The notes under the pieces: model-generated | What the model was told of the DNA's origin: nothing | The model's database searches: none | Seen by the model: the letters and a program-made list of their open reading frames with translations, nothing else | Translations under genes and position numbers: made by a program | Virus record (IMG/VR): IMGVR_UViG_3300021431_000008 | Source: a virus | Taxonomy: Duplodnaviria > Heunggongvirae > Uroviricota > Caudoviricetes | Strand: one strand, 5' to 3' | DNA length: 64,000 nucleotides | In this document: positions 1-64,000 of the stretch, in pieces | Layout of the letters: each line of letters opens with the position of its first letter | Numbering within the stretch: the first letter of the stretch is position 1

Positions 1-12
1 ATTATCCTTTAC

Positions 13-672
13 TTATTTTGTTGGAATTGTGATCACATTACCATTAGCATCAACAAAACCGCCAAGCATGGATGCATCAATAACCCCGGCTTGCGATAGC
101 GCAGTTGCTATATTGGCAGTAGAATTATAGATAGCAGTTCCCTCATTCATCAGTTTCTTAATCTGAGCAACATGAGCGACCTTGTTCTTGAAACGAGCTC
201 TACCGCGCTCAATTTCACTGTCACGAATGTCCTGAAGTCTTCGATCAAACTCAATGTTACTGATGATCTTATCGGCTTCTTCTTTACTAATCGACCGTTT
301 AAACTTTATAAGCTTTTTCGGATGATCACGCAGATACTCTGACATTTGAGCCTGCTTTTTGGTTGCCCGCTTCTCTTTGGCATCTTGCACTTTTTTCTTT
401 ACTGCATTTGCCGCTTTCTTAACCGGACCGTCGTCTGTTTTCTTTTCACGAGGAGGGCCAATGCCATAGCGTTCGCGCCCGGCCGGTGTTAGCGTCCCAT
501 CATAATTCTGGAACCTTCTGACGCCATGCTTTGCGCCTTTGATTTGATAATGTTCAAGAAAATCGCCAGCTTCGTCAAGCGACTTCGTATAAATTACATT
601 GTCAAATCCTTTAACGCCGTGATGGGCCAGATAATTCGTTTCAAATTCAGTCATTGTGTCTGAACCCTCCAC
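13..672 (-). CDS. hypothetical phage protein
   Basis: 219-aa ORF; followed by a hairpin plus T-run downstream on the minus strand; no recognisable motifs. Confidence 0.5.
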   Translation of the reverse strand: MEGSDTMTEFETNYLAHHGVKGFDNVIYTKSLDEAGDFLEHYQIKGAKHGVRRFQNYDGTLTPAGRERYGIGPPREKKTDDGPVKKAANAVKKKVQDAKEKRATKKQAQMSEYLRDHPKKLIKFKRSISKEEADKIISNIEFDRRLQDIRDSEIERGRARFKNKVAHVAQIKKLMNEGTAIYNSTANIATALSQAGVIDASMLGGFVDANGNVITIPTK

Positions 673-685
673 TTATACATTTGAT

Positions 686-726
686 AAAAAAAAAGAGAAA
701 GAGCCCCTGATTGCTCAAGGGCTCCC
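686..726 (-). terminator. rho-independent terminator (GAGCCCCT/AGGGCTC stem + T-run on minus strand)
   Basis: inverted repeat gagcccctgattgctcaagggctc adjacent to an A9 run on plus (T-run on minus), just downstream of the 742..1311 CDS. Confidence 0.6.
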
Positions 727-741
727 TCTCCTACGTGAGCT

Positions 742-1311
742 TTAGTCGGCAGCGCTCCGAACCATGCGGATAAACTTGTGCAGCTCTTCTTTTTCGTATT
801 CGGAACTGGTGGTATCCATCATATGTTCAAGCTTCTCGACTACACGATCGCCAATACTATGTCTGCTGTACCGATGATCCTCGCGATAACGGCCATCCGA
901 ATAATAGTACGGATCCGGACCGCAGTTCGACATATCGTCACCACTACGGTACCAGCCTTGCACACCGTAATCGCCAGAGTAATCATCCATCATACGTCCG
1001 CCATAGGAAATCCGCATGGGCCTGTAACTCCCGTCAGAACGGGGCATGCGCATCGGGCGCCCATAAGACGTAATGTGATACTGACGGTAAGGAGTATCAT
1101 GACCGGAATAACCCCGCTCGGAGTACTCCATGTCTTCTTTCTCCTTTTCCTTCATCTTGCAGTCTTCAATCTCGCACGTTAAAAGATCGCGGAGATTCAT
1201 ACCGTCAAGAGCAGCTTTCGTTTCAGCGGGAGTGAGGTCGGACTTCTTAAACAGCTCTTCCAGGCACTTTTCTACGGTTGCCTTTCCGTGTTTCATGGAT
1301 TCAACTTCCAT
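742..1311 (-). CDS. hypothetical protein, Tyr/Asp/Arg-rich with internal repeat (SYGRPMRMPRSDG / SYRPMRISYGGR)
   Basis: 189-aa ORF on the dominant strand; the antisense plus-strand ORF 778..1182 is rejected. Confidence 0.5.
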   Translation of the reverse strand: MEVESMKHGKATVEKCLEELFKKSDLTPAETKAALDGMNLRDLLTCEIEDCKMKEKEKEDMEYSERGYSGHDTPYRQYHITSYGRPMRMPRSDGSYRPMRISYGGRMMDDYSGDYGVQGWYRSGDDMSNCGPDPYYYSDGRYREDHRYSRHSIGDRVVEKLEHMMDTTSSEYEKEELHKFIRMVRSAAD

Positions 1312-1324
1312 TTTGAATTCCTCC

Positions 1325-1771
1325 TCACTTCGTAATCAGCAGGTTCGCGCCCTGCACCAGAATAGGAATAGTGCTGGTATTACGAACCGAGAGTGTCTGG
1401 CAGCAACCTCTCCAAATGGGAACGCCGGTCTCACGGGACACATTGAAGAATTCTTCAGCAGCCGCGGGAGTCACCGTCATAGTAGTTCCTGCCAGAGTAT
1501 TTCCGTCGAGGGCAAAAGCCACAGAAATGGGTTCTACCGTCTCGCCGGTGGGAACAGCAATATTCGCGCCAAACGCCGCAGTATACCGCACAACACGGTT
1601 CCTAAGGCAGCAGGAGTAGTTCGTATCGCTGACACCCTTCATTAAAAACGCACCGCTATCTTCACGATGCAGAATGAGTCCACGGTAGCACGGCTCCGAA
1701 GCTTCAGTGAAGACAATGGACTCACCGGGATTGACCGTCTGTACGGCCACGCCAGTCCATTCAGCCATCAC
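1325..1771 (-). CDS. hypothetical protein
   Basis: 148-aa ORF, tightly packed with neighbours. Confidence 0.5.
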   Translation of the reverse strand: MMAEWTGVAVQTVNPGESIVFTEASEPCYRGLILHREDSGAFLMKGVSDTNYSCCLRNRVVRYTAAFGANIAVPTGETVEPISVAFALDGNTLAGTTMTVTPAAAEEFFNVSRETGVPIWRGCCQTLSVRNTSTIPILVQGANLLITK

Positions 1772-1780
1772 GGCACCTCC

Positions 1781-2638
1781 TTATGCGGCGCAACCGCAAC
1801 CGCAACCGGAGTTCTGATTGCAGCAGCTCGGATTCTGCACGATCCACGCAGGACGCGGAGTCGGCATTACGTACTGCTCAACCTCATTCGCCAGAGCACG
1901 CTGACCGGCCAGAATCTGAGCGGTCTGATCATTCTGGGAAGCGCGACGATTCGCCTCATTGAGCTGAGAAGTAAGAGCAGCGATCTGCTGGTCCTTACCG
2001 GCAAGCTCGAGAGCGCAAATCTTGTCCATCACCGTCTGAATCCCGCTATTCACGGTGTTCATCAGGTTCTGAGTATTCGTGTTATTGGCCATCATCATAG
2101 AAGTAAGGCCCTCGCTGAGAGCGGTGCGGTCTGCACAGTTCTCGGTCGCAACGGTATACTTCAGATCGGCAAGACCGGCGCGATTCTCGCAGCAGCAGTT
2201 CTGCAGACCCATCGCAAGACTATTCATGCTCTGCAGAGTGGCAGCCTGATTGGCGTTCAGAGTCTGGAGAACATTGGCCTGAGCATTGCAGCGAGAGATC
2301 TCAGCGTTGGCGAAGCCGTTGTTGATGGCACCGGTGATCCCGTTCAGGCTGCCCATGATAGCAGACTGGTCGAAACCACGCTGAACATCAGTGTTCGTAG
2401 TGTTATTCAGCATCCAGGGCATCATACCCATACCGCCGCCACCGAAGCCGAAGCCGTTGCCCCAGCCATTATTGGCGAACAGAAGAAGAATGATCAGCCA
2501 CCAGGCGCCGTTGCCGCCAAAACCGAACCCATCGTTCCCATAGCCGCCACCATAAGGCGCCACGGGCATCGTAAACTGAGTTCCACCATTTTCAGAATAA
2601 GACATATGCTTATTCCCCCTAGAAATAGATTTGTCCAA
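1781..2638 (-). CDS. hypothetical Gly-rich (GFGFGG repeats) plus alpha-helical protein, possible structural protein
   Basis: 285 aa; N-terminal GGGYGNDGFGFGGNG...GFGFGGGGMG low-complexity region, hydrophobic segment, then Q/N/A-rich helical region. Confidence 0.5.
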   Translation of the reverse strand: MDKSISRGNKHMSYSENGGTQFTMPVAPYGGGYGNDGFGFGGNGAWWLIILLLFANNGWGNGFGFGGGGMGMMPWMLNNTTNTDVQRGFDQSAIMGSLNGITGAINNGFANAEISRCNAQANVLQTLNANQAATLQSMNSLAMGLQNCCCENRAGLADLKYTVATENCADRTALSEGLTSMMMANNTNTQNLMNTVNSGIQTVMDKICALELAGKDQQIAALTSQLNEANRRASQNDQTAQILAGQRALANEVEQYVMPTPRPAWIVQNPSCCNQNSGCGCGCAA

Positions 2639-2758
2639 ATCAGATCCCTATGCGCACTTGGGAAATAACCTGAACATTTGGCAAGCCAATAAGGAGACCT
2701 CTCATTTTGAGAAGCCTCCCTCCTATTTCGACGGGTTCGGTTTTGTGGTTAGTAAAAA

Positions 2759-3001
2759 TTATCTGCGACCGCCGGTCCAGCTGTCAGCTACTTTCGCAAG
2801 CTGCTCAAACTGAGCCTGGGTCATTTGCCCTCGCTGCATCATCTGTCGAACCATCTGTTCGGCAGATAAGCCGGTCGGGGCTAATTGTTGGGCCATGCCC
2901 TGAAGCATCTCATTCAGATTGGCGGGCGGTCTCTGAGCGCCCTGAGTCTGCTGATAGGATTTATAAAGCGGATTCGCACTCATTTCTCTTGCCCCCTCCA
3001 T
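2759..3001 (-). CDS. hypothetical protein (Q/M-rich)
   Basis: 80-aa ORF on the dominant strand; a plus-strand 265-aa ORF covering it looks antisense and low-complexity. Confidence 0.4.
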   Translation of the reverse strand: MEGAREMSANPLYKSYQQTQGAQRPPANLNEMLQGMAQQLAPTGLSAEQMVRQMMQRGQMTQAQFEQLAKVADSWTGGRR

Positions 3002-3399
3002 TCTTTCATGAGTTCCTGCAGCGTTTCACTCATATTCGATACGAGATCGTAAAGCTGCTGATGTTCTTGCTTCGTTACAAAGTTTGCTTCGGGGCCAAAC
3101 GGAACTTCATCCATTTCGTACCGAAGCCTCTTAAGCGGATTCTTGATTTCACCTTTACTGTCCGTTTCACGAATCCAGATAATATTGGTTTCCTGTTCCG
3201 GAAAGTAAAAATGCTCATTCGGAGTCCTCGGATAGTCGAGAACTTCATTCATGTTGGCGACATAGTGGACATTACACTGCTGCTGCGGAACCTGAGGCGC
3301 AGGTCCGGGTTGCATAGTCTGTCCGCCGCCAAGATTCGGCATTCCCGCGGTAACGGGAGTAGCCGGACTCAAAGTGCCATTAAAGAAGTTATTAGGCAT
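2980..3399 (-). CDS. hypothetical protein
   Basis: 139 aa; GAGGAG RBS 13 nt upstream of the ATG at 3399. Confidence 0.45.
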   Translation of the reverse strand: MPNNFFNGTLSPATPVTAGMPNLGGGQTMQPGPAPQVPQQQCNVHYVANMNEVLDYPRTPNEHFYFPEQETNIIWIRETDSKGEIKNPLKRLRYEMDEVPFGPEANFVTKQEHQQLYDLVSNMSETLQELMKEWRGQEK

Positions 3400-3402
3400 T
3401 GC

Positions 3403-3786
3403 TCACGGTTCTCCTCTCGTCCAGTAATAGAACGGTATTTCGTTACCCGAATCCCATGTGTCGAAATAATCTCCGTCAACAACGGCAACCACATGCTGAT
3501 CTAATGCCAGCAGAAAACGTCCTCTCGGATAATCGCGGCAAAAATCTTTTACCGTATAACAGAAAGGACAAGTATCAGGTAAACCCCGCCGGACATAACC
3601 CAGGCGATCGAGATAAGCACCCCATGTAGAATTTCCAGACGGCATATCCTTTCGGAGAAAACCTTCGAAAGCGGTTCCTGCATAAACAGAATCCCAATCC
3701 TGATCCGTCAATTTACATATAGCTCTTATCGTGCAATCGCCCACGTAGCGTCCGGCAGGATTGGGATTGTAAGCTACGTAAGCCAT
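3403..3786 (-). CDS. hypothetical protein with conserved Cys/His (possible papain-like peptidase, speculative)
   Basis: 127 aa; VGDCTIRAI ... DQHVVAVVDGDYFDTWD; located next to the lysin gene. Confidence 0.45.
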   Translation of the reverse strand: MAYVAYNPNPAGRYVGDCTIRAICKLTDQDWDSVYAGTAFEGFLRKDMPSGNSTWGAYLDRLGYVRRGLPDTCPFCYTVKDFCRDYPRGRFLLALDQHVVAVVDGDYFDTWDSGNEIPFYYWTRGEP

Positions 3787-3792
3787 TTTGAA

Positions 3793-4623
3793 TTAGAAGT
3801 CAGGCGGAAGAGCCATAAGCTTCTTCCAAGTTTTCGGACCCACGATGCCATCGGCTTTAAGCCCGTTAGCAGCCTGGAATTCTTTAACTTTGCGTTCCAG
3901 ACTTTCCGCAAATACACCGCAGATCAGCACGTTATAGCCGTGACACTTCAAAAGAGCTTGAAGCAAATATGCCTCTGTCCAATTGAGTCCATTCTGGATC
4001 GTTCTAGGAGGCCAGGTTTTTTCGATAGCAATCCCTTCGTCGTCTTCATCCTGAGGAACCGGAGTCGGCTCTGGTGTAGGAGTAGGCGTCGGTACTGGAT
4101 CGTCAGAAGGCGGAGCCCATCCATTAAACTTTGCATACCAGGAACGTGCGTAAGGAAGACGAGCGTTCAGAGCACCCTGCTTATCGGCAGGATTTTCCCA
4201 AATCCAAACAAGCTGATGCATAATTTCATCGATACTGTGACTGGACTTACAAAGGTTGTAAATGCCCGGAAAATCTTCTCGCATTTCGATGAAGATAAAT
4301 TCTTTCTGAGCGTCATGATCGGCAATACTTACGCCACGACTTTTAACATACTCGTAGAACTTTTTCTTTCTACTCCAAAAAGTCCACTGGATGTATCCAA
4401 AGCCGACTTCGTCGTAAATGAAATTCTTTCCGTTATAGGTAATAAGCCCTGCATCAGCGCGTCGAATATACTCTTCATCGCTGACTACACGATTGATGCG
4501 ATCCTCGGCATTGTCGCAACGGAAAGCGCTTTCGCCCTGAATGTTTGCAAGAAGCGAAACGGCGCCTTCGACTGTGAAGCCTTCTTGAATTGCTCTATAA
4601 TAAAGTATTTCTGGAACTGTCAT
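3793..4623 (-). CDS. endolysin / cell-wall hydrolase: lysozyme-like N-domain, PT-rich linker, C-terminal PG_binding_1 domain
   Basis: N-terminal NIQGESAF...GFGYIQW motif (shared with the 29761..30471 product), PVPTPTPTPEPTPVP linker, C-terminal ...FQAANGLKADGIVGPKTWKKL typical of peptidoglycan-binding domain 1. Confidence 0.75.
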   Translation of the reverse strand: MTVPEILYYRAIQEGFTVEGAVSLLANIQGESAFRCDNAEDRINRVVSDEEYIRRADAGLITYNGKNFIYDEVGFGYIQWTFWSRKKKFYEYVKSRGVSIADHDAQKEFIFIEMREDFPGIYNLCKSSHSIDEIMHQLVWIWENPADKQGALNARLPYARSWYAKFNGWAPPSDDPVPTPTPTPEPTPVPQDEDDEGIAIEKTWPPRTIQNGLNWTEAYLLQALLKCHGYNVLICGVFAESLERKVKEFQAANGLKADGIVGPKTWKKLMALPPDF

Positions 4624-4638
4624 AATTCGTGGCCTCCT

Positions 4639-5040
4639 TTAATAACCAAAGCGGGCCACTTCTTTCATGGTCCATTCTAGCTCATCGATTTGAGCTTTAT
4701 AAGCATTTGCAACGGTTCCGCTTGCAGGCGGATCAAAGATCATTCGCGTCTTCAGATAAATGTACTGCTTGACTTCTTCCGGCATCTCTTCGGGATCCAT
4801 AAAATCGGCCCATGTATCAGCATCTGTATGAATCTTAAACGGAGTACTCGGACCGATGCCAAGCTGACAGAGTCTGGAGAACGCGGAATTAATATTGATG
4901 ATCAGATCCGTATCGAAAACCTCGTAGGAGGCCGACGGACCAATCATTTGTCTAATAGTAAGTAGAATCGAATCGTCCATTTTGAATAAGCCTCCTAGTT
5001 TGTGTAAAGTTAACTTTTCAGTTATAGCTTCCACGGACAT
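4639..5040 (-). CDS. hypothetical protein
   Basis: 133-aa ORF. Confidence 0.5.
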   Translation of the reverse strand: MSVEAITEKLTLHKLGGLFKMDDSILLTIRQMIGPSASYEVFDTDLIININSAFSRLCQLGIGPSTPFKIHTDADTWADFMDPEEMPEEVKQYIYLKTRMIFDPPASGTVANAYKAQIDELEWTMKEVARFGY

Positions 5041-5498
5041 GTGTCGTTCGGGGAGCGCGCTGTTAATTCATAAGGTAGAATCAAAGACTCGTCGCCGTAG
5101 TGAATTGCATTATGCGTATCGAGGCGACAGGAAATCACGTATTCCGGATTCATTAGAAACTCAGTCTGATCGAGAATGTCTTTCGTGTCGATCGGATTCA
5201 TGTGATGAATAAAGATGAGCTCATCAGGAGCATATTCATGGCCATCAATACCGAGGTCACAGCCATGGTCACGAACAATAATGTCACGACGAAATCTTCG
5301 CCATTCGTAGGATGTATAAAACTTCTGATTGATGTAGCGTTCCCAGCCGAATGTCTCTTCTCCGACAGCGCCTCCGAGCTTCAAATATCTGAAGCGTTCA
5401 AGGAATGTCGGAATCTGCATTAACTCAGTATACGTACGGATCGAATGGTTCATCTGTAGTCTCCGTTCGATAAGAAGTAAGCGCATCAATAACTTCAC
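5022..5498 (-). CDS. HNH (His-Me finger) endonuclease
   Basis: RRDIIVRDHGCDLG...FIHHMNPI...THNAIHYGD spacing typical of phage HNH endonucleases. Confidence 0.6.
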   Translation of the reverse strand: MKLLMRLLLIERRLQMNHSIRTYTELMQIPTFLERFRYLKLGGAVGEETFGWERYINQKFYTSYEWRRFRRDIIVRDHGCDLGIDGHEYAPDELIFIHHMNPIDTKDILDQTEFLMNPEYVISCRLDTHNAIHYGDESLILPYELTARSPNDTCPWKL

Positions 5499-5778
5499 GA
5501 TAGAACACGGCGCGATCCTTCTCGGATTCGATAGCCGAAGTCTTCGCTCGAAGTAAAGCGTTCTCTTCTTTTAGCTTTTCCATCTCTTCACGTTGTCTAA
5601 CTGATCCGGCTTTTAGAAAATGAACGTATTCGGCAGCAGTTGCGGTCCCGTTGTCGATGCGTTCTTCGACGGCACGAAAACTTTTCGCGATTAATCGGTT
5701 TTCCCACTCTTCGGGAGTCATTGGAGGAGCCGAATCGAGAAACTCATTTTTAGTTTTACTGGACTTTCTGGCAGCCAA
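5425..5778 (-). CDS. hypothetical protein (apparent TTG start)
   Basis: 117 aa; in-frame stop immediately upstream; AAAGGAG 12 nt before the TTG. Confidence 0.4.
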   Translation of the reverse strand: MAARKSSKTKNEFLDSAPPMTPEEWENRLIAKSFRAVEERIDNGTATAAEYVHFLKAGSVRQREEMEKLKEENALLRAKTSAIESEKDRAVFYREVIDALTSYRTETTDEPFDPYVY

Positions 5779-6295
5779 CTATCTGTTCATCTCCTTTCTG
5801 CCATACTTTGCGTAGACTTCTAATGCCTTTAAGGTGGGTATGATGGGGTTTTTATGTGGTTTATAGGAGGTAAACAACATGAAAGGAGAATCCTGATCCA
5901 AGACAGACAGAAAGGAACAAGCAGCCATGAGCAAAACTGCTAACGGAAACATCATACCCACTTTAAAAGCATTAGAATATTAGAAAATCTCTGTAGAGAA
6001 ATTAAGACTAAATATCAAAAATTGCCCCCGGAGCATTTTTGAGGACCGCCGCGATTGTGGTCCCCCTAGAATATAAAATGACCCCCTCCCGGGTGCTTTA
6101 GGCCGTTTTATATTGAATTTATATTACTTTATATCGAAAATAACGTTAGATATACGAAAAAACATGCACTAAACGATGCGAAAGCGGTTAGACGTTGTAA
6201 AAAAACCGATACTAGACAGCAAACATGTAGACTCATGCCCATAAATCCACATAAAAGCTATCTAGTATCGGCTAATACACACGGAAAGCGCGAGA

Positions 6296-6562
6296 TTACT
6301 GCTCAGTTACCTTCACATAGCAGACTTCTTCGCCCGTAACCGGACTAATGTATCGCAAATCCATCTTACAAATCTCATCGCAAGCATCTTCAATTGCTCT
6401 ATCCATCTCAGCCTGGCTCATTTCAGGAGAAGTGACAGCGATCCGAGCGAGATAGGATGCCGAATAGTATCCGCATTCTTTCTCATCATAAGCTGCCCAA
6501 CGATCATACTGTGTGAAGGGATTAAACTTATTGTCCGTCGTCGTAATCATAGTTCTGGCCAA
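6296..6562 (-). CDS. hypothetical protein
   Basis: 88-aa ORF immediately upstream of the RNAP gene. Confidence 0.45.
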   Translation of the reverse strand: MARTMITTTDNKFNPFTQYDRWAAYDEKECGYYSASYLARIAVTSPEMSQAEMDRAIEDACDEICKMDLRYISPVTGEEVCYVKVTEQ

Positions 6563-6565
6563 CTT

Positions 6566-9500
6566 TTAATCGCCTCCCTCATTAATTTCATTAAAATTCT
6601 TGAATTCTTTCTTTAGTATTTCATAAGAAATTCCAAGCTCTTTAGCCACAGTTGATGGAGCCATGCCAGAGTTCAGCATAATTCTCGCTCTCGACTTAGT
6701 CGAAGCCGGAATTGTGGCCTTTTGTCTCGGCAGTGCGCGCTGCTTAAGTTTTTCTTTGTCCGAATACCGAATGACCTGCTTGAATTTCTCACTGGAAATG
6801 GCACCGGCCTGAATAGCATCCCATTCGCGATCACTGAGCACGATCTGAAACCGTTTTTCATGAGTTCCGCCTCGCACAGCGTCTCTCGCATCAGCTAGGG
6901 CCTTCGAAGCGAGCTTCTTTCGCTTATCGAGATTGTCTTTCTCTTTCAACGTCGGATCTGCTGCAATCTTGGCATCCATCACACTGCTGGCAAGCATCTG
7001 TGCCTGACGTTCTTTCGGAGCTTCAAGTGCTGCAAGATCTAATTTCTTCGTTAAAGTTCCGTCCTTACCGACAACATCCGCATAAGTTTTCTTCGCTGTA
7101 GAATTCTCATCCATCGTTCCAGCTGCTCGTGCCTCTTTGCGAGCTTCATTCGCCAATGCTTTCAAACGATTGGCGTGATCTGCATAGATTTCTTCCATGT
7201 AATAACCGGAAGAAAGCTCATGAGCATCCTTAACGGCTGCCATCTTTTCAGTTTCCTGAGTCGCTTTCTTAATTTTTCCGGTATTTCGATATACAGGTTT
7301 ACCGGATTCATACAAAGCCAACTCCTCGGCTGTCATCTTAGCAGGATCTGTAATCTTCTTCCGCTCTGGGTATGTCCGATTTGTATTACGATAGATTACT
7401 TCACCATTCTTATAGCGTTCATACTCATCGGGAGTCAGCTTCGACGAATTCTTCTTTCCACCACTTTCCAGATACTCTTTGTATTCCTCGTCGCTCATCG
7501 GCTTTGTGCCGTATACTTCTTTCCGTGCCGGAATATCGGCGCGACCTTTGGCCTTGGAAATAAGTGTTGCGGCGCCACCTTTTTCTTTTCCCTGATAACG
7601 AAGTCGTAGTTCGGCAATACCATTGTCGATCTCGGACTGTTGCCAATCCAGATTATGCTTTTCGGCGTCGATAACGACCATGGAATGTTTAACGGCACGT
7701 GTAATCTCGTCCTCATTGCAGCCTATAATCTGCATATCGGTAATAAGGTTAGAAACTTTTCCCATTTCAGCGCCCTTATTGAAGCCGTCACCGCGTTTCG
7801 TTCCATCGCCTTTGCCGGTACGCACCGGATCATCAGGCGATCTAGAATACATTTCGGAAGGATCAAAATCCTTAAGGCCATCGAGAGGCGGACGAGTCTG
7901 TAGTTTCTGTCCAACGGTCGGAATAACAAGAACAGTATCGCCGTCATAGTCGGCACCTGATAACTGTTTTGCAACCGTTGAATTAATGCCAATTGCATGT
8001 GCAGGCGAAGTTCCAAGTGTTTCTTTTCCTTCCGGATTATCATTATTTACAATAAGCCGTGGAATCTCGAAGCGTCCGGCATGTGGATGACGAACCAGAA
8101 TTACTTCTTCACCATTCTCATAGGCAGGTGCATAAACCTCATTGTCTTTCAGACTCGGAACCGGTAAAATTGCGAACGATGCTTGTCTGGGTAAAGCCGC
8201 TGCTTTCAAATGCACAGCCGCGGCATCACAGTTATCAGCAAATTCTTCAAGAAACTCTTTCTTTAATGTAGGATTCGTCAAAGAGCGGTACTCTTCAAAC
8301 TCGTCCTTCATTTCCCCGTAACGAATATCCAGCTGCTTTTTAGCCACAACCGGAAGCTGTTTGGAAAGGAACTGCGACGAGAGGTTCTTCTGCCAACGAT
8401 CCCAGTCTTCGTCATCGTTCACGATATTAATCGGTGAAGTGTGACTCTTTCCATTGGCGTCTGTGTACTCCCATTGTCTGAAGGAAGCTCCAAATGGATT
8501 CTGACTATCGATCTCTCCGTACTGATCTTTCTTCATCTTTTTCAGAACGGAGTTATCGCCGTCGCCGATCATCGGTGTACCTTCATGCTTATTGGTATTG
8601 AAAACGATGTCGACTCCTTCCGGCATTTTCTTTGGATCTCCGTAAATCGCCATACCTTTCAGATAATGAGTTCCATCAACACCAATTCGAACCTGTGCAT
8701 AATTGCGATTTCCTAAAGAAAGATCCTCCGTTCCGGGACGAATCTCAATTACACCGTCTTTTTCCTGACCACCGCCAGGTTTGCCAGTATTGTAATTAAT
8801 CGCAACACGACTGGAATCGATACTCGGAATCGGTTTACGAATCTTTGCTTCTTCCCCATAATTTTCAAAGTAGAGGCCATCAGGAGTTGTAATTTGACTT
8901 AAATGCTCTTTTAGATCCTTCGTCGTTGTATTTCCATCGCAAAGTACTTTTAATGAAGTAAACTGCTTAGGATTCGTTACCTGATGAAGATCATAATTCA
9001 AGACATTATAGCCTTCGTCCTTTAAATAAAGGAGCGCGGCATGTAACTGCTGGTCGCTGATGTTCAACTGCCTTCCAACGCCTTCGCCAACATCCAGATA
9101 AGGCTTTGTTTTAAGCATTTCTGCCAGATTACTGGCAATAATTTCAGTCTTATTCTCGCGACGCTTCTTGGTCGGATCCAGATAGTTGCGAACGGTTCCT
9201 TCCGAAACGCCAAGTCTTTTTGCAATTTCCGTATTCGAATGGCCGTCATCACGCCATTTAATCGCCTGTCTCTGGTTCTCGACGTCCCGCTTTTCACGAT
9301 AGCGTCTTCGGATCTCACGATAGTCAGTGGTGCTCATCCCAAAAGCGGCAGCAACCTCTTTTTCGCTCAGACCCTGTTTGTGAAGTTCATCGGCTCTTTG
9401 GAGCCAATTCCGGTGTCGCTGCGGATTCTTACCGGAACCCCACGGATAGCGTCCAGAGTGTCTCGGAGTTCCGTAATGCGCAATAAATTCTTTTCGGTAC

Positions 9501-9688
9501 TGGCCGGTGGTTTCGTCAAAAACGTTCCTTTCTTCATAAATAAGACCGGTTCCATCGAAATATCCAGCGCCGCTCGAATGGATCAGCACAGCTTCGCTAA
9601 GTTCGTCGTAAAGTTCAGGCGACGGAGACGCCAGATACTCATCAATGTATTCCTTAGGCCAATCCTTGAAAATATCCAGCTCATCCAT
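6566..9688 (-). CDS. single-polypeptide two-barrel RNA polymerase (YonO-like), with N- and C-terminal sigma-region-4-like HTH modules
   Basis: aa ~330-375 ...YGDPKKMPEGVDIVFNTNKHEGTPMIGDG resembles the RNAP beta DPBB (EDMPY..GTPVDIVLNPLGVPSRMN). aa ~525-590 ILVRHPHAGRFEIP...SPAHAIGINSTVAKQLSGADYDGDTVLVIP resembles beta' (RQPTLHRLGIQAF...NADFDGDQMAVHVP) with the catalytic DxDGD. HTHs: HSNTEIAKRLGVSEGTVRNYL near the N-terminus and APSTVAKELGISYEILKKEF at the C-terminus. GGGAGG RBS; start codon shares one nt with the stop of the upstream nuclease gene. Confidence 0.65.
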   Translation of the reverse strand: MDELDIFKDWPKEYIDEYLASPSPELYDELSEAVLIHSSGAGYFDGTGLIYEERNVFDETTGQYRKEFIAHYGTPRHSGRYPWGSGKNPQRHRNWLQRADELHKQGLSEKEVAAAFGMSTTDYREIRRRYREKRDVENQRQAIKWRDDGHSNTEIAKRLGVSEGTVRNYLDPTKKRRENKTEIIASNLAEMLKTKPYLDVGEGVGRQLNISDQQLHAALLYLKDEGYNVLNYDLHQVTNPKQFTSLKVLCDGNTTTKDLKEHLSQITTPDGLYFENYGEEAKIRKPIPSIDSSRVAINYNTGKPGGGQEKDGVIEIRPGTEDLSLGNRNYAQVRIGVDGTHYLKGMAIYGDPKKMPEGVDIVFNTNKHEGTPMIGDGDNSVLKKMKKDQYGEIDSQNPFGASFRQWEYTDANGKSHTSPINIVNDDEDWDRWQKNLSSQFLSKQLPVVAKKQLDIRYGEMKDEFEEYRSLTNPTLKKEFLEEFADNCDAAAVHLKAAALPRQASFAILPVPSLKDNEVYAPAYENGEEVILVRHPHAGRFEIPRLIVNNDNPEGKETLGTSPAHAIGINSTVAKQLSGADYDGDTVLVIPTVGQKLQTRPPLDGLKDFDPSEMYSRSPDDPVRTGKGDGTKRGDGFNKGAEMGKVSNLITDMQIIGCNEDEITRAVKHSMVVIDAEKHNLDWQQSEIDNGIAELRLRYQGKEKGGAATLISKAKGRADIPARKEVYGTKPMSDEEYKEYLESGGKKNSSKLTPDEYERYKNGEVIYRNTNRTYPERKKITDPAKMTAEELALYESGKPVYRNTGKIKKATQETEKMAAVKDAHELSSGYYMEEIYADHANRLKALANEARKEARAAGTMDENSTAKKTYADVVGKDGTLTKKLDLAALEAPKERQAQMLASSVMDAKIAADPTLKEKDNLDKRKKLASKALADARDAVRGGTHEKRFQIVLSDREWDAIQAGAISSEKFKQVIRYSDKEKLKQRALPRQKATIPASTKSRARIMLNSGMAPSTVAKELGISYEILKKEFKNFNEINEGGD

Positions 9689-10260
9689 TACCCTTCAACC
9701 TCCCGCATCGACTCCTGAGCCCAGGCGTCTTTTTCTTTGATCGTACAGATAATTTCCTCCATACGGTCTTTATCAGGCATATACTCCTGAATGTCGTCGT
9801 TTTGATAGATCCGAAGATTTACTTTTGTGTTCAGAGGATTCACGCCAAAGGCGCGTTCATACTCCAAAAGAAAAAGAGCAGCATAAATCTCAAGCTGCTC
9901 CATGTGAACCGGGCCTGAGCCCGTCTTTAAGTCATGAATGCGAAGGACACCATGACTGAAGTCGATCGCATCAGTATGCCCGAAACAGGTGTCTGAATAT
10001 TTCAGCGCTACTTCAGGTGTCATGCCGTAACCGATCGCATCGTTGACGTATGCGGTCAGCGTCTGTGTCGAACCTCTAAGCTTGAGACCTTCCTGAATCA
10101 GCTTTGCAGCCAAGTCGTGAAGTCTCGTTCCTCTTGCAGCAGCATTCTGAGAGAGAATATAAGCCCGAAGCTGATCCTGCGTATAGTTCAACCAATAGGG
10201 CTTACTTGGACTTAGAAGCGCGTGTTTTCCTTCCAGTTCGAAATGCCTGTTGAAGTTCAT
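9688..10260 (-). CDS. PD-(D/E)XK family nuclease (RecB/Cas4-like fold)
   Basis: HTDAIDF...LRIHDLKTG (D...D-x-K) and EQLEIYAALF motifs; start moved to MNFNRHF, preceded by GGAGG. Confidence 0.6.
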   Translation of the reverse strand: MNFNRHFELEGKHALLSPSKPYWLNYTQDQLRAYILSQNAAARGTRLHDLAAKLIQEGLKLRGSTQTLTAYVNDAIGYGMTPEVALKYSDTCFGHTDAIDFSHGVLRIHDLKTGSGPVHMEQLEIYAALFLLEYERAFGVNPLNTKVNLRIYQNDDIQEYMPDKDRMEEIICTIKEKDAWAQESMREVEG

Positions 10261-10525
10261 CCAAAACCTCCTGCTTATTTTCAGGATAGATAAATCGGGA
10301 GAAGGACATCTGATCGGCGCGCTGTACATAGTAGTCCTGATTCGGACGATGACTCGCATCAGCCGACTTCTTGCATTCTAGAAGCGCCCAATGCTTCCCG
10401 TACAGTACCGTGAGATCAGGCAAACCCTGTTTCGTTTCGTTCTTGTATATCAGAGCATCAGGAAACAAGCCTCGCAGTTCCTCAATCAGATTTCTTTGAA
10501 ATTCGCTCTCAAGCATCTCTTTCAC
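10202..10525 (-). CDS. VRR-NUC domain nuclease
   Basis: GLPDLTVLYGKHWALLECKK...HRPNQ matches the VRR-NUC signature (GxPDL...iE.K...Q). Confidence 0.65.
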   Translation of the reverse strand: MKEMLESEFQRNLIEELRGLFPDALIYKNETKQGLPDLTVLYGKHWALLECKKSADASHRPNQDYYVQRADQMSFSRFIYPENKQEVLDELQQAFRTGRKTRASKSK

Positions 10526-10585
10526 CTCGCGAAAACCCTGAGAAAGAGTAAAAAATGCAGTATCTACTCTCCTCTATTCTAGGCG

Positions 10586-10602
10586 GTGTAAATTTTACGA
10601 AT
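10586..10602 (-). promoter_or_regulatory. copy of repeated CGTAAAWTTNACA promoter-like box (upstream of the VRR-NUC gene)
   Basis: plus strand gtgtaaattttacgaa; member of the ~35-copy family. Confidence 0.5.
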
Positions 10603-10613
10603 TTTAAGCCTTT

Positions 10614-11864
10614 TCAAGTATTTCGAGAGCGAAAAAACATGCTTTCGTTAAAATTCTTCTTCCTCTTCAAAGCTCTGCCGATCGCAACGTCAATCGGCGC
10701 ATAGGTTTTAAAACTGTAATAATAGAGATCGCGATAGGGAGTATTTCTTCGGTCGATTCGTCCCATGGCCTGCTCGGTCGCCTTATAGGAATAGTTCTGG
10801 GAATAGAACAACATGGCATTCGTCGTGATGCAGTTCCAGCCTTCAGAGCCGCCCATGTAATTCACAAAGTAAACCCAGCGCTCCGAGTCCGGGATCTCTT
10901 CATGCTTTTGCCCATTCCATTCCCGACAGACCGTTCCTTCCGGCCAAGCCGCTTCCCTGAGAATATCCAGCTCGTAATTGAAGTTATAGAAGATGATGAG
11001 CCGAGGCTGCTCTTTGGCAATCTCCAAGGTCATCTCAATTCTCGAGGGATCTGAATTCACTGCTTTCCGAAGCAGGTAGCAAAGCTCGCTGATGTTCTCG
11101 ATCGGTTTGTCCTCATAGACATTCCATCGATCTTTCATCAAAGCCTTGTAGGTCTCACGGTCATAGCTCACCAGACGAATATCCATATGCCGTTCTGTTG
11201 GCTTGACGTAGTCAATGTTCACCAGAATGGAATCGCGCAGGCGCGTCAGAATATAATCGTCCACATAGCGATCGACTTGCGGATACTTGGTGTAGCGACT
11301 ATAGATCACATGCCGCATTTCAAAGTCTCTCTTATTTCGGTAAAACCCGTTTGCGATGAAAATGGACAAATAGTCCATCCAACAGTCACCCGGTGTCGCC
11401 GAGAGAAATATCCAGCCGTTTGATCTGGCGATCTTAATAAACGCCTTCGACCAGGCACCGTAACCGACAACGCGTTGTTCATCAAAGAGAAAGAACGCAT
11501 CTCTCACTTCAACATACTTCCCGATGTTGTTCCACGAGTCCACAACGACCTTTACTTTATCGCCATAAGCCGACTTTGAAATATCCATAGACATCTCAAA
11601 AGGCTCAAGCTCTTCTTCCCATTCTCCCTTATCGCGTTTCTTGGCAGTTGTAATAATGTACAGATCTTTCGGCCAGAGCATTGGAACCAAATCCTTCTTC
11701 AGCCCTCGTTTCTTTCCGTCGATCTGTCCACCGCACACACTGCAGAAATAATAAGCGAGGCCGGTCCGGCTTTTACCGGATCCGACCCCACCGCATAAAA
11801 TATTTCCGTTTTTCAGTTTTGAGAGAGCTTTCAGCTGGCCCTCATCCAGTTCGGGTTGCATCAA
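10614..11864 (-). CDS. SF2 (SNF2/DEAD-like) DNA helicase
   Basis: Walker A GGVGSGKS, motif II FLFDEQ, motif III LSATPG. Confidence 0.7.
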   Translation of the reverse strand: MMQPELDEGQLKALSKLKNGNILCGGVGSGKSRTGLAYYFCSVCGGQIDGKKRGLKKDLVPMLWPKDLYIITTAKKRDKGEWEEELEPFEMSMDISKSAYGDKVKVVVDSWNNIGKYVEVRDAFFLFDEQRVVGYGAWSKAFIKIARSNGWIFLSATPGDCWMDYLSIFIANGFYRNKRDFEMRHVIYSRYTKYPQVDRYVDDYILTRLRDSILVNIDYVKPTERHMDIRLVSYDRETYKALMKDRWNVYEDKPIENISELCYLLRKAVNSDPSRIEMTLEIAKEQPRLIIFYNFNYELDILREAAWPEGTVCREWNGQKHEEIPDSERWVYFVNYMGGSEGWNCITTNAMLFYSQNYSYKATEQAMGRIDRRNTPYRDLYYYSFKTYAPIDVAIGRALKRKKNFNESMFFRSRNT

Positions 11865-11884
11865 AACTCTCCTTTCCCGTCAAA

Positions 11885-12427
11885 TCAGAACGGCTCTTCC
11901 TCCGTACCGGGAGCCGTAACCGGCTGCTGATTCATATAACCATACTTCTCGGCGAAGTAATCGGGAACGACCTCGACCCAGATCTTCTGCGCATACAGCG
12001 GAATATACTTCGTGCCGTTGTTGTGAATCTTCTCCTTACCGAACTCAACCTCAAGGCACATGTTACGAATATCCACGCTGTTGATCACACGAATGTGGTC
12101 AGCGTCCAGAACGGTCGTATTACCGTTCGAGATCATGTAAGCGTCAACCGGCTTCAGGAAGTACGAAACCGTTACCGAAACATAAGGCATCGGAACGTCG
12201 TTCGGTCCCTGAACCTTGGTATACTTTACTTCACAACCGCGATCCTTCAGCTCCTCAGCGATCTCCTCCGTGATAAACAGCAGGAAATTCCGATAGCCGG
12301 GGCTGTTCACGGTACGGCCGGTAACCTTGTCCTTCTTCTCCTCGCCACCGAAGTTGCGGGAACGCACCTCACGGTCGACAATGCCATCGATAATGATGCT
12401 ACGAGACTTTCTTTCAGCGATCTGCAT
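11885..12427 (-). CDS. hypothetical protein (between helicase and replicase; possible DNA-binding role)
   Basis: 180-aa ORF in the replication module. Confidence 0.5.
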   Translation of the reverse strand: MQIAERKSRSIIIDGIVDREVRSRNFGGEEKKDKVTGRTVNSPGYRNFLLFITEEIAEELKDRGCEVKYTKVQGPNDVPMPYVSVTVSYFLKPVDAYMISNGNTTVLDADHIRVINSVDIRNMCLEVEFGKEKIHNNGTKYIPLYAQKIWVEVVPDYFAEKYGYMNQQPVTAPGTEEEPF

Positions 12428-12465
12428 GATTCTGTTTTCCTTTCTTAAAACAAAAATATAGAAAT

Positions 12466-15400
12466 TTATTGTGCAAAAGTCGCGAAATCACCATATTGAT
12501 TGATCGCGGCTATTGCGTCGTTCTTAAGTCCCTCGAAGTAACTCAGATCGATCGAGTCCTCAAGGTGACGTTCTTTGACGGTTTCGGCCTCAAGCCAGCG
12601 ATAATCCTTCGAACCAGCTGCATAACCGAACTTTCCGCCATTCTCCCGAACCAGACGACCTCCGCCATGTCCGGGCTTGATCGGGCAAAACAGACCTGCT
12701 TTCCCGACAAAGTGATAATCGTGACACTTTTTGATCTCTTCACGAATTTCGCACAAGCGAATATAATCCTTGTGAAATTCCTCCGAGACGTACTGATCGA
12801 GCTTTTTGTCTGAAATATCTGTCAGAACCGGATTGAAGCCGTCCGTCAGATTCTTATCATTCTCATCTGTAAGCTCAAACTGCACTTTATGCCACTTCTT
12901 GACAAGTTTGTCCTCTTCCTTCTCCAGAAGCTCCGACGAAGGCAGTTTCTCGTCCATATCCAAATATAAACCGAGACCGACCTTTACCGTCTGTGTCACG
13001 CACAGGTCATAAAAGCCAATCTCGTCATGGCTGAACAGAGTCTTGAATTCATAGGGAGAACTGTCTTCCTTGAACTGGTCGCCGGTTCCCTCCCATTTTC
13101 CTGCCGATTTGCCGTTCTCCGGATCGTTGGTGTACTTACAAATATAAACTGCGTTATTGACGAGACAGATCTTCTCGAACTTATGCTCGATTTCAAAGGT
13201 GTATCCGAACTTCTTGCCATAATCCATGACAAAGTTGTAGATCTTCTCGTCGGGGTTTGCGATCTTGATGGAATCAGTCTTCACATGAATGACCCGATAG
13301 CCCTGATCCTTGACTTTCAGCATCAGATCAATCATGAATAGTGCTCCGCGCTTTGCCACCCAGTTATCGTCGTTCCGAGGATCTCTTAGACGATTCGTAA
13401 AATGAGCCGCTGTAAGGCCGTAAACGCTATTGATTGCGATCTTCAGCGCTTTCGAGAGCTGTTTGGCATCTTCATCAGACGTCAGGTACGGAGCCAGAAT
13501 TCCGTTATAGAGCGAACGGACCCAGTCGTAGTCCTTATGCTTGATATGCAGACGAATATCCAGCAGCATCTTGAAGTTCTCAGTGTAAGGCCCAAAGCCA
13601 TTCTCAGCAATCAAAGACGAAGGATGGTGTGATGCCGAGTCGTAGCACTCGGAATATCCATACATACCCCAGTTAGCAAAGACAAAGCCGCCTTCGCCAG
13701 GGTCATAGCCCTTATACCAGCTCTTACCGGAGATCATCGTGCAACGATAGTAGGTCTTGCCTTCAACAGGAACCTCGTCTTTGGTCTTGTTGTACTTGCC
13801 GGAAATATCCAGCTCATAGAACTCGAACCTCTTCGGGTTACAGGTCGGCAGCATATCGTCTACGACGACCATATAGCGCTCCTTCGGGAAGCCATACGGT
13901 GAGAACTCATAACCCGGGAACAGTTTCGACAGATCAGGCTTAACAAACATCGCCTGCGGGTTTTTCTCGTTTCCAACGATCAGCTTCGTAGTAAGCGTAT
14001 TTGTCGAGTCATTGACGGTTGAACCGGGGCCTCTCAGCGCATTAGCCAACTCCACCAGAATTTCTCTGGCCCGGAAGTCCGACTGATTGGCATAGAACAC
14101 CTGCTCTGTCGCGATAACGTCGTTACAGCAATATTCCGCTACGCGTTTCCAGAGATTCTGCGGCACAGGCTTATCCCATGGCAGGCCTGCTTCATCGTGA
14201 CGAATATCCACGCCCTGCTTCTGTAACTGGATCTCCCACTTCTTAAGCCCCTTCTTATCGGAGCAGAAGTCGAAAATATCCGTGTAGCTGAGATTCTTCG
14301 ACTCATTGATCGTCCAATCATTACGGCCCTTTGGAGCGTTGATGATGTTCTGCGAACGAGTAAAGAGTTCAAAGATCGAATCGCCGCGAATTCTGGCATA
14401 GCAAATATGATTATCGTATCCGAGATTATTAAAACCGATCATGTTGTACGACTGGAACACACGCAGCACTTCATTCGGCTCCGGGTTAATCATCGTAATG
14501 CAATCCTGACCCATCGGTTTATAGACAAGAACGAACAGGTTCGGAAAGACCTCGGTATCGAAGAAGGCAATCTTCTTCTCTCCTTCTTTCGGCTCTACCC
14601 ATTCGGACTCTTCTTCGCTCTTATAAGGGAAACTCTCAGCCTTGTCCAAGCACTGAAGCGAATGATTGTGCGAAGCAGCGGCAAACGCCAGCACCTGAGG
14701 CTTCAGTTCACTCAGGTCATACTTCATCCCGCTCTCATAGGCCTCGTTCAAAACCTTCCCGATATAATCGACGCAACATACTGTCGAAAACGGGGAGATC
14801 TCCTTACGCAAAGCCTTTCTGACAGCAGCAAGCAAGTGCTTCTGATCTTCTATAGTGTACTCATTTACCGTTTTCGGATTCTCCTTTCTCAAAGGTAGAC
14901 CGGAACTAATCGTCGCAATGGGAATATCATTGCAGCGGGTCAGCTTCCTCCTCAAGCTGGCCTTTCCGGTATAGAACTTGATCTCGACGTCGTCTTCATA
15001 GATCGGCAGAACCTTCGAAATGTCACCGGTATAAATATAAGTCAGGTGAATCCCGGCTCCGCTCTTGCTTAGCTCTGCATAGGTAGGAGGCCACTTGGAT
15101 GCAGCCTTCATGTTGAGCTCCAATGACTTCTTTCCTGTCTTCGGATCCTTCTTGTCGAAGTCAACAAAACAGAACTGCTCAGGACATCTAAGATAGTGAA
15201 GCTCTGCCGTATTCAGATCCTTCAGAATCGTCTGGCAATCGTCCCACGGAACAGATGGCCGGTCGCTTCCGTCCTCCTTAATATAAGCATACTGAGCAGG
15301 CCAGTCTGAACCGATCTTATCCAGGATACTTTCTGTGGTGTTGAACTGGAGCCAACTGTCATTACTCTCTTTACTTTTCTTGTCTTTCTTCTCAGATCCG

Positions 15401-16695
15401 GCCGTTTCATCAAACTTTTCGATTCTTAAACCAGTATAAATATTTCTCTTGGGTTCGCCATGATAGTAACCACGCTCTTTGTAAACCAGAAAATAATTCT
15501 TAAGTTCTTCTTTTACGATTCTCTTGGAATAAGGATAAGGCACTTTTGCATCATCACAATACACACGATACTTAAACCAAATATCATCTAACAGTAACGA
15601 CTCCTCGCCTTTAAGCCATTCGTAATTTTCGAACATGAAGTTATAGAAATCGTTCGTCGCCGACATCATGCTAAGCGGAACATAATCGTCATAACAATGA
15701 GGATCTTCATTGTATACATCGAGACAATACGCTGCGATCGCCCCGAGCTCAAATCCTATGTTCTTCTTAAGCTGTATATAACGCCGATTCGGAATCTTGT
15801 TTCCGGTAGGTGAAATATCGATCAGTCGTCTAAGAAGACCGGACTTGGAATCCGTAATTTTCACAGGCGAATTCGTAGCAATGAAGAGCATCGTCTGAAT
15901 GCGCATCTCATACTTACTTTTAAACTTTTCGTTAATCGTCAAGGTTTCGTGCGAAACCAATGCGTTCAGTCGAGTGTTTGTTTCAATTCTACTCAACTGA
16001 CCATCCGGATCGATTGCTACGATCGGATTTGACTTAAACGATTCAAGAGCAAAGTCTGATGATCCGCTTCCCAAGGCTGCTGCTTCAAAATGTCCGCAAT
16101 AACCTTCAAACAAATTTTCTATAATTTCAAGTATTGTACCTTTACCGCATCCAGGGGCACCATAAAATACGAAGAACTTCTGAATCCAACGAGAATCACC
16201 ATTTACGATAGACCCTATAGCCCATTCAATCTTATGGCGTTCTTCAGGAGAATATAATGTTCCGACAAGCTCATTCCAATTGTCAATACTTCCATGTTCG
16301 AGGGCATACGGAACACACTTCGATGAATAATCTTCACGTTTCGGAACAGTATTCATAAACGTCAACGATTCATCGAGAGGGTGATAATTATCGCTTGTCT
16401 GTTTTGTTACATACTTTCGCCACTTATCGATGCTTCCGGAATCACTGTCCCACATATAAGCAACGTCAATATTATCGTAATCGCCTTTACGCTTTTCTTT
16501 ATACTCTTCAAGTTCCGCATCGATCAGGTCAATAACATCATCCCATTGCGTAGACCAGCGTTCATTACGTTCGTCCCAAATAGCATAAAAATCTCCGCCG
16601 CGAATCATAAGATCTTTACTTTGTTTTGTAATGAATTTCGGATAGACCAATGCCGGTTGTCCTGCTTTCTGCGGAATGCGCAAAGCTGGTTTCAT
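12466..16695 (-). CDS. fused replicase: D5N-like/SF3 helicase + AEP primase-like motifs + family-B DNA polymerase (3'-5' exonuclease and polymerase domains)
   Basis: P-loop FVFYGAPGCGKGT (aa ~177-187), Walker B IVAIDPDGQ, motif C FIATNSP. CFVDFDKKD and SGAGIHLTY (AEP DxD / SGxGxH). ExoI AFFDTEVFPNLF, ExoII GFNNLGYDN, ExoIII YCCNDVIATE. PolB motif B KIAINSVYG, motif C IHVKTDSI. Confidence 0.8.
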   Translation of the reverse strand: MKPALRIPQKAGQPALVYPKFITKQSKDLMIRGGDFYAIWDERNERWSTQWDDVIDLIDAELEEYKEKRKGDYDNIDVAYMWDSDSGSIDKWRKYVTKQTSDNYHPLDESLTFMNTVPKREDYSSKCVPYALEHGSIDNWNELVGTLYSPEERHKIEWAIGSIVNGDSRWIQKFFVFYGAPGCGKGTILEIIENLFEGYCGHFEAAALGSGSSDFALESFKSNPIVAIDPDGQLSRIETNTRLNALVSHETLTINEKFKSKYEMRIQTMLFIATNSPVKITDSKSGLLRRLIDISPTGNKIPNRRYIQLKKNIGFELGAIAAYCLDVYNEDPHCYDDYVPLSMMSATNDFYNFMFENYEWLKGEESLLLDDIWFKYRVYCDDAKVPYPYSKRIVKEELKNYFLVYKERGYYHGEPKRNIYTGLRIEKFDETAGSEKKDKKSKESNDSWLQFNTTESILDKIGSDWPAQYAYIKEDGSDRPSVPWDDCQTILKDLNTAELHYLRCPEQFCFVDFDKKDPKTGKKSLELNMKAASKWPPTYAELSKSGAGIHLTYIYTGDISKVLPIYEDDVEIKFYTGKASLRRKLTRCNDIPIATISSGLPLRKENPKTVNEYTIEDQKHLLAAVRKALRKEISPFSTVCCVDYIGKVLNEAYESGMKYDLSELKPQVLAFAAASHNHSLQCLDKAESFPYKSEEESEWVEPKEGEKKIAFFDTEVFPNLFVLVYKPMGQDCITMINPEPNEVLRVFQSYNMIGFNNLGYDNHICYARIRGDSIFELFTRSQNIINAPKGRNDWTINESKNLSYTDIFDFCSDKKGLKKWEIQLQKQGVDIRHDEAGLPWDKPVPQNLWKRVAEYCCNDVIATEQVFYANQSDFRAREILVELANALRGPGSTVNDSTNTLTTKLIVGNEKNPQAMFVKPDLSKLFPGYEFSPYGFPKERYMVVVDDMLPTCNPKRFEFYELDISGKYNKTKDEVPVEGKTYYRCTMISGKSWYKGYDPGEGGFVFANWGMYGYSECYDSASHHPSSLIAENGFGPYTENFKMLLDIRLHIKHKDYDWVRSLYNGILAPYLTSDEDAKQLSKALKIAINSVYGLTAAHFTNRLRDPRNDDNWVAKRGALFMIDLMLKVKDQGYRVIHVKTDSIKIANPDEKIYNFVMDYGKKFGYTFEIEHKFEKICLVNNAVYICKYTNDPENGKSAGKWEGTGDQFKEDSSPYEFKTLFSHDEIGFYDLCVTQTVKVGLGLYLDMDEKLPSSELLEKEEDKLVKKWHKVQFELTDENDKNLTDGFNPVLTDISDKKLDQYVSEEFHKDYIRLCEIREEIKKCHDYHFVGKAGLFCPIKPGHGGGRLVRENGGKFGYAAGSKDYRWLEAETVKERHLEDSIDLSYFEGLKNDAIAAINQYGDFATFAQ

Positions 16696-16744
16696 AAAAT
16701 CCGTAACCTCAAACCTCCTTTCCGGTGAAAAAATTTGCTCATTT

Positions 16745-16980
16745 TCAGTATGTCAATATGTCAAATATGTCAAAAAATTTTCAAGCTTTTATTATAAAAA
16801 TATATTTTTTTCACGCACTAGTTGAAAAAAAAATGACATATTGACATGTTTTGACCCTGTTTTTTTCAATTTTTTGCATTTTTCACCAAAAAATCGTGTG
16901 TTTTTGCGAAAAAACGTGAAAAAATCAACTTTTACAGAAAATTACGGATCGCGTCTATTTTTCACCATTTTTGACATATT
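16745..16980. repeat. iteron-like TTGACAT direct and inverted repeats in an A-tract-rich intergenic region (candidate origin / early promoter cluster)
   Basis: three tandem TGTCAA (rc TTGACA) copies at 16751, 16759 and 16768; opposite-orientation TGACAT copies at 16834, 16842 and 16972 plus ttgacc at 16852; poly-A/T tracts between them; immediately upstream of the replicase start. Confidence 0.55.
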
Positions 16981-17236
16981 AATCGAGTCTGAAATTCTTA
17001 ATTGTGTAATTAATTGCGGCGCTTACGTCGAACGTGACAATTCCGTTTTTGTGCATAATACGCAAAAGCTTTTCATATGTTTCAGGGTTCAGTCGGCACT
17101 CAAACATATAGTTTTTATCAGCACCCTCCATGTCGTCCCACTTATAATTATTATCAATGCTTAAATACATTTCCTTCATTTTCTCCTTTCGAATCACACC
17201 GGATAATGCTCTTCCAGATACGCGTTCATCTGCCAC
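16979..17236 (-). CDS. hypothetical protein
   Basis: 85-aa ORF. Confidence 0.4.
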   Translation of the reverse strand: MADERVSGRALSGVIRKEKMKEMYLSIDNNYKWDDMEGADKNYMFECRLNPETYEKLLRIMHKNGIVTFDVSAAINYTIKNFRLD

Positions 17237-17709
17237 CAGAGGTCTGTTTTCCTTAAATCACGCACAGGTTTTCTCACCGGAAACGCCCCTCCGTAACCGT
17301 TTCTTTCGTACCTTCTGTGAAGAAACACGTCCAGAATTCTGTCAACTTCATTCTCGAAATAGTGATAGTCATCGTAAATATCAAGCCCCAGATTCTGCAG
17401 CATCGTCCAGAACCATTGGCCTGAACGATCACCTACATCTGGGTCGTGCATAATATCATCCTCTGCTCTACGGGCCAGGGCGATGAGCATTTCCAGCACC
17501 GAACAGGGTCTTTCCATACTCATCACCAATCCCGTCTGATTCACAAACTCACGGCGAAGTATAAGCCCGTCCGCAGCCCTATTTCTGTCGTAGTCGAGCT
17601 CCCAAATATAATCTGTGACGAAAAGTTTCCAGAGCAGTTTCTGATAATTTGTCACGAGATAACTATCGCCGATGAGCCCTTCTAACCAACAAAAATAGCT
17701 GTCTTGCAT
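17194..17709 (-). CDS. hypothetical protein
   Basis: 171-aa ORF. Confidence 0.5.
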   Translation of the reverse strand: MQDSYFCWLEGLIGDSYLVTNYQKLLWKLFVTDYIWELDYDRNRAADGLILRREFVNQTGLVMSMERPCSVLEMLIALARRAEDDIMHDPDVGDRSGQWFWTMLQNLGLDIYDDYHYFENEVDRILDVFLHRRYERNGYGGAFPVRKPVRDLRKTDLWWQMNAYLEEHYPV

Positions 17710-17716
17710 AGGCTTA

Positions 17717-18436
17717 TCAGTCCTCTCTTATCGGATCCATCGGTCCGAATTCTTCCTCGTAGAAGCCGTCTTCCACGTGAATTTCATAGTCGGTCACGAG
17801 TCTCGGATTCCTCACGAATGCCGTATTTGGTGCATAGTGCCCGACCCAGTTTTCCCACTCCGTTCCGACAAGAAGTGCCGGAGCGTCGATAATCGCGCCA
17901 TTATCGGTCGACATGATCTTGTCCCCTCTGAAGTAGACGAAGAAGTTTTTCTCATTACTCTCGTCTCTTGAAAAGGTCTCACGGTCGATCTCAAAATATC
18001 CTTCAGGCGCGTCATCCATGCTGTGCACATCGACGAGATCATCAAGGCCTCTCTCTTCCTCTTCCTCATCGCTTTCAGATTCTTCCTCGTCGTCTTCAGC
18101 ATCTTCCGCCGACCCATCATGCGACAAATATCCATCCTCACGGGGCATGACAGGAACGGGCACAGACGGCTTTTCACCGCTCTGATAGGAACTCACAATA
18201 CGGTTATAGTTAACTCTATCCCGTTCCCTCTTCTCAGAATGCCCCTGAGAGGCCGTATTTTCGCTTCTGGTGGCATTTTCACTATTATCGGATGCAGTTT
18301 CATCACCCATAGTAAAAGGCATCTCATCGCAATTTTCGGCCGTTTCCAGGCGCTTTTTAATATCCTTCCGAAGCCACAAAAGTGTCCCTCCGACACCGCA
18401 TCCGGCTCCGAAAAGGAAGGTTAAAATATACTTCAT
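17717..18436 (-). CDS. membrane-anchored protein with poly-acidic tract
   Basis: N-terminal TM segment ILTFLFGAGCGVGGTLLWL; EDAEDDEEESESDEEEEE run. Confidence 0.5.
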   Translation of the reverse strand: MKYILTFLFGAGCGVGGTLLWLRKDIKKRLETAENCDEMPFTMGDETASDNSENATRSENTASQGHSEKRERDRVNYNRIVSSYQSGEKPSVPVPVMPREDGYLSHDGSAEDAEDDEEESESDEEEEERGLDDLVDVHSMDDAPEGYFEIDRETFSRDESNEKNFFVYFRGDKIMSTDNGAIIDAPALLVGTEWENWVGHYAPNTAFVRNPRLVTDYEIHVEDGFYEEEFGPMDPIRED

Positions 18437-18633
18437 TCCTTAATCTCCCTTAAAATCTCGATTGTTCGGTCCAGCTCTTCAAGCAGATGCTCTGGAGACC
18501 CGATATAAAAAAATAATCTGGCACAGCTATCCTTTACCGGACAATTGTGACAATTATCTCCATGAGCATTGTTACAGCTTTCCTGCATGGTTCGAAGCTC
18601 AGTCAGTTCATCGATAATATCTTGACGATTCAC
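18433..18633 (-). CDS. small Cys-rich protein
   Basis: 66 aa; CNNAHGDNCHNCPVKDSC. Confidence 0.4.
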   Translation of the reverse strand: MNRQDIIDELTELRTMQESCNNAHGDNCHNCPVKDSCARLFFYIGSPEHLLEELDRTIEILREIKE

Positions 18634-19635
18634 TCAAATCTTCCCTTCCAGCGGATAGAAGTTGAAGTCGATGCGCAGGCAGGGTTCATACACCTTACAC
18701 TGATGCGCCACGTCCCACTTCTCCTGATAACCACGAAGACGAGTGATCTTGAGCTTTCTCATCTCGGGATCGGGCACTTTACGGGCATTACCGGAGATAC
18801 CGTAGCTGAGAAGCTTGTCCATGCTCTCCCCTTCACCGAGTGCGTTCTCGTTAAAGCCTAGGATACGGAGAATATCCAGCCCGTTGTAGGCCCTCATAAA
18901 GCCAATCTCCAGCTTGTCGTTAATCTCCTTCACTCTGGCGTCCAGGAACTCATCAGTGAACTGCCGCCACATAATATCCGTGTTCTCTTCCGTGAAATTG
19001 CGTGCGAAGATGCTTCCAGGCTGCGCATAGAACACATCAGCCTTCTCCTGACGAACATTCTTTTCACCGGTTTCAGGATCCGTATCGACAACTGTGATCA
19101 TACCTTCCTGAGCGCCCATGAAGATCTTGTTCTCAGCTTCTTCACCAACTGCCTTAGCGACTCTCTCCCGGTATTCCTGCAGAAGCTGATTACCAGCGAG
19201 AATATCAGCGGCAAGCCCACGATTGAGTTTCCTCAGCTCTCCGTGACCGCCAACGATCATACCCATGCCGCCGAGCCACAAAAGCGCCGGAACACCGTAG
19301 ATCTTGACCATTTCGTAGGCTGCATGAGCATAAATCTTCAGAAACTGTCTACCGCGCTCGACTTTGAGCTGCTTTTTCGTCTCGGGGAGAATATCAATAG
19401 GATCAATGTCGTCCGTGATCTGAAGCTTCTCCTCGACCTCCATAGCCTTCTTTTTCGTGTCTTCCACGACAGTTTTTGCTTTTTCAGTCTTCGTGCAGGC
19501 ATAAATCGTACCGGCAAGTACAGAAAGAGCTCCCGAAACCAGCATAATCTCGGGTCTTGCGGCGTTAACTTTCATTCCGAAGCCCTGAAAAGCACCCTTC
19601 CAGGTCTCACCTTTAAAGAAATTCGTGAAATTCAT
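18634..19635 (-). CDS. paralog A of a 3-member two-TM protein family (unknown function)
   Basis: 333 aa; two hydrophobic segments; central ...AKAVGEE... region shared with the 21736 and 22727 products; GGAGG RBS. Confidence 0.55.
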   Translation of the reverse strand: MNFTNFFKGETWKGAFQGFGMKVNAARPEIMLVSGALSVLAGTIYACTKTEKAKTVVEDTKKKAMEVEEKLQITDDIDPIDILPETKKQLKVERGRQFLKIYAHAAYEMVKIYGVPALLWLGGMGMIVGGHGELRKLNRGLAADILAGNQLLQEYRERVAKAVGEEAENKIFMGAQEGMITVVDTDPETGEKNVRQEKADVFYAQPGSIFARNFTEENTDIMWRQFTDEFLDARVKEINDKLEIGFMRAYNGLDILRILGFNENALGEGESMDKLLSYGISGNARKVPDPEMRKLKITRLRGYQEKWDVAHQCKVYEPCLRIDFNFYPLEGKI

Positions 19636-19660
19636 GAGTTTTCCTCCATAAATATAATTT

Positions 19661-19852
19661 TTATAGTTGATCCTTTTCTTCGATGCATTTATCGATTAAG
19701 TAGCGCACCGCTTTAATTTGCTCATCAGACATTGTAATAAGTGCTTCGCAAAAATCCCCTAGCGCGTTGAATTGATCATCTGAAAGAGAGAAGATTGCTT
19801 CACCGACTGTAATTTCTCCGCGCAAATCTGATAACTTTATGATTTCTCCCAT
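19661..19852 (-). CDS. hypothetical small protein
   Basis: 63-aa ORF. Confidence 0.4.
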   Translation of the reverse strand: MGEIIKLSDLRGEITVGEAIFSLSDDQFNALGDFCEALITMSDEQIKAVRYLIDKCIEEKDQL

Positions 19853-19861
19853 TGTAGTTGA

Positions 19862-20482
19862 TTAACGTAGTACCTGCACCGGCGGGAAGTCGATAACCCA
19901 TCTGCCGTCAGTTCTCATCATCGGATGGGCATCTCCCAGCGTATACCAGCCGCTTCCCTGCAGCGTCCAGTTGCCTTCCTGGCCCGAAATTCCAGCATAA
20001 GTGTAGAAATCGGCCAGACGAACCTTTCCGTAACGGGCTACATCTCTCGCCATTCGGTCCAGAACGAGGTAAGCATCATCCTTAGTATCGAACGAAACAT
20101 CATTCAGGCCGACTCTCTGCTGATACATCACACCCTGAGGCTGCGCATAGCCGGGATTTGAGACCTGATTATACTGGTACGGGTCTCTCTGACCGGGTTG
20201 ATAGCCATAATTGGGCACATAACGGCCTCCCTGTTGCCCTCCAACGACGGTATTTCCGCCGAAAAGCGCCATTTGCAGCGCCCCGGTGACCATATTAAAG
20301 AGCGTATTCTTGAGCGAAGGGCCCAAAATTGAGTAAGCAAGGTAGTTTCCGATGCTGTCAAGCTTATCAGAGAAGAGAAAGTCGACAATTTTCTTCTTTG
20401 CGCTCTTCTTTTCGAGCTTGGCGCCACCTTTGATGACTTTTTCCTTCTTCTCTTCAGGCGTATAATTCGTATTTTCAGGCAT
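19862..20482 (-). CDS. hypothetical protein (Gly/Gln/Tyr-rich central region)
   Basis: 206-aa ORF. Confidence 0.5.
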   Translation of the reverse strand: MPENTNYTPEEKKEKVIKGGAKLEKKSAKKKIVDFLFSDKLDSIGNYLAYSILGPSLKNTLFNMVTGALQMALFGGNTVVGGQQGGRYVPNYGYQPGQRDPYQYNQVSNPGYAQPQGVMYQQRVGLNDVSFDTKDDAYLVLDRMARDVARYGKVRLADFYTYAGISGQEGNWTLQGSGWYTLGDAHPMMRTDGRWVIDFPPVQVLR

Positions 20483-20930
20483 TTTCCATGTCCTTTCCGT
20501 CTGTTTTTTCTAAGAATTCATAGCTGTCCATAACAGTATTGTAGTTTTTGATTACTCTCTGTAAAAAAGGAGAGACGTTGTTGGCTTCTGAGCCGTCCAG
20601 ATACTTGTAAAACGGCAAATACGGCTGTCCGAAACCCTCATCGAAGACCGTGACATAGTTAAAATCGTCCCATTTCGAGAGATCTTTCGGAAATCCTACG
20701 TCCAGCGAAATATCAGGCCCGATCGAAGACCAGATGAATACTCCTGCATCAGCTGCAATGTGATGACCACCGGGCTTCAGATTGTACTTTGAAATATCAT
20801 CCTCGGTGATTCCGTCTTTTAGGCGATACCGGTTAATTTTAAGAAGCTTTGTTTCGTTTTGCTTTTTACCGAATATCTTGTTCTTTTCCTTATCCATTGA
20901 ATGCTCCTTCCTGCTTATTCCTTCAGGCAA
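20475..20930 (-). CDS. hypothetical protein
   Basis: 151-aa ORF. Confidence 0.5.
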   Translation of the reverse strand: MPEGISRKEHSMDKEKNKIFGKKQNETKLLKINRYRLKDGITEDDISKYNLKPGGHHIAADAGVFIWSSIGPDISLDVGFPKDLSKWDDFNYVTVFDEGFGQPYLPFYKYLDGSEANNVSPFLQRVIKNYNTVMDSYEFLEKTDGKDMENA

Positions 20931-20994
20931 AACTCAAAGCAGCTGTAATAGCTGCTCTGAGCTTAACCCCCTTCTGTCTTATTTTTCTTGGATC

Positions 20995-21444
20995 TTACTC
21001 CTCTGCGGGATCATTCTCCGAGCTTTCGGGAATATCCTGTTCCTCGGCGCTCGTGTCCTCTCCGGACTGGCTATCGCAGGTAGAAGCCCCGCCGCGAAGC
21101 ATCATCTTCACTGCCGCGCCACCGAGCACAGTCAGACCGATCGCAGCAGGAACAGCGGCCTTCCGGAGCTTCTCACCGAACTTGCCCTTTTCCTTGGGCT
21201 GTTCAGGTTCAGCTGCCTTCTTGGCCTGCTTTTCCGCCTTTTTCTCGGCCTTCTGCACGCGCTTGGCATAGCAGGAGTCGACGAACTTCTCAACGGGATT
21301 CTTCTTGACCTCTACGACAACCTTGGTCTCCGGAACTTCCGGGACATCAGGCGTCTCAGGAGCAGGGTTCTCAGTCTCCTTAACCTGCTCTTCGAGCTTC
21401 TTGATCTCGTTTTCGTTAATCTTACTCATGTTTTTTACCTCCAA
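20995..21444 (-). CDS. Lys/Glu-rich protein with C-proximal hydrophobic segment
   Basis: 149 aa; KAEKKAEKQAKKAAEPEQPKEKGK; AVPAAIGLTVLGGAAV; promoter-like box 50 nt upstream. Confidence 0.5.
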   Translation of the reverse strand: MEVKNMSKINENEIKKLEEQVKETENPAPETPDVPEVPETKVVVEVKKNPVEKFVDSCYAKRVQKAEKKAEKQAKKAAEPEQPKEKGKFGEKLRKAAVPAAIGLTVLGGAAVKMMLRGGASTCDSQSGEDTSAEEQDIPESSENDPAEE

Positions 21445-21490
21445 AAATAAAGATTTTTTTGTTTATTTGAGGGTTTTCCTCATTAAAGGA

Positions 21491-21507
21491 CTTGCAGAAT
21501 TTACGAA
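21491..21507 (-). promoter_or_regulatory. copy of repeated promoter-like box
   Basis: plus strand cttgcagaatttacgaa; on minus TTCGTAAATTCTGCAAG then TTTAAT 18 nt downstream. Confidence 0.5.
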
Positions 21508-21735
21508 TTTACTTGTGTTTTCTGCTGTCCTTTTCCATCCAGTCGTCTTCTTCGGAGGCAACGTAACCTGCATGACGGCCATGACAGTTACGCCAAACAG
21601 TGTTCCAAGCCCGATTCCGCCCATGAAATATAGAAGTTCCATTCAATCGCACCTTTTCTTCGTGAAAGAAAGCAGAGGCGCTGTAACACGCCTCCACTTT
21701 TCCCCACTTTCATGTTATTTTACTTATCTTTTTGT

Positions 21736-22713
21736 TTATACGTCGTTTCTTTCGATCAGCTCACTTGACGGCGCGAGAAGCTCCGAGTAGTCGATATAGC
21801 ACACGACAGGGAAGCCTGAATCCGGATCCACATAGTTCTTATACTCGAGGATCTGATTCTGTTTTACCGGGTCTCCCCCGCCGTAATATCTGAATTCGAG
21901 CAGATCACCGATTCTCGCCTCATTCTTTCCCGTAATTTCCCCGATGCACTTGAGGAAGACTTCCACATCCATCGAGGAATAAATATCACTTGCTGCATCT
22001 TCATCGCCGCTACCCCAAGGCAAGTCGCTTGACACATAGAAGGCATCCCCGATTCGCTTTCGGATGGCATCTTTCCGCCGATCCTTGAGTCGCTCATTGA
22101 ACTCAGCGATTCCGTTCGTGACATCGAGAATGCTCGCCCTGAATTTCTGTCCGGTTACCTGATCGATAAAGAGCGTCTTTCCATTAGCCGGTTCTGACAA
22201 GACCTCTTTCAAGATCTCATCTTTCGGATACTCCTCTTCTCTCAGCTCATCTTTCATCTCGACAAACTTCTTCTCACCGACTTCAGCCTTGAGTTTTTCG
22301 ATGAGTTTCTGCTGCTTGTCGTCTTTGTCCGTCATGAACTGAGTCAGAAGTGCCATTTCGGTCAGTCTTGAGAGATTCAGTCCGTTCGCTCCGATCGCAA
22401 GTCCGGTTGATCCTACACCGAGCAAAGCCGCCATCCAGCAATACTGAAGATAGATGATAAATTTGTCTTTGACAGGCAGCTTCCTCAGATCTTCCAGCGG
22501 TGTGTCCGAATCGAGGTCAGCATTTAGAAGGCTCTCTTCATACTCGATCTTCTTTTCGGCTTTCTTCCCCTGCTTCCAGAAAATATAAACAGCCGTCCAG
22601 CCCATGACAACGGATCCTGCTGTCATGAGAGTCGGCGCATTCTTCTTACCGGAAGCTAATAGACCTGCCGCCAGACCTTTAATCTTATTCCACGAAATAT
22701 CAAGTTTGCTCAT
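21736..22713 (-). CDS. paralog B of the two-TM protein family
   Basis: start trimmed to MSKLDISW with AAGGAG RBS; NAPTLMTAGS and KLKAEVGEKKFVEMKDEL shared with paralog C. Confidence 0.55.
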   Translation of the reverse strand: MSKLDISWNKIKGLAAGLLASGKKNAPTLMTAGSVVMGWTAVYIFWKQGKKAEKKIEYEESLLNADLDSDTPLEDLRKLPVKDKFIIYLQYCWMAALLGVGSTGLAIGANGLNLSRLTEMALLTQFMTDKDDKQQKLIEKLKAEVGEKKFVEMKDELREEEYPKDEILKEVLSEPANGKTLFIDQVTGQKFRASILDVTNGIAEFNERLKDRRKDAIRKRIGDAFYVSSDLPWGSGDEDAASDIYSSMDVEVFLKCIGEITGKNEARIGDLLEFRYYGGGDPVKQNQILEYKNYVDPDSGFPVVCYIDYSELLAPSSELIERNDV

Positions 22714-22726
22714 GTAACCCATCTCC

Positions 22727-23584
22727 TTACTTGCCGTACATATTCTCTTCGGGTTCTGTATCAATACAAATCGCCTTCATACCGAACGCCCCGACATTGA
22801 CATATCCGATATGCGCCTTGAACGGACGATCCTTGGTCCAGCAATATCGGTACCACAACGGACACGACTCATATCCGAGCATGTTTCTGAACGTATTCCA
22901 GTCCAGAAATTCTACTCGACTAGCTTCTGCAATGGCATCTTTGACTCGGCCTTCCGGAACATCCCACATGTCACCGGTCCAGGGCACATAAAATCTGGTT
23001 AGTCCTTCATCGGGCTCCACGCCATCTTTGGTGATCACCTTGGCTTTCTCAGCTTTGATCTCACCTTTCTGGAGCTTCTCGGCGAACATCTCTTTCTCAA
23101 CACTCTCCTTCAGCTCCTGAAACTTCTCCTCACCAACCATTTCCTTGGCTTTTTCGCCGAGCTTCTGAAGCTTATCGGCATTGGTGGCAAGCAGAGTACC
23201 CATCATGGCAATTGTCCGACCGTTCAGATAGTTTGACAGAACAGCGAAGCCTGCAGATCCGATCCCGCTCAGAAGAGCAAACCGATAAATATAAACGAGT
23301 CGGAGCATATGACTGAGCTTCACGTGTCCCTTCTCTTCCTTGGCTTCTTCAGCACTCATGGCGCCACTTGCCACGTCCGTTTCGATCTCGTCAACGGAAT
23401 CTTCATATAGTCTCTCGGCATCCGCAGCATTCTTAGCAGCCCGATGCATGAAATATACAGTCGCCACAACTCCGAGAATCGATCCGAAGGTCGCGAGAGT
23501 CGGAGCGTTTGTATCCAGTAACTTTTTGATTTCTCCGAAAAACTTATTCGGCTTGATTGTCTTCACGACATTGTTTTCTTTCAT
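22727..23584 (-). CDS. paralog C of the two-TM protein family
   Basis: start trimmed to MKENNVV with GGAGG RBS; NAPTLATFGS, KLGEKAKEMVGEEKFQELKE. Confidence 0.55.
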   Translation of the reverse strand: MKENNVVKTIKPNKFFGEIKKLLDTNAPTLATFGSILGVVATVYFMHRAAKNAADAERLYEDSVDEIETDVASGAMSAEEAKEEKGHVKLSHMLRLVYIYRFALLSGIGSAGFAVLSNYLNGRTIAMMGTLLATNADKLQKLGEKAKEMVGEEKFQELKESVEKEMFAEKLQKGEIKAEKAKVITKDGVEPDEGLTRFYVPWTGDMWDVPEGRVKDAIAEASRVEFLDWNTFRNMLGYESCPLWYRYCWTKDRPFKAHIGYVNVGAFGMKAICIDTEPEENMYGK

Positions 23585-23606
23585 ATAGTCATTACCTCCT
23601 CGAAAG

Positions 23607-24035
23607 TTAAACTTCCCAATATACCTCATACGGACGAGCTTCTGCCGGAATAGAAATGAGCCAGACTTTTTCTCCGAATCGGTCATAGAGTTCTGTACCA
23701 GGACCCAGCTCATCGAACGTAAAGCACGGATATGGGTACTCTTCGCTCGGACTCCATCCAAAAGTTTCTCCGGCGTCATCAAACATAAGTCCCCACATTG
23801 ATTCGAGATCTCCAATGTTTCCGCATTCACCATTGTCTCCGTCCGTTCCGTTCACCCGTGCCACAAAATCTTTACATTGATCTTTGACATCTTCGATGCT
23901 CGATCGAAAATATCTTCCGTTCCAGGCAAAACAGCAGAGATCATTGCCCCGTCCCGTATACTCGACTGACGGTCGGTTCACGAATCTCCCAAATGGCTGT
24001 CCGGCTTTCTGGACAACGTATTGCGACTGAATCAT
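23607..24035 (-). CDS. hypothetical protein
   Basis: 142-aa ORF; ATGA overlap with the upstream small gene. Confidence 0.5.
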   Translation of the reverse strand: MIQSQYVVQKAGQPFGRFVNRPSVEYTGRGNDLCCFAWNGRYFRSSIEDVKDQCKDFVARVNGTDGDNGECGNIGDLESMWGLMFDDAGETFGWSPSEEYPYPCFTFDELGPGTELYDRFGEKVWLISIPAEARPYEVYWEV

Positions 24036-24174
24036 ACAGCATCACCTTTCTTTGTATTTCCATAGAGAGCTCCAAGAAAGTCAGAAGCCGCATGCAAATA
24101 GCCAATAGCAAACCCTGAAACACCAACCACTGCAAGACCGAAGATACCGCCTAAAGCAATCACACAATTTTTCA
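24031..24174 (-). CDS. small membrane protein (47 aa; not in the >=60-aa ORF track)
   Basis: translated by hand as MKNCVIALGGIFGLAVVGVSGFAIGYLHAA...; GAGGAGGAG RBS. Confidence 0.4.
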
Positions 24175-24354
24175 TAGTAATTACATCTCCTCCTCAAGAA
24201 GCTCAGCAGGTTTGCTGTTATTCTGATTCTTGATCTTGTCCCGCTCAAAGAGTCCGTAACAACAAATCGCTCCAGCCATAAACCACACACCGCTCATCAC
24301 CATTCCGACAATTCCTCCAATAACTCCGCCAACGACAAAAGCACCATTCTTCAT
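24175..24354 (-). CDS. small membrane protein (59 aa; not in the ORF track)
   Basis: MKNGAFVVGGVIGGIVGMVMSGVWFMAGAICCYGLF...; AAAGGAGAA RBS; terminator and promoter box upstream. Confidence 0.45.
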
Positions 24355-24413
24355 TTCGCGATTCTCCTTTCAAAAAATATAGGAGAGGTGCTCATCTTCC
24401 TCTCCTTTATAGT

Positions 24414-24431
24414 CCCTGTAAATTTTACGAC
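24414..24431 (-). promoter_or_regulatory. copy of repeated promoter-like box followed by TATAAA
   Basis: minus strand CGTAAAATTTACAGGGAC-TATAAA; here the hairpin lies between the box and the RBS. Confidence 0.5.
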
Positions 24432-24677
24432 TTATACAGGCGGCATACCATTCTTGGCCCGCTCTTCATTAATCGCTTTTATCTGGTTCAGAATATCATT
24501 TCCGCTTGCAAAGACACCCTTATTGGCTCCCCGCATCTGAAAGGCTTGCCATTGCTTTAGCTCTTCAGCTGCTTCCTTAAGAAGATGTGCCGTTGTTTGC
24601 CCAAGTTCCCAATCGTTTCGATTAACAGAATGTACATCTGCTATCGCTAGCATTTCATTTATTAGATTTTCTCGCAT
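24432..24677 (-). CDS. hypothetical protein
   Basis: 81-aa ORF. Confidence 0.4.
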   Translation of the reverse strand: MRENLINEMLAIADVHSVNRNDWELGQTTAHLLKEAAEELKQWQAFQMRGANKGVFASGNDILNQIKAINEERAKNGMPPV

Positions 24678-24910
24678 AATATCGATTCTCCATTTCTATA
24701 CTGAGCCTGTGTATTCGGCTCCAGTTGGAATATAATTTCATGGTTTTTGCATCGTTGCTCCGTTTGGCAAAGGAATCGCAGTACTTATACCAGCGCCTCA
24801 ACGAGATCTTGTCCAATATCCATATCAGTAATCTCACGTATTAACCTCCTTTCTTATAGAAAAAGCTAAGAGGATCTGTAAAAATACAAATCCTCTTAGC
24901 GGAATACTGC

Positions 24911-25171
24911 TTACCGCACGTAGAGGTCAACAAAGCCTCCAATGATATCGCCAAGCGTCCAGTCATCGTCAGGAATATAATCCAGAACGATATTGTCGTC
25001 CTCCATAATGAACATTGCGGCACCACCGCGCACGGCTACGAGACTATACGTCTCATCAATCCGCACTTCGATGGCAGCAGCTTTGTCATCATTTTGGCCG
25101 AGCAGTTCCTCGATCTGTTCACATGCCTTGATCACGGCTTCCGCCTTGGCTCTAATTTCATCAAAATTCAT
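24911..25171 (-). CDS. hypothetical acidic protein
   Basis: 86 aa; GAGAGGAGAAA RBS; promoter box at 25221..25238. Confidence 0.5.
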   Translation of the reverse strand: MNFDEIRAKAEAVIKACEQIEELLGQNDDKAAAIEVRIDETYSLVAVRGGAAMFIMEDDNIVLDYIPDDDWTLGDIIGGFVDLYVR

Positions 25172-25242
25172 TTCGTTTCTCCTCTCAAATATAATGTAAG
25201 CATCTCTGCTCTATTAGAGGAGTTGTTAATTTTACGACAATC

Positions 25243-25518
25243 TTAGTCCATCCAGTCGAAATTGTTGTCCTTCTTCCAAGAGTTGTAAGATTGTCCCGTC
25301 TCCACTTGAGGTCGATCTTCCGCGGGCTTTTCGGCAGCTTTGGGAGTCTCAACAGGCTTCTTCGGCTCTTCCTTTTTATCGTCCTTAGGTCCGATAACCT
25401 CGCCCACTTCCTTCATAAAATGTTTCATGCTCATTCCGAGAGAAGTAGCGATCTGTTTGTTGCTCTTGCCGATTCTCCGCTGCTCGTAAATATACTTCAT
25501 AAGGTCCTTGTTGTTCAT
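25243..25518 (-). CDS. small HTH DNA-binding protein (sigma-70 region 4 / LuxR-like HTH) with Lys/Pro-rich tail
   Basis: RIGKSNKQIATSLGMSMKHF. Confidence 0.55.
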   Translation of the reverse strand: MNNKDLMKYIYEQRRIGKSNKQIATSLGMSMKHFMKEVGEVIGPKDDKKEEPKKPVETPKAAEKPAEDRPQVETGQSYNSWKKDNNFDWMD

Positions 25519-25523
25519 TACTT

Positions 25524-25778
25524 TTACTCCTTTTCAGCGTTCATTGTTGCTTTGATATTCCGACTCGATGTTCCTGAATTTACAGTACACGTTGGACCGG
25601 TCTGCGGATTACAACAAATGCCATCTCCGCTTGTCCACGTGATCGTAGGTCTATTATTTCCGATTGGACACATCATATTTGTCATTCGGCATACTCCACA
25701 GGGTAAACGATTCCAGCAGAAAGAATTATCACACCCGCTTAAGCCTCCAGTTCCATTTGAAGGATAATCCATTTTCAT
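25524..25778 (-). CDS. small Cys-rich protein (11 Cys in 84 aa)
   Basis: CDNSFCWNRLPCGVCRMTNMMCPIGNN...GICCNPQTGPTC. Confidence 0.45.
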   Translation of the reverse strand: MKMDYPSNGTGGLSGCDNSFCWNRLPCGVCRMTNMMCPIGNNRPTITWTSGDGICCNPQTGPTCTVNSGTSSRNIKATMNAEKE

Positions 25779-26225
25779 TCACCTCCCCAAAATATCCATG
25801 AAATTCGCGCACATGTCTGAATAGGTGACCCGCCCATTAGATCCGGCAATATACTGACAGATCTCTTCGGCTTTATCCCGGCTCTTTCCGTAGGCCATGA
25901 GCGCTTTCTTAACAGTCTTTCTCCGGTGCTTGACCTTTGAAAGCGGTTCTCCAGGTAATTTAAGCAACTTCCGTAACGCGCTCACATCCTTTACTTCAAT
26001 GGTACACTTAAAGCCGTCTTCGGTAATGAAAACATCTTTGGGTTTTCCAAGCGGTTCGGAAGCATTGTGTTCCCAGTTCAGTTCAGGATCAAACTCATTA
26101 AGATTCAGTCCATCATAAAGTGTCACGCCTGGCAGAGGCTGCGCAATAATATTCGGCTCAAACGGTGGAGTACTCATCATTCCTGAAAATATCAGTCGCT
26201 TTTCGAGATTGCTTTCTTCGCCCAT
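25779..26225 (-). CDS. hypothetical protein
   Basis: 148-aa ORF. Confidence 0.5.
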   Translation of the reverse strand: MGEESNLEKRLIFSGMMSTPPFEPNIIAQPLPGVTLYDGLNLNEFDPELNWEHNASEPLGKPKDVFITEDGFKCTIEVKDVSALRKLLKLPGEPLSKVKHRRKTVKKALMAYGKSRDKAEEICQYIAGSNGRVTYSDMCANFMDILGR

Positions 26226-26261
26226 TAACTTTCTCCTCTTCTTAAAAAGATGGAGGCACTG

Positions 26262-26525
26262 TCAGCTGCCTCCGAACTCTTCGCGAAGATCTGCCCATGC
26301 TTCCGATTCCGTAAAAGATTCGATCGGATAACGGTACAGAACCTCGCCGGTTCGAATGTTATAGCTTTCGTGCCTCCCGTTTCTCGTTCGGACTGAAAAA
26401 TCGTCCAAATTGAAACCTGCTAAGGGATCTCGGCGCTTAAATTGCTTTTGTTTTTGCTGTTTTTCAGCAATACCATTCAGTAGCCACGCGCCACCATCCC
26501 AGATTCTGGTTTTCATATTGGCCAT
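26262..26525 (-). CDS. hypothetical protein
   Basis: 87-aa ORF. Confidence 0.45.
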   Translation of the reverse strand: MANMKTRIWDGGAWLLNGIAEKQQKQKQFKRRDPLAGFNLDDFSVRTRNGRHESYNIRTGEVLYRYPIESFTESEAWADLREEFGGS

Positions 26526-26568
26526 AGTATTTCACTCCTTCCTATTAAAGGAGATGCAAGAGTTACGA

Positions 26569-27129
26569 TTACTGAAATTCCTTCCACAACATACTCGGCT
26601 GGATTCCGTTATTCTTCTGGTACTTACCGTGTGTATAGTGTACCGGAACGCCAACTTCACCCATACTATCGGTATCGGCAAGTGTATGATAATAGATCTG
26701 TCCGACTTCTACGCCTGGATAAATAATGACGGGCTGCACACAGGAGATTTCCAGTGTCCAATACCCGTCAAATCCGTTATCGCCAAAACCGGCCGTTGCG
26801 TGAATGAATATCCCGAGACGCCCAATGCTTGAACGCCCTTCCAACATGGGAACAAAACCATCCGTGAAAGTCCGCTCCTGTGTTCTTGCCAAATATAGCT
26901 TTCCTGGGATCAGGAGCTTTCCGGCGTTCGGAGAGATTCGTTCGATGGTATACGGCTCCTCTTTCTTCATGTCGAGAATACTGTGGTTATAAGTTAGTAG
27001 CTCATCGGCCAGATGAAGATTATAACTATTCGGATTCAGAAACTTTTTGTCGAACGGATCGATGACGATAGTTCCCTTCTCCACTTCTTCCAGAATCCGA
27101 TTCCCGCTTAGAATGCCGTAATCATTCAC
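26569..27129 (-). CDS. dcd: dCTP deaminase (Dcd/dUTPase-fold)
   Basis: GRSSIGRLGIFIHATAGFGDNGFDGYWTLEISC aligns with Dcd [33 protein letters not shown]; GTG start with GAGGAGG RBS chosen over the in-frame TTG. Confidence 0.75.
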   Translation of the reverse strand: MNDYGILSGNRILEEVEKGTIVIDPFDKKFLNPNSYNLHLADELLTYNHSILDMKKEEPYTIERISPNAGKLLIPGKLYLARTQERTFTDGFVPMLEGRSSIGRLGIFIHATAGFGDNGFDGYWTLEISCVQPVIIYPGVEVGQIYYHTLADTDSMGEVGVPVHYTHGKYQKNNGIQPSMLWKEFQ

Positions 27130-27448
27130 CTTTCCTGACCTCCTCAACGATCTTTTCTTTCCATTTGGGGCTTTTGTTCATACTCTCGACTAATTGTTTT
27201 GCCGCAAGCTGACAAATATATTCCCGGTTTTCGCTTAGCACATTTCGCACTTCATCCTTGACCCAGTCCTGAAAGCCACGATCCGGATCTCCATGTTTTG
27301 TGTATCCGGATCCCCAGCCCTTATTAAAAATACCATCGATCACAGACTGCTTGAGTTCGTTATTAATGTGATCCACACAGCTTTTTTCGACAATATCTTT
27401 GACACGCTGATCATCAAAGTCGAATGCGATCTGAACTACATGCTGCAT
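27122..27448 (-). CDS. hypothetical protein
   Basis: 108-aa ORF. Confidence 0.45.
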   Translation of the reverse strand: MQHVVQIAFDFDDQRVKDIVEKSCVDHINNELKQSVIDGIFNKGWGSGYTKHGDPDRGFQDWVKDEVRNVLSENREYICQLAAKQLVESMNKSPKWKEKIVEEVRKGE

Positions 27449-27462
27449 AAGTATTGTCTCCT

Positions 27463-27855
27463 TTAAACTTCAATTCCGTAAAGCTGATACATGACCCAGG
27501 CTCCGATTTGTCTAGAACCGGCTTTTTTCGTTTGTGAATTGGCAATCGTCATAATTCGGTCAGCAAGTGCATCTCGTTCTTCATCACCGATATCCGCGTT
27601 TTCGATGAATTTATCGTAGAGATCACTATATTCACAAACATGATCGCACTGCTCAAGGAAAATGTGAAAGACACTTCGATAAGCGAGAAAATCATACATA
27701 CGCCAATAGCTCTTTTTCAGTTGGTTTCTCAGTGTCATTCGTGAAATCCCAAGAGCATCTGCGAATTCTTCACAACTTAGGCCAAATGCGGTTCTAAGTG
27801 GATTAAAATACTTTCGCATGCGTTCCATTTCTTCCCGTTCAATAAACGTTTCCAA
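27463..27855 (-). CDS. HTH (XRE-like) DNA-binding protein
   Basis: LSCEEFADALGISRMTLRNQLKK. Confidence 0.55.
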   Translation of the reverse strand: METFIEREEMERMRKYFNPLRTAFGLSCEEFADALGISRMTLRNQLKKSYWRMYDFLAYRSVFHIFLEQCDHVCEYSDLYDKFIENADIGDEERDALADRIMTIANSQTKKAGSRQIGAWVMYQLYGIEV

Positions 27856-28044
27856 TTAATTCAGCTCCTTATCGAGATCAGAATTATCAAGCCAGGTTTT
27901 AAATGTCTTAAAACACTTGTTGCAGAGGTTGATTGGTGCTCCGGAATATCCGTAACGAACAATCTGTACGGCATTCGTGTAGGCTTGCGAGACTGTACCA
28001 CAGCGATAGCACTTATCTTGAGTTACAAGACTGGAATTAAACAT
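27856..28044 (-). CDS. small Zn-ribbon protein
   Basis: CYRCG...CNKC; start trimmed to reduce overlap with the upstream gene. Confidence 0.35.
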   Translation of the reverse strand: MFNSSLVTQDKCYRCGTVSQAYTNAVQIVRYGYSGAPINLCNKCFKTFKTWLDNSDLDKELN

Positions 28045-28897
28045 CTTTTTCCTGCTCTTTCTTCGGAATATACTTCTTGAACCGGTTTTCATCCCCGACT
28101 CCGAAGTCCTCAAAGCTCATATCGTACTCTTTCATACGCTCAAGAATGGCATTAGCAAGAGTTTCTTCGTCTTTCGGATCGACATAGTTAAAGAACCGGA
28201 TAGCAGACTTCACGTGAGCAGCATCCGGCATTGGAAACTTTCGCTCTTCCGGAAAGGCATACTTCCGCTTCTTAAGTTCTTCTTCACTGAGTTCGTCGCT
28301 GTGGGCGATCACCAGCGTATCAGGACCATTCGCCCAGTCGATTCCCTTCCACACGACTTCCGTATCCGGATGCTCAAAGGCCATCTGCATCTTGAGAACC
28401 GTGAAAATATCATGCAGCACACTCTCGACAACGAGTCTGGTCTTGGCATTCAGGATCATGTGGTCGCGATGAGCCTGATACCAGTTAAACATTTCAAGCA
28501 GATTATTGTTCTTCCAGCTGAAAGTCCACCAATCGGCGATCATTTCATAAACGTACTCCAGCGGCATTTCCAGAACCTTTCCGAAGGATCCGACGTTGGG
28601 ATCGTCTTCAAGCAGAACCCAGTGCTGCCAGTGGTGCGGGTTCTCGTGAATATGATGGAGCCACGCCCGGTTAAACTCATCCACTACTTCAAACGTCCGA
28701 TTCTTTCCGTAGAAGTAGGCGTCATAAGCGTCATACTCTTCCTTGGTCCACTTACTGGCATCATGTTGCTCTGCGTTCAGAATTGCTTCAGCCAGCTTCT
28801 CTCCGTCAAGTGTCGTGAGATTATCCTGCATCCACTTAAGACCAAGCTTTAGATTTTCAATGTGATCATGAATATACTTGTCGTACTCAATGCTCAT
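28037..28897 (-). CDS. hypothetical His/Trp-rich protein
   Basis: 286 aa; WLHHIHENPHHWQHWV motif; no family recognised. Confidence 0.5.
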   Translation of the reverse strand: MSIEYDKYIHDHIENLKLGLKWMQDNLTTLDGEKLAEAILNAEQHDASKWTKEEYDAYDAYFYGKNRTFEVVDEFNRAWLHHIHENPHHWQHWVLLEDDPNVGSFGKVLEMPLEYVYEMIADWWTFSWKNNNLLEMFNWYQAHRDHMILNAKTRLVVESVLHDIFTVLKMQMAFEHPDTEVVWKGIDWANGPDTLVIAHSDELSEEELKKRKYAFPEERKFPMPDAAHVKSAIRFFNYVDPKDEETLANAILERMKEYDMSFEDFGVGDENRFKKYIPKKEQEKDV

Positions 28898-28910
28898 AAT
28901 TCTTCTCCTT

Positions 28911-29105
28911 TTAAGAAAGTTTAAAGACGACCATTCCGAGGGTAACCAGCAAGAGTGTCAGTCCGACAAACAGAAAAGCTCCGGAATAGACAAAGTAGTT
29001 ATTCGTGATCTCATCGGTGCCGCCTTTCTTACGGACACTATAGGCATGATTAAACGCGATTCCGAGAAAGAGACAGGCGATTGCGCAGATAAACAAAACT
29101 TTCAT
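28911..29105 (-). CDS. small two-TM membrane protein (holin-like topology, speculative)
   Basis: 64 aa; two hydrophobic helices separated by a RKKGG loop. Confidence 0.45.
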   Translation of the reverse strand: MKVLFICAIACLFLGIAFNHAYSVRKKGGTDEITNNYFVYSGAFLFVGLTLLLVTLGMVVFKLS

Positions 29106-29659
29106 TCATTTTCTCCTTCCGCATGAATTTCATAGGGATTCTCAACGGCGGGAATATCAATTGACTGCGTAAACTTAGATGCCTGATAGAACGGATCCAG
29201 AATACCTACAGCGTTTGGATCAATGAAAATTTGAGAGCCCTCGATCCGCTCTTTAATCTGATCGATCACGTTCTGCGGAATATCAATCTGGAACTTCTGC
29301 ATGAGTTCGTTGAGCTCGGCAAACTGCTCATAGATCTCCGAATAGCGGCCTTCGATGCTCCTCCAGCAATCCAGAAGTTTCTTGTGCTGCTCGCCAAGGC
29401 TCTTTACATGGTCATTCATTGCCCGATAAACATTGAGTTCTTTTTCAAGTAGATCTTTCTGGGAGTTAAATACTTTATGCAGACTTTCAAACTTCGCATC
29501 GATATTTTTCATGGTGCGCTCATAACAGTCGCACATTTCCTTATAGACCGGAAGCACTTCACCGAAGTACTCTTCGATCTTCCGGCACACAACGATCCCG
29601 ACCGCGATGATTGTAAACTCAATAATGATAAGTCCAGCCAAAAGAATCCAGTTGCTCAT
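29102..29659 (-). CDS. N-terminally membrane-anchored coiled-coil protein
   Basis: 185 aa; TM WILLAGLIIIEFTIIAVGIVV. Confidence 0.5.
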   Translation of the reverse strand: MSNWILLAGLIIIEFTIIAVGIVVCRKIEEYFGEVLPVYKEMCDCYERTMKNIDAKFESLHKVFNSQKDLLEKELNVYRAMNDHVKSLGEQHKKLLDCWRSIEGRYSEIYEQFAELNELMQKFQIDIPQNVIDQIKERIEGSQIFIDPNAVGILDPFYQASKFTQSIDIPAVENPYEIHAEGENE

Positions 29660-29840
29660 TTAAATCTCCTTTCATTGTTCCTGTAACTTTGTCACCGTTT
29701 ACGTATACGGTTTCGCCTGAGCGAATATCTTCATTGTCAAATGTTTCCCTGTAGGTTTTTTCAAACCACCCTAAGAGGATACCAATACTCCCTGCGAGGA
29801 TGAGTTCGCCAATACATTGCAAAACTTGTACAACAGTCAT
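29619..29840 (-). CDS. small membrane protein (start trimmed to MTVVQVL, GAGGAGAAG RBS)
   Basis: 74 aa; overlaps the 3' end of the upstream gene by ~80 nt, so uncertain. Confidence 0.35.
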   Translation of the reverse strand: MTVVQVLQCIGELILAGSIGILLGWFEKTYRETFDNEDIRSGETVYVNGDKVTGTMKGDLNEQLDSFGWTYHY

Positions 29841-30471
29841 CGTATTTCTTCTCCTCGTGGTATTTATCATAGAGGTCTTTAGCGATACGCCCCATGTAAT
29901 GCCAGCCGTCTTCAGATCCGTCATAAAAAATTCCTATGAGTTGACCGGCTTTCTTTGCATCTGTACAACTCAAGAGATCTTCCCATAGATCCTCGTTTTG
30001 CTGAAGAGACCAGAATATAAACTCGCATTGCATTCTAGCGTCGCCAATCGTGCTTCCATACTCCATTGCAAAATCGTAAAGAGTATGCAAATATCCGGTC
30101 GAATACCATTGGCCTAACCCAAAGCCTCCGCATGACCGGATTGCCTCAACAAAAAAATCTCTGCTGGATCCATCGGAAAGACCTGCATTCGTCTTTTCTC
30201 CGACATATCCGCAGAGATCAAAATTGTCTCGGGCTTGTAAAGTTGCCCAGCCGGTTACACTGTCACTCCGGTATTGGCTTTCTCTCCAGAAATAAGCCAG
30301 TACACCTGCTGTAATATAATCGTTTGGGCTGTGTTTGCTTAGCTCCTCCCATAGCCAGGCTTCATCTTCCTCACTTTTTCTTTCCGTATACTTTGGCTCT
30401 TCCGCATAAGCTTGGATCGGAATCACGAAAAGTATTGAAAATATCATCAGGAAGATTAAAAGACGTTTCAT
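29761..30471 (-). CDS. secreted lysozyme-like protein (same N-domain family as the endolysin at 3793..4623)
   Basis: signal peptide MKRLLIFLMIFSILFVIPIQAYA; FWRESQY...GGFGLGQW motif parallels GESAF...GFGYIQW. Confidence 0.55.
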   Translation of the reverse strand: MKRLLIFLMIFSILFVIPIQAYAEEPKYTERKSEEDEAWLWEELSKHSPNDYITAGVLAYFWRESQYRSDSVTGWATLQARDNFDLCGYVGEKTNAGLSDGSSRDFFVEAIRSCGGFGLGQWYSTGYLHTLYDFAMEYGSTIGDARMQCEFIFWSLQQNEDLWEDLLSCTDAKKAGQLIGIFYDGSEDGWHYMGRIAKDLYDKYHEEKKYDDCCTSFAMYWRTHPRREYWYPLRVV

Positions 30472-30489
30472 AGGAGTTCCCTTCTTTGT

Positions 30490-30720
30490 TTATAGTTTTT
30501 CGTCGTTTGTAATACCCGCCAATGCAGGCTCGTTGTACCACAGCACAAAATCTCTGGCACAGTCTTCGCAAAGATCTGCATAGCGCATTTCGTGTACATC
30601 TGGATTCACCCAGTCGATCCGGACAATGGGAACATCATGAAGACGCGTTTGTGAACTTTTCCCTCGTTCCGCGATCTGCGCATATAGTTTCCCGCATCGA
30701 TCACATTTCCAGGCTTGCAT
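30490..30720 (-). CDS. small Zn-finger protein
   Basis: CDRCG ... CEDC. Confidence 0.45.
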   Translation of the reverse strand: MQAWKCDRCGKLYAQIAERGKSSQTRLHDVPIVRIDWVNPDVHEMRYADLCEDCARDFVLWYNEPALAGITNDEKL

Positions 30721-31166
30721 TAAAGTCCCAACCTTTCTGCTTTCATTTTAGCGTACCAATCCTGTGCGATTTTTAATGCATGATCTTCATTTTTGGCCAT
30801 AATAAGTCCTTCAAAAACTTTAGATCCCCAAGATATCGGTGTAAAACATTTATACTCGTTTTCAAAACTGTTCAGTTCGTAGCGATTTATCCAAGCTCTC
30901 CATTCAATTCCATTTTTCTCTATATAGCTACGAACAGTCCATACGGGCCTTAGATTTTGAAGTTCATTGGTCTCCGGACTTTCTGGATCACCGTCGATGA
31001 ATTCTTCAATTTGAGCTTCATCGCCACGCCTTGTGTAATACTTCGCCAGAACTTTCGCTCGTTCATAGTCGGATGTGAGAGCGCAAATGCCGTAATCGGA
31101 ATATTCACCGCTCGTTATTGCATAAAGGATCTTTCTCTCATTTCCGTTGTTTTCTGAGCTCATCAA
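30720..31166 (-). CDS. hypothetical protein
   Basis: 148-aa ORF. Confidence 0.5.
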   Translation of the reverse strand: MMSSENNGNERKILYAITSGEYSDYGICALTSDYERAKVLAKYYTRRGDEAQIEEFIDGDPESPETNELQNLRPVWTVRSYIEKNGIEWRAWINRYELNSFENEYKCFTPISWGSKVFEGLIMAKNEDHALKIAQDWYAKMKAERLGL

Positions 31167-31443
31167 TAGCTTCCTCCATCGTTAAAAATATCGTGTGCCC
31201 AAAGTCGTATTCGGTTACTTCCATTCCAGCCGGATAATCGTGAAAATGTGCGTGCTCATGGCCGTTGAAAGATAATAGTGTATAAAGGCATTGTCCCTCC
31301 GATCCGAATACAGAAATCTCTTTCACAATGTATGCCCGAATCTCGCCTTTATATACAAAGAATACTTTTTCTTTCGGTGCAACGACAAAGTTAAACGTTA
31401 CCACATTCCCTGCACCTGACCTCTGCGAATATCTTCGTCCCAA
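31138..31443 (-). CDS. hypothetical protein
   Basis: 101-aa ORF. Confidence 0.45.
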   Translation of the reverse strand: MGRRYSQRSGAGNVVTFNFVVAPKEKVFFVYKGEIRAYIVKEISVFGSEGQCLYTLLSFNGHEHAHFHDYPAGMEVTEYDFGHTIFLTMEEAIDELRKQRK

Positions 31444-31714
31444 TCAGCTTTTTTCTTCTTTCGGCTCGCTTTCCCTTTCAGAATCAGGATCGCAGTTTTT
31501 TGTCGCTCGTTCTCTTCTTTCAGTTTCTGATACTCGTCATAGAGAAAGCTGATGTACTCCGCTGTACGATGAACGCCTTTTATACTTGCATCCATGACTT
31601 TTTTCTCAAATATCTGTGCATGTCCGGATTCTGCTAAAGGATAGGCAAGACTTTTTTCCGTGACGCTAAGGGTCTGTAATGTTCGTCCGAAGTCTATTTC
31701 AATGTCCACAAATA

Positions 31715-32263
31715 TCACTTCTCTCCTTCCCAGCACTGAATGAAGTTATAGATTGCTTCGACAGTATTCGTAAAATCATGATTCGGAATAGTCATCCGAT
31801 AAATTATATCTTCGTCCAAACTATCTGGCCCGAAAGATAAATCGTCCTGCAATTCTCGTTTTGAAATATCTTCATCGGAATCACCTCGCTGTTTCATGCG
31901 TTCAATTCTGACTTTCCATGGAGCATAAATACGGATCGGCACAATAAGTTTATTTCTTTCATAGTGTTCAGACAGATACTTCACCCCATACGGATCAATG
32001 ACGTAAATATCATGGGTATCAACAATGTCATCCGTTACTCCGTAGCGATAACCATTGTACTCGGTATAGGCGCACATCGGCCCAAGAGCGTCGAACTCTT
32101 CATTCGTAACAAAAACATGACCTCTCTCACCGTCGTAGCGAGGAGGCCTGGTCGTATAGGATTCTACAGCTTTGTATCCGTATGTTGTCTGTAATTCGTT
32201 GGCGATAGATGTCTTTCCGCTTCCGGATGGACCGACGATAAGATAAATATTTTTAAGGCTCAT
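31715..32263 (-). CDS. guanylate-kinase-like nucleotide kinase (phage dNMP kinase candidate)
   Basis: P-loop GPSGSGKTS and TTRPPRYDGERGHVFVTNEEF (GMK signature TTR..R.gE.dG.dY.FV). Confidence 0.65.
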   Translation of the reverse strand: MSLKNIYLIVGPSGSGKTSIANELQTTYGYKAVESYTTRPPRYDGERGHVFVTNEEFDALGPMCAYTEYNGYRYGVTDDIVDTHDIYVIDPYGVKYLSEHYERNKLIVPIRIYAPWKVRIERMKQRGDSDEDISKRELQDDLSFGPDSLDEDIIYRMTIPNHDFTNTVEAIYNFIQCWEGEK

Positions 32264-32555
32264 GATTTAATTTGTCCTTCCATTCTTCGATTGTTTTTGT
32301 TCGCTGCTTTGCAAGGCCCGGGCTAAGCTGTCGGTTCAATTGTTCGCCGATCGCATCAGCTTTTCTTAAGAAAGCATTAGCTCCTAATACATAGAAATCC
32401 TTATGATAGCCATCGACTTCTATTGCAATCCCCATTGGAAGAACTAGAAATCCGTAAACTTGTTCTTCTTTTATTTCACAGTTTTCATCTAAAATATAAA
32501 CTTTACTTAAGAAATCGCACGGAAGATCAACCTCATATCGAAGCGGATTACTCAT
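32253..32555 (-). CDS. hypothetical protein
   Basis: 100-aa ORF. Confidence 0.45.
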   Translation of the reverse strand: MSNPLRYEVDLPCDFLSKVYILDENCEIKEEQVYGFLVLPMGIAIEVDGYHKDFYVLGANAFLRKADAIGEQLNRQLSPGLAKQRTKTIEEWKDKLNHEP

Positions 32556-32723
32556 ATAAGTGTCGTTCCTTTCTAAAAATTGTTTGTATTTTGGTCTGAT
32601 TTTTCTTTTCAGTAATTATCATTCATACAGCAGTCATATTCGTAAAAGATGTCGAGAAGCTTGTCCAGCTCTTCAGAAATTCCTTATCATCAAGCGTCAG
32701 AAGATATAGTGTTTGCATGATTA

Positions 32724-33158
32724 TTAGTCCTCCTCAATCTTTATCGGCCAAAGCGGTTCGCAATAATACGGAATATCAGTAGGCATAGCGATGGATGTGA
32801 AAACTTCTTTGCAGTAAGGGCATCTTGCCGGATTTACGTCACGATGAAGATAATCATACATAACAGGTTTATCATCCGGCTCGTCTACTCTGCGAAGCTT
32901 TACTGTTTCTCGTCTTTCATCAATTCCGATTGTTTCGCCCCATAAAACTTGATGACAGTGGCTACACACAGGAAGAAAGTCAATAACTGCCATATTTAAT
33001 CTCCTTTTATAAAATCTCAAACGCTTCATGAAACTCTGCATCGTAAAAAGTCCAATAAACGGTCTGCGCTTCGTCATAGACTTTGTAATAGTGAGTTCCG
33101 AACTGATCCCATTTCTCTTCAAATATAAATGTCTGTCCGTGGTTAACTGGTTTTTCAT
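32724..33158 (-). CDS. hypothetical Zn-binding protein
   Basis: CSHCH ... CPYC. Confidence 0.45.
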   Translation of the reverse strand: MKNQLTTDRHLYLKRNGISSELTITKSMTKRRPFIGLFTMQSFMKRLRFYKRRLNMAVIDFLPVCSHCHQVLWGETIGIDERRETVKLRRVDEPDDKPVMYDYLHRDVNPARCPYCKEVFTSIAMPTDIPYYCEPLWPIKIEED

Positions 33159-33197
33159 TCCACGTGCTAATTTCGGCTTTCATGGTACAGAATCTAT

Positions 33198-33626
33198 TCA
33201 TACTGTTTCCTCTTTAAACGGTTCTACAATGTCAAAACGTTCCTCAAATTCTTTAGGCGTATACTTTATAACTCCACAGTCAACTCCGGGAGTCCGCACT
33301 TTATAGCCTTTGAGTTTATGGCGTTTCGGAGTGACGATCGGTTCGTAGGCTAACATTAGCGGGTTTTCAAGATAATTCCGTTTGCATTTACCCAAAATTT
33401 GACCATGCTCATTGAATAACTTCGTCTGACTCCAGTCAATCATATCGAAAATATTGTAAAGAGTTCCGTGCTCGTTTCTGAAAATGGACTCAAAATCAAG
33501 AATTATACCACGATTATTTACGTGAATATCTGTAACCAAATACTCTTTTCCATCGCATGCTGTGAATTTATCTCCGAGACCTATTCCGAGCCTTTCTCTC
33601 CAATACTGTGTCCTAAAGTCGCTCAT
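33198..33626 (-). CDS. hypothetical protein
   Basis: 142-aa ORF. Confidence 0.5.
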   Translation of the reverse strand: MSDFRTQYWRERLGIGLGDKFTACDGKEYLVTDIHVNNRGIILDFESIFRNEHGTLYNIFDMIDWSQTKLFNEHGQILGKCKRNYLENPLMLAYEPIVTPKRHKLKGYKVRTPGVDCGVIKYTPKEFEERFDIVEPFKEETV

Positions 33627-33637
33627 TCAACTCTCCT

Positions 33638-34093
33638 TTACCAATTATTATTCAAGCAGCATCCGTATTCCTGAAATACGTCGAGAAGCTTATCTAGAAC
33701 CTCACAATAGGTGGCATACTCATCATCCGTTAATTCCTTCAGAGTTTTTGCACAATCATATTTTGATGTCTTCAATCTATAACTATGATTATCGGCAGAA
33801 ACACAATTTCGTTGTTTATTGCCTCTCAAGAAACAGCATCTGCGAATGAGGCTACTCAGGTTCATGAGATCTTTATAGCTCATAAAAGGAAAGTGATTGT
33901 ATTCCCACGCAACACCCTTTTTCATAAGTCCACCGTGTTTTTCAGCGACTTCCTTTGGGCACATTGATCGGCGAGATTGCTTTTCTTCGGGAAGCATAGC
34001 CCTAAGCTCACGAACTTCAGCTTCCAGATCTTGAATTCTCTGCTGTAATTCTACTTTCTCATCCATTTCATCTAGTCTCCTTTCTAGTATCAA
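33638..34093 (-). CDS. hypothetical coiled-coil protein
   Basis: 151-aa ORF. Confidence 0.5.
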   Translation of the reverse strand: MILERRLDEMDEKVELQQRIQDLEAEVRELRAMLPEEKQSRRSMCPKEVAEKHGGLMKKGVAWEYNHFPFMSYKDLMNLSSLIRRCCFLRGNKQRNCVSADNHSYRLKTSKYDCAKTLKELTDDEYATYCEVLDKLLDVFQEYGCCLNNNW

Positions 34094-34100
34094 AATATCA

Positions 34101-34177
34101 TGGTGGACCGTCTGGGACTTGAACCCAGGACCTGAGGTTTATGAGACCACTGCTCTGACCGACTGAGCTAACGGTCC
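34101..34177 (-). tRNA. tRNA-Met (CAT)
   Basis: minus strand GGACCGTTAGCTCAGTCGGTCAGAGCAGTGGTCTCATAAACCTCAGGTCCTGGGTTCAAGTCCCAGACGGTCCACCA; acceptor, D-arm and T-arm pair; anticodon loop CTCATAA; encoded CCA. Confidence 0.8.
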
Positions 34178-34437
34178 ATTTCCATTAGTGGGTGACAAAG
34201 TGCATTGATATAAGCTGTATGCGCTTCTTTTTCGAGCTCTTTGGCTTCCTCCCATTTTTGTTTGTAGATAGATACTTCATAGGCTTGTTCGTATCCCTCG
34301 TTTTCAAGGCATTCTAAGTAACCTTCTAATGCATACCAGCTAATAATATCGTAATCAATCTTTTTGCCATCCCTGAATTTACAGACACATACATTGTCGG
34401 AGTAAGCCTCTTCGATAGTGTATTGTAATTTACTCAT
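34168..34437 (-). CDS. hypothetical protein
   Basis: 89-aa ORF. Confidence 0.45.
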   Translation of the reverse strand: MSKLQYTIEEAYSDNVCVCKFRDGKKIDYDIISWYALEGYLECLENEGYEQAYEVSIYKQKWEEAKELEKEAHTAYINALCHPLMEMDR

Positions 34438-34467
34438 TTTGTTGTCTCCTTTCTAAATCTACGAAAA

Positions 34468-34543
34468 TGGCTGAGACGGCAGGATTTGAACCTGCGAATA
34501 ACGGAGTCAAAGTCCGCTGTGTTACCCACTTCACCACGCCTCA
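34468..34543 (-). tRNA. tRNA-Gln (TTG)
   Basis: minus strand TGAGGCGTGGTGAAGTGGGTAACACAGCGGACTTTGACTCCGTTATTCGCAGGTTCAAATCCTGCCGTCTCAGCCA; anticodon loop CTTTGAC. Confidence 0.75.
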
Positions 34544-34562
34544 AAATATAAGAAAAAAGCAG

Positions 34563-34594
34563 AAGAACTGCAATGAGTCCTTCTGCAATGGAAG
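34563..34594 (-). terminator. rho-independent terminator (GCAGAAG/CTTCTGC stem + T6 on minus)
   Basis: aaaaaagcagaagaactgcaatgagtccttctgc downstream of the 34595..34897 CDS. Confidence 0.6.
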
Positions 34595-34897
34595 TCAGAC
34601 CAAACCGAATCTAAAGTGATCTTTACTCTTTAAGAAATCGTAGAACATAATGTGTTCGGTAGTTTGCTTGTAGTTTGCAAGCTTCGTCAGATCCTTGTAC
34701 TCTCGCCCGACTTCGTAAGAGCCGTCGACCACAATCACTTCCGTAGTATTCAACTGCCGCAGCATTCGATTTGCTGTCTCGCGAATATTCTGGATAGTGA
34801 TCCAGTCGCCTCTCAGATGCCAGGGATTTCCCTGAAGCTGATGAAGCTTATCAAAACCATAGAAATATACCCGATTTTCTTTATTATTTTCATACAT
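34595..34897 (-). CDS. hypothetical protein
   Basis: 100 aa; promoter-like box at 34956..34977 upstream. Confidence 0.5.
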   Translation of the reverse strand: MYENNKENRVYFYGFDKLHQLQGNPWHLRGDWITIQNIRETANRMLRQLNTTEVIVVDGSYEVGREYKDLTKLANYKQTTEHIMFYDFLKSKDHFRFGLV

Positions 34898-34955
34898 TTT
34901 CTTTTCCTCCTATAAAAATTAGTTAGTTTTTTATGTCTGTCTCCTCATAATAGGA

Positions 34956-34977
34956 ATTGTAAAATATACGAAAAAAG
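34956..34977 (-). promoter_or_regulatory. copy of repeated promoter-like box + hairpin
   Basis: attgtaaaatatacgaaaaaag followed by the agagcgaggt...acctcgctct hairpin. Confidence 0.5.
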
Positions 34978-35122
34978 AGCGAGGTAGAGCCTCTCTGGAC
35001 TCTTTGACCTCGCTCTTAAACGACCAGAAAACCTTGAAAAGCTGGTCCATAGCTTCATCCTCGCCTTAATAGCCCCGATCCTTCGCTATGTTTTTCGGCT
35101 TCTTCATTAGAAGCTCCGGTCC

Positions 35123-35207
35123 TGGTACCGCTGAAGGGACTTGAACCCTCATGACTCTCGTCGGCAGATTTTAAGTCTGCTGTGTCTACCTATTCCACCA
35201 CAGCGGC
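35123..35207 (-). tRNA. tRNA-Leu (TAA), type II with long variable arm
   Basis: minus strand GCCGCTGTGGTGGAATAGGTAGACACAGCAGACTTAAAATCTGCCGACGAGAGTCATGAGGGTTCAAGTCCCTTCAGCGGTACCA. Confidence 0.75.
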
Positions 35208-35258
35208 AAATATAAAAGCAAGGAGCCTGTCGATGTTGACAAGCTCCTTTCTGTCTGC

Positions 35259-35528
35259 TTATGCTTTTTTAAGGATTTCTCTTCGATACGAGTCTCCTAG
35301 TTCATAGATCTTGTGACCAACATCGGCGTGCCCCGTCGTGAATAATTCATTCGTAAGATTATTCCAGAATGCGTCTTCGTCAATGTTTCCTTTCGTTTTG
35401 ATGAGTACATATCCCAAATCGATGGCTACCAATGGCGTATTAACGCACTTCCAAAAGATCTTATGGTACTTATTATGACTACGTTTATCCCGACGCATCG
35501 CCATTAGTGTTCTCTCAAAAAGTCTCAT
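35259..35528 (-). CDS. hypothetical protein
   Basis: 89-aa ORF. Confidence 0.45.
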   Translation of the reverse strand: MRLFERTLMAMRRDKRSHNKYHKIFWKCVNTPLVAIDLGYVLIKTKGNIDEDAFWNNLTNELFTTGHADVGHKIYELGDSYRREILKKA

Positions 35529-35583
35529 AAATATCCTCCTTAAATTTTGTAAGCATATAGCTCCATTTAAAGAGTTGTAATAA

Positions 35584-35865
35584 TTACGATGCCTCTACCT
35601 CTTTTGTAGCATTAATGATTGCATTTATTTCGTATTTCATGGCTTCTACAATTCTTCGTCTGCAATCGGGACAAAGATCTTGAACTGGTAGACTTTCGCC
35701 AAGGATCGCCATATCATTGTGTACCCAACCTTTTGGTAAATCTTCAAACATTTCGTCTTTGCAACGATAACCTCCGTTTAGAAATGTATTTTCATTTATC
35801 GCTTTGCTGAAAATAGTTGTTTTACATACCGAACAAGTTGTGAGACGTCCTACTATCTGAGACAT
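35584..35865 (-). CDS. Zn-ribbon protein
   Basis: CSVCK ... CPDCRRR. Confidence 0.45.
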   Translation of the reverse strand: MSQIVGRLTTCSVCKTTIFSKAINENTFLNGGYRCKDEMFEDLPKGWVHNDMAILGESLPVQDLCPDCRRRIVEAMKYEINAIINATKEVEAS

Positions 35866-36053
35866 GCTCCGGCCTCTCCTTCTGAATCAAACTCGATCTT
35901 GGCTTTAATGACGTTCGCTTCGTACTCTCCAGGACCGTAACCACGCGTTTCCTTCGTGACAAAGATATTTACGTCCTCCTGCGTGAGATTGTTATAGTGC
36001 TCAGCGATGATCTGACAAATATCACTTTCATTTAGTTCGACAGTAATTTTCAT
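35853..36053 (-). CDS. hypothetical small protein
   Basis: 66-aa ORF. Confidence 0.4.
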   Translation of the reverse strand: MKITVELNESDICQIIAEHYNNLTQEDVNIFVTKETRGYGPGEYEANVIKAKIEFDSEGEAGACLR

Positions 36054-36577
36054 TCGAGGCTTACTCCTTCAGGAAGCGTTACTACGGCATTATCAAGTTC
36101 AGTTAAAGCTGAGAGAGATTGATTGATTTTTTCGAGTTTACTTTCTGCATGGTTGAGATCGAACTTCAGCTTCCAAATATCATGCTGCAGATTTTCCTGA
36201 TCGGATAACAGGGCTGCTCGTTCTGTTTGGTTTTTCGCCACGTTCTGAATAAAGTCGTGCAGCGGTGTCGGATCATCGAGCAGAAACCATGCCGTAAAAC
36301 CGCCCCAGCAGCGTCCCCATGCCTTAAGCCCTTTTGCAATTTGCATCTTCATAGCTTTCTGGACTTTCTCATCTGCTTCGGTGTAAATATCCGAAGAATC
36401 ATAGCAGTTATACGGCTTGAGTGTGAGTCGCTTCAGTTCATCGCTTCCGGGCTGAATCACATAAATATAATGCTGATTGGAATAGGCGATCGGCAGCTTT
36501 TCGATATGAGCTTTCAGATCTCCGCCGATAGTAAAACGATAAATGAAGTGATACTTGCTCAGGTATTTATAGTTCAT
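36050..36577 (-). CDS. hypothetical protein
   Basis: 175-aa ORF. Confidence 0.5.
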   Translation of the reverse strand: MNYKYLSKYHFIYRFTIGGDLKAHIEKLPIAYSNQHYIYVIQPGSDELKRLTLKPYNCYDSSDIYTEADEKVQKAMKMQIAKGLKAWGRCWGGFTAWFLLDDPTPLHDFIQNVAKNQTERAALLSDQENLQHDIWKLKFDLNHAESKLEKINQSLSALTELDNAVVTLPEGVSLE

Positions 36578-36784
36578 TTAATACATCCTCCCAGCCATAG
36601 CATTTGATACCTGATTTGATACATCATTGACAACTCCGACCCGCTCGAGAATATAACCATCCTGAAGCATACTTTCGACAGATTCCGGAATCTCAATGTC
36701 GACGACGGCCTGTTCGGAATTATCGATAACGGAAAGCTTTGAATAGTCGTACTTATACTTGCGCATGACAAAACGAATCATCAT
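36578..36784 (-). CDS. hypothetical small protein
   Basis: 68-aa ORF. Confidence 0.4.
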   Translation of the reverse strand: MMIRFVMRKYKYDYSKLSVIDNSEQAVVDIEIPESVESMLQDGYILERVGVVNDVSNQVSNAMAGRMY

Positions 36785-37293
36785 AGTAGCTTATCCCTTT
36801 CTCTTTTCCATAGAATTTCTTCGATTCTGGATTCCAGTGTATCAGTAAAGATCCCTACTTTAAAAACATGGCTCGGCGCAAATGAGAGGAGATAGTCAAT
36901 ATCTTCGTCGAAATGCTCTTTGGCTCGTTCATAAGCTCGATAGTTTTTAGATATTTGATCCCTCATAAAGCGATCGTGCAGTCTCTTAATCCACTCGTAT
37001 TTCAGTTCTTTTGCTGGGCAGACAATATAAGGACCGGAAACAGCAAGTCTTCGCATCTCCGGAGCGTGATCATGCATCCATTCGATAACTTCCACGTGCG
37101 TTGAGCAAAGAACGATATAACCTTGTTTAGCAAGATCAAGAGCTACACGACCGTACTGCTCGATCCAATAATGACTGCAATCTGGCGGTCCGAAAAACTT
37201 AAAATTACTGCTCTCCAGATCGATAATATTATCTTTTCCGGCGATTGTTGTTTTTCCAACTCCCGGATATCCGCAAATGATAACTCCGTTCAT
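36781..37293 (-). CDS. P-loop NTPase / nucleotide kinase-like protein
   Basis: N-terminal Walker A ICGYPGVGKTT; size (170 aa) fits NMP/dNMP kinase or polynucleotide kinase. Confidence 0.55.
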   Translation of the reverse strand: MNGVIICGYPGVGKTTIAGKDNIIDLESSNFKFFGPPDCSHYWIEQYGRVALDLAKQGYIVLCSTHVEVIEWMHDHAPEMRRLAVSGPYIVCPAKELKYEWIKRLHDRFMRDQISKNYRAYERAKEHFDEDIDYLLSFAPSHVFKVGIFTDTLESRIEEILWKRERDKLL

Positions 37294-37359
37294 ACTCGCA
37301 CCTCACTACATTACTACCAGAAATCCGATAGTGTATTCCATTCGATGCGGTTCATACAT

Positions 37360-38169
37360 TCAGGTCTCCTCCAATGTAATGATTTCAGAGTACGGCAATG
37401 TCTTAATCCAACTACAGAACTCTCTCCACTCATCGAGCTTGTGATCCTTACGCTTTGGATAGATTCCGGCCAGAACCTCATAATTCAGCATGACTGTTCG
37501 ACGCTGATTATAAGAACTCGGAAGAAGCTGAATCATTTGCCACCAATACTTTTTATCTTTAGTTTCGAGAAACATTTCTCGCGCACGATTTAACATCGAA
37601 ATTGTAAGATCGAGCAAATTTGAGGGTGAAAAACGAGCAAGTTCTTCTTCGAGGTCATTGCTTCCAAAACCGACTGCAATTGTCGGAATTTCCATAGGAC
37701 TTCCGTCAGGAAGCAATTGTTCATCTGAAAAATCTTGTCGTGTAAATTTCTTTGCATGAATCTTATGCATGGTAGAACAGCTATTTGCGACTGTTCCAAC
37801 CTTATAGGTATCAAATTCTTTCCACCAGTAAAGCGGAGCCGTAATATCAACCGTAACAACAATCATCCGGCGATACTTGGAATCTACCGAACCAGCTTTA
37901 GCGAGATTCATCATGAGTTTATGATCGTTAGGGCCCAGTTGAAAATATTCCGTTTCATAATTCGTGTTTAATCGATCCCAATCAAACCATTCTGGGTAAT
38001 CGTAATCGCCGTCGTCTTTATCATATGTAATGCCATTAATATCATGTCCGACTTCCGTGAATGTAGAAAAAAATACACTATCGCTTTTCTCCCAACTATT
38101 CATCGGATTTCTCATTCCACGAATAGCTGCCTCCCAGCCAAGAACTTCAGTATTTTCAAGTTTAATCAT
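37360..38169 (-). CDS. ThyX-fold (flavin-dependent thymidylate synthase family) homologue with non-canonical active-site motifs
   Basis: APLYWWKEFDTYKVGTVANSCSTMH aligns with ThyX [24 protein letters not shown], but RHR becomes TYK and S..S.RY becomes S.STMH. RRTVMLNYEVLAGIYPKR resembles ThyX FWTVNARSLMNFLNLR. Start trimmed to MIKLENTEV with GGAGGA RBS. Confidence 0.5.
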   Translation of the reverse strand: MIKLENTEVLGWEAAIRGMRNPMNSWEKSDSVFFSTFTEVGHDINGITYDKDDGDYDYPEWFDWDRLNTNYETEYFQLGPNDHKLMMNLAKAGSVDSKYRRMIVVTVDITAPLYWWKEFDTYKVGTVANSCSTMHKIHAKKFTRQDFSDEQLLPDGSPMEIPTIAVGFGSNDLEEELARFSPSNLLDLTISMLNRAREMFLETKDKKYWWQMIQLLPSSYNQRRTVMLNYEVLAGIYPKRKDHKLDEWREFCSWIKTLPYSEIITLEET

Positions 38170-38577
38170 TAGTCTTCCTCCAGAATCTTTTCGCAAATCA
38201 GACAGACCATTCTCCCTTCCGGAATGATTCGTCCGCAACAGACACAGTATTCCATTATTCACGTCCTCCTTTATATTCGAGAATAAATACAGTATCGAGA
38301 ACTGAACCGTTTTTTCTATAAACGTGAATCATTTCGGCTTGATCATTTGTAGTTTTTTCCAAGCAGCCTAAGTAACATTCCGTTGGAATTCGCTGCGAAT
38401 ATGTTTCGTTAAGATATTCCATCGCTCGTTCAATAGCTCTTGCACGTGTCCGAGTAATAAAGATACAGTTAATAAAATCACCGTCATCAGTAACAACCAC
38501 GTAGTCTTTAATAAGATACCCTCCTTAAAAAAAAATAAAAAGGGCCATCAGATCGCTCCAATGGCCCAAAATATCAT

Positions 38578-38904
38578 TTACTCTTCAGGACGTTCCTTCG
38601 CAAGCATGAGCTCTCCAGTGTCTTCCAGCAGTTGATCAATTTTGTTATCAAGATCGTCAAGTTTATTCTGAATATTACGAAGACGCTGCTCATTAAGTAC
38701 GTCGCGATTCGGTCCGTACGGTCCATACATTCCATAATAACTATTATACGGAGTTCGAGGCGGTGCATAGCAAGCTCTATTTGTTACGTTGTTTTCATCG
38801 AGCTTGCGTTTGATTTTTCGTATAAAGCCTAAAAACTGATTGAGAATATAAATAATCAAAGCGGCCGCTAGAACGCCGATAAATACATAAAGCGCAGTCA
38901 TCAT
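38578..38904 (-). CDS. N-terminally membrane-anchored protein
   Basis: 108 aa; TM MMTALYVFIGVLAAALIIYIL. Confidence 0.45.
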   Translation of the reverse strand: MMTALYVFIGVLAAALIIYILNQFLGFIRKIKRKLDENNVTNRACYAPPRTPYNSYYGMYGPYGPNRDVLNEQRLRNIQNKLDDLDNKIDQLLEDTGELMLAKERPEE

Positions 38905-39101
38905 TTACTAGTTTCCTCCTTAATCTTAATCCCTGGATACGGAAAGTCTTTCTGAATCTTTTCTTCGTTTAAATAGCCACACCCTTCAAGCCAGGCCAGC
39001 ATACTATTTAATGATATTGTTGCGTTAGTTTTATTGCACCAGTCTCGAAAGGCGTTCTCCATTTCCAATCTTGTCGAATAGAATATCATTTCTGTTCCCA
39101 T
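38901..39101 (-). CDS. hypothetical small protein
   Basis: 66-aa ORF. Confidence 0.4.
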   Translation of the reverse strand: MGTEMIFYSTRLEMENAFRDWCNKTNATISLNSMLAWLEGCGYLNEEKIQKDFPYPGIKIKEETSK

Positions 39102-39230
39102 TCACTAAATCCCTGCTTAGGATCATTGAGCCGACACTTAGAGCAATGAGGCCCGAGCATGGGTTCGTATAAATAACAGCAGGTAGCACAATCTTTTCGT
39201 CCCGGAGGAAGTTCTCGCGAAATATCTTCT

Positions 39231-40301
39231 TTATTCACCGGTTCCATTCACGCCTCCGGTCAAATCGATCATATAGCTCGCATCGTTCCCGAGAACTGTA
39301 GAAGGCAGGACACCATTCCATTGCTTGATCCAGTAGTACTGAATAATATCACCGGCCAGCGATTCAGAAATGCGCTTGTTCATTTCAGCTTCCTTTTCGC
39401 CGGCATAGAGAGCAGCTTCAGCTTGAACCTTCACAACTTCAAGATCAGCATTCGCGGCAATGATCGCTTTCTCAGCCTCCGCATTTGCAGCAATGACAGC
39501 ACGTTTAGCGGCGGCTTCTTCCTCCATGGTCTTCTGGGCCTGCTGAGTTTCAGCTGTAAGCTTATTCTGTGCGGCGACCTGCTTGGCTTCAACGGCATTG
39601 GTAAACGCATCTGTAAAGTCAATATCCTCAATAGCAATGGATACGATCGTAATGCCATAGTTCTTCATGTCAGTTGACGTAGCTTCAGCAATCGAATCGC
39701 TGAGATTATCTCGTTTCGCAATCAGGTTCTCGGCCGAATACTGACTGAAAACAGCTTTCAGATTCTCCTGGATGCGCGGGAACATAATGTTTTCATAGTA
39801 ATTCGTACCCACAGTTCGATATAGAACCTGAGCTGTCTCCTGATCGATGCAATAGTTTACGGACAGAAGAACATCGACCTGCTGAATATCACTGGAGAAT
39901 GCGCTCGTCTGGATCTGGACTTTCTGTGTCCGATTGTCCATTTTGATGACGTTCTGCCACGGCGCGATAAAGCTGATGCCCGAAGGAATGGTCCTGTTCT
40001 CAACCTTTCCGAAAGTCGTGAGAATACCTGTATACCCGGTCGGAACAACGGCAAGACAGCTTGCGATAAGAATTGCAACAGCGAGAGCAATACCGATAAA
40101 CGCGGGAAACTTAAGTTTCGAAGGTTTCTGAGGTTCCGGTTTCTCCCAAACCGAATTCGGATAACGTGTAGCCGCGATCTGTCTTGCGTTCTCCCAGTCT
40201 TCGTGCTTCTCCTTAAAGTTCTCTTCTCGGGTCTTATTGATCGCAAAGCAAACCCCAAAACCTGCGATCAGAAGAATAACAGCCAAAATCATACCAAACA
40301 T
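39231..40301 (-). CDS. SPFH/band-7 (prohibitin/HflKC-like) membrane protein
   Basis: two N-terminal TM segments; GYTGILTTFGKVENRTIPSGISFIAPWQNVIKMDNRTQ band-7 core; Ala/Glu-rich coiled coil. Confidence 0.7.
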   Translation of the reverse strand: MFGMILAVILLIAGFGVCFAINKTREENFKEKHEDWENARQIAATRYPNSVWEKPEPQKPSKLKFPAFIGIALAVAILIASCLAVVPTGYTGILTTFGKVENRTIPSGISFIAPWQNVIKMDNRTQKVQIQTSAFSSDIQQVDVLLSVNYCIDQETAQVLYRTVGTNYYENIMFPRIQENLKAVFSQYSAENLIAKRDNLSDSIAEATSTDMKNYGITIVSIAIEDIDFTDAFTNAVEAKQVAAQNKLTAETQQAQKTMEEEAAAKRAVIAANAEAEKAIIAANADLEVVKVQAEAALYAGEKEAEMNKRISESLAGDIIQYYWIKQWNGVLPSTVLGNDASYMIDLTGGVNGTGE

Positions 40302-40332
40302 AGATCAAAATTCTCCTTTCATGTTGTTCATA

Positions 40333-40884
40333 TTAGTGATTGGAAATATAAATTTTCAGAATCTCAATGGCAAGATCGTCTGCAAAACCTCTTCTATGAA
40401 GTGCCTCATAGCGGGCAAAAAGTTCCTCAGCCCATTTGTCGACGTTCTCCAGCATGCTCTCCCGCTCGAAATTCTCATAGGCCTTGGCGAGCTTTTCCTG
40501 TTCTTCAGCGTCGAGAACCTTTTTCTTATCCTTCGTTTCGTCCTGAATGGCTTCGACTTTGCTCTGATACATGGCTTTGGCGAGTGTGTAATCATTCTCC
40601 ATCTGCTTTTTCTCCTTCGTATCCTGAATTTCTTGTTTAGTAATTAAAGAATTTACAATCGACATATTTGCTATTTCTTTGTAATATAGAGCTCGAACAA
40701 TACGTTCTATCATTCTTGCATATTCGATACCGCAAAGAAAGCAAGCATTTGGCGAAAGTAAATAACGTCTACCTGTATCGGTTCGTTCTATAACCCAACA
40801 ATTACATTCCAGGTCAAACGTACAAGTTAGCAATCCGATTTCTCCAGCAAGTCTCATACATTCGGCGTGCGTATCTTTTAACAC
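40333..40884 (-). CDS. hypothetical protein
   Basis: 183-aa ORF. Confidence 0.5.
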   Translation of the reverse strand: MLKDTHAECMRLAGEIGLLTCTFDLECNCWVIERTDTGRRYLLSPNACFLCGIEYARMIERIVRALYYKEIANMSIVNSLITKQEIQDTKEKKQMENDYTLAKAMYQSKVEAIQDETKDKKKVLDAEEQEKLAKAYENFERESMLENVDKWAEELFARYEALHRRGFADDLAIEILKIYISNH

Positions 40885-40926
40885 TCTTTGTGTGAACTCC
40901 TGAATTTGATCCTTATCGAAAATTTC

Positions 40927-41214
40927 TCACACCTCCAATACTGCGTAATTCGTCGTTCCTGCTTTTCTAAATGCCGGTAAATATCCTTTGGTATAGGCAT
41001 AGTAACGTTCGAGAATCAGGGCGTAATTCGTAAAAGCGGGACCGTAAATGTTTCGTCCGAGTTCAATTCCGGAGACGACCGTTTTCGTTACTCCCATGAT
41101 ATCGGCGACTTCTCTTTGACTTAAGCCAAGAAGTTCTCTCATTTCACGAAGACGTTCCGGTGTCCAGCTCGATTGAAACAAGATCTTACGTGTTGTTTCA
41201 TCAATCTTGTTCAT
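40927..41214 (-). CDS. XRE-family HTH transcriptional regulator
   Basis: LRELLGLSQREVADIMGVTKTVVSGIELGR. Confidence 0.6.
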   Translation of the reverse strand: MNKIDETTRKILFQSSWTPERLREMRELLGLSQREVADIMGVTKTVVSGIELGRNIYGPAFTNYALILERYYAYTKGYLPAFRKAGTTNYAVLEV

Positions 41215-41501
41215 CGCGCCGTTCCTCTCTTTTCGATTACCCAGTTATCGTCTTTAAAAATAATATCGCTAAAGACTCTCTCACGCTGTCCGATTGTGTG
41301 ATAAAGGTACTTGCCCTTGATGAAATATCCACCTTCCGGCATTTCCTTGATTTCGATCACTTCCAGCCGATCGGGAATGGTATCATTCGGTCTCTTACGA
41401 TAAAACGTATCGCCGATCTCAACCGGACACTTCGGCTTCATGTTGTCAAACTCAACTTGCTGTTCAACGTAATCGAAATCGTCAGGATAATAAGCGATCA
41501 T
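41211..41501 (-). CDS. hypothetical protein
   Basis: 96-aa ORF. Confidence 0.45.
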   Translation of the reverse strand: MIAYYPDDFDYVEQQVEFDNMKPKCPVEIGDTFYRKRPNDTIPDRLEVIEIKEMPEGGYFIKGKYLYHTIGQRERVFSDIIFKDDNWVIEKRGTAR

Positions 41502-41938
41502 GGAATATCAATTTCTCCTTCCCAGTAACAGATCTCGCCGTTATTAAGTTTCGGATCCAGCAGGTGAAATCTGTCAGGATAATTTTCGGGATGTCCGATA
41601 ATACCATTTGCGGCGTGCTTTGGATTGAAAGTGTGCTTACAGTCAGCCCCAGGAACTCGTCTTCGAAAGCACATGGCTCGATCAGAACAGGTATCAAGTC
41701 CGTCGCAGAGGTAGGCGATCTTTATGCTTTCTCCCACTTCAGTGGAACTTCCGTCCCTTCTCGCATGCTCTCTTCCAGACAGTCGTCGCACACCGGAATC
41801 TCCTTCCCGTCCGCCCAGTTCTTGCACGTCTGACAATACTTCACGAACCGGACTTCCTTGTTCTCGCTGTCTCCGATCATGTGTCAACCTCCTCAGTTTT
41901 TTCGGGTTCGTCTGTTCCTTCAGGGCCCTTCGCTGCAC
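41498..41938 (-). CDS. hypothetical protein
   Basis: 146-aa ORF. Confidence 0.45.
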   Translation of the reverse strand: MQRRALKEQTNPKKLRRLTHDRRQREQGSPVREVLSDVQELGGREGDSGVRRLSGREHARRDGSSTEVGESIKIAYLCDGLDTCSDRAMCFRRRVPGADCKHTFNPKHAANGIIGHPENYPDRFHLLDPKLNNGEICYWEGEIDIP

Positions 41939-42330
41939 GAGAAATATAACGCACGCCGTTCACAATAAAGCTGTCACAGGTAAAGCCTTTCTTCATGAGC
42001 TTGGCGAGTTTATCTGTGCTGATGCCCCACTTTTCGCACATAACCTTAGCACGAACATAGCCCTGCCGCTCCATGGCACCGTCGAAATCGGATTTAATAG
42101 AATTCATCGAAACAAGATTGAACATTTATTTTTACTCCTTTTTTAAATATAATTATTACTGAATACTGACGATTTGATCGATACTCACGTATACAGAAAA
42201 CATTTCTCCCTCTCCATCGAACAGATAAGTTTCAAGCCAGCGTTTCCCAACCAAACGTAAGCCATCGATACGACTGAAAATATCCTTAACGCTGTTTCCG
42301 TCAATAAGGTAGATGCCACCGTCAATCGTT

Positions 42331-42930
42331 TTAATGCTGTACGTGTTCATTAAATTTCTCCTTTAATCTCTGTGAAGGTAAATAGACACTGAGCTCACAA
42401 CCGGTGCATCCGATATGCTGAGAAGAAGTTCCATCAATAGGCCTCAGACTTCCTTTGCACAGAGGGCACTTATGCTTAGAAGCCCTAACTCGCATATCCA
42501 TATTAAGACCCTGACGCTCAAAGGTCTTCCACTGTTCGGCGATGGCTTTGGCGTTTTTGGAAGCATAAGGAATGAACCGATTTTCATAGGTTGTTTTAAT
42601 AATGTCACACTCTTCAGGGATCAGACCCTCAATGAGCGCGAAAGAAACGTCATTTCCTTCGCGAATGCTACCGGACAACAGAGATTCATAGTCTCTGGCT
42701 GCACTAGCAAAAATCGCAATCGCCAGATCTTCATAGTTTTTCTGCGTCACATGAGGAGCTCCGAGTTCTTTTGCTCTTGCCCAGAGTTCATCGCTTTCCT
42801 CTTCCATTTTGCGGATTTCAGCGAGATCGTCTGCTGTTAACCCAGCACGGACTTTCTTTTCCATCGCTTCATCGGCCAGACGAATACTCTCAACAATCAG
42901 GCCTTCGATCAGATCAGTTTCTACATCCAT
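42331..42930 (-). CDS. hypothetical protein with C-terminal Zn-ribbon
   Basis: CPLCKG...CTGC. Confidence 0.5.
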   Translation of the reverse strand: MDVETDLIEGLIVESIRLADEAMEKKVRAGLTADDLAEIRKMEEESDELWARAKELGAPHVTQKNYEDLAIAIFASAARDYESLLSGSIREGNDVSFALIEGLIPEECDIIKTTYENRFIPYASKNAKAIAEQWKTFERQGLNMDMRVRASKHKCPLCKGSLRPIDGTSSQHIGCTGCELSVYLPSQRLKEKFNEHVQH

Positions 42931-43212
42931 TATCTAAACTATCCCTCCTAATTCATACCTGAAACGTGTCAAAGTAACTGTTCTTCTCAATACCGAAAAG
43001 CACAAGAAGCTGACGAAACCGTCCATACCAAGTATAACGCTTCCACACCTTCCATTTTCGGTACCGTTTCTTCCATTTTGAAATCACCACAGCCACCTCC
43101 TTGCTCGATTGAAAATGCTCCATTGATTGATCGGGAGACACCGGCTTTCGATAAACCAGTGATCAATCATCTTCTTATAGCCTTCAACAGTTAGATTCTT
43201 ACAGTCCTTCAA

Positions 43213-43434
43213 TCAGTCAATCTCCTTTCCCTGAAGCGCCGCGATAAACTTCTCATCCCCGACGTTCTGCGCAATCTTGAAACAATCCGTGCAAAGATAG
43301 GAGTTATGCCACTTGCGGAGAGTCCGGTTAATTGCTCCGCAGGCTACACAGAAAACAAGAGCGCCTTTCCGTTTGGATTGGCGCTCCTTTACAAGCTCTT
43401 CGATTTTCGGCGAAGTTACAGCGTTTTCATCCAT
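43213..43434 (-). CDS. small Zn-ribbon protein
   Basis: CVACG...CTDC. Confidence 0.4.
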   Translation of the reverse strand: MDENAVTSPKIEELVKERQSKRKGALVFCVACGAINRTLRKWHNSYLCTDCFKIAQNVGDEKFIAALQGKEID

Positions 43435-43913
43435 TACAGTTCCCCCTTCGCGATCTTGGAAATATAACTCATGATAGTCTTGCGGCCGGAATCAAAGTCC
43501 ATTTCGTCGGCGATCAGTCTGAGATAGCTGATGGCATAGGTTTTCGTCGCTTCAGAAATATCATTCTTGCGGGCCGAGACGATCGAAAGGATCTCCTTAC
43601 CGGCTGCACAGCGCTGGGAATCGAAGTCCGCATTCAAAGCTCCGTCGTAGATCGCCTGAATGCTAGTCTCAACCGCATCACTCGGGCAATATAAGATAGG
43701 CGTAGCGGGCCTCGGTGCTTCCGGTTTCACATAGCTTCTCCCGGTATACGGTTCTGTCAGAACTGTATAGGGAATATTGAGTTTTCGGCACAGCATAGCC
43801 AGACCGATCATACTAAGGCCGCCAACAATGGTTCCGGAATTAGATCTCAACATGTCCATCATCCAGTCGCCGATCTTCTGATAGTTGATGCTCTTGAAAT
43901 TGAATTTACTCAT
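43434..43913 (-). CDS. hypothetical protein
   Basis: 159-aa ORF. Confidence 0.5.
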   Translation of the reverse strand: MSKFNFKSINYQKIGDWMMDMLRSNSGTIVGGLSMIGLAMLCRKLNIPYTVLTEPYTGRSYVKPEAPRPATPILYCPSDAVETSIQAIYDGALNADFDSQRCAAGKEILSIVSARKNDISEATKTYAISYLRLIADEMDFDSGRKTIMSYISKIAKGEL

Positions 43914-43928
43914 GTTTTTCCTCCTTAT

Positions 43929-44234
43929 TTAATGCGTATTGTGATATCGGAGTGCCCAAGAATGGCCCAATAAGATATCATGTAAATTTATCGGTTCGAT
44001 TGGTTTTGGCTGAGCAAAGTTTATTACCCAATCATGCTCTCCTAGTCTTTCAATTCTAAAAGAATCGCTTTCGGTCCATCCAATCGAATCGTTTTCTTGC
44101 TCATTTTCATTTACTATGCCGCAAATATCGTATAGAACTGAAAGACTTACTCTTTTAACCGTTTTTATACAAGAACTAAGATAATTCAAAACCATTTCGG
44201 CTTCATAACGTTCGGAAAATATAATGTTACTCAT
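43929..44234 (-). CDS. hypothetical protein
   Basis: 101-aa ORF. Confidence 0.45.
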   Translation of the reverse strand: MSNIIFSERYEAEMVLNYLSSCIKTVKRVSLSVLYDICGIVNENEQENDSIGWTESDSFRIERLGEHDWVINFAQPKPIEPINLHDILLGHSWALRYHNTH

Positions 44235-44651
44235 TCATCCCTCCGGCGGATAGATGCCTTCATTCCACACAAGATGACTTACGATCGGCATGGTGAAGTC
44301 GACCTGACTGAAATCCGTACAGTCGCGATACTGTTCCGGATCTTCCAGGACAAACATTTCGCCAGGCAGAAGCTTGATGTGCTTCGCGAATTCGTTCACG
44401 AGATTCCAGTTGTCTTCGTAAAGTTTCCATTCTTCCTTCTTCCGCTCATTTTCCTGAATTTTGTCGAGGCAGCGTTCGAGCCCTTCGTGAATATACTTCT
44501 GATCTTTTCGATCACGAACGGCACCAGCGATAGCACAACCTCCGAGAATCCCTCCAAACAAAAGAGCAGCCGTAAGTTCCGGATGCTCCTCTGCGAAGGT
44601 CAGAATATTCTTACTCATGTTCTTAAGTTTTTCTTTAATACTCATGCTCAT
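44235..44651 (-). CDS. hypothetical protein with hydrophobic segment
   Basis: 138-aa ORF. Confidence 0.5.
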   Translation of the reverse strand: MSMSIKEKLKNMSKNILTFAEEHPELTAALLFGGILGGCAIAGAVRDRKDQKYIHEGLERCLDKIQENERKKEEWKLYEDNWNLVNEFAKHIKLLPGEMFVLEDPEQYRDCTDFSQVDFTMPIVSHLVWNEGIYPPEG

Positions 44652-44659
44652 TTCTCCTT

Positions 44660-45067
44660 TCAGTTATCTCCGTAAGTCATAATAATATTTACCGGAATAT
44701 CAGGATTCGCGAAGTTTTCGATCATCTTTTCTCCGAAATCGCCAAGGTATGGAAGAAAAGTGTCAAGGACCATAACGCATCCTTCATCGCCACAAACTTT
44801 CCAATGTTCTTGAATATCATAATGACTACCCCAGTCAGGAATCGGAAGATCGGGAACAGATTGGGCAACACTAACGTTTCGCTGATTTAAGGAGTGGATC
44901 CAATAAGCCCATGTACCAATAGCAACACTACCTCCTATGACGCTCATGATAATTGCTGCCTTGTTATCCTTACAGAATTTTTTGATCTTTTCAAACATGT
45001 TCATTTCTCCTTTCATTTTGAACAAAAAAATGAGAGAAGCCGTATTGTAGCTTCTCTCTTCCCTCAT
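44660..45067 (-). CDS. hypothetical membrane protein
   Basis: 135 aa; TM AAIIMSVIGGSVAIGTWAYWI. Confidence 0.5.
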   Translation of the reverse strand: MREERSYNTASLIFLFKMKGEMNMFEKIKKFCKDNKAAIIMSVIGGSVAIGTWAYWIHSLNQRNVSVAQSVPDLPIPDWGSHYDIQEHWKVCGDEGCVMVLDTFLPYLGDFGEKMIENFANPDIPVNIIMTYGDN

Positions 45068-45084
45068 TATAAAGGCTGCAAATT

Positions 45085-45300
45085 TTACGAATACATTTTC
45101 GAATTATAGTACTCTCGAACGGCGTGTCTCTCGTCTTCGAACTGGTGCAGGCGTTCATCGATCCATGCGTCCATTTCCTCCAGAGACTGGTACTCGCCTT
45201 TCTCCAGATACTCATAGACCTGCTCCTCGAACTTCTGCCGCATCATCGTCAGAATAAGATTACGCTTGTTTTTAGTCCATTCGCGTTCTTCTTCGTTCAT
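45085..45300 (-). CDS. hypothetical small protein
   Basis: 71 aa; promoter-like box 45074..45092 lies just downstream of the stop and serves the next gene. Confidence 0.45.
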   Translation of the reverse strand: MNEEEREWTKNKRNLILTMMRQKFEEQVYEYLEKGEYQSLEEMDAWIDERLHQFEDERHAVREYYNSKMYS

Positions 45301-45432
45301 ACTTTCACATCCTTTCTATTATAAGATTTGTAGAATTTTCGATTCGAACTTTGTGTATTCCTCCTATTGCATTTCTGAAAGGATTATGTTAGCGTTTAAA
45401 GCGATCTTTTAGAATGTAGGAGGTATTCTAAG

Positions 45433-45669
45433 ATGGCTAAAAATGACGTTTGGATTCGCTCTGAAGATCGTGGAGATCAGGTCTATGTGGAATGGGGCAA
45501 TGAAAATGGTCTCATTGGAACGGAAATGGTCAGTCGCGAAGAATACTATGCGACCCCTGAGAGTAAATCTAGCTCTTACAATTCTTATGACGACGAGCCG
45601 GATTGTGTCGCTGGCTGTGGCGGAGATTGGCCGAACTGCAAATATACATGTCCGCTGTATGACGACTAA
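45433..45669 (+). CDS. small plus-strand protein with C-terminal Cys cluster
   Basis: GGAGG RBS 8 nt before the ATG; CVAGCGGDWPNCKYTCPLYDD; rare plus-strand gene, convergent with 45666..46013. Confidence 0.5.
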   Translation: MAKNDVWIRSEDRGDQVYVEWGNENGLIGTEMVSREEYYATPESKSSSYNSYDDEPDCVAGCGGDWPNCKYTCPLYDD

Positions 45670-46013
45670 CTTTCTTCCCACTCCTCTTTCCTAAGTGGCT
45701 TCATGCGAAGCGCCCACATAACCTGACGAACCGTGTAGGTAGGATACAGTCCGTTCTCGTCTGGCGCATTGGCATGATCAACAAAGTACATTTCGAATCC
45801 TTTATTTAAGTAAATATCACCGGCAAGCCAGGGCTCGATGGAACTCCACCACCGGGCCTTGGACTTTTTATTATACTTTTCCTGAATAATTGCCAGACCG
45901 ACAGATCCGTCCTTACTCTGAAAAAGCGTACATTGGTTATACTTTGGATGGTCACAAATATAAACTTTTCCCGCTCCGACCCAGTTTTCCGGCTTTTCGT
46001 AATAGTATTTCAT
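45666..46013 (-). CDS. hypothetical protein
   Basis: 115-aa ORF. Confidence 0.5.
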   Translation of the reverse strand: MKYYYEKPENWVGAGKVYICDHPKYNQCTLFQSKDGSVGLAIIQEKYNKKSKARWWSSIEPWLAGDIYLNKGFEMYFVDHANAPDENGLYPTYTVRQVMWALRMKPLRKEEWEES

Positions 46014-46076
46014 AGATCACTTACATTTTGAATGAAAAAAAAGAGAAGGACTCTGTAAGAATCCCTCTCCGATTGG

Positions 46077-46418
46077 TCAAATATCCTTATCGTCTGTGAT
46101 CATGAAGATCACTTTGTCGGACGACGCGAAGTTCCCTGCATCAAGCAGTCCCTGGATGAAGGTCGGCGCCGATTTCATGCTTGCCTCCCCGTTCAGGTAG
46201 GTCTTCCCGAACTGGCGATAGTGCTGGTAGCACTTGCCCTCCGGAATGTCGAACTTAAAAAGTTCGGTCGTATTCCGTTTGACATGCCACAGCCAACATC
46301 CGCCAGCTCCAAGAAGAACTGCCGACATGGCAGTAAAGCCGATCTCGTATGCATAGTCCTTCACGAACTGTTTGAAATTAAACTTCTGTTTCTTTTCCTT
46401 CATTGTTATTTCCTCCAT
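46077..46418 (-). CDS. hypothetical membrane protein
   Basis: 113 aa; TM IGFTAMSAVLLGAGGCWLW. Confidence 0.5.
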   Translation of the reverse strand: MEEITMKEKKQKFNFKQFVKDYAYEIGFTAMSAVLLGAGGCWLWHVKRNTTELFKFDIPEGKCYQHYRQFGKTYLNGEASMKSAPTFIQGLLDAGNFASSDKVIFMITDDKDI

Positions 46419-46515
46419 AATTAATTAGATAAGGTCTCAAACCTCTCATTTATAACGTTGCAGGTTTTACGAAAAAAGCTAAGACACTGTAATATCAGCG
46501 CTTAGCTTTAGCTGC

Positions 46516-46764
46516 TTACGTTTCAGCAGGATTCGTTGACTTTATGGTAATGTATTTGGATACTAATGTTGCACTTCGGCATGCAGCTTTATATGTAATC
46601 ACACCGACCATGAACTTGGCGAACGATGGCATGTTTGACTTCATGCACAAGACGCCAACTACGATCTCAGTGATCATTCGAGCCGTATGACCATAAACTT
46701 GACTTGCATCCCAAGTTGCTTTTTCCATTTCCATAAATTTAACCTCCAAATATAATGTAAGCAT
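46516..46764 (-). CDS. hypothetical protein
   Basis: 82 aa, flanked by the cassette motif. Confidence 0.4.
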   Translation of the reverse strand: MLTLYLEVKFMEMEKATWDASQVYGHTARMITEIVVGVLCMKSNMPSFAKFMVGVITYKAACRSATLVSKYITIKSTNPAET

Positions 46765-46819
46765 ATAGCTTCATTTATGAAGCTGTAATTTTTACGAAAA
46801 AAAGAGAGCCGCTGTTAAG

Positions 46820-47182
46820 CTAGCTCTCCTCTCCTAAGTAATATAAATAACCTGGATCGATGTCTATTACGTAAGAAGCGCGAGTTTCTTTCATATATTC
46901 TTCGAAGCGTATACATAAATCAAACACTAGTCCTTTATCATTACTGGCAAAAAACACAAGATCATGACTTATAGGTGTTTCTTCGTATCCTAGTTTATGC
47001 TCATTGTCCAAATGCTCATCAATGATGCTAAAAACATGCCATACGTCAAGCAAACCAATGCGGTCAAGCTCGGTGTTTAATGCGTTAACAATTCGAACTA
47101 ATGTTTCAAATTTTGCTATGATATATGCGTCAAAAAATTGAAAATAACATACGACTTCATTTTCGTAATCCATTAGTTTCAC
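46820..47182 (-). CDS. hypothetical protein
   Basis: 120 aa, flanked by the cassette motif. Confidence 0.5.
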   Translation of the reverse strand: MKLMDYENEVVCYFQFFDAYIIAKFETLVRIVNALNTELDRIGLLDVWHVFSIIDEHLDNEHKLGYEETPISHDLVFFASNDKGLVFDLCIRFEEYMKETRASYVIDIDPGYLYYLGEES

Positions 47183-47234
47183 CTCCTATCTTTGGAGCTG
47201 TAGAAAATACGAAAAAAGAAGAGCCGCTGTTAAG

Positions 47235-47498
47235 CTAACTCTTCTTGTAGAAGTTTTCTAATAGATTATTTATAGTTTTTTCTGTGCTGTATAGCGCACC
47301 TATTTCAGGTTTCACCACCATGGTATAACCAACGGTATTGTACAGTTCTACATTTTTAGGGTCTTGCCCGTATTCGGTAAGGCCCTGAAGCAATTCGACA
47401 TACGCGTCACCTACCGCAACGTGAAACTTTGAAATGATTCCTGCTAATTCTTTACTACGTTTCATGTTATCTACAAATAATTCATTCATAGTTTTCAC
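47235..47498 (-). CDS. hypothetical protein
   Basis: 87-aa ORF. Confidence 0.45.
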   Translation of the reverse strand: MKTMNELFVDNMKRSKELAGIISKFHVAVGDAYVELLQGLTEYGQDPKNVELYNTVGYTMVVKPEIGALYSTEKTINNLLENFYKKS

Positions 47499-47553
47499 CT
47501 CCTCTATTTATGAAATTGTAGAATCTACGAAAAAAGTAAAGCCACTGCGGGCC

Positions 47554-47847
47554 TTACTTTTTAGTGTTTACCATTTCTGTCGCTATAAGATCGATCTTGA
47601 ACAGCTTATGAATATCAAGACTATCAATCATGATAGGTAATGTTCCTCCACTGTCTTTGAATAGAATCACTTCGAAATATCCTCCGGAATATGGATCGCA
47701 GTCATAAACCGCGTAAGCTTTTCCTTTGAATATTCTGGCGATTCTTTCCGCTTTATGAGCAGTTGCCAACATATACTTACCAGTGAAATAACCTTTATAC
47801 AAAAATAGCTCTTGATCGCTTTTTGCTCTCCAAATTTGCATAAACAT
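47554..47847 (-). CDS. hypothetical protein
   Basis: 97-aa ORF. Confidence 0.45.
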   Translation of the reverse strand: MFMQIWRAKSDQELFLYKGYFTGKYMLATAHKAERIARIFKGKAYAVYDCDPYSGGYFEVILFKDSGGTLPIMIDSLDIHKLFKIDLIATEMVNTKK

Positions 47848-47900
47848 CGCTCCTTTCTATCTAATAGGTTGCAGGTTTTACGAAAAAAAATAAAAAGTTG

Positions 47901-47973
47901 TGAGAGTTACCCCGCTTCGAACAGGGGTCTCCGAAATATAAATTCCGGCGCTCTACCATTGAGCTATTATGGA
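47901..47973 (-). other. tRNA-like element / degenerate tRNA (intact D- and T-arms, non-pairing acceptor stem, 8-nt anticodon loop)
   Basis: minus strand TCCATAATAGCTCAATGGTAGAGCGCCGGAATTTATATTTCGGAGACCCCTGTTCGAAGCGGGGTAACTCTCA. D-stem GCTC/GAGC, T-arm CCCTG-TTCGAAG-CGGGG, but the 5' TCCATAA cannot pair with the 3' TAACTCT. Confidence 0.35.
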
Positions 47974-48070
47974 TCGTTGGGGCCCTTTCATCCCCGGGCT
48001 CGCATAACCGTCCCATTCGCCTTCCTCTCACTATAGGAGGTGTAGAATTTGCGAAAAAGGAAAGCCGGTG

Positions 48071-48271
48071 TCAGCTTTCCAATACCGGCTCTTCCTCGAT
48101 TATATAATATTCTTCAGGTATATATTCAGGATAATCATCTAATTCGTCGGCTAAGATTCCATTATGTTCCTTTACATAGTTTAAAGCCCCTTGCTCAGAC
48201 TTAAATACTCCAGCAAGTTCCTCGTGACCATTTGCAAGCAGGATCTCGCGCCATAAAATGTATACCTTCAT
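48071..48271 (-). CDS. hypothetical small acidic protein
   Basis: 66-aa ORF. Confidence 0.45.
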   Translation of the reverse strand: MKVYILWREILLANGHEELAGVFKSEQGALNYVKEHNGILADELDDYPEYIPEEYYIIEEEPVLES

Positions 48272-48296
48272 ATTAATATCACCTCCTATTATAAAG

Positions 48297-48318
48297 CCTG
48301 TAAAATTTGCGAAAAAAG
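48297..48318 (-). promoter_or_regulatory. archetypal copy of the promoter-like box
   Basis: minus strand hairpin GAGAGAGC..GCTCTCT, TTTTTT, CGCAAATTTTACAGGCTT, TATAAT, AGGAGGTGA, 7 nt, ATG. Confidence 0.55.
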
Positions 48319-48328
48319 AGAGCCGTTG

Positions 48329-48613
48329 TTAGCTCTCTCTGTCCATATCTTCGAATAATGCACGATACTCTTTCTTTATCGCATTGATTGATTTGTTTAT
48401 TGCATTAACATCTCTAAGTGCCTCGATTCGTAACTGAGTAGGATCGACGTTATTCAGAACAACTTTACCATTTTCAACATGGCAAACTTCTGGATTTTCC
48501 GCCTTCCAAATAGTTTCAAAAATGAGTTGATCACGCTTTTGATCTAATGCTTTCATAACACTATCTCTTACTTCCGCTTTGTAAAGTTCGTATTGCATCG
48601 ACATTATAGTCAC
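48329..48613 (-). CDS. hypothetical protein
   Basis: 94-aa ORF. Confidence 0.45.
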   Translation of the reverse strand: MTIMSMQYELYKAEVRDSVMKALDQKRDQLIFETIWKAENPEVCHVENGKVVLNNVDPTQLRIEALRDVNAINKSINAIKKEYRALFEDMDRES

Positions 48614-48657
48614 CTCCTATCATAAAGCCTGTAGAATTTGCGAAAAAAGAGCCGCTG

Positions 48658-48933
48658 TTAAGCTAGCTCTTTTTCTAGTATTCCGTAACTTCCAATAAAA
48701 GTTAAAAGTCGATTAGAATCCATACTACTTTCTTGCGTAATGCGTTCGATCCATAGATCTTCAAATATTGGTCCTTCACAGCGCTTTGCATTTGGCCACG
48801 TTTTTTCTATGTATTCTTCAGCATCCAATTTGCTTTTAAATACACTAAAAATCTGCGACATTACTAAATTGCCGTCATCAATTCCAGTATTTTTTTCTCC
48901 ATAGAAGTCTCCATATACCACATATACTTTCAT
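48658..48933 (-). CDS. hypothetical protein
   Basis: 91-aa ORF. Confidence 0.45.
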   Translation of the reverse strand: MKVYVVYGDFYGEKNTGIDDGNLVMSQIFSVFKSKLDAEEYIEKTWPNAKRCEGPIFEDLWIERITQESSMDSNRLLTFIGSYGILEKELA

Positions 48934-48963
48934 ACGGTTTTCATCTCCTTTCCTATTTTATGA

Positions 48964-48986
48964 ATTGTAGAATTTGCGAAAAAAGA
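48964..48986 (-). promoter_or_regulatory. copy of the promoter-like box + hairpin
   Basis: ttgtagaatttgcgaaaaaagagagccgttgtagctctctc. Confidence 0.5.
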
Positions 48987-49003
48987 GAGCCGTTGTAGCT
49001 CTC

Positions 49004-49384
49004 TCACATGTGAATCCAAGGTTGCGCATCCAAAACATCCACCTGGGTTTCATAAATAGAATATACCGGAAGAACCTTTAGCCACGTGTCGCCATATTCA
49101 TCAGCTTTAAACGCATACCACGAAAGAGTATCCCGTTCGAGCCAATAGCTGAACATTTCGCTATCGAAAATATCAACCTTCTCATCTCGTTTGGGCATCA
49201 ATCCGTGAATATGGTTCATCAGCTCAATACTGAAAGCGATCTTGCCTGATTCTGTTTCCATCTTTTCCTGATTTATTTTATCTCTATAAGACGCCATGTC
49301 GCATCCCTCCTCATTTATGAAGCTGCAAAATATACGAAAAAGTAAAGCCGTTGTCGACTCTACTTTTACTGACTTACATATCAA
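49004..49384 (-). CDS. hypothetical protein
   Basis: 126-aa ORF. Confidence 0.5.
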   Translation of the reverse strand: MICKSVKVESTTALLFRIFCSFINEEGCDMASYRDKINQEKMETESGKIAFSIELMNHIHGLMPKRDEKVDIFDSEMFSYWLERDTLSWYAFKADEYGDTWLKVLPVYSIYETQVDVLDAQPWIHM

Positions 49385-49691
49385 AGTGATAAAATTTCGC
49401 GATATATTCCATCGTATTCAGCGGCTCTTCCATATCATCTGTCATCGCGTCGTACTGTTCAAACCAGTAGCCGGCTCGTGATATCCAGGCGCTCCACCGG
49501 AGTCTAAAGAACTTGAGCAACGTCGGCTTATTCACCGATTTATTGATCAGGTTAAAGTAGAACTTTTCGATGAGGCGCGACAAATACCAGAGTTTATACA
49601 AGGCCCAGTACTTTGGCGTGATTTTTACAAGCTTAAACCAAGCCCGCAGATACTCTTTTGCATCTTCTCTATCCACTAGTTTTACCTCCAA
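49374..49691 (-). CDS. hypothetical protein
   Basis: 105-aa ORF; promoter box 49723..49741 upstream, back-to-back with the integrase start. Confidence 0.45.
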   Translation of the reverse strand: MEVKLVDREDAKEYLRAWFKLVKITPKYWALYKLWYLSRLIEKFYFNLINKSVNKPTLLKFFRLRWSAWISRAGYWFEQYDAMTDDMEEPLNTMEYIAKFYHFDM

Positions 49692-49776
49692 ATATAATGT
49701 AAGCTTATAGCTCCATTTATGAAGTTGTAATTCTTACGAAAGCATGTTATACTTCCATTTTGAAGGAGGAATGCCG

Positions 49777-50823
49777 ATGAAATTACCCAGGGCAAAGAAA
49801 CTACCATCTGGAAATTGGCGGATTCAAATCGCAGTTGACGGCAAACGGTACAGTATTACCGATCCCGATCCGAAAGTCGTCAAGCAAAAAGCAAAGGAAC
49901 TTTATGCAGGCCTTCAGTTCGAAAAGCGCATACCTCTCACCGTCGGCAAAGCTTTCGATCAATATATCGAGGCAAAAGACAGCGTTCTCTCTCCTGCTAC
50001 CATTCGAGGTTATAAAAAAATCCGAAAAAACTATCTTCAGTTCCTCATGAAAGAAAATATCACGGATCTCACGCAGGAGCAGGTGCAGAAAGCCATCAAT
50101 GCCGACTTTAAACGTGGCGCAAGCAGCAAATCAGTAAGGAATGCTCACGGGCTTCTCAGTGCAGTCTTAAAAGAATATCGTCCAAACTTCGTCCTGAGAA
50201 CAACACTTCCTCAGAAAGAGCCTCATGAAATCTCTATCCTTACCGAAGATGAGCTCAAGAAACTCTATGCGGCAGCCGAAGGAACCAAGTATTACCTTCC
50301 TATTGTTTTGGCATCCTGGCTCGGTCTTCGTATGAGTGAAATTCGTGGACTTAAGTTTTCGGATATCATCGACGAACGGATTCACATTCAGCGAGCCATT
50401 GTCGAAGGAGAAGATGGACCTGCTGAAAAACTTACGAAGTCCTTAGCTGGTGACCGCTGGATTAAATGCCCGAATGAGATTAAGACCCTTATTGATCAGC
50501 AGCCACGCGATTCCGAATACGTAGTTCCTCTCACTCAGGCTGCGATCTACAAGGGCTTTATCCGTCTCTGTGAAAAGGCAAATATAACACAATGCCGCTT
50601 TCACGATCTCAGGCATTTCGCAGCATCTGAAGCCCACTCTCTTGGTGTTCCTGATAAATATGCTATGAAGCGTATGGGACACAAAACCGATAATATGCTG
50701 AAGACGGTTTATCAGCACACGATGATCGAAAAAGAGGATTCGTTCTCAGATTTAATCGACTCTCACATGGAGTCGCTCTTTTTAGGCGCTAAAACTGCAC
50801 ACGAAACTGCACACGCCGAGTAA
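49777..50823 (+). CDS. int: tyrosine site-specific recombinase / phage integrase
   Basis: C-terminal catalytic box CRFHDLRHFAASEAHSLGV...MGHKTDNMLKTVYQHT (R..HxxR..Y); start set at MKLPRAKK, 7 nt after GGAGG. Confidence 0.85.
   Translation: MKLPRAKKLPSGNWRIQIAVDGKRYSITDPDPKVVKQKAKELYAGLQFEKRIPLTVGKAFDQYIEAKDSVLSPATIRGYKKIRKNYLQFLMKENITDLTQEQVQKAINADFKRGASSKSVRNAHGLLSAVLKEYRPNFVLRTTLPQKEPHEISILTEDELKKLYAAAEGTKYYLPIVLASWLGLRMSEIRGLKFSDIIDERIHIQRAIVEGEDGPAEKLTKSLAGDRWIKCPNEIKTLIDQQPRDSEYVVPLTQAAIYKGFIRLCEKANITQCRFHDLRHFAASEAHSLGVPDKYAMKRMGHKTDNMLKTVYQHTMIEKEDSFSDLIDSHMESLFLGAKTAHETAHAE
50790..50816 (+). repeat. tandem arm-type repeat AAACTGCACACG x2 (candidate integrase arm sites, P arm)
   Basis: aaactgcacacgaaactgcacacg overlapping the last codons of int. 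Confidence 0.45.
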
Positions 50824-50863
50824 ACTTTCCTGATTTCATGCGTATTTGAAGGCCTTTTCTATA

Positions 50864-50890
50864 GGGGTTCAACTCCCCCCATCTCCACCA
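50864..50890 (+). mobile_element. attP-like core: 3' fragment of a tRNA gene (T-arm + acceptor + CCA) immediately downstream of int
   Basis: ggggttcaactccccccatctccacca = T-stem GGGG, loop TTCAACT, CCCC, acceptor 3' strand CATCTCC, A, CCA; no matching 5' half nearby. Confidence 0.6.
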
Positions 50891-50896
50891 ATTTCC

Positions 50897-50929
50897 AAAG
50901 CCCTGAGCCACAACGGTTCGGGGCTTTTT
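50897..50929 (+). terminator. rho-independent terminator of int
   Basis: aaagccc...gggcttttt (AAGCCC/GGGCTT stem + T5). Confidence 0.5.
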
Positions 50930-50987
50930 CTTTGATTTCAAGCGGTTTGCAGTCACTTAAGTATGCGAAATATCTTTCATGTCGGAA

Positions 50988-51036
50988 ACCGAAATTGCAC
51001 ACAAAACAGCTAAAACTGCACACGAAATTGCACATG
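50988..51036 (+). repeat. arm-type repeats (GAAATTGCACAC, AAAACTGCACACG, AAATTGCACATG; P' arm candidate)
   Basis: three more copies of A(C/T)TGCACA(C/T)G within 50 bp on the far side of the tRNA-fragment core. Confidence 0.45.
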
Positions 51037-51082
51037 AAAAAAATGAAAGTAGCTGTAAGAACTACTTCCATTTTGATTAATT

Positions 51083-51277
51083 TCAGACCTTCTTGAAGGG
51101 ACCCACGAACTGGAGTCCAATGTAGCAAGCCAGGAACGCCAGAATAACTTTGTGGCTCGCAATCCAGTCAAGGATGTTCAGGTTTCCAGACACGATGTCT
51201 GAACCGAAATTCACCAGACCGTACGCGACACACAGCGCCAGTGGCACCATCAGCATTGCATAAATAACTCTTTTCAT
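51083..51277 (-). CDS. small two-TM membrane protein
   Basis: 64 aa; VIYAMLMVPLALCVAYGLV and ILAFLACYIGLQFV. Confidence 0.45.
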   Translation of the reverse strand: MKRVIYAMLMVPLALCVAYGLVNFGSDIVSGNLNILDWIASHKVILAFLACYIGLQFVGPFKKV

Positions 51278-51542
51278 ATTAAATCCTCCTTTTATAATTA
51301 GGTCTTTCTATTATAAAAGGTGCGATTTTTACGAAAAAAGAGGGGGCTGTGTTGTTATTTCAGCCCCAAGGATCGTCACTTATTTACCATCATGAGCACG
51401 AGGCCCAGCACTACAACACCTATTGGTCCAAATTGTGTGAATGCCAGGATAGCTCCTGCACCTATGAGTAGTAATTTCATGGATCCTTCGTTATTCATCA
51501 ACATTCCTCCTCTTTTTATTATTGCATTACTGCATTATAGAG

Positions 51543-51565
51543 TCTGCATATTTTACGAAAAAAGG
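51543..51565 (-). promoter_or_regulatory. copy of the promoter-like box + GGAAAGCC..CTTTCC hairpin
   Basis: tctgcatattttacgaaaaaaggaaagccgttgtagactttcc; on minus TATAAT lies 18 nt after CGTAAAAT. Confidence 0.5.
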
Positions 51566-51594
51566 AAAGCCGTTGTAGACTTTCCTTTTGAGAC

Positions 51595-51960
51595 TTACTT
51601 TCTTCGCCTCTCTTTCCGCAAAAGCCCCATATCGTTAAGAGCTTCTCCTTTGGACTCGCCGTCGATCATGCGACTACCGAGTTCCAAGATTTCATTGTTT
51701 GTCAAAGGATGCTTCAACATGAACTCTTCGCCAGTCACGTCATCCTCGGATAAACAACGATCATTCTGATTGGCTCCAGCCAGCATGCTAAGGCCCTTAA
51801 AGGCCAAGCTGCCGACCATGGATACCATCGGAAGTACCATTGCCGGATTCTTGGATACGAACTCAGCGAACGAATTCAGTCCCGAAGTTACCTTCGCTTT
51901 CGTCCTCTGAAACCAGCTTCCTTCAGCTTTCGTTGTTTCGACCGTTTTGTTTTCGTCCAT
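51595..51960 (-). CDS. hypothetical protein
   Basis: 121 aa; hydrophobic core AMVLPMVSMVGSLAF. Confidence 0.45.
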   Translation of the reverse strand: MDENKTVETTKAEGSWFQRTKAKVTSGLNSFAEFVSKNPAMVLPMVSMVGSLAFKGLSMLAGANQNDRCLSEDDVTGEEFMLKHPLTNNEILELGSRMIDGESKGEALNDMGLLRKERRRK

Positions 51961-52063
51961 AAGTTTTTCCTCCTTTTAAATTTAAACTTCTGCATTATAG
52001 AACCTGTAAAAAATGCGATAAAAATAGGAACCGCTGCAAGCGCAACAGCCCTATTTTAGTAAA

Positions 52064-52315
52064 TTAGCCTTTCATTTTTCTGATACTACGATAGATACTT
52101 TCCGTTCCGATCGCCAGTGACATAAACACGATGATTCCAGCAACAACCGTATGCCAGGGAACGCTATAAAATGCATGCGTATACTCGAGATAAGTTACGC
52201 CTTCGAACTTCATATCGAAGATCGTAGCTATCCCAAGCTCCGTAAGACACATTACTGCGTCCATGATCATCAGGATCGCCAGAATTCCAAGTCTCATCCA
52301 TGCCGATTTCTTCAT
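52064..52315 (-). CDS. small membrane protein
   Basis: 83 aa, three hydrophobic helices. Confidence 0.45.
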   Translation of the reverse strand: MKKSAWMRLGILAILMIMDAVMCLTELGIATIFDMKFEGVTYLEYTHAFYSVPWHTVVAGIIVFMSLAIGTESIYRSIRKMKG

Positions 52316-52646
52316 AACTTTAAGCTCCTTATAATATAGTATTCAGAAAGACTTACTTTCCTATCTTATAAGCTGCCAAAATTACGAAAAAAGGAAAGCC
52401 GTTGTAGGCTTTCCTTCCATGGCATAGATTACTTAAGATTGGATCGTTTTGTATAATACTTATCAACAGCCCACTTAACTACCGTTCTAATAATCGTAGC
52501 AAGTCCTACAAACTCTAAAACAGTTTCCGTGCTGTCCTTCATATTTTTCATAACTTTCCTCCTATTATGTAATATTCTGCATTATAGGGCATGCAAAAAA
52601 TACGAAAAAAAGGAAAGCCGTTGTAGACTTTCCTTTAGAACTTATC

Positions 52647-52844
52647 TTACTTAACAGGAAACATCTTAGTTAATTTGTGCATCGATATCCCGAGAATAGC
52701 GGAAACTTCTGATGGCGAATAACCCTCGCTAAGCAATTCGCATGCTTTTCTTTTGCGCTTCATTGCATAATACGCTTCGATAATACCTCCAGTCACAGCT
52801 CCGCATACAACAAAAGCCGTCGAATACACAAAAAATTTCTTCAT
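52647..52844 (-). CDS. small membrane protein
   Basis: 65 aa; FFVYSTAFVVCGAVTGGII. Confidence 0.4.
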   Translation of the reverse strand: MKKFFVYSTAFVVCGAVTGGIIEAYYAMKRKRKACELLSEGYSPSEVSAILGISMHKLTKMFPVK

Positions 52845-52891
52845 ATTATATATCCTCCAAATATAATGTAAGCTTACGCTCCACTATAAAA

Positions 52892-52913
52892 GCTGTAACA
52901 TTTACGAAAAAAG
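52892..52913 (-). promoter_or_regulatory. copy of the promoter-like box + hairpin
   Basis: agctgtaacatttacgaaaaaaggaaagccgttgtagactttcc. Confidence 0.5.
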
Positions 52914-52974
52914 GAAAGCCGTTGTAGACTTTCCTTATAGATTTAGATACCTACGTAATTCTATTCTTTAGTTT

Positions 52975-53331
52975 TTAATGAATATCGAGATCTCTTTCTA
53001 AACGCTCACATTCTTTAGATATTTCATCATATTTAATACGTACTATTCGTTGAATTTCATCTTCGCTTAAGAAATCTTTCAATGTCAACACTCGCATATG
53101 ATTAAGGTTTTCTTTATCACGAATAATAAACTCATAATCGTTTGCAAATGCTACTTTCAAAATATCTTCAAACGAAAACGAATTTCGCTGAAGTTTCGTA
53201 TTAAAATAGTGCGAAGAGCAACCTAAATATGGCGCTATAGTTGCTGGTGTTCTTTCTCGTTGTTCATTAAACCATTTTACTAAAAATGATTTTTTTCGAT
53301 TAATCCAAGTATCTTTTTTCATATGTTTCAC
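52975..53331 (-). CDS. hypothetical protein
   Basis: 118-aa ORF. Confidence 0.45.
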   Translation of the reverse strand: MKHMKKDTWINRKKSFLVKWFNEQRERTPATIAPYLGCSSHYFNTKLQRNSFSFEDILKVAFANDYEFIIRDKENLNHMRVLTLKDFLSEDEIQRIVRIKYDEISKECERLERDLDIH

Positions 53332-53344
53332 CTCCTATTTTACA

Positions 53345-53366
53345 AGTTGCCAAAATTACGAAAAAA
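53345..53366 (-). promoter_or_regulatory. copy of the promoter-like box + hairpin
   Basis: agttgccaaaattacgaaaaaaggaaagccgttgtagactttcc. Confidence 0.5.
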
Positions 53367-53407
53367 GGAAAGCCGTTGTAGACTTTCCTTCCATTTTGAT
53401 TCCTAAA

Positions 53408-53806
53408 TTACTTCTTCAGGATCAGATCACGACAACGCTCACTGAATTTGTTAAACTGCGGGCTCTTCTGAAGCCATGGATCTAGCACATAGCTAACGCC
53501 AAGACTTCCGAATCCGGCTACAAAATAAGCTCCAATCTGCCCCCAGGTCGACCAAATCTTCTTCTTTTCGACTCGCGTCCGCTCTCTCTCAACTTCAAGC
53601 TTCTGCTCCTCAATGTCGCATTTCGCATTGTTGTTGAGGCGAGTGCTTTCTGCGTTCGCTTCGTTCAGTTTGATCTCCTCCAGGGACTTGATCTCGCTCA
53701 TGACTTTGCCTCGGTTCGGATCGTCATATTTCATGCGCCCGAGCTCCTCGTAGGCCTCGTGAATTCTAGTTTCCCGCAATTCATCGATTGTGTTCAGTCC
53801 GTCCAT
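53408..53806 (-). CDS. hypothetical coiled-coil protein with C-proximal TM
   Basis: 132-aa ORF. Confidence 0.45.
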   Translation of the reverse strand: MDGLNTIDELRETRIHEAYEELGRMKYDDPNRGKVMSEIKSLEEIKLNEANAESTRLNNNAKCDIEEQKLEVERERTRVEKKKIWSTWGQIGAYFVAGFGSLGVSYVLDPWLQKSPQFNKFSERCRDLILKK

Positions 53807-53842
53807 AAATCTACCTCCATAAAATAATTTTGGATCGTTCCA

Positions 53843-54091
53843 CTATACAGCCTGTGATTTTTGCGAAAGATCATTTTCAACTTTAAAAACAAGCTGTGTC
53901 TTATCTTTTATTTCATCCAGTTCAAGATCTAAAACAAAACGAATTCGATCTCTTTCGCCATCTTCCGTTTGCTCAAGGACAACAGTTCCATCAATATTCT
54001 TTTTCAGACCGAATCTTCCAATAATGAAACCGATAGCTAGGCATACAATGGCGATACAAACCAGAATGACATACTCTTTCACGTTGTTCAC
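53843..54091 (-). CDS. N-terminally membrane-anchored small protein
   Basis: 82-aa ORF. Confidence 0.45.
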   Translation of the reverse strand: MNNVKEYVILVCIAIVCLAIGFIIGRFGLKKNIDGTVVLEQTEDGERDRIRFVLDLELDEIKDKTQLVFKVENDLSQKSQAV

Positions 54092-54153
54092 CTCCTCTCA
54101 CAAAAAAAGAGAAGACCATGTAATGAGTCTCCTCTCATGTTGAAGGAAAGAGA

Positions 54154-54351
54154 TTAGTTTTTCATTTCTCCAAGAATTTCAACGAACATTTTCGACATAC
54201 TTCCGACTGCTACGGCGATTTCCGTGATCACCACAACCGGCTGGCTGAGAAACCATCCAAAGGACGGCACTTCTCGACCAATCAGGTTCCAGGCGATCAG
54301 CAGACTGATCACCAGTACAAAGTTAACAATGTGCGTATAAATATTTTTCAT
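54154..54351 (-). CDS. small membrane protein
   Basis: 65-aa ORF. Confidence 0.4.
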   Translation of the reverse strand: MKNIYTHIVNFVLVISLLIAWNLIGREVPSFGWFLSQPVVVITEIAVAVGSMSKMFVEILGEMKN

Positions 54352-54490
54352 TATAAATTCCTCCTATAATAAAGTTATTGTTCTCTTCCTCTTCATTATA
54401 GGCGCTGCAAATCTTACGAAACTTCCATTTTGATGAAAAAAAATAGAAGCTGCGAAAGATCCGGGAAGCTGTCAACTTCCCAAATCTTGA

Positions 54491-54844
54491 TTAAACACTA
54501 ACACCGTCAATAAGTGCTTTCTGGAGTTTCCCCAGTTCCACCATGACGTGACTCGTTCTCTGCAGAATCTGCTTCGGATCCCGATCGAACCTAATTTCAT
54601 AAGCCAATTCCATTATTCTTGTTTTATAGTGTTCAATCGTGTCTAAGTTCCTAAAACCATCATCAATTACTTTCTTTAATTTGACAATTTTTTCAGAATC
54701 TATCTCTAATCCACTTTCGAATCGATCTATATCAACAGCTAGTATCTCAGCTTTATCGGCTAGTTCTTTCTTAGTCCATCTCAGAGCAATTCTTCTAAAA
54801 CGATACACTTCAAACGATCGCATTTCTGTGACCCCCTTTGACAC
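54491..54844 (-). CDS. HTH (XRE-like) DNA-binding protein
   Basis: WTKKELADKAEILAVDIDRFESG. Confidence 0.5.
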   Translation of the reverse strand: MSKGVTEMRSFEVYRFRRIALRWTKKELADKAEILAVDIDRFESGLEIDSEKIVKLKKVIDDGFRNLDTIEHYKTRIMELAYEIRFDRDPKQILQRTSHVMVELGKLQKALIDGVSV

Positions 54845-54943
54845 TTTGAAGTGTTGGTTTGCTCATTATATGGACTGTGATTTTTTCGATAAAAATAAAA
54901 GAGACCCTGTAAAAGAGTCTCTTTTAGATCGCTTTAGCTTTCA

Positions 54944-55186
54944 TCAGGCTGCGATTCTATGCAGTTCGTTCAGCTCTGTAGTGTAATAGAACCACGCCAG
55001 ATCAGCTTTCTTGTAGTAGCGCTCGAAGTTCTCGGATACGGTCCAGAACAAGTCGCTCTCAAATATAAGTTTGACATGCTCCAGGCCGAGATAGAACTCA
55101 GCAACGCTCTTGTAAAGCTGATAATGGACATAGTGCCATCCCATCGCAAGTTTTGTAAAGAATTTACGCATAATAATAGCCTCCAA
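54944..55186 (-). CDS. hypothetical small protein
   Basis: 80-aa ORF. Confidence 0.4.
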   Translation of the reverse strand: MEAIIMRKFFTKLAMGWHYVHYQLYKSVAEFYLGLEHVKLIFESDLFWTVSENFERYYKKADLAWFYYTTELNELHRIAA

Positions 55187-55236
55187 TTATAATGTAAGCC
55201 GTATAAGCTCCATTATAATAGGTGTAATTTTTACGT

Positions 55237-55539
55237 TTACCTCCTCCTGCTGAGTAGCCAAAAGAACTGTCGATACGCATAACGAAGCGAAACGGGCAGT
55301 ATTATCCCCTCAACCGTAACATACTGCAAAATATCACAGCCTGTTAATCTGGCGCAATCTTCAACCATTGTCATATAGGTCTTCAGATCGCCACGCCGGA
55401 TCCCATCTTTCGAAGTCGTGTCGCCATCTCCGCTCCAGCCATCTGCGTTTTCATACATTTCCTTCCATTTTGAATACTGCAAAGCGAAATGCTTGAGCTC
55501 ATAAAAGCGATGCTTACTCAGTTCGTATTCAGTTTTCAT
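55237..55539 (-). CDS. hypothetical protein
   Basis: 100-aa ORF. Confidence 0.4.
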   Translation of the reverse strand: MKTEYELSKHRFYELKHFALQYSKWKEMYENADGWSGDGDTTSKDGIRRGDLKTYMTMVEDCARLTGCDILQYVTVEGIILPVSLRYAYRQFFWLLSRRR

Positions 55540-55828
55540 AGTCGTTTGTCCGCCCCGTTGGAAGACCTAAAATATAGCGAAGTTTCTCGTTGGATATGTT
55601 GGCAACTCTAAGGCAGGTGCATATAACCTCGAACGGTGCTTTCTTAAAGTATTCAGGTTTTCGCCGGTACCTCCATAAGCTTGACGGATCGCATCCTGCT
55701 ACAAGCGCCAATTCTTCCACAGTTTTACGACTGGATCTCAGATACTCATGGACAACTGAATCGAACTTGTCCATCCGTTTTCTGATTCTTTCAAGTTCTC
55801 GCTCTTCCTCTGAAAAAGTTACTTTCAT
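55529..55828 (-). CDS. hypothetical protein
   Basis: 99-aa ORF. Confidence 0.4.
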   Translation of the reverse strand: MKVTFSEEERELERIRKRMDKFDSVVHEYLRSSRKTVEELALVAGCDPSSLWRYRRKPEYFKKAPFEVICTCLRVANISNEKLRYILGLPTGRTNDYEN

Positions 55829-56052
55829 AACGGCAATCTCCTATTAAAATGTAAAAGATTACCGGCCGGTGAGGACACCATATCACCGAATGGTTACAAT
55901 GTCAAACGAACCATGTCGATATTTGTTGCTAGAATGAAAGAATTATTTTAGCACTGAAATCGACAGCCTCCAAACTTTTATTGCATATATGAAATAATAT
56001 TGTGCAGAATAAAAAAAGAGAAGCTGCGGATCTTGCAGCCTCTCTTCTCTTT

Positions 56053-56585
56053 TTACAGCTTTTCTACTGTAATGCTAACACGGATCTTTTGCCCGACGAA
56101 CATTGTATTCACGAACGAAATGATGCCAAGATCAATACTATCCGAAATATAACTTGTCGAGAACGTTTCAAGGTTAGGCATAGTCGGAGGAATGCATTTG
56201 CAGAGATTTACCGTTTGTTCATTCTGTTCCTCACTAGTTTCATCCACTTCGATCTCCTCATCAATGTCTCCTCGCTTCCAGGCAGCGACGGCTTCTTTAA
56301 ATAAATAGGTCTCTCTTTGCTTCGTGTGAATGTGATTTGGCTGACAGTGCTTAAGTTTCTCAAGAAGCCCTGACCGCTCAAAATGCTTACGCAAAGTCTG
56401 ATGGTTTTTTCCAAACATATGCTTTGAGATTGCATAGATGCTGACGTTATACTTTTGTGCAATGTTATCAACCCATTCTACTTGAAGATCATCCGGCATC
56501 TTTAAAAAATCTTCATATGTGTAGAAAGAATTCATATTCCAGCTTACAATAGGTCCGTGATGCTTTGCGATCTGTTTCTGACTCA
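56053..56585 (-). CDS. putative DNA-binding protein
   Basis: start trimmed to MSQKQIAKHH with GGAGG RBS; NVSIYAISKHMFGKNHQTLRKHF HTH-like segment. Confidence 0.45.
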
Positions 56586-56695
56586 TTTTATCTACCTCCA
56601 ATCTACAACTTTTGCTTTTGCATCCGTTACGTTTATGTGCTGCCGAACGCTTGAGAATTGCTCGTTCCCGATTTGTTGACTCAAAACAAAATGCT

Positions 56696-57073
56696 TCATT
56701 CGTCATCTGTCTTCTCCTCTTCCATTTTGAATCCTAGAAACTCAGCTAAGCCAAAGGAGCCATCTGCACAACAATGAGTGCATGTTGGATGCATATATCC
56801 GGCGCCCATAATATTCTTCATGAGAGATGGATCTCCAAGTTCGAAGGCAATGAGAATCGATTGGGCAGCTCCAGGTCCAGTTCGTTCAGCTTCAAAAGAC
56901 TCTCCACAAAGTTTGCATTTATAAGTAGCAATAAATTCTTTCATAAACTCAGTACCTCCATCTTCTCGCATAAGTAGAATCATAGGAATTCTTAAGCCAA
57001 ATACCTTCACGATTGAGTTCTGCCCAAAGATATTCCGAAGAACAGGGACGAGTCTTTCCGTCGTAGTAATCAT
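56696..57073 (-). CDS. Zn-ribbon protein
   Basis: CKLCGESF...CTHCC. Confidence 0.45.
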   Translation of the reverse strand: MITTTERLVPVLRNIFGQNSIVKVFGLRIPMILLMREDGGTEFMKEFIATYKCKLCGESFEAERTGPGAAQSILIAFELGDPSLMKNIMGAGYMHPTCTHCCADGSFGLAEFLGFKMEEEKTDDE

Positions 57074-57605
57074 TCACGACAGCGGATGCCAGCTTATAAT
57101 AACGATCGATAACCTGATTCTTTTCATTAAATCCGACCCACTGATTCGGTTGCGTGATGACTTCAGACAAAGTATTTGCAAAGCCGTTTCGTTGATCGAT
57201 CACTCGGTTAATTACGCATTCCAGATAGGTTTTCAGATCGCCGTCGGAATATCCATAATTTTCAACGAAGCTGTCGATGCCTGCGAGAAGCTTTGCCATT
57301 AGAATTGTTTCAGCTTCTCTTTTCTCAGCCTCAGCCTGCATTTCGGCAAGTTTGGCTGCTTCTTCAGCGCGTAGCTGGGCTTCCTGCTGAGCCAAAAGTT
57401 CCTGCTGATACTGTTCTTCTCTGAGTCGTTCGGCTGCGGCAATTCGAGACTGAATACCCATATTGGCAAGGCTGATAATCAGAGCAACAACGGCTAAACA
57501 GATGAGCCAACGATAGACGATCGGAAACCATGGAAACTTTTTCTCTAAACTGTGAGTTCTTTCAGCTTGTTCATGGAGGACGGTCTGCAGAGAATTTTTC
57601 ATCAT
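56949..57605 (-). CDS. membrane-anchored SleB/CwlJ-like cell-wall hydrolase
   Basis: N-terminal TM IVYRWLICLAVVALIISLANM; coiled coil; C-terminal ...YLECVINRVIDQRNGFANTLSEVITQPNQWVGF matching the SleB domain (VvLNRV...FPnTi.gVi.QpgQF). Confidence 0.6.
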   Translation of the reverse strand: MMKNSLQTVLHEQAERTHSLEKKFPWFPIVYRWLICLAVVALIISLANMGIQSRIAAAERLREEQYQQELLAQQEAQLRAEEAAKLAEMQAEAEKREAETILMAKLLAGIDSFVENYGYSDGDLKTYLECVINRVIDQRNGFANTLSEVITQPNQWVGFNEKNQVIDRYYKLASAVVNDYYDGKTRPCSSEYLWAELNREGIWLKNSYDSTYARRWRY

Positions 57606-58318
57606 TTCTTCTCCTTTTCTAATTGATTTAAGATTCGCATAACATTATGAATGCTTTCTTTTTTCTTGCGGTTTCGCTGTTGTCTATACCGAAGACGCTG
57701 CTTGGGTGTATTCTGCGGCATTGTTTTCAGATTCTCTTCACCGAGTCTATAAAAGTGATCATGACTCGCAATGTACTGAAGCGCTTTACCGACACTCCAC
57801 GTTGCCTTGAAATCTTCCTGACGGTGAAATGATCCTCTCATTAAAACCTTTGCCGGCAGTTCCGGATTAAATGCCTTGTAACCACGATGATTCATATGAA
57901 AAAGAACCCAATCCTGATACTGCTCTCGCCAGATAAGTTTCCAGAATCCGACTTTTGTTTTTACACAAAGAGCGTTGTCTTCCACGTCATAGTAGACATC
58001 ATAGTCGGTTGTCTTTCGATACTTATAGACAATGCCTCGAACACTCCTACAGAATTTACATTCGCAATATCCCTTTTCGACGGCTTCATCTTCCGGGATT
58101 TTTCTGCGATACTTTGGCTGAATTCGTTCTGCGTAGGGACAATACTTTTCGTGGAACACTCCCCTTTCATTTGTACTGATAATTACATTGTTCAATTTGC
58201 GTGCACCTTCCTTCCATTTTGAATTAAAAAAAAGAAGAGAAGCCGTTCCATTTAAAACGACTTCCCTCGCTGCGGGAGAACTATAGTTCTTAAAGGGTCG
58301 GGATATAGATGTCCCCAC
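57602..58318 (-). CDS. hypothetical protein
   Basis: 238 aa; CECKFCRS. Confidence 0.5.
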   Translation of the reverse strand: MGTSISRPFKNYSSPAAREVVLNGTASLLFFNSKWKEGARKLNNVIISTNERGVFHEKYCPYAERIQPKYRRKIPEDEAVEKGYCECKFCRSVRGIVYKYRKTTDYDVYYDVEDNALCVKTKVGFWKLIWREQYQDWVLFHMNHRGYKAFNPELPAKVLMRGSFHRQEDFKATWSVGKALQYIASHDHFYRLGEENLKTMPQNTPKQRLRYRQQRNRKKKESIHNVMRILNQLEKEKK

Positions 58319-58440
58319 CCAGAGAATTCTGAGTATGGGCCTGATTCATGCCATAGGCCATCAACGACAGAACTCTCTGAATCTTTCTCATCATGTTTTC
58401 TTCGCTCCTTTCTTTTCATATAATTCTTCTCACTATAGAG

Positions 58441-58458
58441 TTTGCAGAATTTACGAAT
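58441..58458 (-). promoter_or_regulatory. copy of the promoter-like box upstream of the 57602..58318 gene
   Basis: tttgcagaatttacgaat. Confidence 0.45.
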
Positions 58459-58511
58459 CGAAAAAGCGAAAAAAAATAGCCCCTGTAGATTTTACAGAGG
58501 CTATTTCATCA

Positions 58512-58808
58512 TTAAAGACCTAGCAATATTTTCGCTGCTGCCAGCTCATCTTCCAGTGCTGCGACTTTTTCCGTTAACTCGGCTCGTGACAATGGCTGTG
58601 TCGGCAGTTCTCCTTCGTCCGGAACTGGTATTACTGGATAATCATCCTCCGGGTCGGGCTCTGGTTCTACTGGAACAACTTCTATTGGAACCTCATGATA
58701 GTTTTCAATTGCATCTTTAGGCCCTAAAATAAGTGCTGTATAGAAGGCCGTCTCATCGCTATTGGCGAAAACGTAGCCTTCTGAAGGATGTAAAATTTCG
58801 AAAGCCAT
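58512..58808 (-). CDS. hypothetical acidic protein
   Basis: 98-aa ORF. Confidence 0.4.
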   Translation of the reverse strand: MAFEILHPSEGYVFANSDETAFYTALILGPKDAIENYHEVPIEVVPVEPEPDPEDDYPVIPVPDEGELPTQPLSRAELTEKVAALEDELAAAKILLGL

Positions 58809-58820
58809 TATTTCGCCTCC

Positions 58821-61800
58821 TTATGCCGAAGCTAATGTGTAATTCTTAGCCGTTGCCTTTGCGACCAGATCTTCATCCAATAAAGCAAACGTAACTGGAT
58901 TCAGAGTTAATGTTACTGGAGATTCAGATGCCGACTGATCAATTGCACATTCGATAATGCTCTTGAGCGAAACGTAATCCCATGGCGGAACACTGATTTT
59001 ACAGTCATTTGTAGTAAAATCAATGCCTTTGTCAGTTTTGAAAACGCATCTGGTCAAAGCTGTACATCCAGCAAAATCGTTAGACTTAAAAGCTCCATCC
59101 GCATAAAATTCGATCAAACTTTCAAGAGCCGAAGAATCTTTAAACAGATTACCGTAGTTGCGATAATCGAGAAGCCACTTTCCGGACCTACTCATGTCGA
59201 TTTCTGTAAAATAAGCATTGGAGAATCCACGTGAGGAATACGTATACATGGCTATAAAAGTCGTATCGCAATTCAATGAACCAACAAGACCGTAAGCAAA
59301 TCTAGTATCTAATTTAGTCAATTTTGTCCACCAGAATAAATTATCGACAACTTTACCATACGTTATAACGAACGATTCGTTGAAATTATGGGCATCGCGT
59401 CCACGATAACATGAATAAAAGGATGCTAAACCAATAATTTCAGTAAGCGATGTGCAGTTTTTTAAAAATTTTACGGGTCCCTGTGCCGACTGTACTCCGC
59501 CGTTATCATGCATATAAGGAACAAGATACGTAATATCAAGTCGCGTAAGTCCGCTCATTGATTCGAACGTACCTTTCTGATCATCTGATGAATTATGACC
59601 AGCGGTAGCTACTACAAATCCTTGTTCGTTATTGGCTAAAATAACTTCAGTCCCATAACGATACATGCTTGCTGCATCAAGATTTATGATCTCGTCTTCG
59701 CTTCCATTCGCTACATAATAACGTTTAACGGTAACACTTGTAATGGCACTACGTTCGATCGAGAATTTATCAGCCCAACTAAAAGGTAGAGGATTCGGAA
59801 AACCAGAAGTGCATATGATAGATGTATCAACCGTAAGAGTAACGTTTTTAAATAAAAACTGAAATGCGTATCCAAGCCAATCGACAAATTTTGCCATGTG
59901 AATGGATCCCGAAATGTAAGCGTCGTGTTGATAGCTACCATCTTTTGCAATCCCGTAAGACATTCTCAGTTTTCTTGTAACTTCATAAGCATCCGAAAGA
60001 TTGTCAATGTTCATATTGACATTAACGAGTCGAATACGTTGATCTTCCCGCATGCCAATCAGAATATCAGCAAGCTTATCATTTACTACCCCCGCGTTCT
60101 CAACACGGAGAGAACTAATAGTGCTATAGTCACCGTCATAAACAAACTCGGTAATGCTTGGATGATTAATGATGGTCAAAGATGCGACTGCCGGTAGATG
60201 AACTTTTTTCAGGATACCACCTTTTGGTAAATTAACGCCTGTTACTTGCGTTCCTGAAAGATAAATCTCCTCCAAGCCAAAGCAGTTACTTACATCAATT
60301 GTACCTGTCAGATTCACGCAGTTACGAAGATCAACAACTTTTAGTTTTTTGCAAGCTGAAAGATCCAAAGATTTAAGTGCGGTATTCTGTTTCACGGCAT
60401 CGCCAAGCTTCAGATATTGCAGATTAGTAGCGGCGCCGAGGGACATGTCGCTTACGTTTAGATCGATCATATCGCCCATATCGCGAACGTTCTCACAGCC
60501 ATAAATATAGCATTCGGTATCCGACATGCTTGTCAACGTACATTCCATCGTAGTCGGGACTCCGGCTTTCGCTTTGTGTTGAACCTGCTGTGAACCGTAT
60601 TTTGCTATAAGATACGTGTCATGAGCAGGCGTCAAAACCATATTCGCAACGGCATTAGCACGAAAATATACACGATTTGCTGCTGTTGTGATGGCTGCGA
60701 CCTCGTATTTGTTATCCATATATTGGAAACGATTATAGAGCCACCATTTACGTTGCTCTTCTTTCGAACCGAGGAGCATGCCAAGATATTCGTTTGTACT
60801 TTGCTCGCCTTCTGCCGGATTCGTTAATGGCTCAATGTATTTGTAATAAGCATCTTCATTGAAAATTGCTTCGGGCCACTTTGACTGATGCGCTTCAAAA
60901 CGATTTTCGGTCACCGCATATGACAGACCAGAGACACGAAGATCATTATAAACATTAGCCAGATCATCAGCAAAACAAGTGCGAAGATTTATCCAAAGAA
61001 CTGATTGCTGACCGTTATAAACATCAACGCCATCAACTTGATCTGTATCCTCTAGATATGGACCAAATGCTAACTTACCCTCGTTATTGATACCTATTGC
61101 AGTATCCATATCGTAAGGAAGAATCAGCCACTTACGATCTCCGAAGAATGTTGGGAACGCGTTTTTCGCACGAGAATCCATCAGCAGAAATAATTCAGTG
61201 AAAATATAATAAAATTCAAGTGCTTCTACATTAGCCCATTCCGACAATTCAGCTTTAAATTTCGCTAAACGATATTCGGCAGTATCAGTTGTGTAAGATT
61301 GCCCATCATACTCGACAGTTCTGCCAAGGGACGCGCCATCAGCTTGCGTTGTATCAGTAGACGCGACCCAAGCCACAAATGCCTGCAGATTCGTAATAAC
61401 AGTATTACCGTCAGGATAGCGTCCTTCAAAACTATCTTCCCATTTTGAAAAATCAGAACTTTGAAATAGAGCGATGGCATCCGTATTATTCTTAATCTCC
61501 CAGGATTCATCGCCGCTTTCAAATCCATAGACTTCCTCAGTGCCTTTATCATTGTTGAAATTATATTTTCCAACGAATTCGGTAGTTGTGCCGTCGTTAA
61601 AGAAAATAACCATCGGGAACCCGTCGATGCCTTGACGAATCATGGCGTTAGTTTTCTGTGGTTCCGTTTTATACGATGAAAAATCGTTATATAATTTTAC
61701 AAGTTCAACGTTGTTTGCGCCTTCGGAGGAAGCCACATCAGCTTTAAATGTAAATGTACTTGTGCCGATCGATTGCGACGTCATCTGATAGACGCTGCTC

Positions 61801-63806
61801 GTTTCGCCGTTTATAAAAGTAAATCCACTACGGAATTTGCATTTAAAGTTCTTTCGGGCATATCCGGCCGATGAAGTACCCTGAACATCGATCTGTACAT
61901 TTTCTGCGACAAAGCTCGGATGCGCACCAGTAGGATCTTCGAATTCAATTGTAACTGTTTTCTTATCACCTTTATATGTCGGAAGTGCCGTGCCAGTAAT
62001 AACCATGTAAGGAAGATCGCTGGGAAGTTTACTGATAACGATCTCACCATAATCGTCGTAAACGTTGTTGCGATTATAACGATCCAACATTGCATCAACA
62101 TCTTGTGTATCCGCAATCCAGTTATCGAGTATCTGATACCTGGTTAAATCATTATCGTAGATGCGAATCGTATAAATATCAACAGTTGCGTTGTTTGAAC
62201 CGATAGAAATGCCCACTGGTTGATTCTGAACGAAACTGTCAATCTCAGAATACTGAATACAGGCACTTGCAATGCCGTTAATATAGCAAAAGATTAATCT
62301 ATTATTTGTTTCTTTATTAATGACAAATGAAATCCGAACATGCTCATCTTCTTTAAATTGAGTACGTATTGTCTCCAATTGCGAAGAAAGAGTTGCTGTT
62401 TGTGGCGTGACTGCGAAACCAACGCCATCGCTCAGACAGGATATAATTGCGACCTCAGGGTCGATGGTGTCTCTGGTTGTAAATTCAAGTTCGATCGTTT
62501 TACCAGATTTTTTAAAATCTTCGGCAAAAACGTTATACGGAATCGTAACACGGGCATTACCACGAACGCGAAGACAGGTATTGCCATCTTCGTCAAGCTG
62601 CCAGCCATCCGTATCGAACATAAAGCCACTCAAGACTGCATTGTAAACATCATACGACCATTCATCAGGCACGGTTTCACTATTGCTTCGCCCACTAGCG
62701 GTCAAATATAATGCTAAGTTTTCCGTTTCAGCATGCGCGTCAATGTCGCTTTCTTTAACAGTGAGAACGATGGTTTTAACAGCATCACCGCTTGTTAGCT
62801 TTAAAGTCACATTTCCGGCAGTCGTTGCCTTATATGACCAATAATGCTGCGATCGATCAACCCCGCTTAATGTATTAACGACTTTATCGTTTACTATAAG
62901 TTCAACGTCGGCCGTTTCGCTATCGGAGTTATATACAACGAATGGAATAACGCACGTCGCAAACTGTTGAACTTCCGAATCATTCCAAGAACTTGCGATA
63001 TAAGTCCCAGAAGCACTGTAGTCAGCACATATAAAATCATAGAATAAACGATTGGATTCAATTAGCTGCTCGTCAATGGAAACCGTAAAATAAACTTCAA
63101 AAGTATGCGTCCCGTTTTCAAGTTTACCGATATAATAATTACCCTGTCGACCGCTTGTCGAGATCATTTCCGTTGCGATTTCGGTACCGTCAAGGACAAA
63201 GTGCATAAGCTTATTACCGTATCCGGTCGCAACATACTGATACATGATCCCGTTTGTAAAAATCTGCGTTCCATCGAAAGAAGATGACAGAATATACGAC
63301 AGATAGTTAACGGTAAAATTAATCGTACGCATGTTGCCGTACACATCGGAAACAGTAAGCTTTACATTATTCGTACCGATTGTCAGAAAACTGCCGATAT
63401 TAACGCTGACATCTCCCTGAGAAACGGTACGAATTAACTTCTGAACATTATTGATGCGAATGGTAAGACTGCCGTCGCCAGTCGGAAAATCATCTTCGAT
63501 CGAACTCCAATTAACGGACAGAGTGCATTGCGGTTGAGATACAGTCGCGGCAAGCCAGCCTGTTGTATTCGTGACAGTAAGAACCGCGTTATTACCGCCT
63601 CCGCCGCCTCCCCCTCCGCCGCCTTCAAGATAGATACCGTTCTCTGAGCGGACTCCTCGAAAGGTTGGATACACATATTTTGTGTCGGGATCTTGTTCAA
63701 GGCCGAGGTCGTCGCTATTGACTTCGATACCGTCAGGGATATTATCTAAATCAGTGAAGCTATATTTTTCAAGTTTTCCGTTAATCGTAAAACCACCGAC
63801 ACTCAT
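58821..63806 (-). CDS. giant tail-fibre / receptor-binding-like protein (poly-Gly tract, Ig-like repeats, leucine-rich repeats)
   Basis: 1661 aa after start correction to MSVGGFT (GGAGG 8 nt upstream; ATGA overlap with the upstream gene's stop); G11 run; LRR segment LKLGDAVKQNTALKSLDLSACKKLKVVDLRNCVNLTGTIDVSNCFGLEEIYLSG. Confidence 0.65.
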   Translation of the reverse strand: MSVGGFTINGKLEKYSFTDLDNIPDGIEVNSDDLGLEQDPDTKYVYPTFRGVRSENGIYLEGGGGGGGGGGNNAVLTVTNTTGWLAATVSQPQCTLSVNWSSIEDDFPTGDGSLTIRINNVQKLIRTVSQGDVSVNIGSFLTIGTNNVKLTVSDVYGNMRTINFTVNYLSYILSSSFDGTQIFTNGIMYQYVATGYGNKLMHFVLDGTEIATEMISTSGRQGNYYIGKLENGTHTFEVYFTVSIDEQLIESNRLFYDFICADYSASGTYIASSWNDSEVQQFATCVIPFVVYNSDSETADVELIVNDKVVNTLSGVDRSQHYWSYKATTAGNVTLKLTSGDAVKTIVLTVKESDIDAHAETENLALYLTASGRSNSETVPDEWSYDVYNAVLSGFMFDTDGWQLDEDGNTCLRVRGNARVTIPYNVFAEDFKKSGKTIELEFTTRDTIDPEVAIISCLSDGVGFAVTPQTATLSSQLETIRTQFKEDEHVRISFVINKETNNRLIFCYINGIASACIQYSEIDSFVQNQPVGISIGSNNATVDIYTIRIYDNDLTRYQILDNWIADTQDVDAMLDRYNRNNVYDDYGEIVISKLPSDLPYMVITGTALPTYKGDKKTVTIEFEDPTGAHPSFVAENVQIDVQGTSSAGYARKNFKCKFRSGFTFINGETSSVYQMTSQSIGTSTFTFKADVASSEGANNVELVKLYNDFSSYKTEPQKTNAMIRQGIDGFPMVIFFNDGTTTEFVGKYNFNNDKGTEEVYGFESGDESWEIKNNTDAIALFQSSDFSKWEDSFEGRYPDGNTVITNLQAFVAWVASTDTTQADGASLGRTVEYDGQSYTTDTAEYRLAKFKAELSEWANVEALEFYYIFTELFLLMDSRAKNAFPTFFGDRKWLILPYDMDTAIGINNEGKLAFGPYLEDTDQVDGVDVYNGQQSVLWINLRTCFADDLANVYNDLRVSGLSYAVTENRFEAHQSKWPEAIFNEDAYYKYIEPLTNPAEGEQSTNEYLGMLLGSKEEQRKWWLYNRFQYMDNKYEVAAITTAANRVYFRANAVANMVLTPAHDTYLIAKYGSQQVQHKAKAGVPTTMECTLTSMSDTECYIYGCENVRDMGDMIDLNVSDMSLGAATNLQYLKLGDAVKQNTALKSLDLSACKKLKVVDLRNCVNLTGTIDVSNCFGLEEIYLSGTQVTGVNLPKGGILKKVHLPAVASLTIINHPSITEFVYDGDYSTISSLRVENAGVVNDKLADILIGMREDQRIRLVNVNMNIDNLSDAYEVTRKLRMSYGIAKDGSYQHDAYISGSIHMAKFVDWLGYAFQFLFKNVTLTVDTSIICTSGFPNPLPFSWADKFSIERSAITSVTVKRYYVANGSEDEIINLDAASMYRYGTEVILANNEQGFVVATAGHNSSDDQKGTFESMSGLTRLDITYLVPYMHDNGGVQSAQGPVKFLKNCTSLTEIIGLASFYSCYRGRDAHNFNESFVITYGKVVDNLFWWTKLTKLDTRFAYGLVGSLNCDTTFIAMYTYSSRGFSNAYFTEIDMSRSGKWLLDYRNYGNLFKDSSALESLIEFYADGAFKSNDFAGCTALTRCVFKTDKGIDFTTNDCKISVPPWDYVSLKSIIECAIDQSASESPVTLTLNPVTFALLDEDLVAKATAKNYTLASA

Positions 63807-64000
63807 GCTGCAGCCTCCCATCCATAAACGCCGGGTTCCCAAACATTACCGTCGCCGAAGGTATTAATCCAATGCTGACCATTGTGACTTACCTTAGCAT
63901 TAGCGGCATAAGCGTCTTGAGCACCGGTAGGCTGTCTCCATTCAGGCCACTCTTCACCAGGCTCATCGACTCGAGTCCAGATCGCCGGAACAAGATGAGG
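63803..64000 (-). CDS. partial CDS (N-terminus beyond the window): C-terminal CBM5/12-like carbohydrate-binding module, probable tail fibre/adhesin
   Basis: hand translation of the rc gives ...EWRQPTGAQDAYAANAKVSHNGQHWINTFGDGNVWEPGVYGWEAAA*, matching CBM5/12 (AY..G..V.YNG..Y.a.wW..g..P). Confidence 0.5.
   Translation of the reverse strand, partial: PHLVPAIWTRVDEPGEEWPEWRQPTGAQDAYAANAKVSHNGQHWINTFGDGNVWEPGVYGWEAAA

Follow-up and report, generated by a model that had tools for sequence, protein, structure and literature searches.

Two enzyme families, ThyA and ThyX, are thought to account for thymidylate synthesis. ThyX is a drug target identified by its RHR and SxRY signature, with the RHR motif contacting both FAD and the phosphates of dUMP, and PolB, the UMP/dUMP methylase of polyoxin biosynthesis (4p5a), retains this signature together with FAD. 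Genomes encoding ThyX are reportedly often devoid of folA. ThyA, which has an unrelated fold, lies next to DHFR in the ThyA-folA operons of Firmicutes and in the frd-td genes of T4. In phages with modified pyrimidines the C5-modifying enzymes described so far belong, to our knowledge, to the ThyA family.

Here we analyze a 64,000-nucleotide stretch of caudoviral DNA (the window) carrying a ThyX-like gene devoid of the ThyX signature. A sequence-only reading of this DNA had proposed that the gene, together with a dCTP deaminase and two kinases, points to non-canonical DNA bases. Our results place the ThyX-like protein in a large family shared by phages and Clostridia chromosomes, and lend somewhat more weight to a role in ordinary thymidylate supply.

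Nucleotide-metabolism genes of the window

The four open reading frames on which that proposal rested are all present on the minus strand with the boundaries it gave (Table 1), and their nucleotide-metabolism character was correctly recognized. The dCTP deaminase (Dcd) assignment is confirmed by its Pfam match, by a score of 101.7 bits against the NCBIfam dCTP-deaminase equivalog (TIGR02274, cut-off 92.8) and by its preserved catalytic motifs, GRSSIGRLG and TLE aligning with GRSSLARLG and E138 of E. coli Dcd. The best explanation of its role is the supply of dUTP, or of dUMP if the enzyme is bifunctional. The guanylate-kinase-like assignment stands at the domain level, with further matches to phrog_1815 (E=7e-37) and to PDB guanylate kinases (E=5e-7), but not at the equivalog level, where the product scores 48.4 bits against the 160.45 required by TIGR03263. 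The second kinase is indeed a P-loop protein, with weak similarity to AAA_18; in the phage database it has homologues only in AR9 (gp173) and PBS1, both of unknown function, and we regard it as a candidate dNMP (dTMP/dUMP) kinase.

Table 1. Features of the window discussed in the text
Feature	Position	Strand	Remarks
dCTP deaminase (Dcd)	26569..27129	-	Pfam DCD, E=5.9e-37
DUF5662 protein, DUF6582 C-terminus	28037..28897	-	commonest named neighbour of ThyX-like genes
Guanylate-kinase-fold NMP kinase	31715..32263	-	Pfam Guanylate_kin, 32.8 bits (cut-off 25.2)
Small P-loop kinase-like protein	36781..37293	-	170 aa; weak AAA_18; 66 nt downstream of the ThyX-like gene
ThyX-like, thymidylate-synthase-like protein	37360..38169	-	269 aa; phrog_6721, unannotated family

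These four genes are scattered across 11.7 kb and interspersed with more than 30 other open reading frames and three tRNA genes. The P-loop gene is the only member of the set that neighbours the ThyX-like gene, an adjacency retained in one close relative (L006). In 171 related loci of phages and prophages, counting genes no more than 10 kb away from the ThyX-like one, Dcd occurs in four, a P-loop homologue in three and any Gmk/dNMP-type kinase in ten. Dcd, the two kinases and the ThyX-like gene are not a conserved module, and the non-canonical base content read from their co-occurrence is thus left unsupported.

The window is best explained as part of a phage of about 96 kb infecting a gut Clostridium-type host, covering its early genes for replication and nucleotide metabolism, and an integrase in the region suggests a temperate lifestyle. 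A megablast search of the region against phage genomes returned no matches. The invariant H12, H45-D46, H82, H88-H89 and D122 of the DUF5662 protein resemble a putative HD-type metal site; its assignment as an HD hydrolase could not be demonstrated, as no PDB or Pfam HD match was obtained. DUF5662 carries toxin-domain fusions in some cases.

A divergent relative of ThyX

The ThyX-like protein starts at the ATG at 38169, since its homologues open with MIK(L/I)EN; a GTG at 38262 found no support as a start. Direct sequence and profile searches with the window protein yielded no Pfam, NCBIfam or PDB HMM match, so that it falls below detection by the ThyX models (PF02511 / TIGR02170), and hhalign comparison of its family with a 121-sequence ThyX alignment gave non-significant E-values of 0.07-0.17. 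Its relatives provide the connection. One of them (P0403), sharing 52% identity with the window protein, reaches 32.2 bits against the Pfam Thy1 model, above the cut-off of 24.8; another (P0498) scores 23.6 bits, and distant members of the family retain the ThyX-style RY[RH] and GH[DE]xxF motifs. The product is a real, very divergent relative of ThyX with the ThyX (Thy1) fold. The homology claimed by the sequence-only reading is thereby upheld, and its alignment register coincides with ours, but "clearly aligns" was too strong a wording for the evidence in the sequence. A first structure model, built from 44 close homologues, was poor (pLDDT 69.6), and one based on 104 diverse sequences took its place.

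Residue equivalences with T. maritima ThyX were drawn from motif spacing, predicted secondary structure and the non-significant hhalign alignment. On this basis the order of motifs is the same as in ThyX/Thy1 (PF02511; 3ah5, 5chp/1o26, 2af6, 4fzb), and the loss of the signature noted in the sequence-only reading holds, with both replacements conserved: TYK substitutes for RHR, and S-C-S-T-M-H for S..S.RY. T121-Y122-K123 occupies the position of R78-H79-R80 in phage and cellular clades alike, with hhalign offering an alternative register that sets MHK opposite RHR. In the S-x-R-Y loop, S88 is kept as the invariant S132, whereas R90 is replaced by M134 and Y91 by H135, both also invariant, in a register inferred to within one residue. 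R147 and R165 are replaced by I and E, and variable insertions at two places (about 31-78 and 150-185) set the family apart from ThyX. The C-terminal N...R...H pattern is preserved: N229, R240 and H243 are spaced from P217 as in ThyX, and we take P217, N229, R240 and H243 as the equivalents of P151, N163, R174 and H178.

The loss of the RHR and R165 equivalents argues that the usual hold on the ADP part of FAD is impossible. At the same time, the family alignment contains no family-wide conserved cysteine for a ThyA-type nucleophile, which, together with the retained equivalents of N229, R240 and H243, favours flavin-type chemistry. Two candidate nucleophiles were rejected: C131, at or adjoining the S88 position, gives way to T, E or Q in distant members, and C252 is missing in the protein of Enterocloster phage PMBT24 and lies outside the columns conserved at 90% or more.

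Five members of the family are tandem fusions in which the GH, RYR and R..H motifs are confined to the N-terminal copy and SQSTMH to the C-terminal copy. Such complementary loss lends indirect support to a ThyX-like site common to two subunits, in agreement with the active site of ThyX, which is described as lying between monomers (Leduc 2004, cited in PMC5954106). The protein would thus, like the homotetrameric ThyX, form an oligomer in which each pocket is built by two adjacent subunits, one contributing the N-terminal R-x-x-R-N-P loop, the K98/R101 segment, T121-Y122-K123, N229, R240 and H243, and the other the S130-x-S132-x-M134-H135 loop. In five members, HNH homing endonucleases are inserted immediately past the SxSxMH motif, which also speaks for a functional site.

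Phage and prophage loci

The family comprises at least 4,662 clusters at 50% identity, has no name in Pfam, NCBIfam or PHROGs, and is common among temperate phages and integrated prophages. Carriers in culture include Enterocloster phage PMBT24, C. perfringens phage XP41-N3, Desulfovibrio phage ProddE and Fusobacterium phage Fnu1. It was not mentioned in the literature surveyed on ThyX-like proteins, anti-defence, DUF5662, DUF1599 or a third thymidylate synthase. None of the 171 phage and prophage loci contains a canonical ThyA or ThyX, as would fit functional replacement, and a phmmer search for ThyA homologues found none in these loci or in the window. An enzyme supplying dUMP lies near the ThyX-like gene in 50 of the 171 (MazG in 32, Dut in 8, dCMP deaminase in 7 and Dcd in the four above); NrdD is found in 26 and SHMT in two, in addition to the ten with kinases. 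This company of dUMP supply, SHMT and kinases is like that of ThyX.

Individual loci are more compact. Dcd, the ThyX-like gene and SHMT all fall inside 5.7 kb in one (L005), and in a phage contig (P0437) the ThyX-like gene, its end overlapped by a Gmk-fold kinase gene (Guanylate_kin), is followed by NT5C and glutaredoxin. The complete ProddE genome carries NrdDG, MazG (annotated as a DR2231-type NTP-PPase domain), a kinase and the ThyX-like gene, and has no thymidylate synthase annotated. Many other genes nearby encode unknown proteins or anti-defence factors, the latter including Tad3-domain (within 1.5 kb of the ThyX-like gene in 30 loci) and Lar-like proteins. DUF1599, described in Pfam as "Nucleotide modification associated domain 1", is fused to one family member and encoded close to the ThyX-like gene in six loci. 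A link with SPFH proteins, suggested by the window, ProddE and AR9, was rejected, as it is present in just four loci.

A cellular subgroup on Clostridia chromosomes

A compact subgroup of the family, itself with no Pfam or NCBIfam match, resides on Clostridia chromosomes. In 17 of 68 cellular loci, on contigs of up to 1 Mb, DHFR (PF00186, E=4e-47) is the next gene downstream in the same orientation, and PyrK/NfnA-like and GltD/NfnB-like genes come after it; elsewhere the ThyX-like gene is adjoined by Dut and SHMT, or by Tmk. Frequent direct coupling to folA distinguishes the family from ThyX and recalls the ThyA operons, as does the presence nearby of dCMP deaminase, Dut, Tmk and SHMT. A position directly upstream of DHFR is the slot of a housekeeping thymidylate synthase. 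Of the 117 positions conserved across the phage clade, 83 are identical in the cellular subgroup, every motif residue among them, and the two clades are therefore expected to share the same chemistry. A canonical ThyA lies 1.9 kb from the gene at one chromosomal locus (L208), showing that the family is not invariably the sole thymidylate synthase.

Discussion

On balance, though by a modest measure, we favor the ThyX-like gene encoding an unrecognized ThyX-fold enzyme of the thymidylate-synthase type that supplies dTMP. Its likely activity would be a folate-dependent one-carbon transfer onto C5 of dUMP, yielding ordinary dTMP. In the window, Dcd would convert dCTP to dUTP, and a host dUTPase, or a bifunctional Dcd, would take this on to dUMP; the ThyX-like enzyme would turn dUMP into dTMP, the adjacent P-loop kinase would carry dTMP to dTDP and the Gmk-fold kinase would handle the other dNMPs. 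The fold, the pattern of motifs, the size and spread of the family and its genomic surroundings are observed, whereas the substrate, product, oligomeric state and kinase roles are inferred, and genomic context counts as indirect evidence. Set against the proposed activity is the disappearance of the equivalents of R78, H79, R80, R90, Y91, R147 and R165, the residues that mark every ThyX characterized. It is improbable, in our estimation, that the TYK/SxSxMH family forms a new mechanistic class of enzymes that use the ThyX fold for one-carbon transfer to C5 of pyrimidines. Such a class might take the form of a thymidylate synthase that does not bind FAD in the manner of ThyX, for which coupling to DHFR would suit a cycle producing dihydrofolate or another redox cofactor appropriate for anaerobes; alternatively, phage copies might produce modified dUMP.

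The substitution of R78, R90 and R147, which bind phosphate in ThyX, could also be read as a change of substrate, the protein being a folate- or flavin-dependent methylase acting on dCMP, UMP or RNA uridine. PolB, which sets a precedent for UMP, keeps the ThyX signature that this family has lost. The neighbouring genes, however, encode deoxynucleotide enzymes with dUMP or dTMP as product or substrate (dCMP deaminase, Dut, MazG, Tmk, NT5C and DHFR), and in phage loci no canonical thymidylate synthase accompanies the ThyX-like gene, so that we hold a different substrate to be unlikely. We are similarly doubtful that the protein is a non-catalytic nucleotide-binding regulator or sponge, a subunit poisoning host ThyX, or an anti-defence factor. 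That the majority of the ThyX residues for catalysis and FAD binding are lost would agree with such a role, as would the placement of the phage gene in early regions shared with anti-defence genes (Tad3-domain, Lar-like), but about 80 positions are near-invariant across phage and cellular clades, complementary loss in the tandem fusions keeps one composite site, and a chromosomal DHFR operon is hard to square with an anti-defence factor.

That the protein modifies a pyrimidine nucleotide (for instance, to hydroxymethyl-dUMP) and, with Dcd and the kinases, places non-canonical bases or dU in virion DNA, as the sequence-only reading suggested, is in our view very unlikely. The deaminase and dNMP kinases of the SPO1-type hmdU, T4 hmdC and PBS1/AR9 dU-DNA pathways have counterparts in the window, the canonical ThyX signature is lost, and DUF1599 is associated with the family by fusion and proximity. 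The P-loop protein has its phage homologues in dU-DNA phages, and the Dcd matches include phage YerA41, whose DNA is reportedly modified. Phages with dU-DNA of the PBS1/AR9 type possess uracil-DNA glycosylase and dUTPase inhibitors, a dTMP phosphatase and a dUMP kinase; towards this, the window showed Dcd and the AR9 gp173 homologue, with inhibitor proteins (Ugi-like) beyond the reach of the searches used. Of the combination that marks thymidine hypermodification or hmdU (a ThyA-family dUMP hydroxymethylase, a 5-hmdU DNA kinase and transferases), the ThyA-type hydroxymethylase was sought and not found in the window. Haloviruses, moreover, usually place Dcd next to a canonical thymidylate synthase. 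The four-gene set is unconserved, temperate phages and prophages often carry the family, its phage loci contain no ThyA or ThyX, and cellular orthologues with the same active-site residues occupy housekeeping operons with folA; we know of no cells that make exotic DNA. Non-canonical DNA is accordingly unsupported, and a canonical function despite the motif change now looks likelier than pyrimidine modification. Since the family occupies the normal thymidylate-synthase slot in gut Clostridia and their phages, its product is probably ordinary thymidylate, and the gene set of the window should not be taken as a marker of modified DNA.

The analysis brings to light a ThyX-fold family that does not bear the signature by which ThyX is recognized and that occupies both the folA-adjacent slot of Clostridia and phage nucleotide modules. 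If its members are active thymidylate synthases, a core enzyme is missing from metabolic reconstructions of gut anaerobes and from catalogues of phage auxiliary genes, residues deemed essential for ThyX chemistry are not universal, and predictions of susceptibility to antifolates and ThyX inhibitors would need revision for these bacteria. Should either form of the new class prove true, the family would add to the thymidylate-type enzymes a third kind that is common across gut Clostridia and the phages infecting them and is missed by current annotation.

Genome context of the ThyX-like gene

The window looks like part of a phage genome. Almost every gene lies on the minus strand, and helicase, exonuclease and ssDNA-binding protein genes accompany the DNA polymerase/primase; a tyrosine integrase gene that runs against this orientation suggests a temperate lifestyle. 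The sequence-only reading had grouped a dCTP deaminase (Dcd), a guanylate-kinase-like kinase, a second P-loop protein and a ThyX-fold protein in one region. All four genes are present: the Dcd passes its family cut-off with intact catalytic motifs, and the kinase has a guanylate-kinase fold, though it scores far under the cut-off for true guanylate kinase. The four genes span 11.7 kb, a stretch that also holds more than 30 small ORFs and three tRNA genes; of the other three, the P-loop gene alone is directly next to the ThyX-like gene.

Features of the window discussed in the text
Feature	Position	Strand	Remarks
1040-aa protein	6566-9688	minus	phrog_4291 ('RNA-dependent RNA polymerase'), E=5e-302
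DNA polymerase/primase	12466..16695		
DUF6353 proteins	18634-19635, 21736-22722, 22727-23833		three consecutive paralogues
Dcd	26569..27129		Pfam DCD E=5.9e-37; TIGR02274 101.7 bits (cut-off 92.8)
DUF5662 protein	28037-28897		
Guanylate-kinase-fold kinase	31715..32263		
tRNA-Met(CAT)	34101-34177	minus	
tRNA-Gln(TTG)	34468-34543	minus	
tRNA-Leu(TAA)	35123-35207	minus	
Small P-loop protein	36781..37293	minus	
ThyX-like gene	37360..38169	minus	phrog_6721 (unknown function)
SPFH/Band-7 membrane protein	39231-40301		~1 kb upstream of ThyX-like gene
Tyrosine integrase	49744-50823	plus	

A phage single-subunit RNA polymerase is the probable identity of the 1040-aa protein. It carries an HTH or sigma-region-4-like segment at its N-terminus, and its position beside the exonuclease is conserved in some 30 related loci.

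Homology and active-site residues

The ThyX-like product has no match by sequence in Pfam, NCBIfam or PDB, and alignment of its family with ThyX profiles is not significant in itself (hhalign E 0.07-0.17). Homology to ThyX is established through a family member, P0403, which is 52% identical to the window protein, shares its first 31 residues barring conservative I/L and V/T changes, and scores 32.2 bits against Pfam Thy1 (cut-off 24.8). The earlier fold assignment was thus correct, even if the direct alignment falls short of significance.

Residue equivalences (T. maritima numbering for ThyX) were derived from motif spacing, predicted secondary structure and distant members with RY[RH] and GH[DE]xxF; between about 120 and 135 the register could be off by one residue, and an alternative hhalign register places MHK opposite RHR.

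Putative equivalents of ThyX active-site residues
ThyX	Window protein	Status
R78-H79-R80	T121-Y122-K123	lost
S88	S132	kept
R90-Y91	M134-H135	lost
R147	I213	lost
P151	P217	kept
N163	N229	kept
R165	E231	lost
R174	R240	kept
H178	H243	kept

The reported loss of the RHR and S..S.RY signatures holds. Twelve residues (P22, L89, G93, Y122, S132, M134, H135, P217, R240, H243, L258 and P259) are invariant in 104 diverse members. A ThyA-like cysteine nucleophile is unlikely, because C131 is not conserved among distant members. Flavin-type chemistry is favoured by the retained N229, R240 and H243 equivalents and by the absence of a conserved cysteine; with RHR and the R165 equivalent gone, however, the ADP moiety of FAD would not be expected to bind as it does in ThyX.

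Five proteins of about 450 aa (P0391, P0392, P0393, P0394 and P0396) are tandem duplications of the domain. Their N-terminal copy retains the P22 loop, GH, RYR and R..H and has lost SxSxMH, while the C-terminal copy retains SQSTMH and has lost the remaining motifs, leaving one complete composite site per fused pair. Such complementary decay speaks indirectly for a functional site and would be expected if the two motif sets derive from neighbouring subunits, as in ThyX according to the passage of PMC5954106 that cites Leduc 2004. In five other members (P0267, P0350, P0353, P0362 and P0367), HNH/NUMOD4/HTH homing-endonuclease modules are inserted in frame directly after SxSxMH. Homing endonucleases often target conserved sites within important phage genes.

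Distribution and phage neighbourhoods

The family is matched by at least 8,000 clusters at 90% identity, by 4,662 clusters at 50% identity (E<=1e-3) and in more than 587 species genomes, mostly of Lachnospiraceae, Oscillospiraceae and Ruminococcus. Cultured carrier phages infect anaerobes (Clostridium, Clostridioides, Enterocloster, Fusobacterium, Desulfovibrio), among them XP41-N3 (38.6 kb) and ProddE, a temperate T7-like phage.

Neighbours were counted in 171 phage or prophage loci, with 10-kb flanks for most. They comprise DUF5662 (44 loci; among the first 83, it immediately precedes the ThyX-like gene in 11), a HAD and Tad3-domain protein (42), MazG (32), NrdD (26), Gmk/dNMP-type kinase (10), Dut (8), dCMP deaminase (7), DUF1599/Nmad1 (6), Dcd (4), homologues of the P-loop protein (3) and SHMT (2); canonical ThyA or ThyX was found in none of the 171 within these flanks. 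Given these counts, the window's four genes do not form a conserved module, but the ThyX-like gene itself keeps company typical of thymidylate synthases. Dcd, ThyX-like and SHMT genes fall inside 5.7 kb in L005, a 92-kb relative of the window phage. In ProddE, whose whole genome has no annotated thymidylate synthase, the gene has in its vicinity NrdDG, a kinase and a MazG that is annotated as carrying the DR2231-type NTP-PPase domain. The genes after it on the P0437 contig encode a guanylate-kinase-fold kinase, NT5C and glutaredoxin. The published annotation of PMBT24 likewise lists dUTPase and an anaerobic ribonucleotide reductase without a thymidylate synthase (PMC11035940).

Several neighbours are worth recording in their own right. 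DUF5662, in the window protein and across alignment A4, shows invariant residues in the order H / HD / H / HH / D, which suggests an HD-type metal site; relatives are sometimes fused to Ntox50 or DUF7211. In 30 loci no more than 1.5 kb separates the ThyX-like gene from that of the Tad3-domain protein (type I Thoeris inhibitor, PF25185, E=1.4e-28; e.g. L022:7825-8892), which is absent from the window; the N-terminal segment of this protein is HAD-like only by a weak HAD_PNKP match (E=0.038). SPFH/Band-7 proteins, seen in just four related loci overall, also occur near the ThyX-like gene of ProddE and near gp173, the AR9 homologue of the P-loop protein (L087:5937-6827; L171:7946-8752). An adenylosuccinate-synthetase-family gene (PurA- or PurZ-like; L005:18513-19745) lies about 8 kb from the L005 trio.

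Cellular subgroup

The family also has a compact form, 205-213 aa long, that shares the TYK, NS[TC]STMH and R..H residues and that Pfam and NCBIfam likewise fail to recognise. It is encoded on plainly chromosomal contigs of up to 1.02 Mb with MetG, TatD and RuvAB-like neighbours, and no homologues of the window's phage replication genes occur at these loci. DHFR (PF00186, E=4e-47) lies directly downstream on the same strand in two loci (L134 and L165) and in 17 of the 68 metagenome loci with enough downstream sequence (the 17 among L179-L258), at a distance of -58 to +35 nt. PyrK/NfnA-like and GltD/NfnB-like oxidoreductase genes usually follow, and a NUDIX gene is often found upstream, forming a conserved cluster in gut Clostridia chromosomes (e.g. 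L134:10001-13474). Elsewhere the gene adjoins Dut and SHMT, or thymidylate kinase, and in one cellular locus ThyA lies 1.9 kb away. Such a tight DHFR link is unusual for ThyX-type enzymes, because it is ThyA that generates dihydrofolate (PMC5954106).

Functional interpretation

The phage clade has 117 positions with at least 95% conservation; the cellular clade matches it at 83 of these, every motif residue included, so phage and cellular proteins should have one chemistry in common; since cells use canonical DNA, its product would most simply be dTMP. The sequence-only reading had instead taken the gene set as a hint of non-canonical bases in phage DNA. The altered ThyX signature, the fusion of one family member to DUF1599, and the fact that the only phage-database homologues of the P-loop protein are AR9 gp173 and its PBS1 equivalent (30% identity, E=3e-5, tblastn) lend this some support, which is outweighed by the existence of cellular orthologues, the temperate nature of many carriers, the lack of a conserved pathway and the observation that in haloviruses Dcd normally adjoins a canonical thymidylate synthase. 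Modified DNA is thus not supported, and the best-supported reading is of a putative, previously unrecognised divergent ThyX-family enzyme filling the thymidylate-synthase role. In the window phage, Dcd would feed this enzyme and the neighbouring P-loop kinase may act after it.

No description of the family was found in the literature searched, nor a model for it in Pfam or NCBIfam, and PHROGs lists it only as 'unknown function'. With its departures from the ThyX signature rules, a thymidylate-synthase-like family this widespread is arguably more interesting than modified DNA would have been.

Follow-up and report, generated by a model that had tools for sequence, protein, structure and literature searches.

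A 25-base element, CG(Y)A-W5-T(R)CA-N5-TATAAT-R, precedes the early and middle genes of a temperate phage of Clostridia and is probably the cognate promoter of the single-chain two-barrel RNA polymerase that this phage encodes. In the 64,000-nucleotide stretch analyzed here (the window), a PWM scan identified 33 copies of this box, all on the coding (minus) strand, and no match on the plus strand (Table 1). The copies scored 22-33 bits with a PWM refined iteratively on the sites themselves; shuffled sequence yielded 0-4 matches at ≥9 bits, and the seed pattern of an earlier sequence-only reading had 13 matches at ≤3 mismatches versus 0.01 expected. That reading had described a module of about 35 copies between 45 and 55 kb plus outliers, which was borne out: 24/33 boxes lie within 45,060-55,240, and 9/33 occupy the additional positions it had named. 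Most boxes stand 11-52 nt 5' of a start codon. None was found in the late (structural) region by the PWM scan of the window, nor in that of the Faecalibacterium phage FP_oengus.

Table 1. Boxes and associated features in the window (box spacers in lowercase; strand is that of the feature)
Feature	Position	Strand	Basis	Context
CGAAAATATTGCT-aggtc-TTTAAT-g	58510..58534	-	PWM 22.6 bits	no upstream terminator; hairpin and T-run directly 3'
CGTAAATTCTGCA-aactc-TATAGT-g	58431..58455	-	PWM 28.6 bits	terminator upstream
CGTAAAAATTACA-cctat-TATAAT-g	55211..55235	-	PWM	free-standing; leader module GGAGC..GCTTACATTATAATTGGAGG
CGAAAAAATCACA-gtcca-TATAAT-g	54864..54888	-	PWM	terminator upstream; XRE-type HTH gene next
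CGTAAGATTTGCA-gcgcc-TATAAT-g	54394..54418	-	PWM 30.6 bits	
CGCAAAAATCACA-ggctg-TATAGT-g	53841..53865	-	PWM	
CGTAATTTTGGCA-acttg-TAAAAT-a	53336..53360	-	PWM	terminator GGAAAGTC..GGCTTTCC; SD from 1 nt past hexamer
CGTAAATGTTACA-gcttt-TATAGT-g	52882..52906	-	PWM	terminator
CGTATTTTTTGCA-tgccc-TATAAT-g	52580..52604	-	PWM	terminator
CGTAATTTTGGCA-gctta-TAAGAT-a	52362..52386	-	PWM	terminator
CGCATTTTTTACA-ggttc-TATAAT-g	51993..52017	-	PWM	terminator
CGTAAAATATGCA-gactc-TATAAT-g	51533..51557	-	PWM	terminator
CGTAAAAATCGCA-ccttt-TATAAT-a	51309..51333	-	PWM	terminator
TTGTAA-17-TG-TATACT	49725..49753	+		sole plausible host-type promoter noted in the vicinity; 5' of integrase gene (49777-50823)
CGTAAGAATTACA-acttc-ATAAAT-g	49714..49738	-	PWM	free-standing; back-to-back with integrase promoter region
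CGTATATTTTGCA-gcttc-ATAAAT-g	49312..49336	-	PWM	terminator; SD directly after hexamer
CGCAAATTCTACA-attca-TAAAAT-a	48954..48978	-	PWM	terminator
CGCAAATTCTACA-ggctt-TATGAT-a	48618..48642	-	PWM	terminator; hexamer abutted by AGGAGG
CGCAAATTTTACA-ggctt-TATAAT-a	48287..48311	-	PWM	terminator; hexamer abutted by AGGAGG
CGCAAATTCTACA-cctcc-TATAGT-g	48029..48053	-	PWM	terminator; non-coding stretch with tRNA-like element (47909-47967) downstream
CGTAAAACCTGCA-accta-TTAGAT-a	47858..47882	-	PWM	terminator
CGTAGATTCTACA-atttc-ATAAAT-a	47505..47529	-	PWM	terminator
CGTATTTTCTACA-gctcc-AAAGAT-a	47187..47211	-	PWM	terminator
CGTAAAAATTACA-gcttc-ATAAAT-g	46772..46796	-	PWM	terminator; 5' hairpin leader module
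CGTAAAACCTGCA-acgtt-ATAAAT-g	46447..46471	-	PWM	terminator
CGAAAATTCTACA-aatct-TATAAT-a	45317..45341	-	PWM	free-standing
CGTAAAATTTGCA-gcctt-TATAAT-g	45065..45089	-	PWM 33.3 bits (top score)	terminator-like hairpin directly 3'
CGTAATTATTACA-actct-TTAAAT-g	35564..35588	-	PWM	middle region
CGTATATTTTACA-attcc-TATTAT-g	34946..34970	-	PWM	terminator; tRNA cluster nearby
CGTAACTCTTGCA-tctcc-TTTAAT-a	26543..26567	-	PWM	
CGTAAAATTAACA-actcc-TCTAAT-a	25212..25236	-	PWM	
CGTAAAATTTACA-gggac-TATAAA-g	24405..24429	-	PWM	hairpin and T-run follow
CGTAAATTCTGCA-agtcc-TTTAAT-g	21481..21505	-	PWM 32.2 bits	
CGTAAAATTTACA-ccgcc-TAGAAT-a	10575..10599	-	PWM	5' of exonuclease-RNA polymerase operon; location kept in relatives
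Cas4-like exonuclease	9688..10260	-	phrog_3953	first gene in polymerase operon
1040-aa single-chain two-barrel RNA polymerase	6566..9688	-		proposed box reader

The geometry of the box is fixed. C1, G2, A4, C12 and A13 keep a constant register with the hexamer at positions 19-24, whose 18-nt distance from C1, in line with the earlier claim, was confirmed in the aligned copies, and with a purine at position 25 that is present in 33/33 copies and also holds in 20 seed sites selected without using that position. The near-palindromic core that had also been proposed did not survive comparison: GTAAAATTTAC appears only in this window's consensus, no common symmetry centre was found among the boxes of relatives, and the co-variation of positions 3 and 11 expected for a palindrome is absent. 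These results bear on whether the 13-nt upstream box serves mainly as an operator, by which a phage repressor or regulator (e.g., of XRE type with an HTH) would silence many lytic promoters jointly in the lysogen. The phage is indeed temperate, with an integrase and prophage relatives, and Pfam places XRE-type HTH genes among the window ORFs in this region, which together with the window's nearly palindromic consensus would suit an operator; yet the symmetry is not conserved in relatives, and a fixed register with hexamer and purine is a promoter trait, whereas operators may sit anywhere nearby. We consider this role quite unlikely as the main one, and it names no transcribing enzyme, being compatible with a phage-polymerase promoter rather than an alternative to it.

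The same geometry was shared by 7/7 examined isolates that carry this uncharacterised polymerase (hosts: Streptomyces, Arthrobacter, Gordonia, Bifidobacterium, Lactococcus and Faecalibacterium), by relatives in IMG/VR, and by 129/159 metagenomic or prophage polymerase loci, so that phages with both box and polymerase span gut Clostridia, lactococci and actinobacteria, i.e., two bacterial phyla. The box reads CGCAAGTTTTACA-N5-TATAGT-GAGACCCCTAC in Streptomyces phage Scap1, CGCGTAAATTACA-N5-TATAAT in Arthrobacter phage Circum (9 copies), TTTAAGTTTTACA-taccc-TATAAT in Lactococcus phage P078 (10 copies) and CGCGAAAAAWWCA-N5-CTTTAT-G in FP_oengus (15 copies, single strand); Gordonia phage Duffington and Bifidobacterium phage BitterVaud1 have the same arrangement. 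Across the 159 loci, 248 sites shared the strand of the polymerase gene, 4 were on the opposite strand, and 100 lay 800-1000 nt 5' of the polymerase gene, typically one just upstream of its operon. Box sequence and register are kept between phages with unrelated flanking genes, and hexamer type tracks polymerase clade. This co-occurrence is confounded by common descent, and the reader could be another conserved phage protein. The 839-aa YonO of SPbeta is a distant relative of the polymerase, and no box was found 5' of the SPbeta late operon (best score, 6.3 bits).

Could the host polymerase read these sites instead? An A at position -11 is essential for sigma-70-family factors. The hexamer had been taken for a canonical -10, and in this lineage it is one (consensus TATAAT, with T24 in 32/33 and A20 in 22/33 copies); 22/33 hexamers in the window are sigma-A -10-compatible, a count that weighs against the phage polymerase and leaves room for a host contribution. 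The family-wide hexamer, however, is T-W-T-W-A-T, and in the sampled loci, mostly Clostridia prophages and gut-phage contigs, TTTTAT was commonest (99, versus 48 TATAAT, 29 TATTAT and 15 CTTTAT), while the -11 A occurs in 0/15 FP_oengus sites. The absence of a -35 also stood, canonical -35/-10 pairs being at chance level (24 versus 24.3 expected), and the intergenic regions of the 64 kb contained no strong canonical promoter. A host promoter lacking a -35 would have sigma-A read TATAAT and a G-rich discriminator, with a phage or host activator on the box replacing the -35 contact as MotA/AsiA do at T4 middle promoters, and with the phage polymerase kept for the late operon, as is YonO in SPbeta. 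That early and middle genes, the polymerase gene among them, carry the box while the late region does not is what would be expected if the host polymerase acted first, and YonO, which transcribes late genes only, offers a precedent that counts against the phage polymerase as reader. Nevertheless, such a helper would have to suit very different sigma-A proteins across two host phyla with a single geometry, and no sigma-like or MotA-like protein was detected by Pfam among the 114 ORFs. We hold a host promoter to be unlikely, if the most serious of the alternatives.

Where transcription begins is a further point of difference. Sigma-70 promoters start about 7 nt past the -10, and such a start had been predicted here, but it would cut the SD in about 10 copies and truncate tRNA(-like) genes of relatives. 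The SD begins 0-3 nt past the hexamer in about 10/33 sites, a hairpin begins 0-2 nt past it in about 15, and tRNA(-like) genes begin 1-2 nt past it in FP_oengus (Rfam, 47.9 bits) and in loci L110/L111 and L100; because of these positions, the purine directly after the hexamer (position 25 or 26) is the more likely start. Short leaders, as proposed earlier, have comparative support short of proof, but an SD immediately after the hexamer is limited to those roughly 10 sites, the other leaders measuring 29-52 nt.

A terminator-like hairpin and T-run lie directly 5' of 20/33 boxes, and 13/33 boxes are free-standing. The sequence-only reading had made the terminator part of the module; its hairpin families (GGAAAGTC..GGCTTTCC and GAGAGAGC..GCTCTCT, then T5-8) are present, and the region holds 19 terminator-like sites versus 7.5 expected, but because 13 boxes lack one, box and terminator are separate elements. 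The hairpin would be an intrinsic terminator of the preceding gene, so that, terminator and promoter combined, every small early gene would form a separate transcription unit. Comparative evidence supports, short of proof, this insulation as well as the earlier views that the box is not a standard sigma-A promoter and that it forms a dedicated class, probably for the encoded single-chain RNAP. It is very improbable that the box instead acts at the RNA level within read-through polycistronic transcripts, whether in processing, as part of a 5'-UTR or as an enhancer of translation, or that it is a repeated cassette with no function that recombination has spread. Cassettes do reach 85% identity over 67 nt, and several share an extra leader module, GCTTACATTATATTTGGAGG; however, 20 boxes directly follow a terminator, so that most would not be transcribed from upstream, no RNA helix is formed by the conserved positions, tRNA-like genes and the polymerase operon have the element in front of them as well, and its sequence and register persist beside unrelated genes.

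As the promoter of the phage polymerase, the element would comprise 25-27 nt: C1 G2 (Y) A, an A/T-rich stretch, T10 R11 C12 A13, five free bases, T-W-T-W-A-T at 19-24 and purines at 25-27. The polymerase, with a GADYDGD motif and a predicted QDE-1/beta'-like fold, has HTH motifs at about aa 101-130 (HTH1), 137-185 (HTH2) and 1005-1030 (HTH3), two N-terminal and one C-terminal, one of them sigma-region-4-like. HTH2 is enriched in class-discriminating residues by a statistic that ignores phylogeny. We infer that the enzyme reads DNA through these modules, which would dock on positions 1-2, 11-13 and 19-24; roughly one helical turn separates these patches, which would therefore share a DNA face. 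The A/T hexamer would melt and RNA begin at the adjoining purine, as in T7 and unlike sigma-70. We know of no other phage two-barrel RNAP for which fused HTH domains have been reported.

T7/T3/SP6-type promoters are likewise contiguous, phage-specific elements of about 25 bp before many genes, with an A/T-rich melting segment to -1, a purine start, apparently sigma-independent recognition and a specificity that drifts among related phages; T7 GGGAGA and GAGACCCCTAC of Streptomyces and Gordonia phages are both conserved purine-rich initially transcribed sequences. In contrast, the T7 enzyme is Pol-I-like rather than two-barrel (QDE-1/YonO/beta-beta' lineage), its specificity region is continuous from -17 to -5 rather than three patches with non-conserved spacers, and it uses a specificity loop where HTH motifs are the predicted readers here. 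The predicted structure resembles phage two-barrel RNAPs. Such phage relatives of cellular RNAP with their own short repeated motifs include P23-45 gp96 (virion) and gp64, crAss-like phi14:2 gp66, the AR9/phiKZ non-virion RNAPs and YonO; their motif sequences differ from the box. In P23-45, these motifs precede sets of phage genes (PMC10770324). Among phage relatives only YonO has been characterised; it uses a single start site to transcribe late genes (PMC5467207). It serves one late operon, whereas the box marks early and middle genes. A -10-like hexamer lacking a -35, together with a conserved upstream box, is also found in T4 middle promoters, which combine a MotA box with a sigma-70 -10. 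Those promoters depend on host sigma-70, and their MotA box has its centre at -30 and lies 11-13 bp from a true TAnnnT -10, whereas 5 bp separate our box from a hexamer that often lacks the -11 A and that the start seems to abut. The PeSLs of T4-type phages are terminator-plus-promoter cassettes flanking small variable early genes (PMC2839356, PMC4122927), and there too each gene is its own unit and repeated homology could drive modular shuffling; their promoters belong to the ordinary sigma-70 early type and are those of Gram-negative myoviruses, in contrast to the non-sigma-70 type in these unrelated siphoviruses.

Because a box lies 5' of the exonuclease-polymerase operon, the polymerase would reinforce its own expression, but, as a point against it being the reader, the first polymerase must be made or delivered otherwise. 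At infection, transcription may start from a virion-carried polymerase, for whose packaging no evidence was found, or from low-level transcription by the host. For the small early genes, the repeated homology of the cassettes could favour gene shuffling.

The repeated module picked out from the sequence alone is real: its seed pattern had 13 matches at ≤3 mismatches against 0.01 expected. A 25-nt weight matrix (hereafter, the box) was built iteratively from the sites, and scanning the window with it returned 33 sites at 22 to 33 bits, 33 on the minus strand and 0 on the plus strand; shuffled sequence gave 0 to 4 matches with the same matrix even at 9 bits. Twenty-four of these boxes lie within 45,060-55,240, and the other nine (see the table) fall exactly at the extra positions that the sequence-only reading had named. 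C1, G2, A4, and C12 were invariant and A13 was present in 32/33 boxes, with positions 5 to 10 A/T-rich and positions 14 to 18 weakly conserved or not conserved. The hexamer at positions 19 to 24 (T27 A22 T21 A28 A29 T32; n = 33) was followed by a purine at position 25 in every box, including the 20 seed sites, which had been chosen without using that position.

The box is most likely not a standard sigma-A promoter. Its -35 position is taken up by the T-run or by variable sequence, as expected from the earlier remark that a TTGACA-like -35 is missing, and canonical -35/-10 pairs occurred in the window at chance level (24 versus 24.3 expected). No extended -10 (TRTGnTATAAT) was found in the window, and no intergenic region of the 64 kb held a strong canonical or extended -10 promoter; one decent host-type promoter, TTGTAA-17-TG-TATACT, lies 5' of the oppositely oriented integrase gene. 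A sigma-70-family -10 requires A at -11. Of that element's near-invariant -11 A and -7 T, the window hexamer keeps the latter (T24, 32/33), but A20 is found in only 22/33 boxes. Calling the hexamer a canonical -10 thus fits the TATAAT consensus of the window but neither this A20 count nor the relatives, in which TTTTAT is the commonest form. To our knowledge, no sigma-70-family factor has a geometry that would accommodate a TTTACA-like part ending only 5 bp short of the hexamer, and none of the sigma-54, sporulation sigma, SPO1 gp28/gp34, or TcdR-type consensuses known to us fits the 5-bp gap between ACA and hexamer. Taking TTTACA as the -35 of a -10 further downstream, with leaderless mRNAs, was rejected by inspection: the spacing is wrong and the Shine-Dalgarno sequence (SD) would be excluded. 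Pfam searches detected no sigma-like protein among the 114 window ORFs.

The search of other phage genomes that had been proposed from the sequence recovered the same geometry in isolates and in IMG/VR relatives with this polymerase (see the table), and over-represented words in four isolates gave the same element without prior assumption. IMG/VR relatives with polymerases 43 to 59% identical carry CGTAAWWTTTACA-N5-TATWRT in 1 to 3 tandem copies about 1 kb 5' of the polymerase gene. Prophages of Oscillospiraceae, Lachnospiraceae, Ruminococcus, Blautia, Hungatella, and others make up the relatives, some of which sit in the genomes of actinobacteria such as Atopobium, Collinsella, Rothia, and Actinomyces; an Oscillospiraceae MAG provides the nearest match (54% identity). 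The window weight matrix found nothing in FP_oengus, where the variant box was found only by reading intergenic regions; all 15 copies lie upstream of the polymerase gene and 0 in the late half. With phages weighted equally, conservation was 100% for C12, 99% for T24, 94% for T21, 92% for A13, 86% for C1 G2, and 100% for the purine at position 25 (G, 89%), positions 25 to 27 being all purines. In Scap1 and Duffington, a nearly invariant GAGACCCCTAC follows the box, and several annotated start codons of Scap1 ignore box units. Megablast of the box region gave no match among isolated phages, and SPbeta, whose polymerase YonO is a distant relative, had no box near its late-operon start (best score, 6.3 bits). 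Enterococcus phages that share the DNA polymerase, considered as polymerase-less negative controls, were unsuitable, since identity is just 23% and spans one third of that protein.

Strand and position were equally regular in larger samples. An exact-pattern scan of IMG/VR found at least 120 loci, with 429 sites on one strand versus 4 on the other among the matches listed; neighboring ORFs were often without similarity to the window. Across 159 polymerase-bearing viral and bacterial loci, 129 had at least one box, 248 sites were on the polymerase strand versus 4 on the opposite strand, and 100 lay 800 to 1000 nt upstream of the polymerase start, before the exonuclease gene. Their hexamers were TTTTAT (99), TATAAT (48), TATTAT (29), CTTTAT (15), and TGTTAT (11); hexamer type tracks polymerase clade, and none of the 15 FP_oengus sites has A at position 20. 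When polymerase residues were compared with hexamer class by mutual information, the signal fell in the second of the protein's helix-turn-helix motifs (HTH2), but it is confounded by phylogeny and is not counted as evidence here. Because sigma-70 needs the -11 A and the relatives' hexamers often lack A20, host sigma-A cannot be the general reader. A host sigma-A promoter aided by a box-binding factor would suit the temporal logic and the TATAAT of the window, yet neither the family hexamers nor the start-site evidence agrees with it, and we regard it as unlikely.

That start-site evidence comes partly from tRNA-like genes. In FP_oengus, such a gene (full-length Rfam match, 47.9 bits) starts two bases past the hexamer at 2928-2933, in a unit with a terminator-like T-rich end upstream, and in further loci of relatives (L110/L111 and, with tRNA-Val, L100) a tRNA or tRNA-like gene begins 1 to 2 nt past the hexamer. 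If the box drives these abutting genes, RNA must begin at position 25 to 27. In the window, AGGAGG starts 0 to 3 nt past the hexamer in about 10 sites and a hairpin 0 to 2 nt past it in about 15, so a start 7 nt downstream, as first predicted, would delete these features. The tRNA-like elements themselves have a shortened anticodon arm (Rfam tRNA, 31 to 48 bits), with a 2-nt "anticodon" called by ARAGORN in FP_oengus, L110, and L111; they sit between box and terminator in several phages of the polymerase family, which suggests a conserved small RNA. Five to six genes of the window share a 5'-leader module directly after the box, with a counterpart in FP_oengus (hairpin plus ATTTATATTTTGGAGG); the module could act as a 5' stabilizer or translation enhancer.

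A stable hairpin plus T-run stands directly 5' of the box in 20/33 cases and is absent in 13/33, so the terminator-promoter cassette of the sequence-only reading is better described as two separable, often juxtaposed elements. Terminator-like sites were enriched in the box region (19 observed versus 7.5 expected), and the genes between boxes are ORFs of 40 to 130 aa, few with a Pfam or PHROG match. Terminators directly upstream of boxes, and conservation of the box among otherwise unrelated genes, contradict its being an RNA signal or inert repeat, which we consider highly improbable. An operator for a lysogeny regulator would need a palindrome, which is not conserved; this reading, itself improbable, is compatible with a promoter rather than opposed to it. 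Some boxes, including tandem boxes of five relatives (L001-L005), have a hairpin plus T-run 5 to 15 nt after them, and a promoter with an immediate terminator hints at very short transcripts or at attenuators, perhaps dependent on antitermination.

Table. Positions of boxes, their variants in relatives, and other features discussed
Feature	Genome or locus	Sequence	Position	Strand	Copies or remark
Boxes outside 45,060-55,240	Window		58534, 58455, 35588, 34970, 26567, 25236, 24429, 21505, 10599	minus	weight-matrix scan
Box	Arthrobacter phage Circum	CGCGTAAATTACA-cgggc-TATAAT			9
Box	Gordonia phage Duffington (L013)	CGCAGAAATTACA-cgccc-TATAAT-GAGACCCCTA			7
Box	Bifidobacterium phage BitterVaud1	CGCGATAAAAACA-tcgct-TATAAT			5
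Box	Streptomyces phage Scap1 (L010)	CGCAAGTTTTACA-gcctc-TATAGT-GAGACCCCTAC
Box	Lactococcus phage P078 (L011)	TTTAAGTTTTACA-taccc-TATAAT			10
Box	FP_oengus (L008)	CGCGAAAAAWWCA-N5-CTTTAT-G		coding strand only	15
Box followed by hairpin plus T-run	Window		58510-58534, 45065-45089, 24405-24429, 10575-10599
Leader module	Window	GRAGC-N5-6-GCTTAC-ATTATATTTGGAGG	46743-46762, 49685-49704, 52854-52873, 55180-55199, 25182-25201	minus
tRNA-like element	Window		47909-47967	minus
tRNA-like element	FP_oengus (L008)		2936-3005
tRNA-like element	P078 (L011)		19523-19584
tRNA-like element	L110, L111
Polymerase ORF	Window		6566-9688	minus	1040 aa
Invariant peptide of polymerase	Window	HYGTPRHSGRYPWGSGKNPQR	about 9418-9478	minus	aa 71-91
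Region past polymerase operon	Window	CACCCGGGAGGGGGTC...AATCGCGGCGGTC	~6270-5790	minus	terminator, half-box, G/C-rich block (sequence given is that of the block)
Integrase gene	Window		49777-50823	plus
Reverse complement of tRNA 3' end	Window	TGGTGGAGATGGGGGGAGTTGAACCCC	~50,860-50,890
12-mer repeat, 5' ends	Window	TCAAAATGGAAG	58222, 56730, 55473, 54433, 53399, 51076, 49763, 46031, 45021, 43081, 42812, 4985, 1316	minus
ORF without SD	Window		46003-45686	minus	~105 aa (MKYYYEKPENW...)
Late-region ORF	Window		58821-63842	minus	1673 aa

The 1040-aa polymerase matches phrog_4291 (E=5e-302) and contains GADYDGD, the catalytic DxDGD loop of a double-psi beta-barrel. A sigma-region-4/LuxR-type HTH lies at aa 137-185, a second HTH just N-terminal to it, and a third near the C-terminus. 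Since a profile search against PDB sequences gave HTH matches only plus a marginal match to AR9 beta', a fold search was needed; the AlphaFold model (pLDDT 76) matched QDE-1 (Foldseek, E=6.5e-7), its predicted overall fold being similar to QDE-1, YonO-type, or phage two-barrel RNA polymerases (RNAPs). We thus take the protein to be a putative two-barrel RNAP with fused DNA-binding modules. No T7-like RNAP was seen among the Pfam or PHROG matches of the window, where the two-barrel enzyme was the only polymerase found. Proteins of the family are labeled "helix-turn-helix DNA-binding protein" in almost all annotations; Koert et al. (bioRxiv 10.1101/842583) noted the protein only as a putative RNA polymerase and did not mention promoters. 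A peptide of the protein, HYGTPRHSGRYPWGSGKNPQR, shows no variation among 31 homologues and is kept across phyla, yet it is predicted to be disordered (pLDDT <50) and has no Pfam match; it looks like a conserved linear motif (a packaging signal or an initiation "finger"?). A link of the invariant N-terminal peptide HYGTPRHSGRYPWGSG to DUF7211 was unsupported, with no Pfam match.

Between phages infecting two host phyla the box does not change register, and this favors a reader encoded by the phage; an HTH-bearing polymerase is the signature gene common to FP_oengus, 1706-like phages, and actinophages (10.1101/842583). Judged from sequence, the box is probably a promoter read by the phage two-barrel RNAP. 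Its conserved patches (positions 1-2, 11-13, and 19-24) share one face of the helix at intervals of about 10 bp, and the polymerase has three HTH motifs; we infer a mapping between them. The polymerase would bind the box via its HTH modules, melt the A/T hexamer, and start RNA at purine 25/26, giving leaders of 11 to 52 nt that open with an SD or a 5' hairpin, and each unit would end at an intrinsic terminator. The polymerase operon itself stands behind a box (10599 in the window, a position kept in relatives), which would create positive feedback, and the source of the first polymerase molecules would be the virion or weak host transcription. No box lies in the late region, so late genes would depend on a different class of promoter or on transcription continuing out of the polymerase operon through the joined genome ends. 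YonO, the only characterized relative, is a late-gene enzyme with one start site (PMC5467207). The boxless late region, the source of the first polymerase, and the late role of YonO limit us to moderate confidence in a promoter read by this enzyme. A more far-reaching version is tentative and, in our view, rather doubtful: one self-sufficient, sigma-independent polymerase might run essentially the whole lytic program from a tripartite promoter recognized by three HTH modules, starting right past the A/T hexamer, after virion delivery or trace host priming, with its own operon as a positive-feedback switch helping the lysis/lysogeny choice and with an enzyme-promoter pair that is host independent across Bacillota and Actinomycetota.

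The genes of the window are nearly all on the minus strand. A 1409-aa primase-polymerase, a helicase, and a Cas4-like exonuclease form its replication module, which together with the 1040-aa ORF places the phage with FP_oengus, Lactococcus 1706-like phages, and a large actinophage supercluster, a group described by Koert et al. (bioRxiv 10.1101/842583). Gene order is that of FP_oengus and Scap1: early ORFans, replication, exonuclease, polymerase, small ORF, genome end, and late genes. A conserved sequence about 500 nt past the polymerase gene is the end of five IMG/VR contigs; the window reads through the homologous site and is therefore a circular or concatemeric assembly. The region past the polymerase operon has a strong terminator, one degenerate half-box, and a G/C-rich block, which is conserved and is probably cos or a genome end, because the five contigs end there. 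The late-operon junctions of the window, FP_oengus, and Scap1, checked for box or half-box, held only the degenerate CGGTTTTTTTACA-acgtc-TAACCG, whose counterpart past the polymerase operon of relatives is TACA-N5-TAWSCG. Beside the integrase gene, TGGTGGAGATGGGGGGAGTTGAACCCC matches a tRNA 3' end in reverse complement, which makes it a likely attP core for tRNA-gene integration. Early genes of the phage lie to either side of it; the window is therefore no integrated prophage.

A second strand-specific repeat, the 12-mer TCAAAATGGAAG, has 13 copies at ≤1 mismatch versus 0.9 expected, 13/13 on the minus strand. It contains ATG and at three sites is a gene start behind an SD; at 58222 and 46031 it is an apparent gene start without an SD, directly past a terminator T-run, and at 53399 and 51076 a terminator hairpin is next downstream. 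One ORF of about 105 aa without an SD, missed by a simple gene caller, starts 9 nt past a copy of TCAAAATGTAAG. A 1673-aa ORF at the end of the late region, considered as a virion RNA polymerase candidate, has no Pfam domain, and its only homologues (25 to 49% identity) are hypothetical proteins, from temperate phages of Bacteroides (Hankyphage p00 group) and from a human fecal phage.

Among known systems, T7-type promoters are unbroken phage-specific elements in which the A/T segment to be melted reaches -1, RNA starts with a purine, and the first transcribed bases are conserved. With RNA starting at its invariant purine 25 or at 26, the box would work in a similar way, although its positions 14 to 18 are not conserved and the enzyme here is two-barrel and not a single-subunit enzyme of the Pol-I fold. 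Motifs of the P23-45, crAss-like, and AR9/phiKZ two-barrel RNAPs share the concept, whereas the window box differs in sequence and its enzyme in the fused HTH domains. Promoter-early stem-loop (PeSL) cassettes of T4-type phages (PMC2839356, PMC4122927) likewise flank small variable early genes with a stem-loop terminator and a promoter; PeSL promoters, however, are sigma-70 and their phages T4-like, unlike this kin of FP_oengus and the actinophage supercluster. The N4 virion-RNAP promoter has a hairpin (5- to 7-bp stem, 3-nt loop) in its recognition element, whereas 13/33 boxes lack a hairpin and those in the window are upstream of the box, followed by a T-run, and terminator-like. No description of this motif or of a promoter for the polymerase family was found in the literature that could be searched, and the YonO promoter is also undefined in studies of YonO (PMC5467207).

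Clustered at 90% identity, the proteins of the polymerase family form at least 8000 groups. They are encoded on at least 500 viral contigs, by prophages of at least 280 species of bacteria, and by 250 phage isolates, among them many SEA-PHAGES actinophages, dairy lactococcal phages, and FP_oengus (Faecalibacterium phage Oengus), which is found in as many as 40% of the human gut virome samples (PMC5883640). The box would allow early, middle, and late gene annotation in hundreds of phage genomes and could improve early-gene annotation of actinophages such as Scap1. The candidate promoter makes it testable, with one protein and one oligonucleotide, whether the enzyme is a genuine self-sufficient RNA polymerase and how so minimal a two-barrel enzyme locates promoters in the absence of sigma, and so compact a polymerase-promoter pair could be an orthogonal expression system for Gram-positive bacteria.

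Follow-up and report, generated by a model that had tools for sequence, protein, structure and literature searches.

Insertion at the 3' end of ssrA, the tmRNA gene, by lambda-type integrases has been known for more than two decades. In lambda itself, the arm sites are divided between P1 and P2 on one arm and P'1-P'3 on the other, and lambda-type systems employ IHF and Xis as accessory bending and directionality factors. Several ssrA-directed elements have been described: the att of the Bifidobacterium prophages Bb447phi1 and Bb1192phi1 is 26 bp long and located at the 3' end of tmRNA (PMC6109161), the Shewanella CP4So lies at the ssrA 3' end with a 26-nt match (PMC5148205), and in E. coli and Salmonella ssrA is presented as a hotspot of integration (PMC3603311, with Williams 2002 and 2003 as cited there). 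Among t(m)RNA-gene sites, a T-loop sublocation class has been distinguished (Williams 2002, as summarised in bioRxiv 10.1101/2020.11.02.365908), and stem halves around a 7-nt loop are the geometry put forward in the same summary for core sites and the overlap region.

The locus examined here lies at 49.7-51.1 kb of a 64,000-nucleotide window (the whole stretch of DNA that was analysed), which comes from an uncultured tailed phage of ~96 kb, whose 95,927-bp contig has a further ~32 kb outside the window. The combination of a core matching an ssrA end, a lambda-like Int and flanking arm repeats points to a lambda-type attP aimed at ssrA, and the segment is in all likelihood an integration module composed of this attP and a lambda-type tyrosine integrase gene. 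The basis of this assignment is observed: identity to ssrA, the family and fold of the integrase, and a conserved architecture of core, arms and terminator whose parts co-vary. The 11 kb around the att site gave no megablast match to deposited phages, and the nearest deposited integrase is 46% identical to that of the window. Among the phage's own genes are those for a DNA polymerase-primase and a YonO-like RNA polymerase. Around int, every gene called in the source contig is on the - strand except int and one 78-aa gene, and the five longest other + ORFs each overlap a - strand ORF, with PHROG matches for 0 of 5 versus 3 of 5 of their - partners; both observations are consistent with int being the only long plus-strand gene, as the sequence-only reading had it. 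The sole clear Pfam match among the ORFs neighbouring int is an HTH_3 protein (40927-41214), ~9 kb away.

The int gene (49777-50823, + strand; alternative ATG at 49744) encodes 348 residues and was identified by Pfam, PDB matches and AF2/Foldseek. Its match to PF00589 (56.8 bits, E=3.2e-15) exceeds the curated cut-off of 27.1, which bears out the tyrosine recombinase first proposed from the letters. Lambda Int gives the best PDB sequence matches, in which R185, H276, R279 and H302 stand opposite R212, H308, R311 and H333; together with K218 or K221 and Y312, these are the proposed catalytic residues, and all of them, including both lysines, are invariant across 53 homologues. The AF2 model has a pLDDT of 87 and, when the whole Int including its N-terminal domain was used as the Foldseek query, the top matches were full-length lambda Int over 339-345 aligned columns. 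Residues 7-43 are modelled as strands 7-8, 14-20 and 23-29 followed by helix 32-43 (pLDDT ~85-89), and no arm-binding family was matched in this N-terminus by Pfam even at E<=1. On these sequence and model data, the integrase looks functional. A consensus scan picked up a sigma-70-like promoter candidate on the + strand at 49725-49753 (TTGTAA-17-TATACT with TG before the second hexamer, 9 of 12 matches), 24 nt upstream of the int ATG, and GGAGG is present at 49765-49769. Chance alone would supply equally many such sites in this region, which makes the promoter candidate weak by itself.

The attP core GGGGTTCAACTCCCCCCATCTCCACCA, a 27-bp ssrA 3'-end copy recognised by genome matches, ARAGORN and Rfam, occupies 50864-50890 on the + strand and begins exactly 40 nt past the last base of the int stop codon. 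It is composed of the 5' side of a T stem (50864-50867), the T loop TTCAACT (50868-50874), the 3' side of the T stem (50875-50879), an acceptor 3' strand (50880-50886), a discriminator A (50887) and CCA (50888-50890), and it lacks a 5' half, including any 5' acceptor strand pairing with CATCTCC. ARAGORN called no tRNA or tmRNA gene at the core, where Rfam gave a 15-nt local tmRNA match (model positions 348-362) of 12.5 bits, below the gathering threshold of 47, and a permuted-tmRNA match of 11.6 bits (E=4.2). These results and the coordinates agree with the isolated 27-nt fragment, 40 nt after the int stop, that had been described previously, and they rule out an intact tRNA or tmRNA gene missed at that stage. 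An inserted element flanked by core repeats was also ruled out, the core being single-copy in the 64-kb window even at 3 mismatches.

Genomes were scanned with a 22-nt sub-pattern of the core, the remaining bases being read from the flanks of the matches. More than 120 genome stretches matched, and tmRNA-type ...ACGGG precedes the match in 115 of the 120 listed. Of the first 60 loci, the ones scanned with ARAGORN, 34 have a tmRNA whose end coincides with the match and none has a tRNA gene call there; Rfam confirmed a tmRNA in 6 of 6 tmRNA-type loci missed by ARAGORN. Judged by sequence identity, the attP core reproduces the final 27 nt of ssrA genes of bacteria and not the tRNA 3' fragment that the sequence-only reading had seen in it. 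That reading had held that its proposal would fail if no host tRNA gene ended in this sequence; to the letter, no such gene was found among the loci scanned, because the core is a tmRNA end and not a tRNA end, but the proposed integration mechanism survives. Many core matches lie in Oscillospiraceae/Clostridiales, which makes the suggested Bacillota host plausible but not specific, since ssrA genes of several other phyla also end in this 27-mer.

The repeat AAAYTGCACAYR has five matches around the core, all on the + strand (at 50792, 50804, 50992, 51013 and 51025), versus 0.08 expected by chance. The P arm carries two tandem arm-type sites AAACTGCACACG (50792-50803 and 50804-50815), located by motif scan and by their conserved offsets in relatives, and the motif scan places three P'-arm sites on the same strand, namely AAATTGCACACA (50992-51003), a further AAACTGCACACG (51013-51024) and AAATTGCACATG (51025-51036). 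Five copies of A(C/T)TGCACA(C/T)G had been reported to flank the core; five repeats are indeed there, but this narrow pattern fits four of them and the fifth ends in A. The left copies, which had been said to overlap the int stop, instead fill the last int codons (peptide KTAHETAH) and end 5 nt before the TAA. The three right repeats, announced ~100 bp past the core, are found 102-146 nt beyond it.

A similar organization is observed in seven related att regions whose Int proteins are 59-95% identical: the sites lie at -72, -60, +128, +149 and +161 from the core (within 1 nt), the +128 site of L143 being an inverted or degenerate copy, and the DNA between the arm sites diverges. The arm motif changes in concert across all copies, as TGCACAC, TGCACC or TTCACAC, so that P co-varies with P'. 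Int N-domains and arm sites also occur as co-varying pairs, KKL with TGCACAC versus VKR with TGCACC, in addition to TTCACAC. As far as sequence comparison goes, the arm sites are real. In more distant relatives, the core and the repeats flip orientation together relative to int. The core adjoins int likewise in most of 80 IMG/VR relatives, and the left edge of the block common to relatives falls at the same T-stem position. The core itself evidently switches between lineages: that of L143 is GGGGTTCGACTCCCCTCATCTCCACCA, and the cores of other relatives correspond to a 3' end with an acceptor strand matching host tRNA-Gly genes seen in L198. The clade carrying the ssrA-directed module consists of gut phages of ~83-99 kb that themselves code for a DNA polymerase-primase and a YonO-like RNA polymerase. 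Collectively, the core, arm offsets and terminator, conserved among Int proteins as little as 59% identical, together with the concerted arm changes and the core switching, argue for continuing selection on function.

An intrinsic terminator, with a 13-bp stem, a 5-nt loop and a T run, is located on the + strand at 50897-50937, 7 nt past the CCA. It is conserved in six lineages, and in 7 of its 13 base pairs both partners have changed without loss of pairing; compensatory changes evidently maintain this terminator after the core. An intrinsic terminator on the - strand at 51040-51074 stops the rightward operon of the phage immediately short of the P' arm, and a similar hairpin with an A-run is also present in L133 and L139. 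With terminators on both sides, the att region is predicted to be insulated from transcription both ways.

As a lambda-type attP, the locus could function in the following manner. The protein-DNA contacts would be of two kinds: the core-binding and catalytic domains of Int would bind the inverted T-stem halves GGGG/CCCC, and the N-terminal domain, with AAAYTGCACACG as its predicted arm-site target, would bind the five AAAYTGCACAYR sites, two left and three right, to form a lambda-like intasome. The crossover would be positioned within the core, strand exchange proceeding across the 7-bp T loop TTCAACT. Integration in the host, by recombination with ssrA, would place the phage copy of the 3' end and the phage terminator behind the host tmRNA body, leaving the tmRNA intact (attL); the displaced host 3' end would then adjoin int (attR). 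The attL junction would then read ...TTTCGGACG followed by GGGGTTCAACTCCCCCCATCTCCACCA and ATTTCCAAAGCCC, and the attR junction ...CTTTTCTATA followed by the core and the host terminator. The terminator at 50897-50937 ends int transcription and, after integration, would become that of the rebuilt ssrA gene.

The attL/attR junctions that the sequence-only reading had proposed to look for in metagenome data were searched as exact patterns in JGI metagenomes and IMG/VR, and none was found for the window phage or its close relatives. An attL 42-mer spanning tmRNA body, core and phage P' flank had 0 matches in the JGI metagenomes. A pattern of core, gap and P' arm doublet also had 0 matches there and retrieved from IMG/VR the free-form L133 alone, as did two further core and P' patterns in IMG/VR. 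All 40 contigs carrying the window integrase or one of five 67-91% homologues have phage genes after the att site (attP form), the three looked up at 59% identity are short metagenome contigs, two of them with free-form att regions, and no contig longer than 100 kb carries an integrase homologue among the top 120. Relatives of 41% Int identity are integrated beside host tRNA clusters (L198, L189). Three viral contigs (L121, L124 and L127) with a 31%-identical integrase have the same core; since their downstream similarity to host DNA lasts only ~103 nt, they are ambiguous as true attR junctions. Comparison with relatives gives good support to the earlier view of the site as the attP of a non-integrated phage, with a gene-3'-end core and lambda-like P/P' arms.

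These data bear on the alternative that survives best, which we nevertheless consider unlikely: the module would be a relic or rarely used, int and attP being inherited baggage of an effectively virulent phage without stable lysogeny. No integrated copy was found and every contig examined is in attP form, no excisionase or classical (CI-type) repressor was recognised among nine neighbouring ORFs (Pfam, E<=1), and enzymes for replication and transcription are encoded by the phage itself, a DNA polymerase-primase and an RNA polymerase of this kind being perhaps more usual in virulent phages. However, the lack of integrated contigs is weak evidence, because metagenome assemblers usually break at att sites. 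Moreover, the invariance of the catalytic residues in the 53 homologues, and the selection suggested by the conserved core, arm offsets and terminator, the concerted arm changes and the core switching, speak against a relic. Taken jointly, two further propositions are also rather doubtful. The first is that the ~83-99-kb clade, never seen integrated, practises rare or conditional integration, or replaces the 3' end and terminator of the host ssrA with phage-controlled versions; the second, a separate one, is that the pairs of Int N-domain and arm site represent orthogonal recombination specificities.

It is very improbable that the tRNA-like fragment acts as RNA and not as a DNA recombination site, for instance by giving the int mRNA a tRNA-like 3' end or by mimicking tmRNA or tRNA. 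Being part of the int 3' UTR and upstream of the terminator, the fragment would be transcribed, and the T hairpin of the core is present in the MFE fold. Nevertheless, the region folds only marginally better than shuffles (z = -2.0) and its fold is dominated by the terminator, the acceptor strand CATCTCC has no 5' partner, and no Rfam family is matched; an RNA function would also leave unexplained the five positioned, co-varying DNA repeats and the fact that relatives have the unit as a whole inverted with respect to int. Hardly more credible is another DNA transaction of Int and its site, such as multimer resolution or segment inversion, in place of chromosomal integration. Tyrosine recombinases also do such jobs and no integrated form was seen, but the single-copy core leaves no partner site for inversion within the window, and multimer resolution would have no use for a core that exactly matches the end of a host gene and, in relatives, is exchanged for other host t(m)RNA ends. 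Finally, integration into a tRNA gene whose 3' end would be the core has next to no chance of being correct: the fragment does possess a canonical T arm, 7-nt acceptor strand, discriminator and CCA, and same-family relatives carry tRNA-type cores with a tRNA-Gly-like acceptor strand, but the upstream ...ACGGG and the ARAGORN and Rfam calls at the genome matches indicate tmRNA, and CATCTCC plus the discriminator A carries U70 of G3:U70, the alanine identity pair present in tmRNA.

The preferred reading, a lambda-type integrase with an attP aimed at ssrA, is that of a well-known kind of phage integration module and involves no new mechanism. As the module suggests, this ~96-kb uncultured phage lineage is probably temperate, no lysogen having been seen. 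Its host is narrowed to bacteria with an ssrA ending in the 27-mer, gut Oscillospiraceae and other Clostridia being the most frequent among the matches listed. Furthermore, arm sites and cores in the related lineages change in step with the integrase, which makes them useful for studying or engineering integrase specificity.

Compared with lambda, the integrase shows its best PDB match in both sequence and structure, over the full length and with a predicted three-domain layout, though identity is ~20% and no Pfam arm-binding domain is matched. Both attP sites have five arm-type sites split two and three; here, however, all five are direct repeats with the left pair inside the int coding sequence, the core copies the end of an RNA gene whereas that of lambda is an intergenic site, and no Xis or IHF sites were identified. 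With the ssrA prophages and islands, that is, Bb447phi1/Bb1192phi1, CP4So, the E. coli and Salmonella elements and the Cluster K mycobacteriophages, the module has two features in common: the integrase is of the tyrosine type, and a block of identity at att, ~26-27 bp long, spans the T arm and the acceptor 3' strand of tmRNA. Those elements are integrated with attL and attR, whereas attP alone is present here, in a much larger phage of ~96 kb that supplies a DNA polymerase and a YonO-like RNA polymerase of its own. As in the T-loop sublocation class, in the form in which that preprint summarises it, the block extends from the T stem-loop to the CCA end and has symmetric stem halves around a 7-nt loop, and the start of the identity block places the core tentatively in this class.

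The 27-nt core, GGGGTTCAACTCCCCCCATCTCCACCA (50864-50890, + strand), starts 40 nt after the stop codon of the integrase gene (int) and is single in the window, even at three mismatches. It comprises four of the five bases of a T-stem 5' side (GGGG), a T loop (TTCAACT), the T-stem 3' side (CCCCC), an acceptor 3' strand (CATCTCC), a discriminator A and then CCA. As stated in the sequence-only reading, a 5' half is absent here: ARAGORN calls three tRNA genes in the window, at 34.1-35.2 kb only, and at the core Rfam aligns just 15 nt, locally and below threshold, with the T arm of its tmRNA model. The same reading regarded the fragment as a tRNA end, and this identity had to be abandoned. A 22-nt sub-pattern of the core, searched against GTDB with one genome per species, matched at least 120 stretches. 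Among the matches listed, ...ACGGG, often as ...TTTCGGACGGG, precedes the sub-pattern in 115 of 120, and for 34 of the first 60 loci ARAGORN calls a complete tmRNA gene whose end coincides with the match; in six of six tmRNA-type Clostridia loci inspected among those without such a call, the Rfam tmRNA model spans the match with 140-163 bits. Because of this context and these tmRNA genes, the core is, on sequence grounds, the final 27 nt of ssrA and not a tRNA end. Phage and ssrA are identical starting at the second T-stem G and up to and including the CCA, with TATA upstream in the phage versus GGAC plus G in ssrA. The T at acceptor position 70 of the core corresponds to U70 in the G3:U70 pair that confers alanine identity. 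This pair is well established as common to tmRNA and tRNA-Ala (PMC5148205).

The core had been expected to match the 3' end of a tRNA gene in Bacillota; the gene 3' ends matched encode tmRNA, and other phyla carry them too. Among the matches listed, core-bearing ssrA genes occur in many Oscillospiraceae and Clostridiales MAGs, some of them from human gut, and further carriers belong to Patescibacteria, Gammaproteobacteria, Treponema and Victivallis. Given this span, the core alone cannot name the host.

The proposed tyrosine integrase was confirmed. The int ORF (49777-50823, + strand, 348 aa) is preceded at 7 nt by GGAGG, with another possible ATG at 49744, and its product (Int) scores 56.8 bits with Pfam PF00589 (Phage_integrase), for which the cut-off is 27.1. 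Among PDB sequences, lambda Int is the top phmmer match, with R185, H276, R279 and H302 aligned to lambda R212, H308, R311 and H333; 53 homologues show no variation at R185, K218, K221, H276, R279, H302 or Y312. In the AlphaFold2 model (mean pLDDT 87), residues 7-43 form three short strands and a helix, followed by a linker and then by the core-binding and catalytic domains, and the best Foldseek matches of this model are full-length lambda Int entries (339-345 aligned columns). The modelled N-terminus is thus a likely candidate arm-binding domain, graded no higher since Pfam recognises no arm-binding family in it. The closest deposited integrase, 46% identical, is found in an unannotated human-faecal phage contig.

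The proposed arm repeats are best described as AAAYTGCACAYR, which occurs in five copies, all on the + strand, in 64 kb, versus 0.08 expected; the narrower pattern A(C/T)TGCACA(C/T)G, put forward from sequence alone, fits four of the five. The left pair (P arm; starts 50792 and 50804) was thought to overlap the int stop. It does lie inside the last int codons, but ends 5 nt short of the stop codon. The right triplet (P' arm; starts 50992, 51013 and 51025), placed earlier about 100 bp beyond the core, lies at 102-146 nt. A 13-bp terminator hairpin followed by a T run (50897-50927, + strand) begins 7 nt after the CCA, and a - strand terminator (51074-51040) lies on the other side of the att region. 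The C-terminal tail of Int is the translation of the P-arm repeats (50792-50823), so the peptide varies with the DNA motif: KTAHETAH with TGCACAC (window), KTAPEIAP with TGCACC (relatives L139 and L147) and SHETSH with TTCACAC (L146). Residues 345-348, at the extreme C-terminus, have pLDDT below 50.

Seven relatives were compared, with Int proteins 95% (L133), 91% (L150), 88% (L147), 86% (L139), 83% (L142), 67% (L143) and 59% (L146) identical to that of the window. In all seven, the five repeats are found at -72, -60, +128, +149 and +161 from the core start, within 1 nt, and these offsets held while the intervening DNA diverged; the exception is L143, where the +128 position is an inverted or degenerate copy. 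Repeat variants shift together across all copies of a lineage, being TGCACAC in the window, L133, L142 and L143, TGCACC in L139 and L147, TTCACAC in L146 and mixed (T/C)GCACAC in L150. The two TGCACC lineages have common changes in the Int N-terminus (KKL to VKR and SIT to SVT), and since L139 and L147 are closely related to each other, the tie of these changes to this repeat type is no more than suggestive. The core reads GGGGTTCGACTCCCCTCATCTCCACCA in L143 and ...GGGTTCGACTCCCATCATCCGCTCCA in L146, L164 and several other relatives; the acceptor strand of the latter form agrees with that of host tRNA-Gly genes in the more distant contig L198. The left edge of the shared block is kept at a constant T-stem position, and the hairpin 3' of the core is retained in six lineages, with 7 of 13 pairs preserved via changes on both sides. 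Among 80 IMG/VR relatives (36-95% identity), most have a t(m)RNA 3' fragment 35-430 nt 3' of int, accompanied by NNCACACG-type repeats, and in some lineages core and repeats are jointly inverted versus int. For instance, L155, L166-L169 and L223 (Int 49-59% identical) carry the whole att unit inverted, with a tmRNA-type core and four CGTGTGCA-type repeats, showing that core and arms move as one block. Collectively, this comparative evidence supports a working attP. The site is an attP by kind, as first proposed, albeit for a tmRNA gene, and we consider it probable that the module is an attP directed at ssrA.

Two contigs with 41% identical integrases, L198 (3969-4579) and L189 (3990-4424), converge with complete host tRNA genes, Gly(CCC)-Cys-Gly-Phe and Ser(GGA)-Leu, respectively; these adjoining tRNA clusters identify them, at the sequence level, as integrated prophage ends. 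L145 (5547-5840), a free-form contig of a 59% relative, carries an inverted tRNA fragment, probably from tRNA-Gly(CCC), and four copies of CGTGTGAAATT. In L164, a 58% relative, ARAGORN calls a "tRNA-Stop (anticodon TTA)" immediately 3' of the int stop (4053-4125, + strand), with a clean anticodon-like hairpin (AATGG-CTTTAAG-CCATT) upstream of the core and one extra CCA. The call may reflect a suppressor-like tRNA or an artefact of the att core. Furthermore, another element uses this ssrA site, as seen in a Clostridia MAG (L102, 3130-4400), where an attR-like junction has non-tmRNA DNA followed by an identical core. The next 1256 nt are 92% identical to the DNA 3' of ssrA in L030, and a 1009-aa ORF upstream of the junction has no Pfam match. 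A distant integrase lineage, 31-34% identical (L121, L124, L127, L128, L131 and L134 from IMG/VR; L064 from an Oscillospiraceae MAG), has the same int-then-core layout and an identical tmRNA core sub-pattern. This suggests that, in gut Clostridia, this ssrA end is a shared target of several groups of phages.

Several negative results count against active lysogeny. The host-phage junctions attL and attR, a proposed check of integration, did not appear. Neither an attL-specific nor a core-plus-arm exact pattern matched in JGI metagenomes, and three exact-pattern scans of IMG/VR returned only L133, a 96,439-bp contig of a close relative with an att layout equal to that of the window. Phage genes lie beyond the att site in all 40 inspected contigs, which carry either the window integrase or one 67-91% identical to it, including a 95,927-bp ENA metagenome contig that has the integrase sequence, with phage genes on either side of att; no contig exceeds 100 kb among the best 120 integrase homologues. 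Assembled contigs are prone to break at att sites. Since these breaks, the use of exact patterns, the coverage of JGI and IMG/VR, and a genome scan judged from the 120 matches listed limit the negative searches, chromosomal integration is still predicted as probable. No excisionase or CI-type repressor was recognised near int; the sole clear DNA-binding regulator met in this search is a 95-aa HTH_3 (XRE-type) protein (40927-41214, - strand), about 9 kb away.

At the DNA level, 11 kb of the phage around the att site have no match to deposited phages. It encodes, on the - strand, a 1409-aa DNA polymerase-primase fusion (12466-16695) and a 1040-aa PHROG 4291 protein (6566-9688), labelled "RNA-dependent RNA polymerase" and interpreted as a YonO-like RNA polymerase; the window also encodes a helicase, a single-strand annealing protein and an endolysin, and the list of this gene set further includes 10614-11864, 11885-12427 and 3793-4623 (- strand). 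Alongside an integrase, this is an unusual phage gene set. Three phage tRNA genes, Met(CAT), Gln(TTG) and Leu(TAA), lie at 34101-35207 (- strand). An intergenic unit, TTTTTCGTAWW (extended form TTCGTANNNNTTNCAACNTCATAA; e.g., 51328-51338, 49331-49341 and 49717-49740), is present at 46450-53365 in 15 copies, 13 on the - strand, versus 0.47 expected, and also in L133. The copies inspected lie directly 3' of a terminator-like hairpin and precede the start of a small - strand gene by a few tens of nt. Because the phage has a YonO-like RNA polymerase, the unit may be a phage-specific promoter.

A mechanism can be modelled on lambda Int and on the sublocation rules that Williams 2002 gave for integration sites in t(m)RNA genes, as summarised in bioRxiv 10.1101/2020.11.02.365908 and PMC3603311. 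The GGGG/CCCC T-stem halves would act as inverted core-type sites and the 7-bp T loop as overlap region, while a bivalent integrase would bridge the five arm sites to the core. The resulting attL would consist of the ssrA body, the core and phage P' DNA, so that the rebuilt tmRNA gene would stay intact and be ended by the phage terminator, and attR would consist of int, the core and the original host terminator. The terminators at 50897-50927 (+) and 51074-51040 (-) could shield the att region from transcription on both sides.

The lambda arm sites are P1, P2 and P'1-P'3, and this two-plus-three split is matched by the att region of the window. Tyrosine-integrase insertion of prophages and islands at the ssrA 3' end is long established (PMC6109161, PMC5148205, PMC3603311). 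In Bifidobacterium prophages, for example, a 26-bp att lies at the tmRNA 3' end, and Cluster K mycobacteriophages are a further case (both PMC6109161), as is Shewanella CP4So (PMC5148205). For E. coli and Salmonella, ssrA ranks as a major integration hotspot (PMC3603311). Particular to the present system are its carrier, a large uncultured phage clade that encodes polymerases of its own, the location of the P-arm sites within the last codons of int, and the co-variation of arms and core, which is unusually clear across the lineage series.
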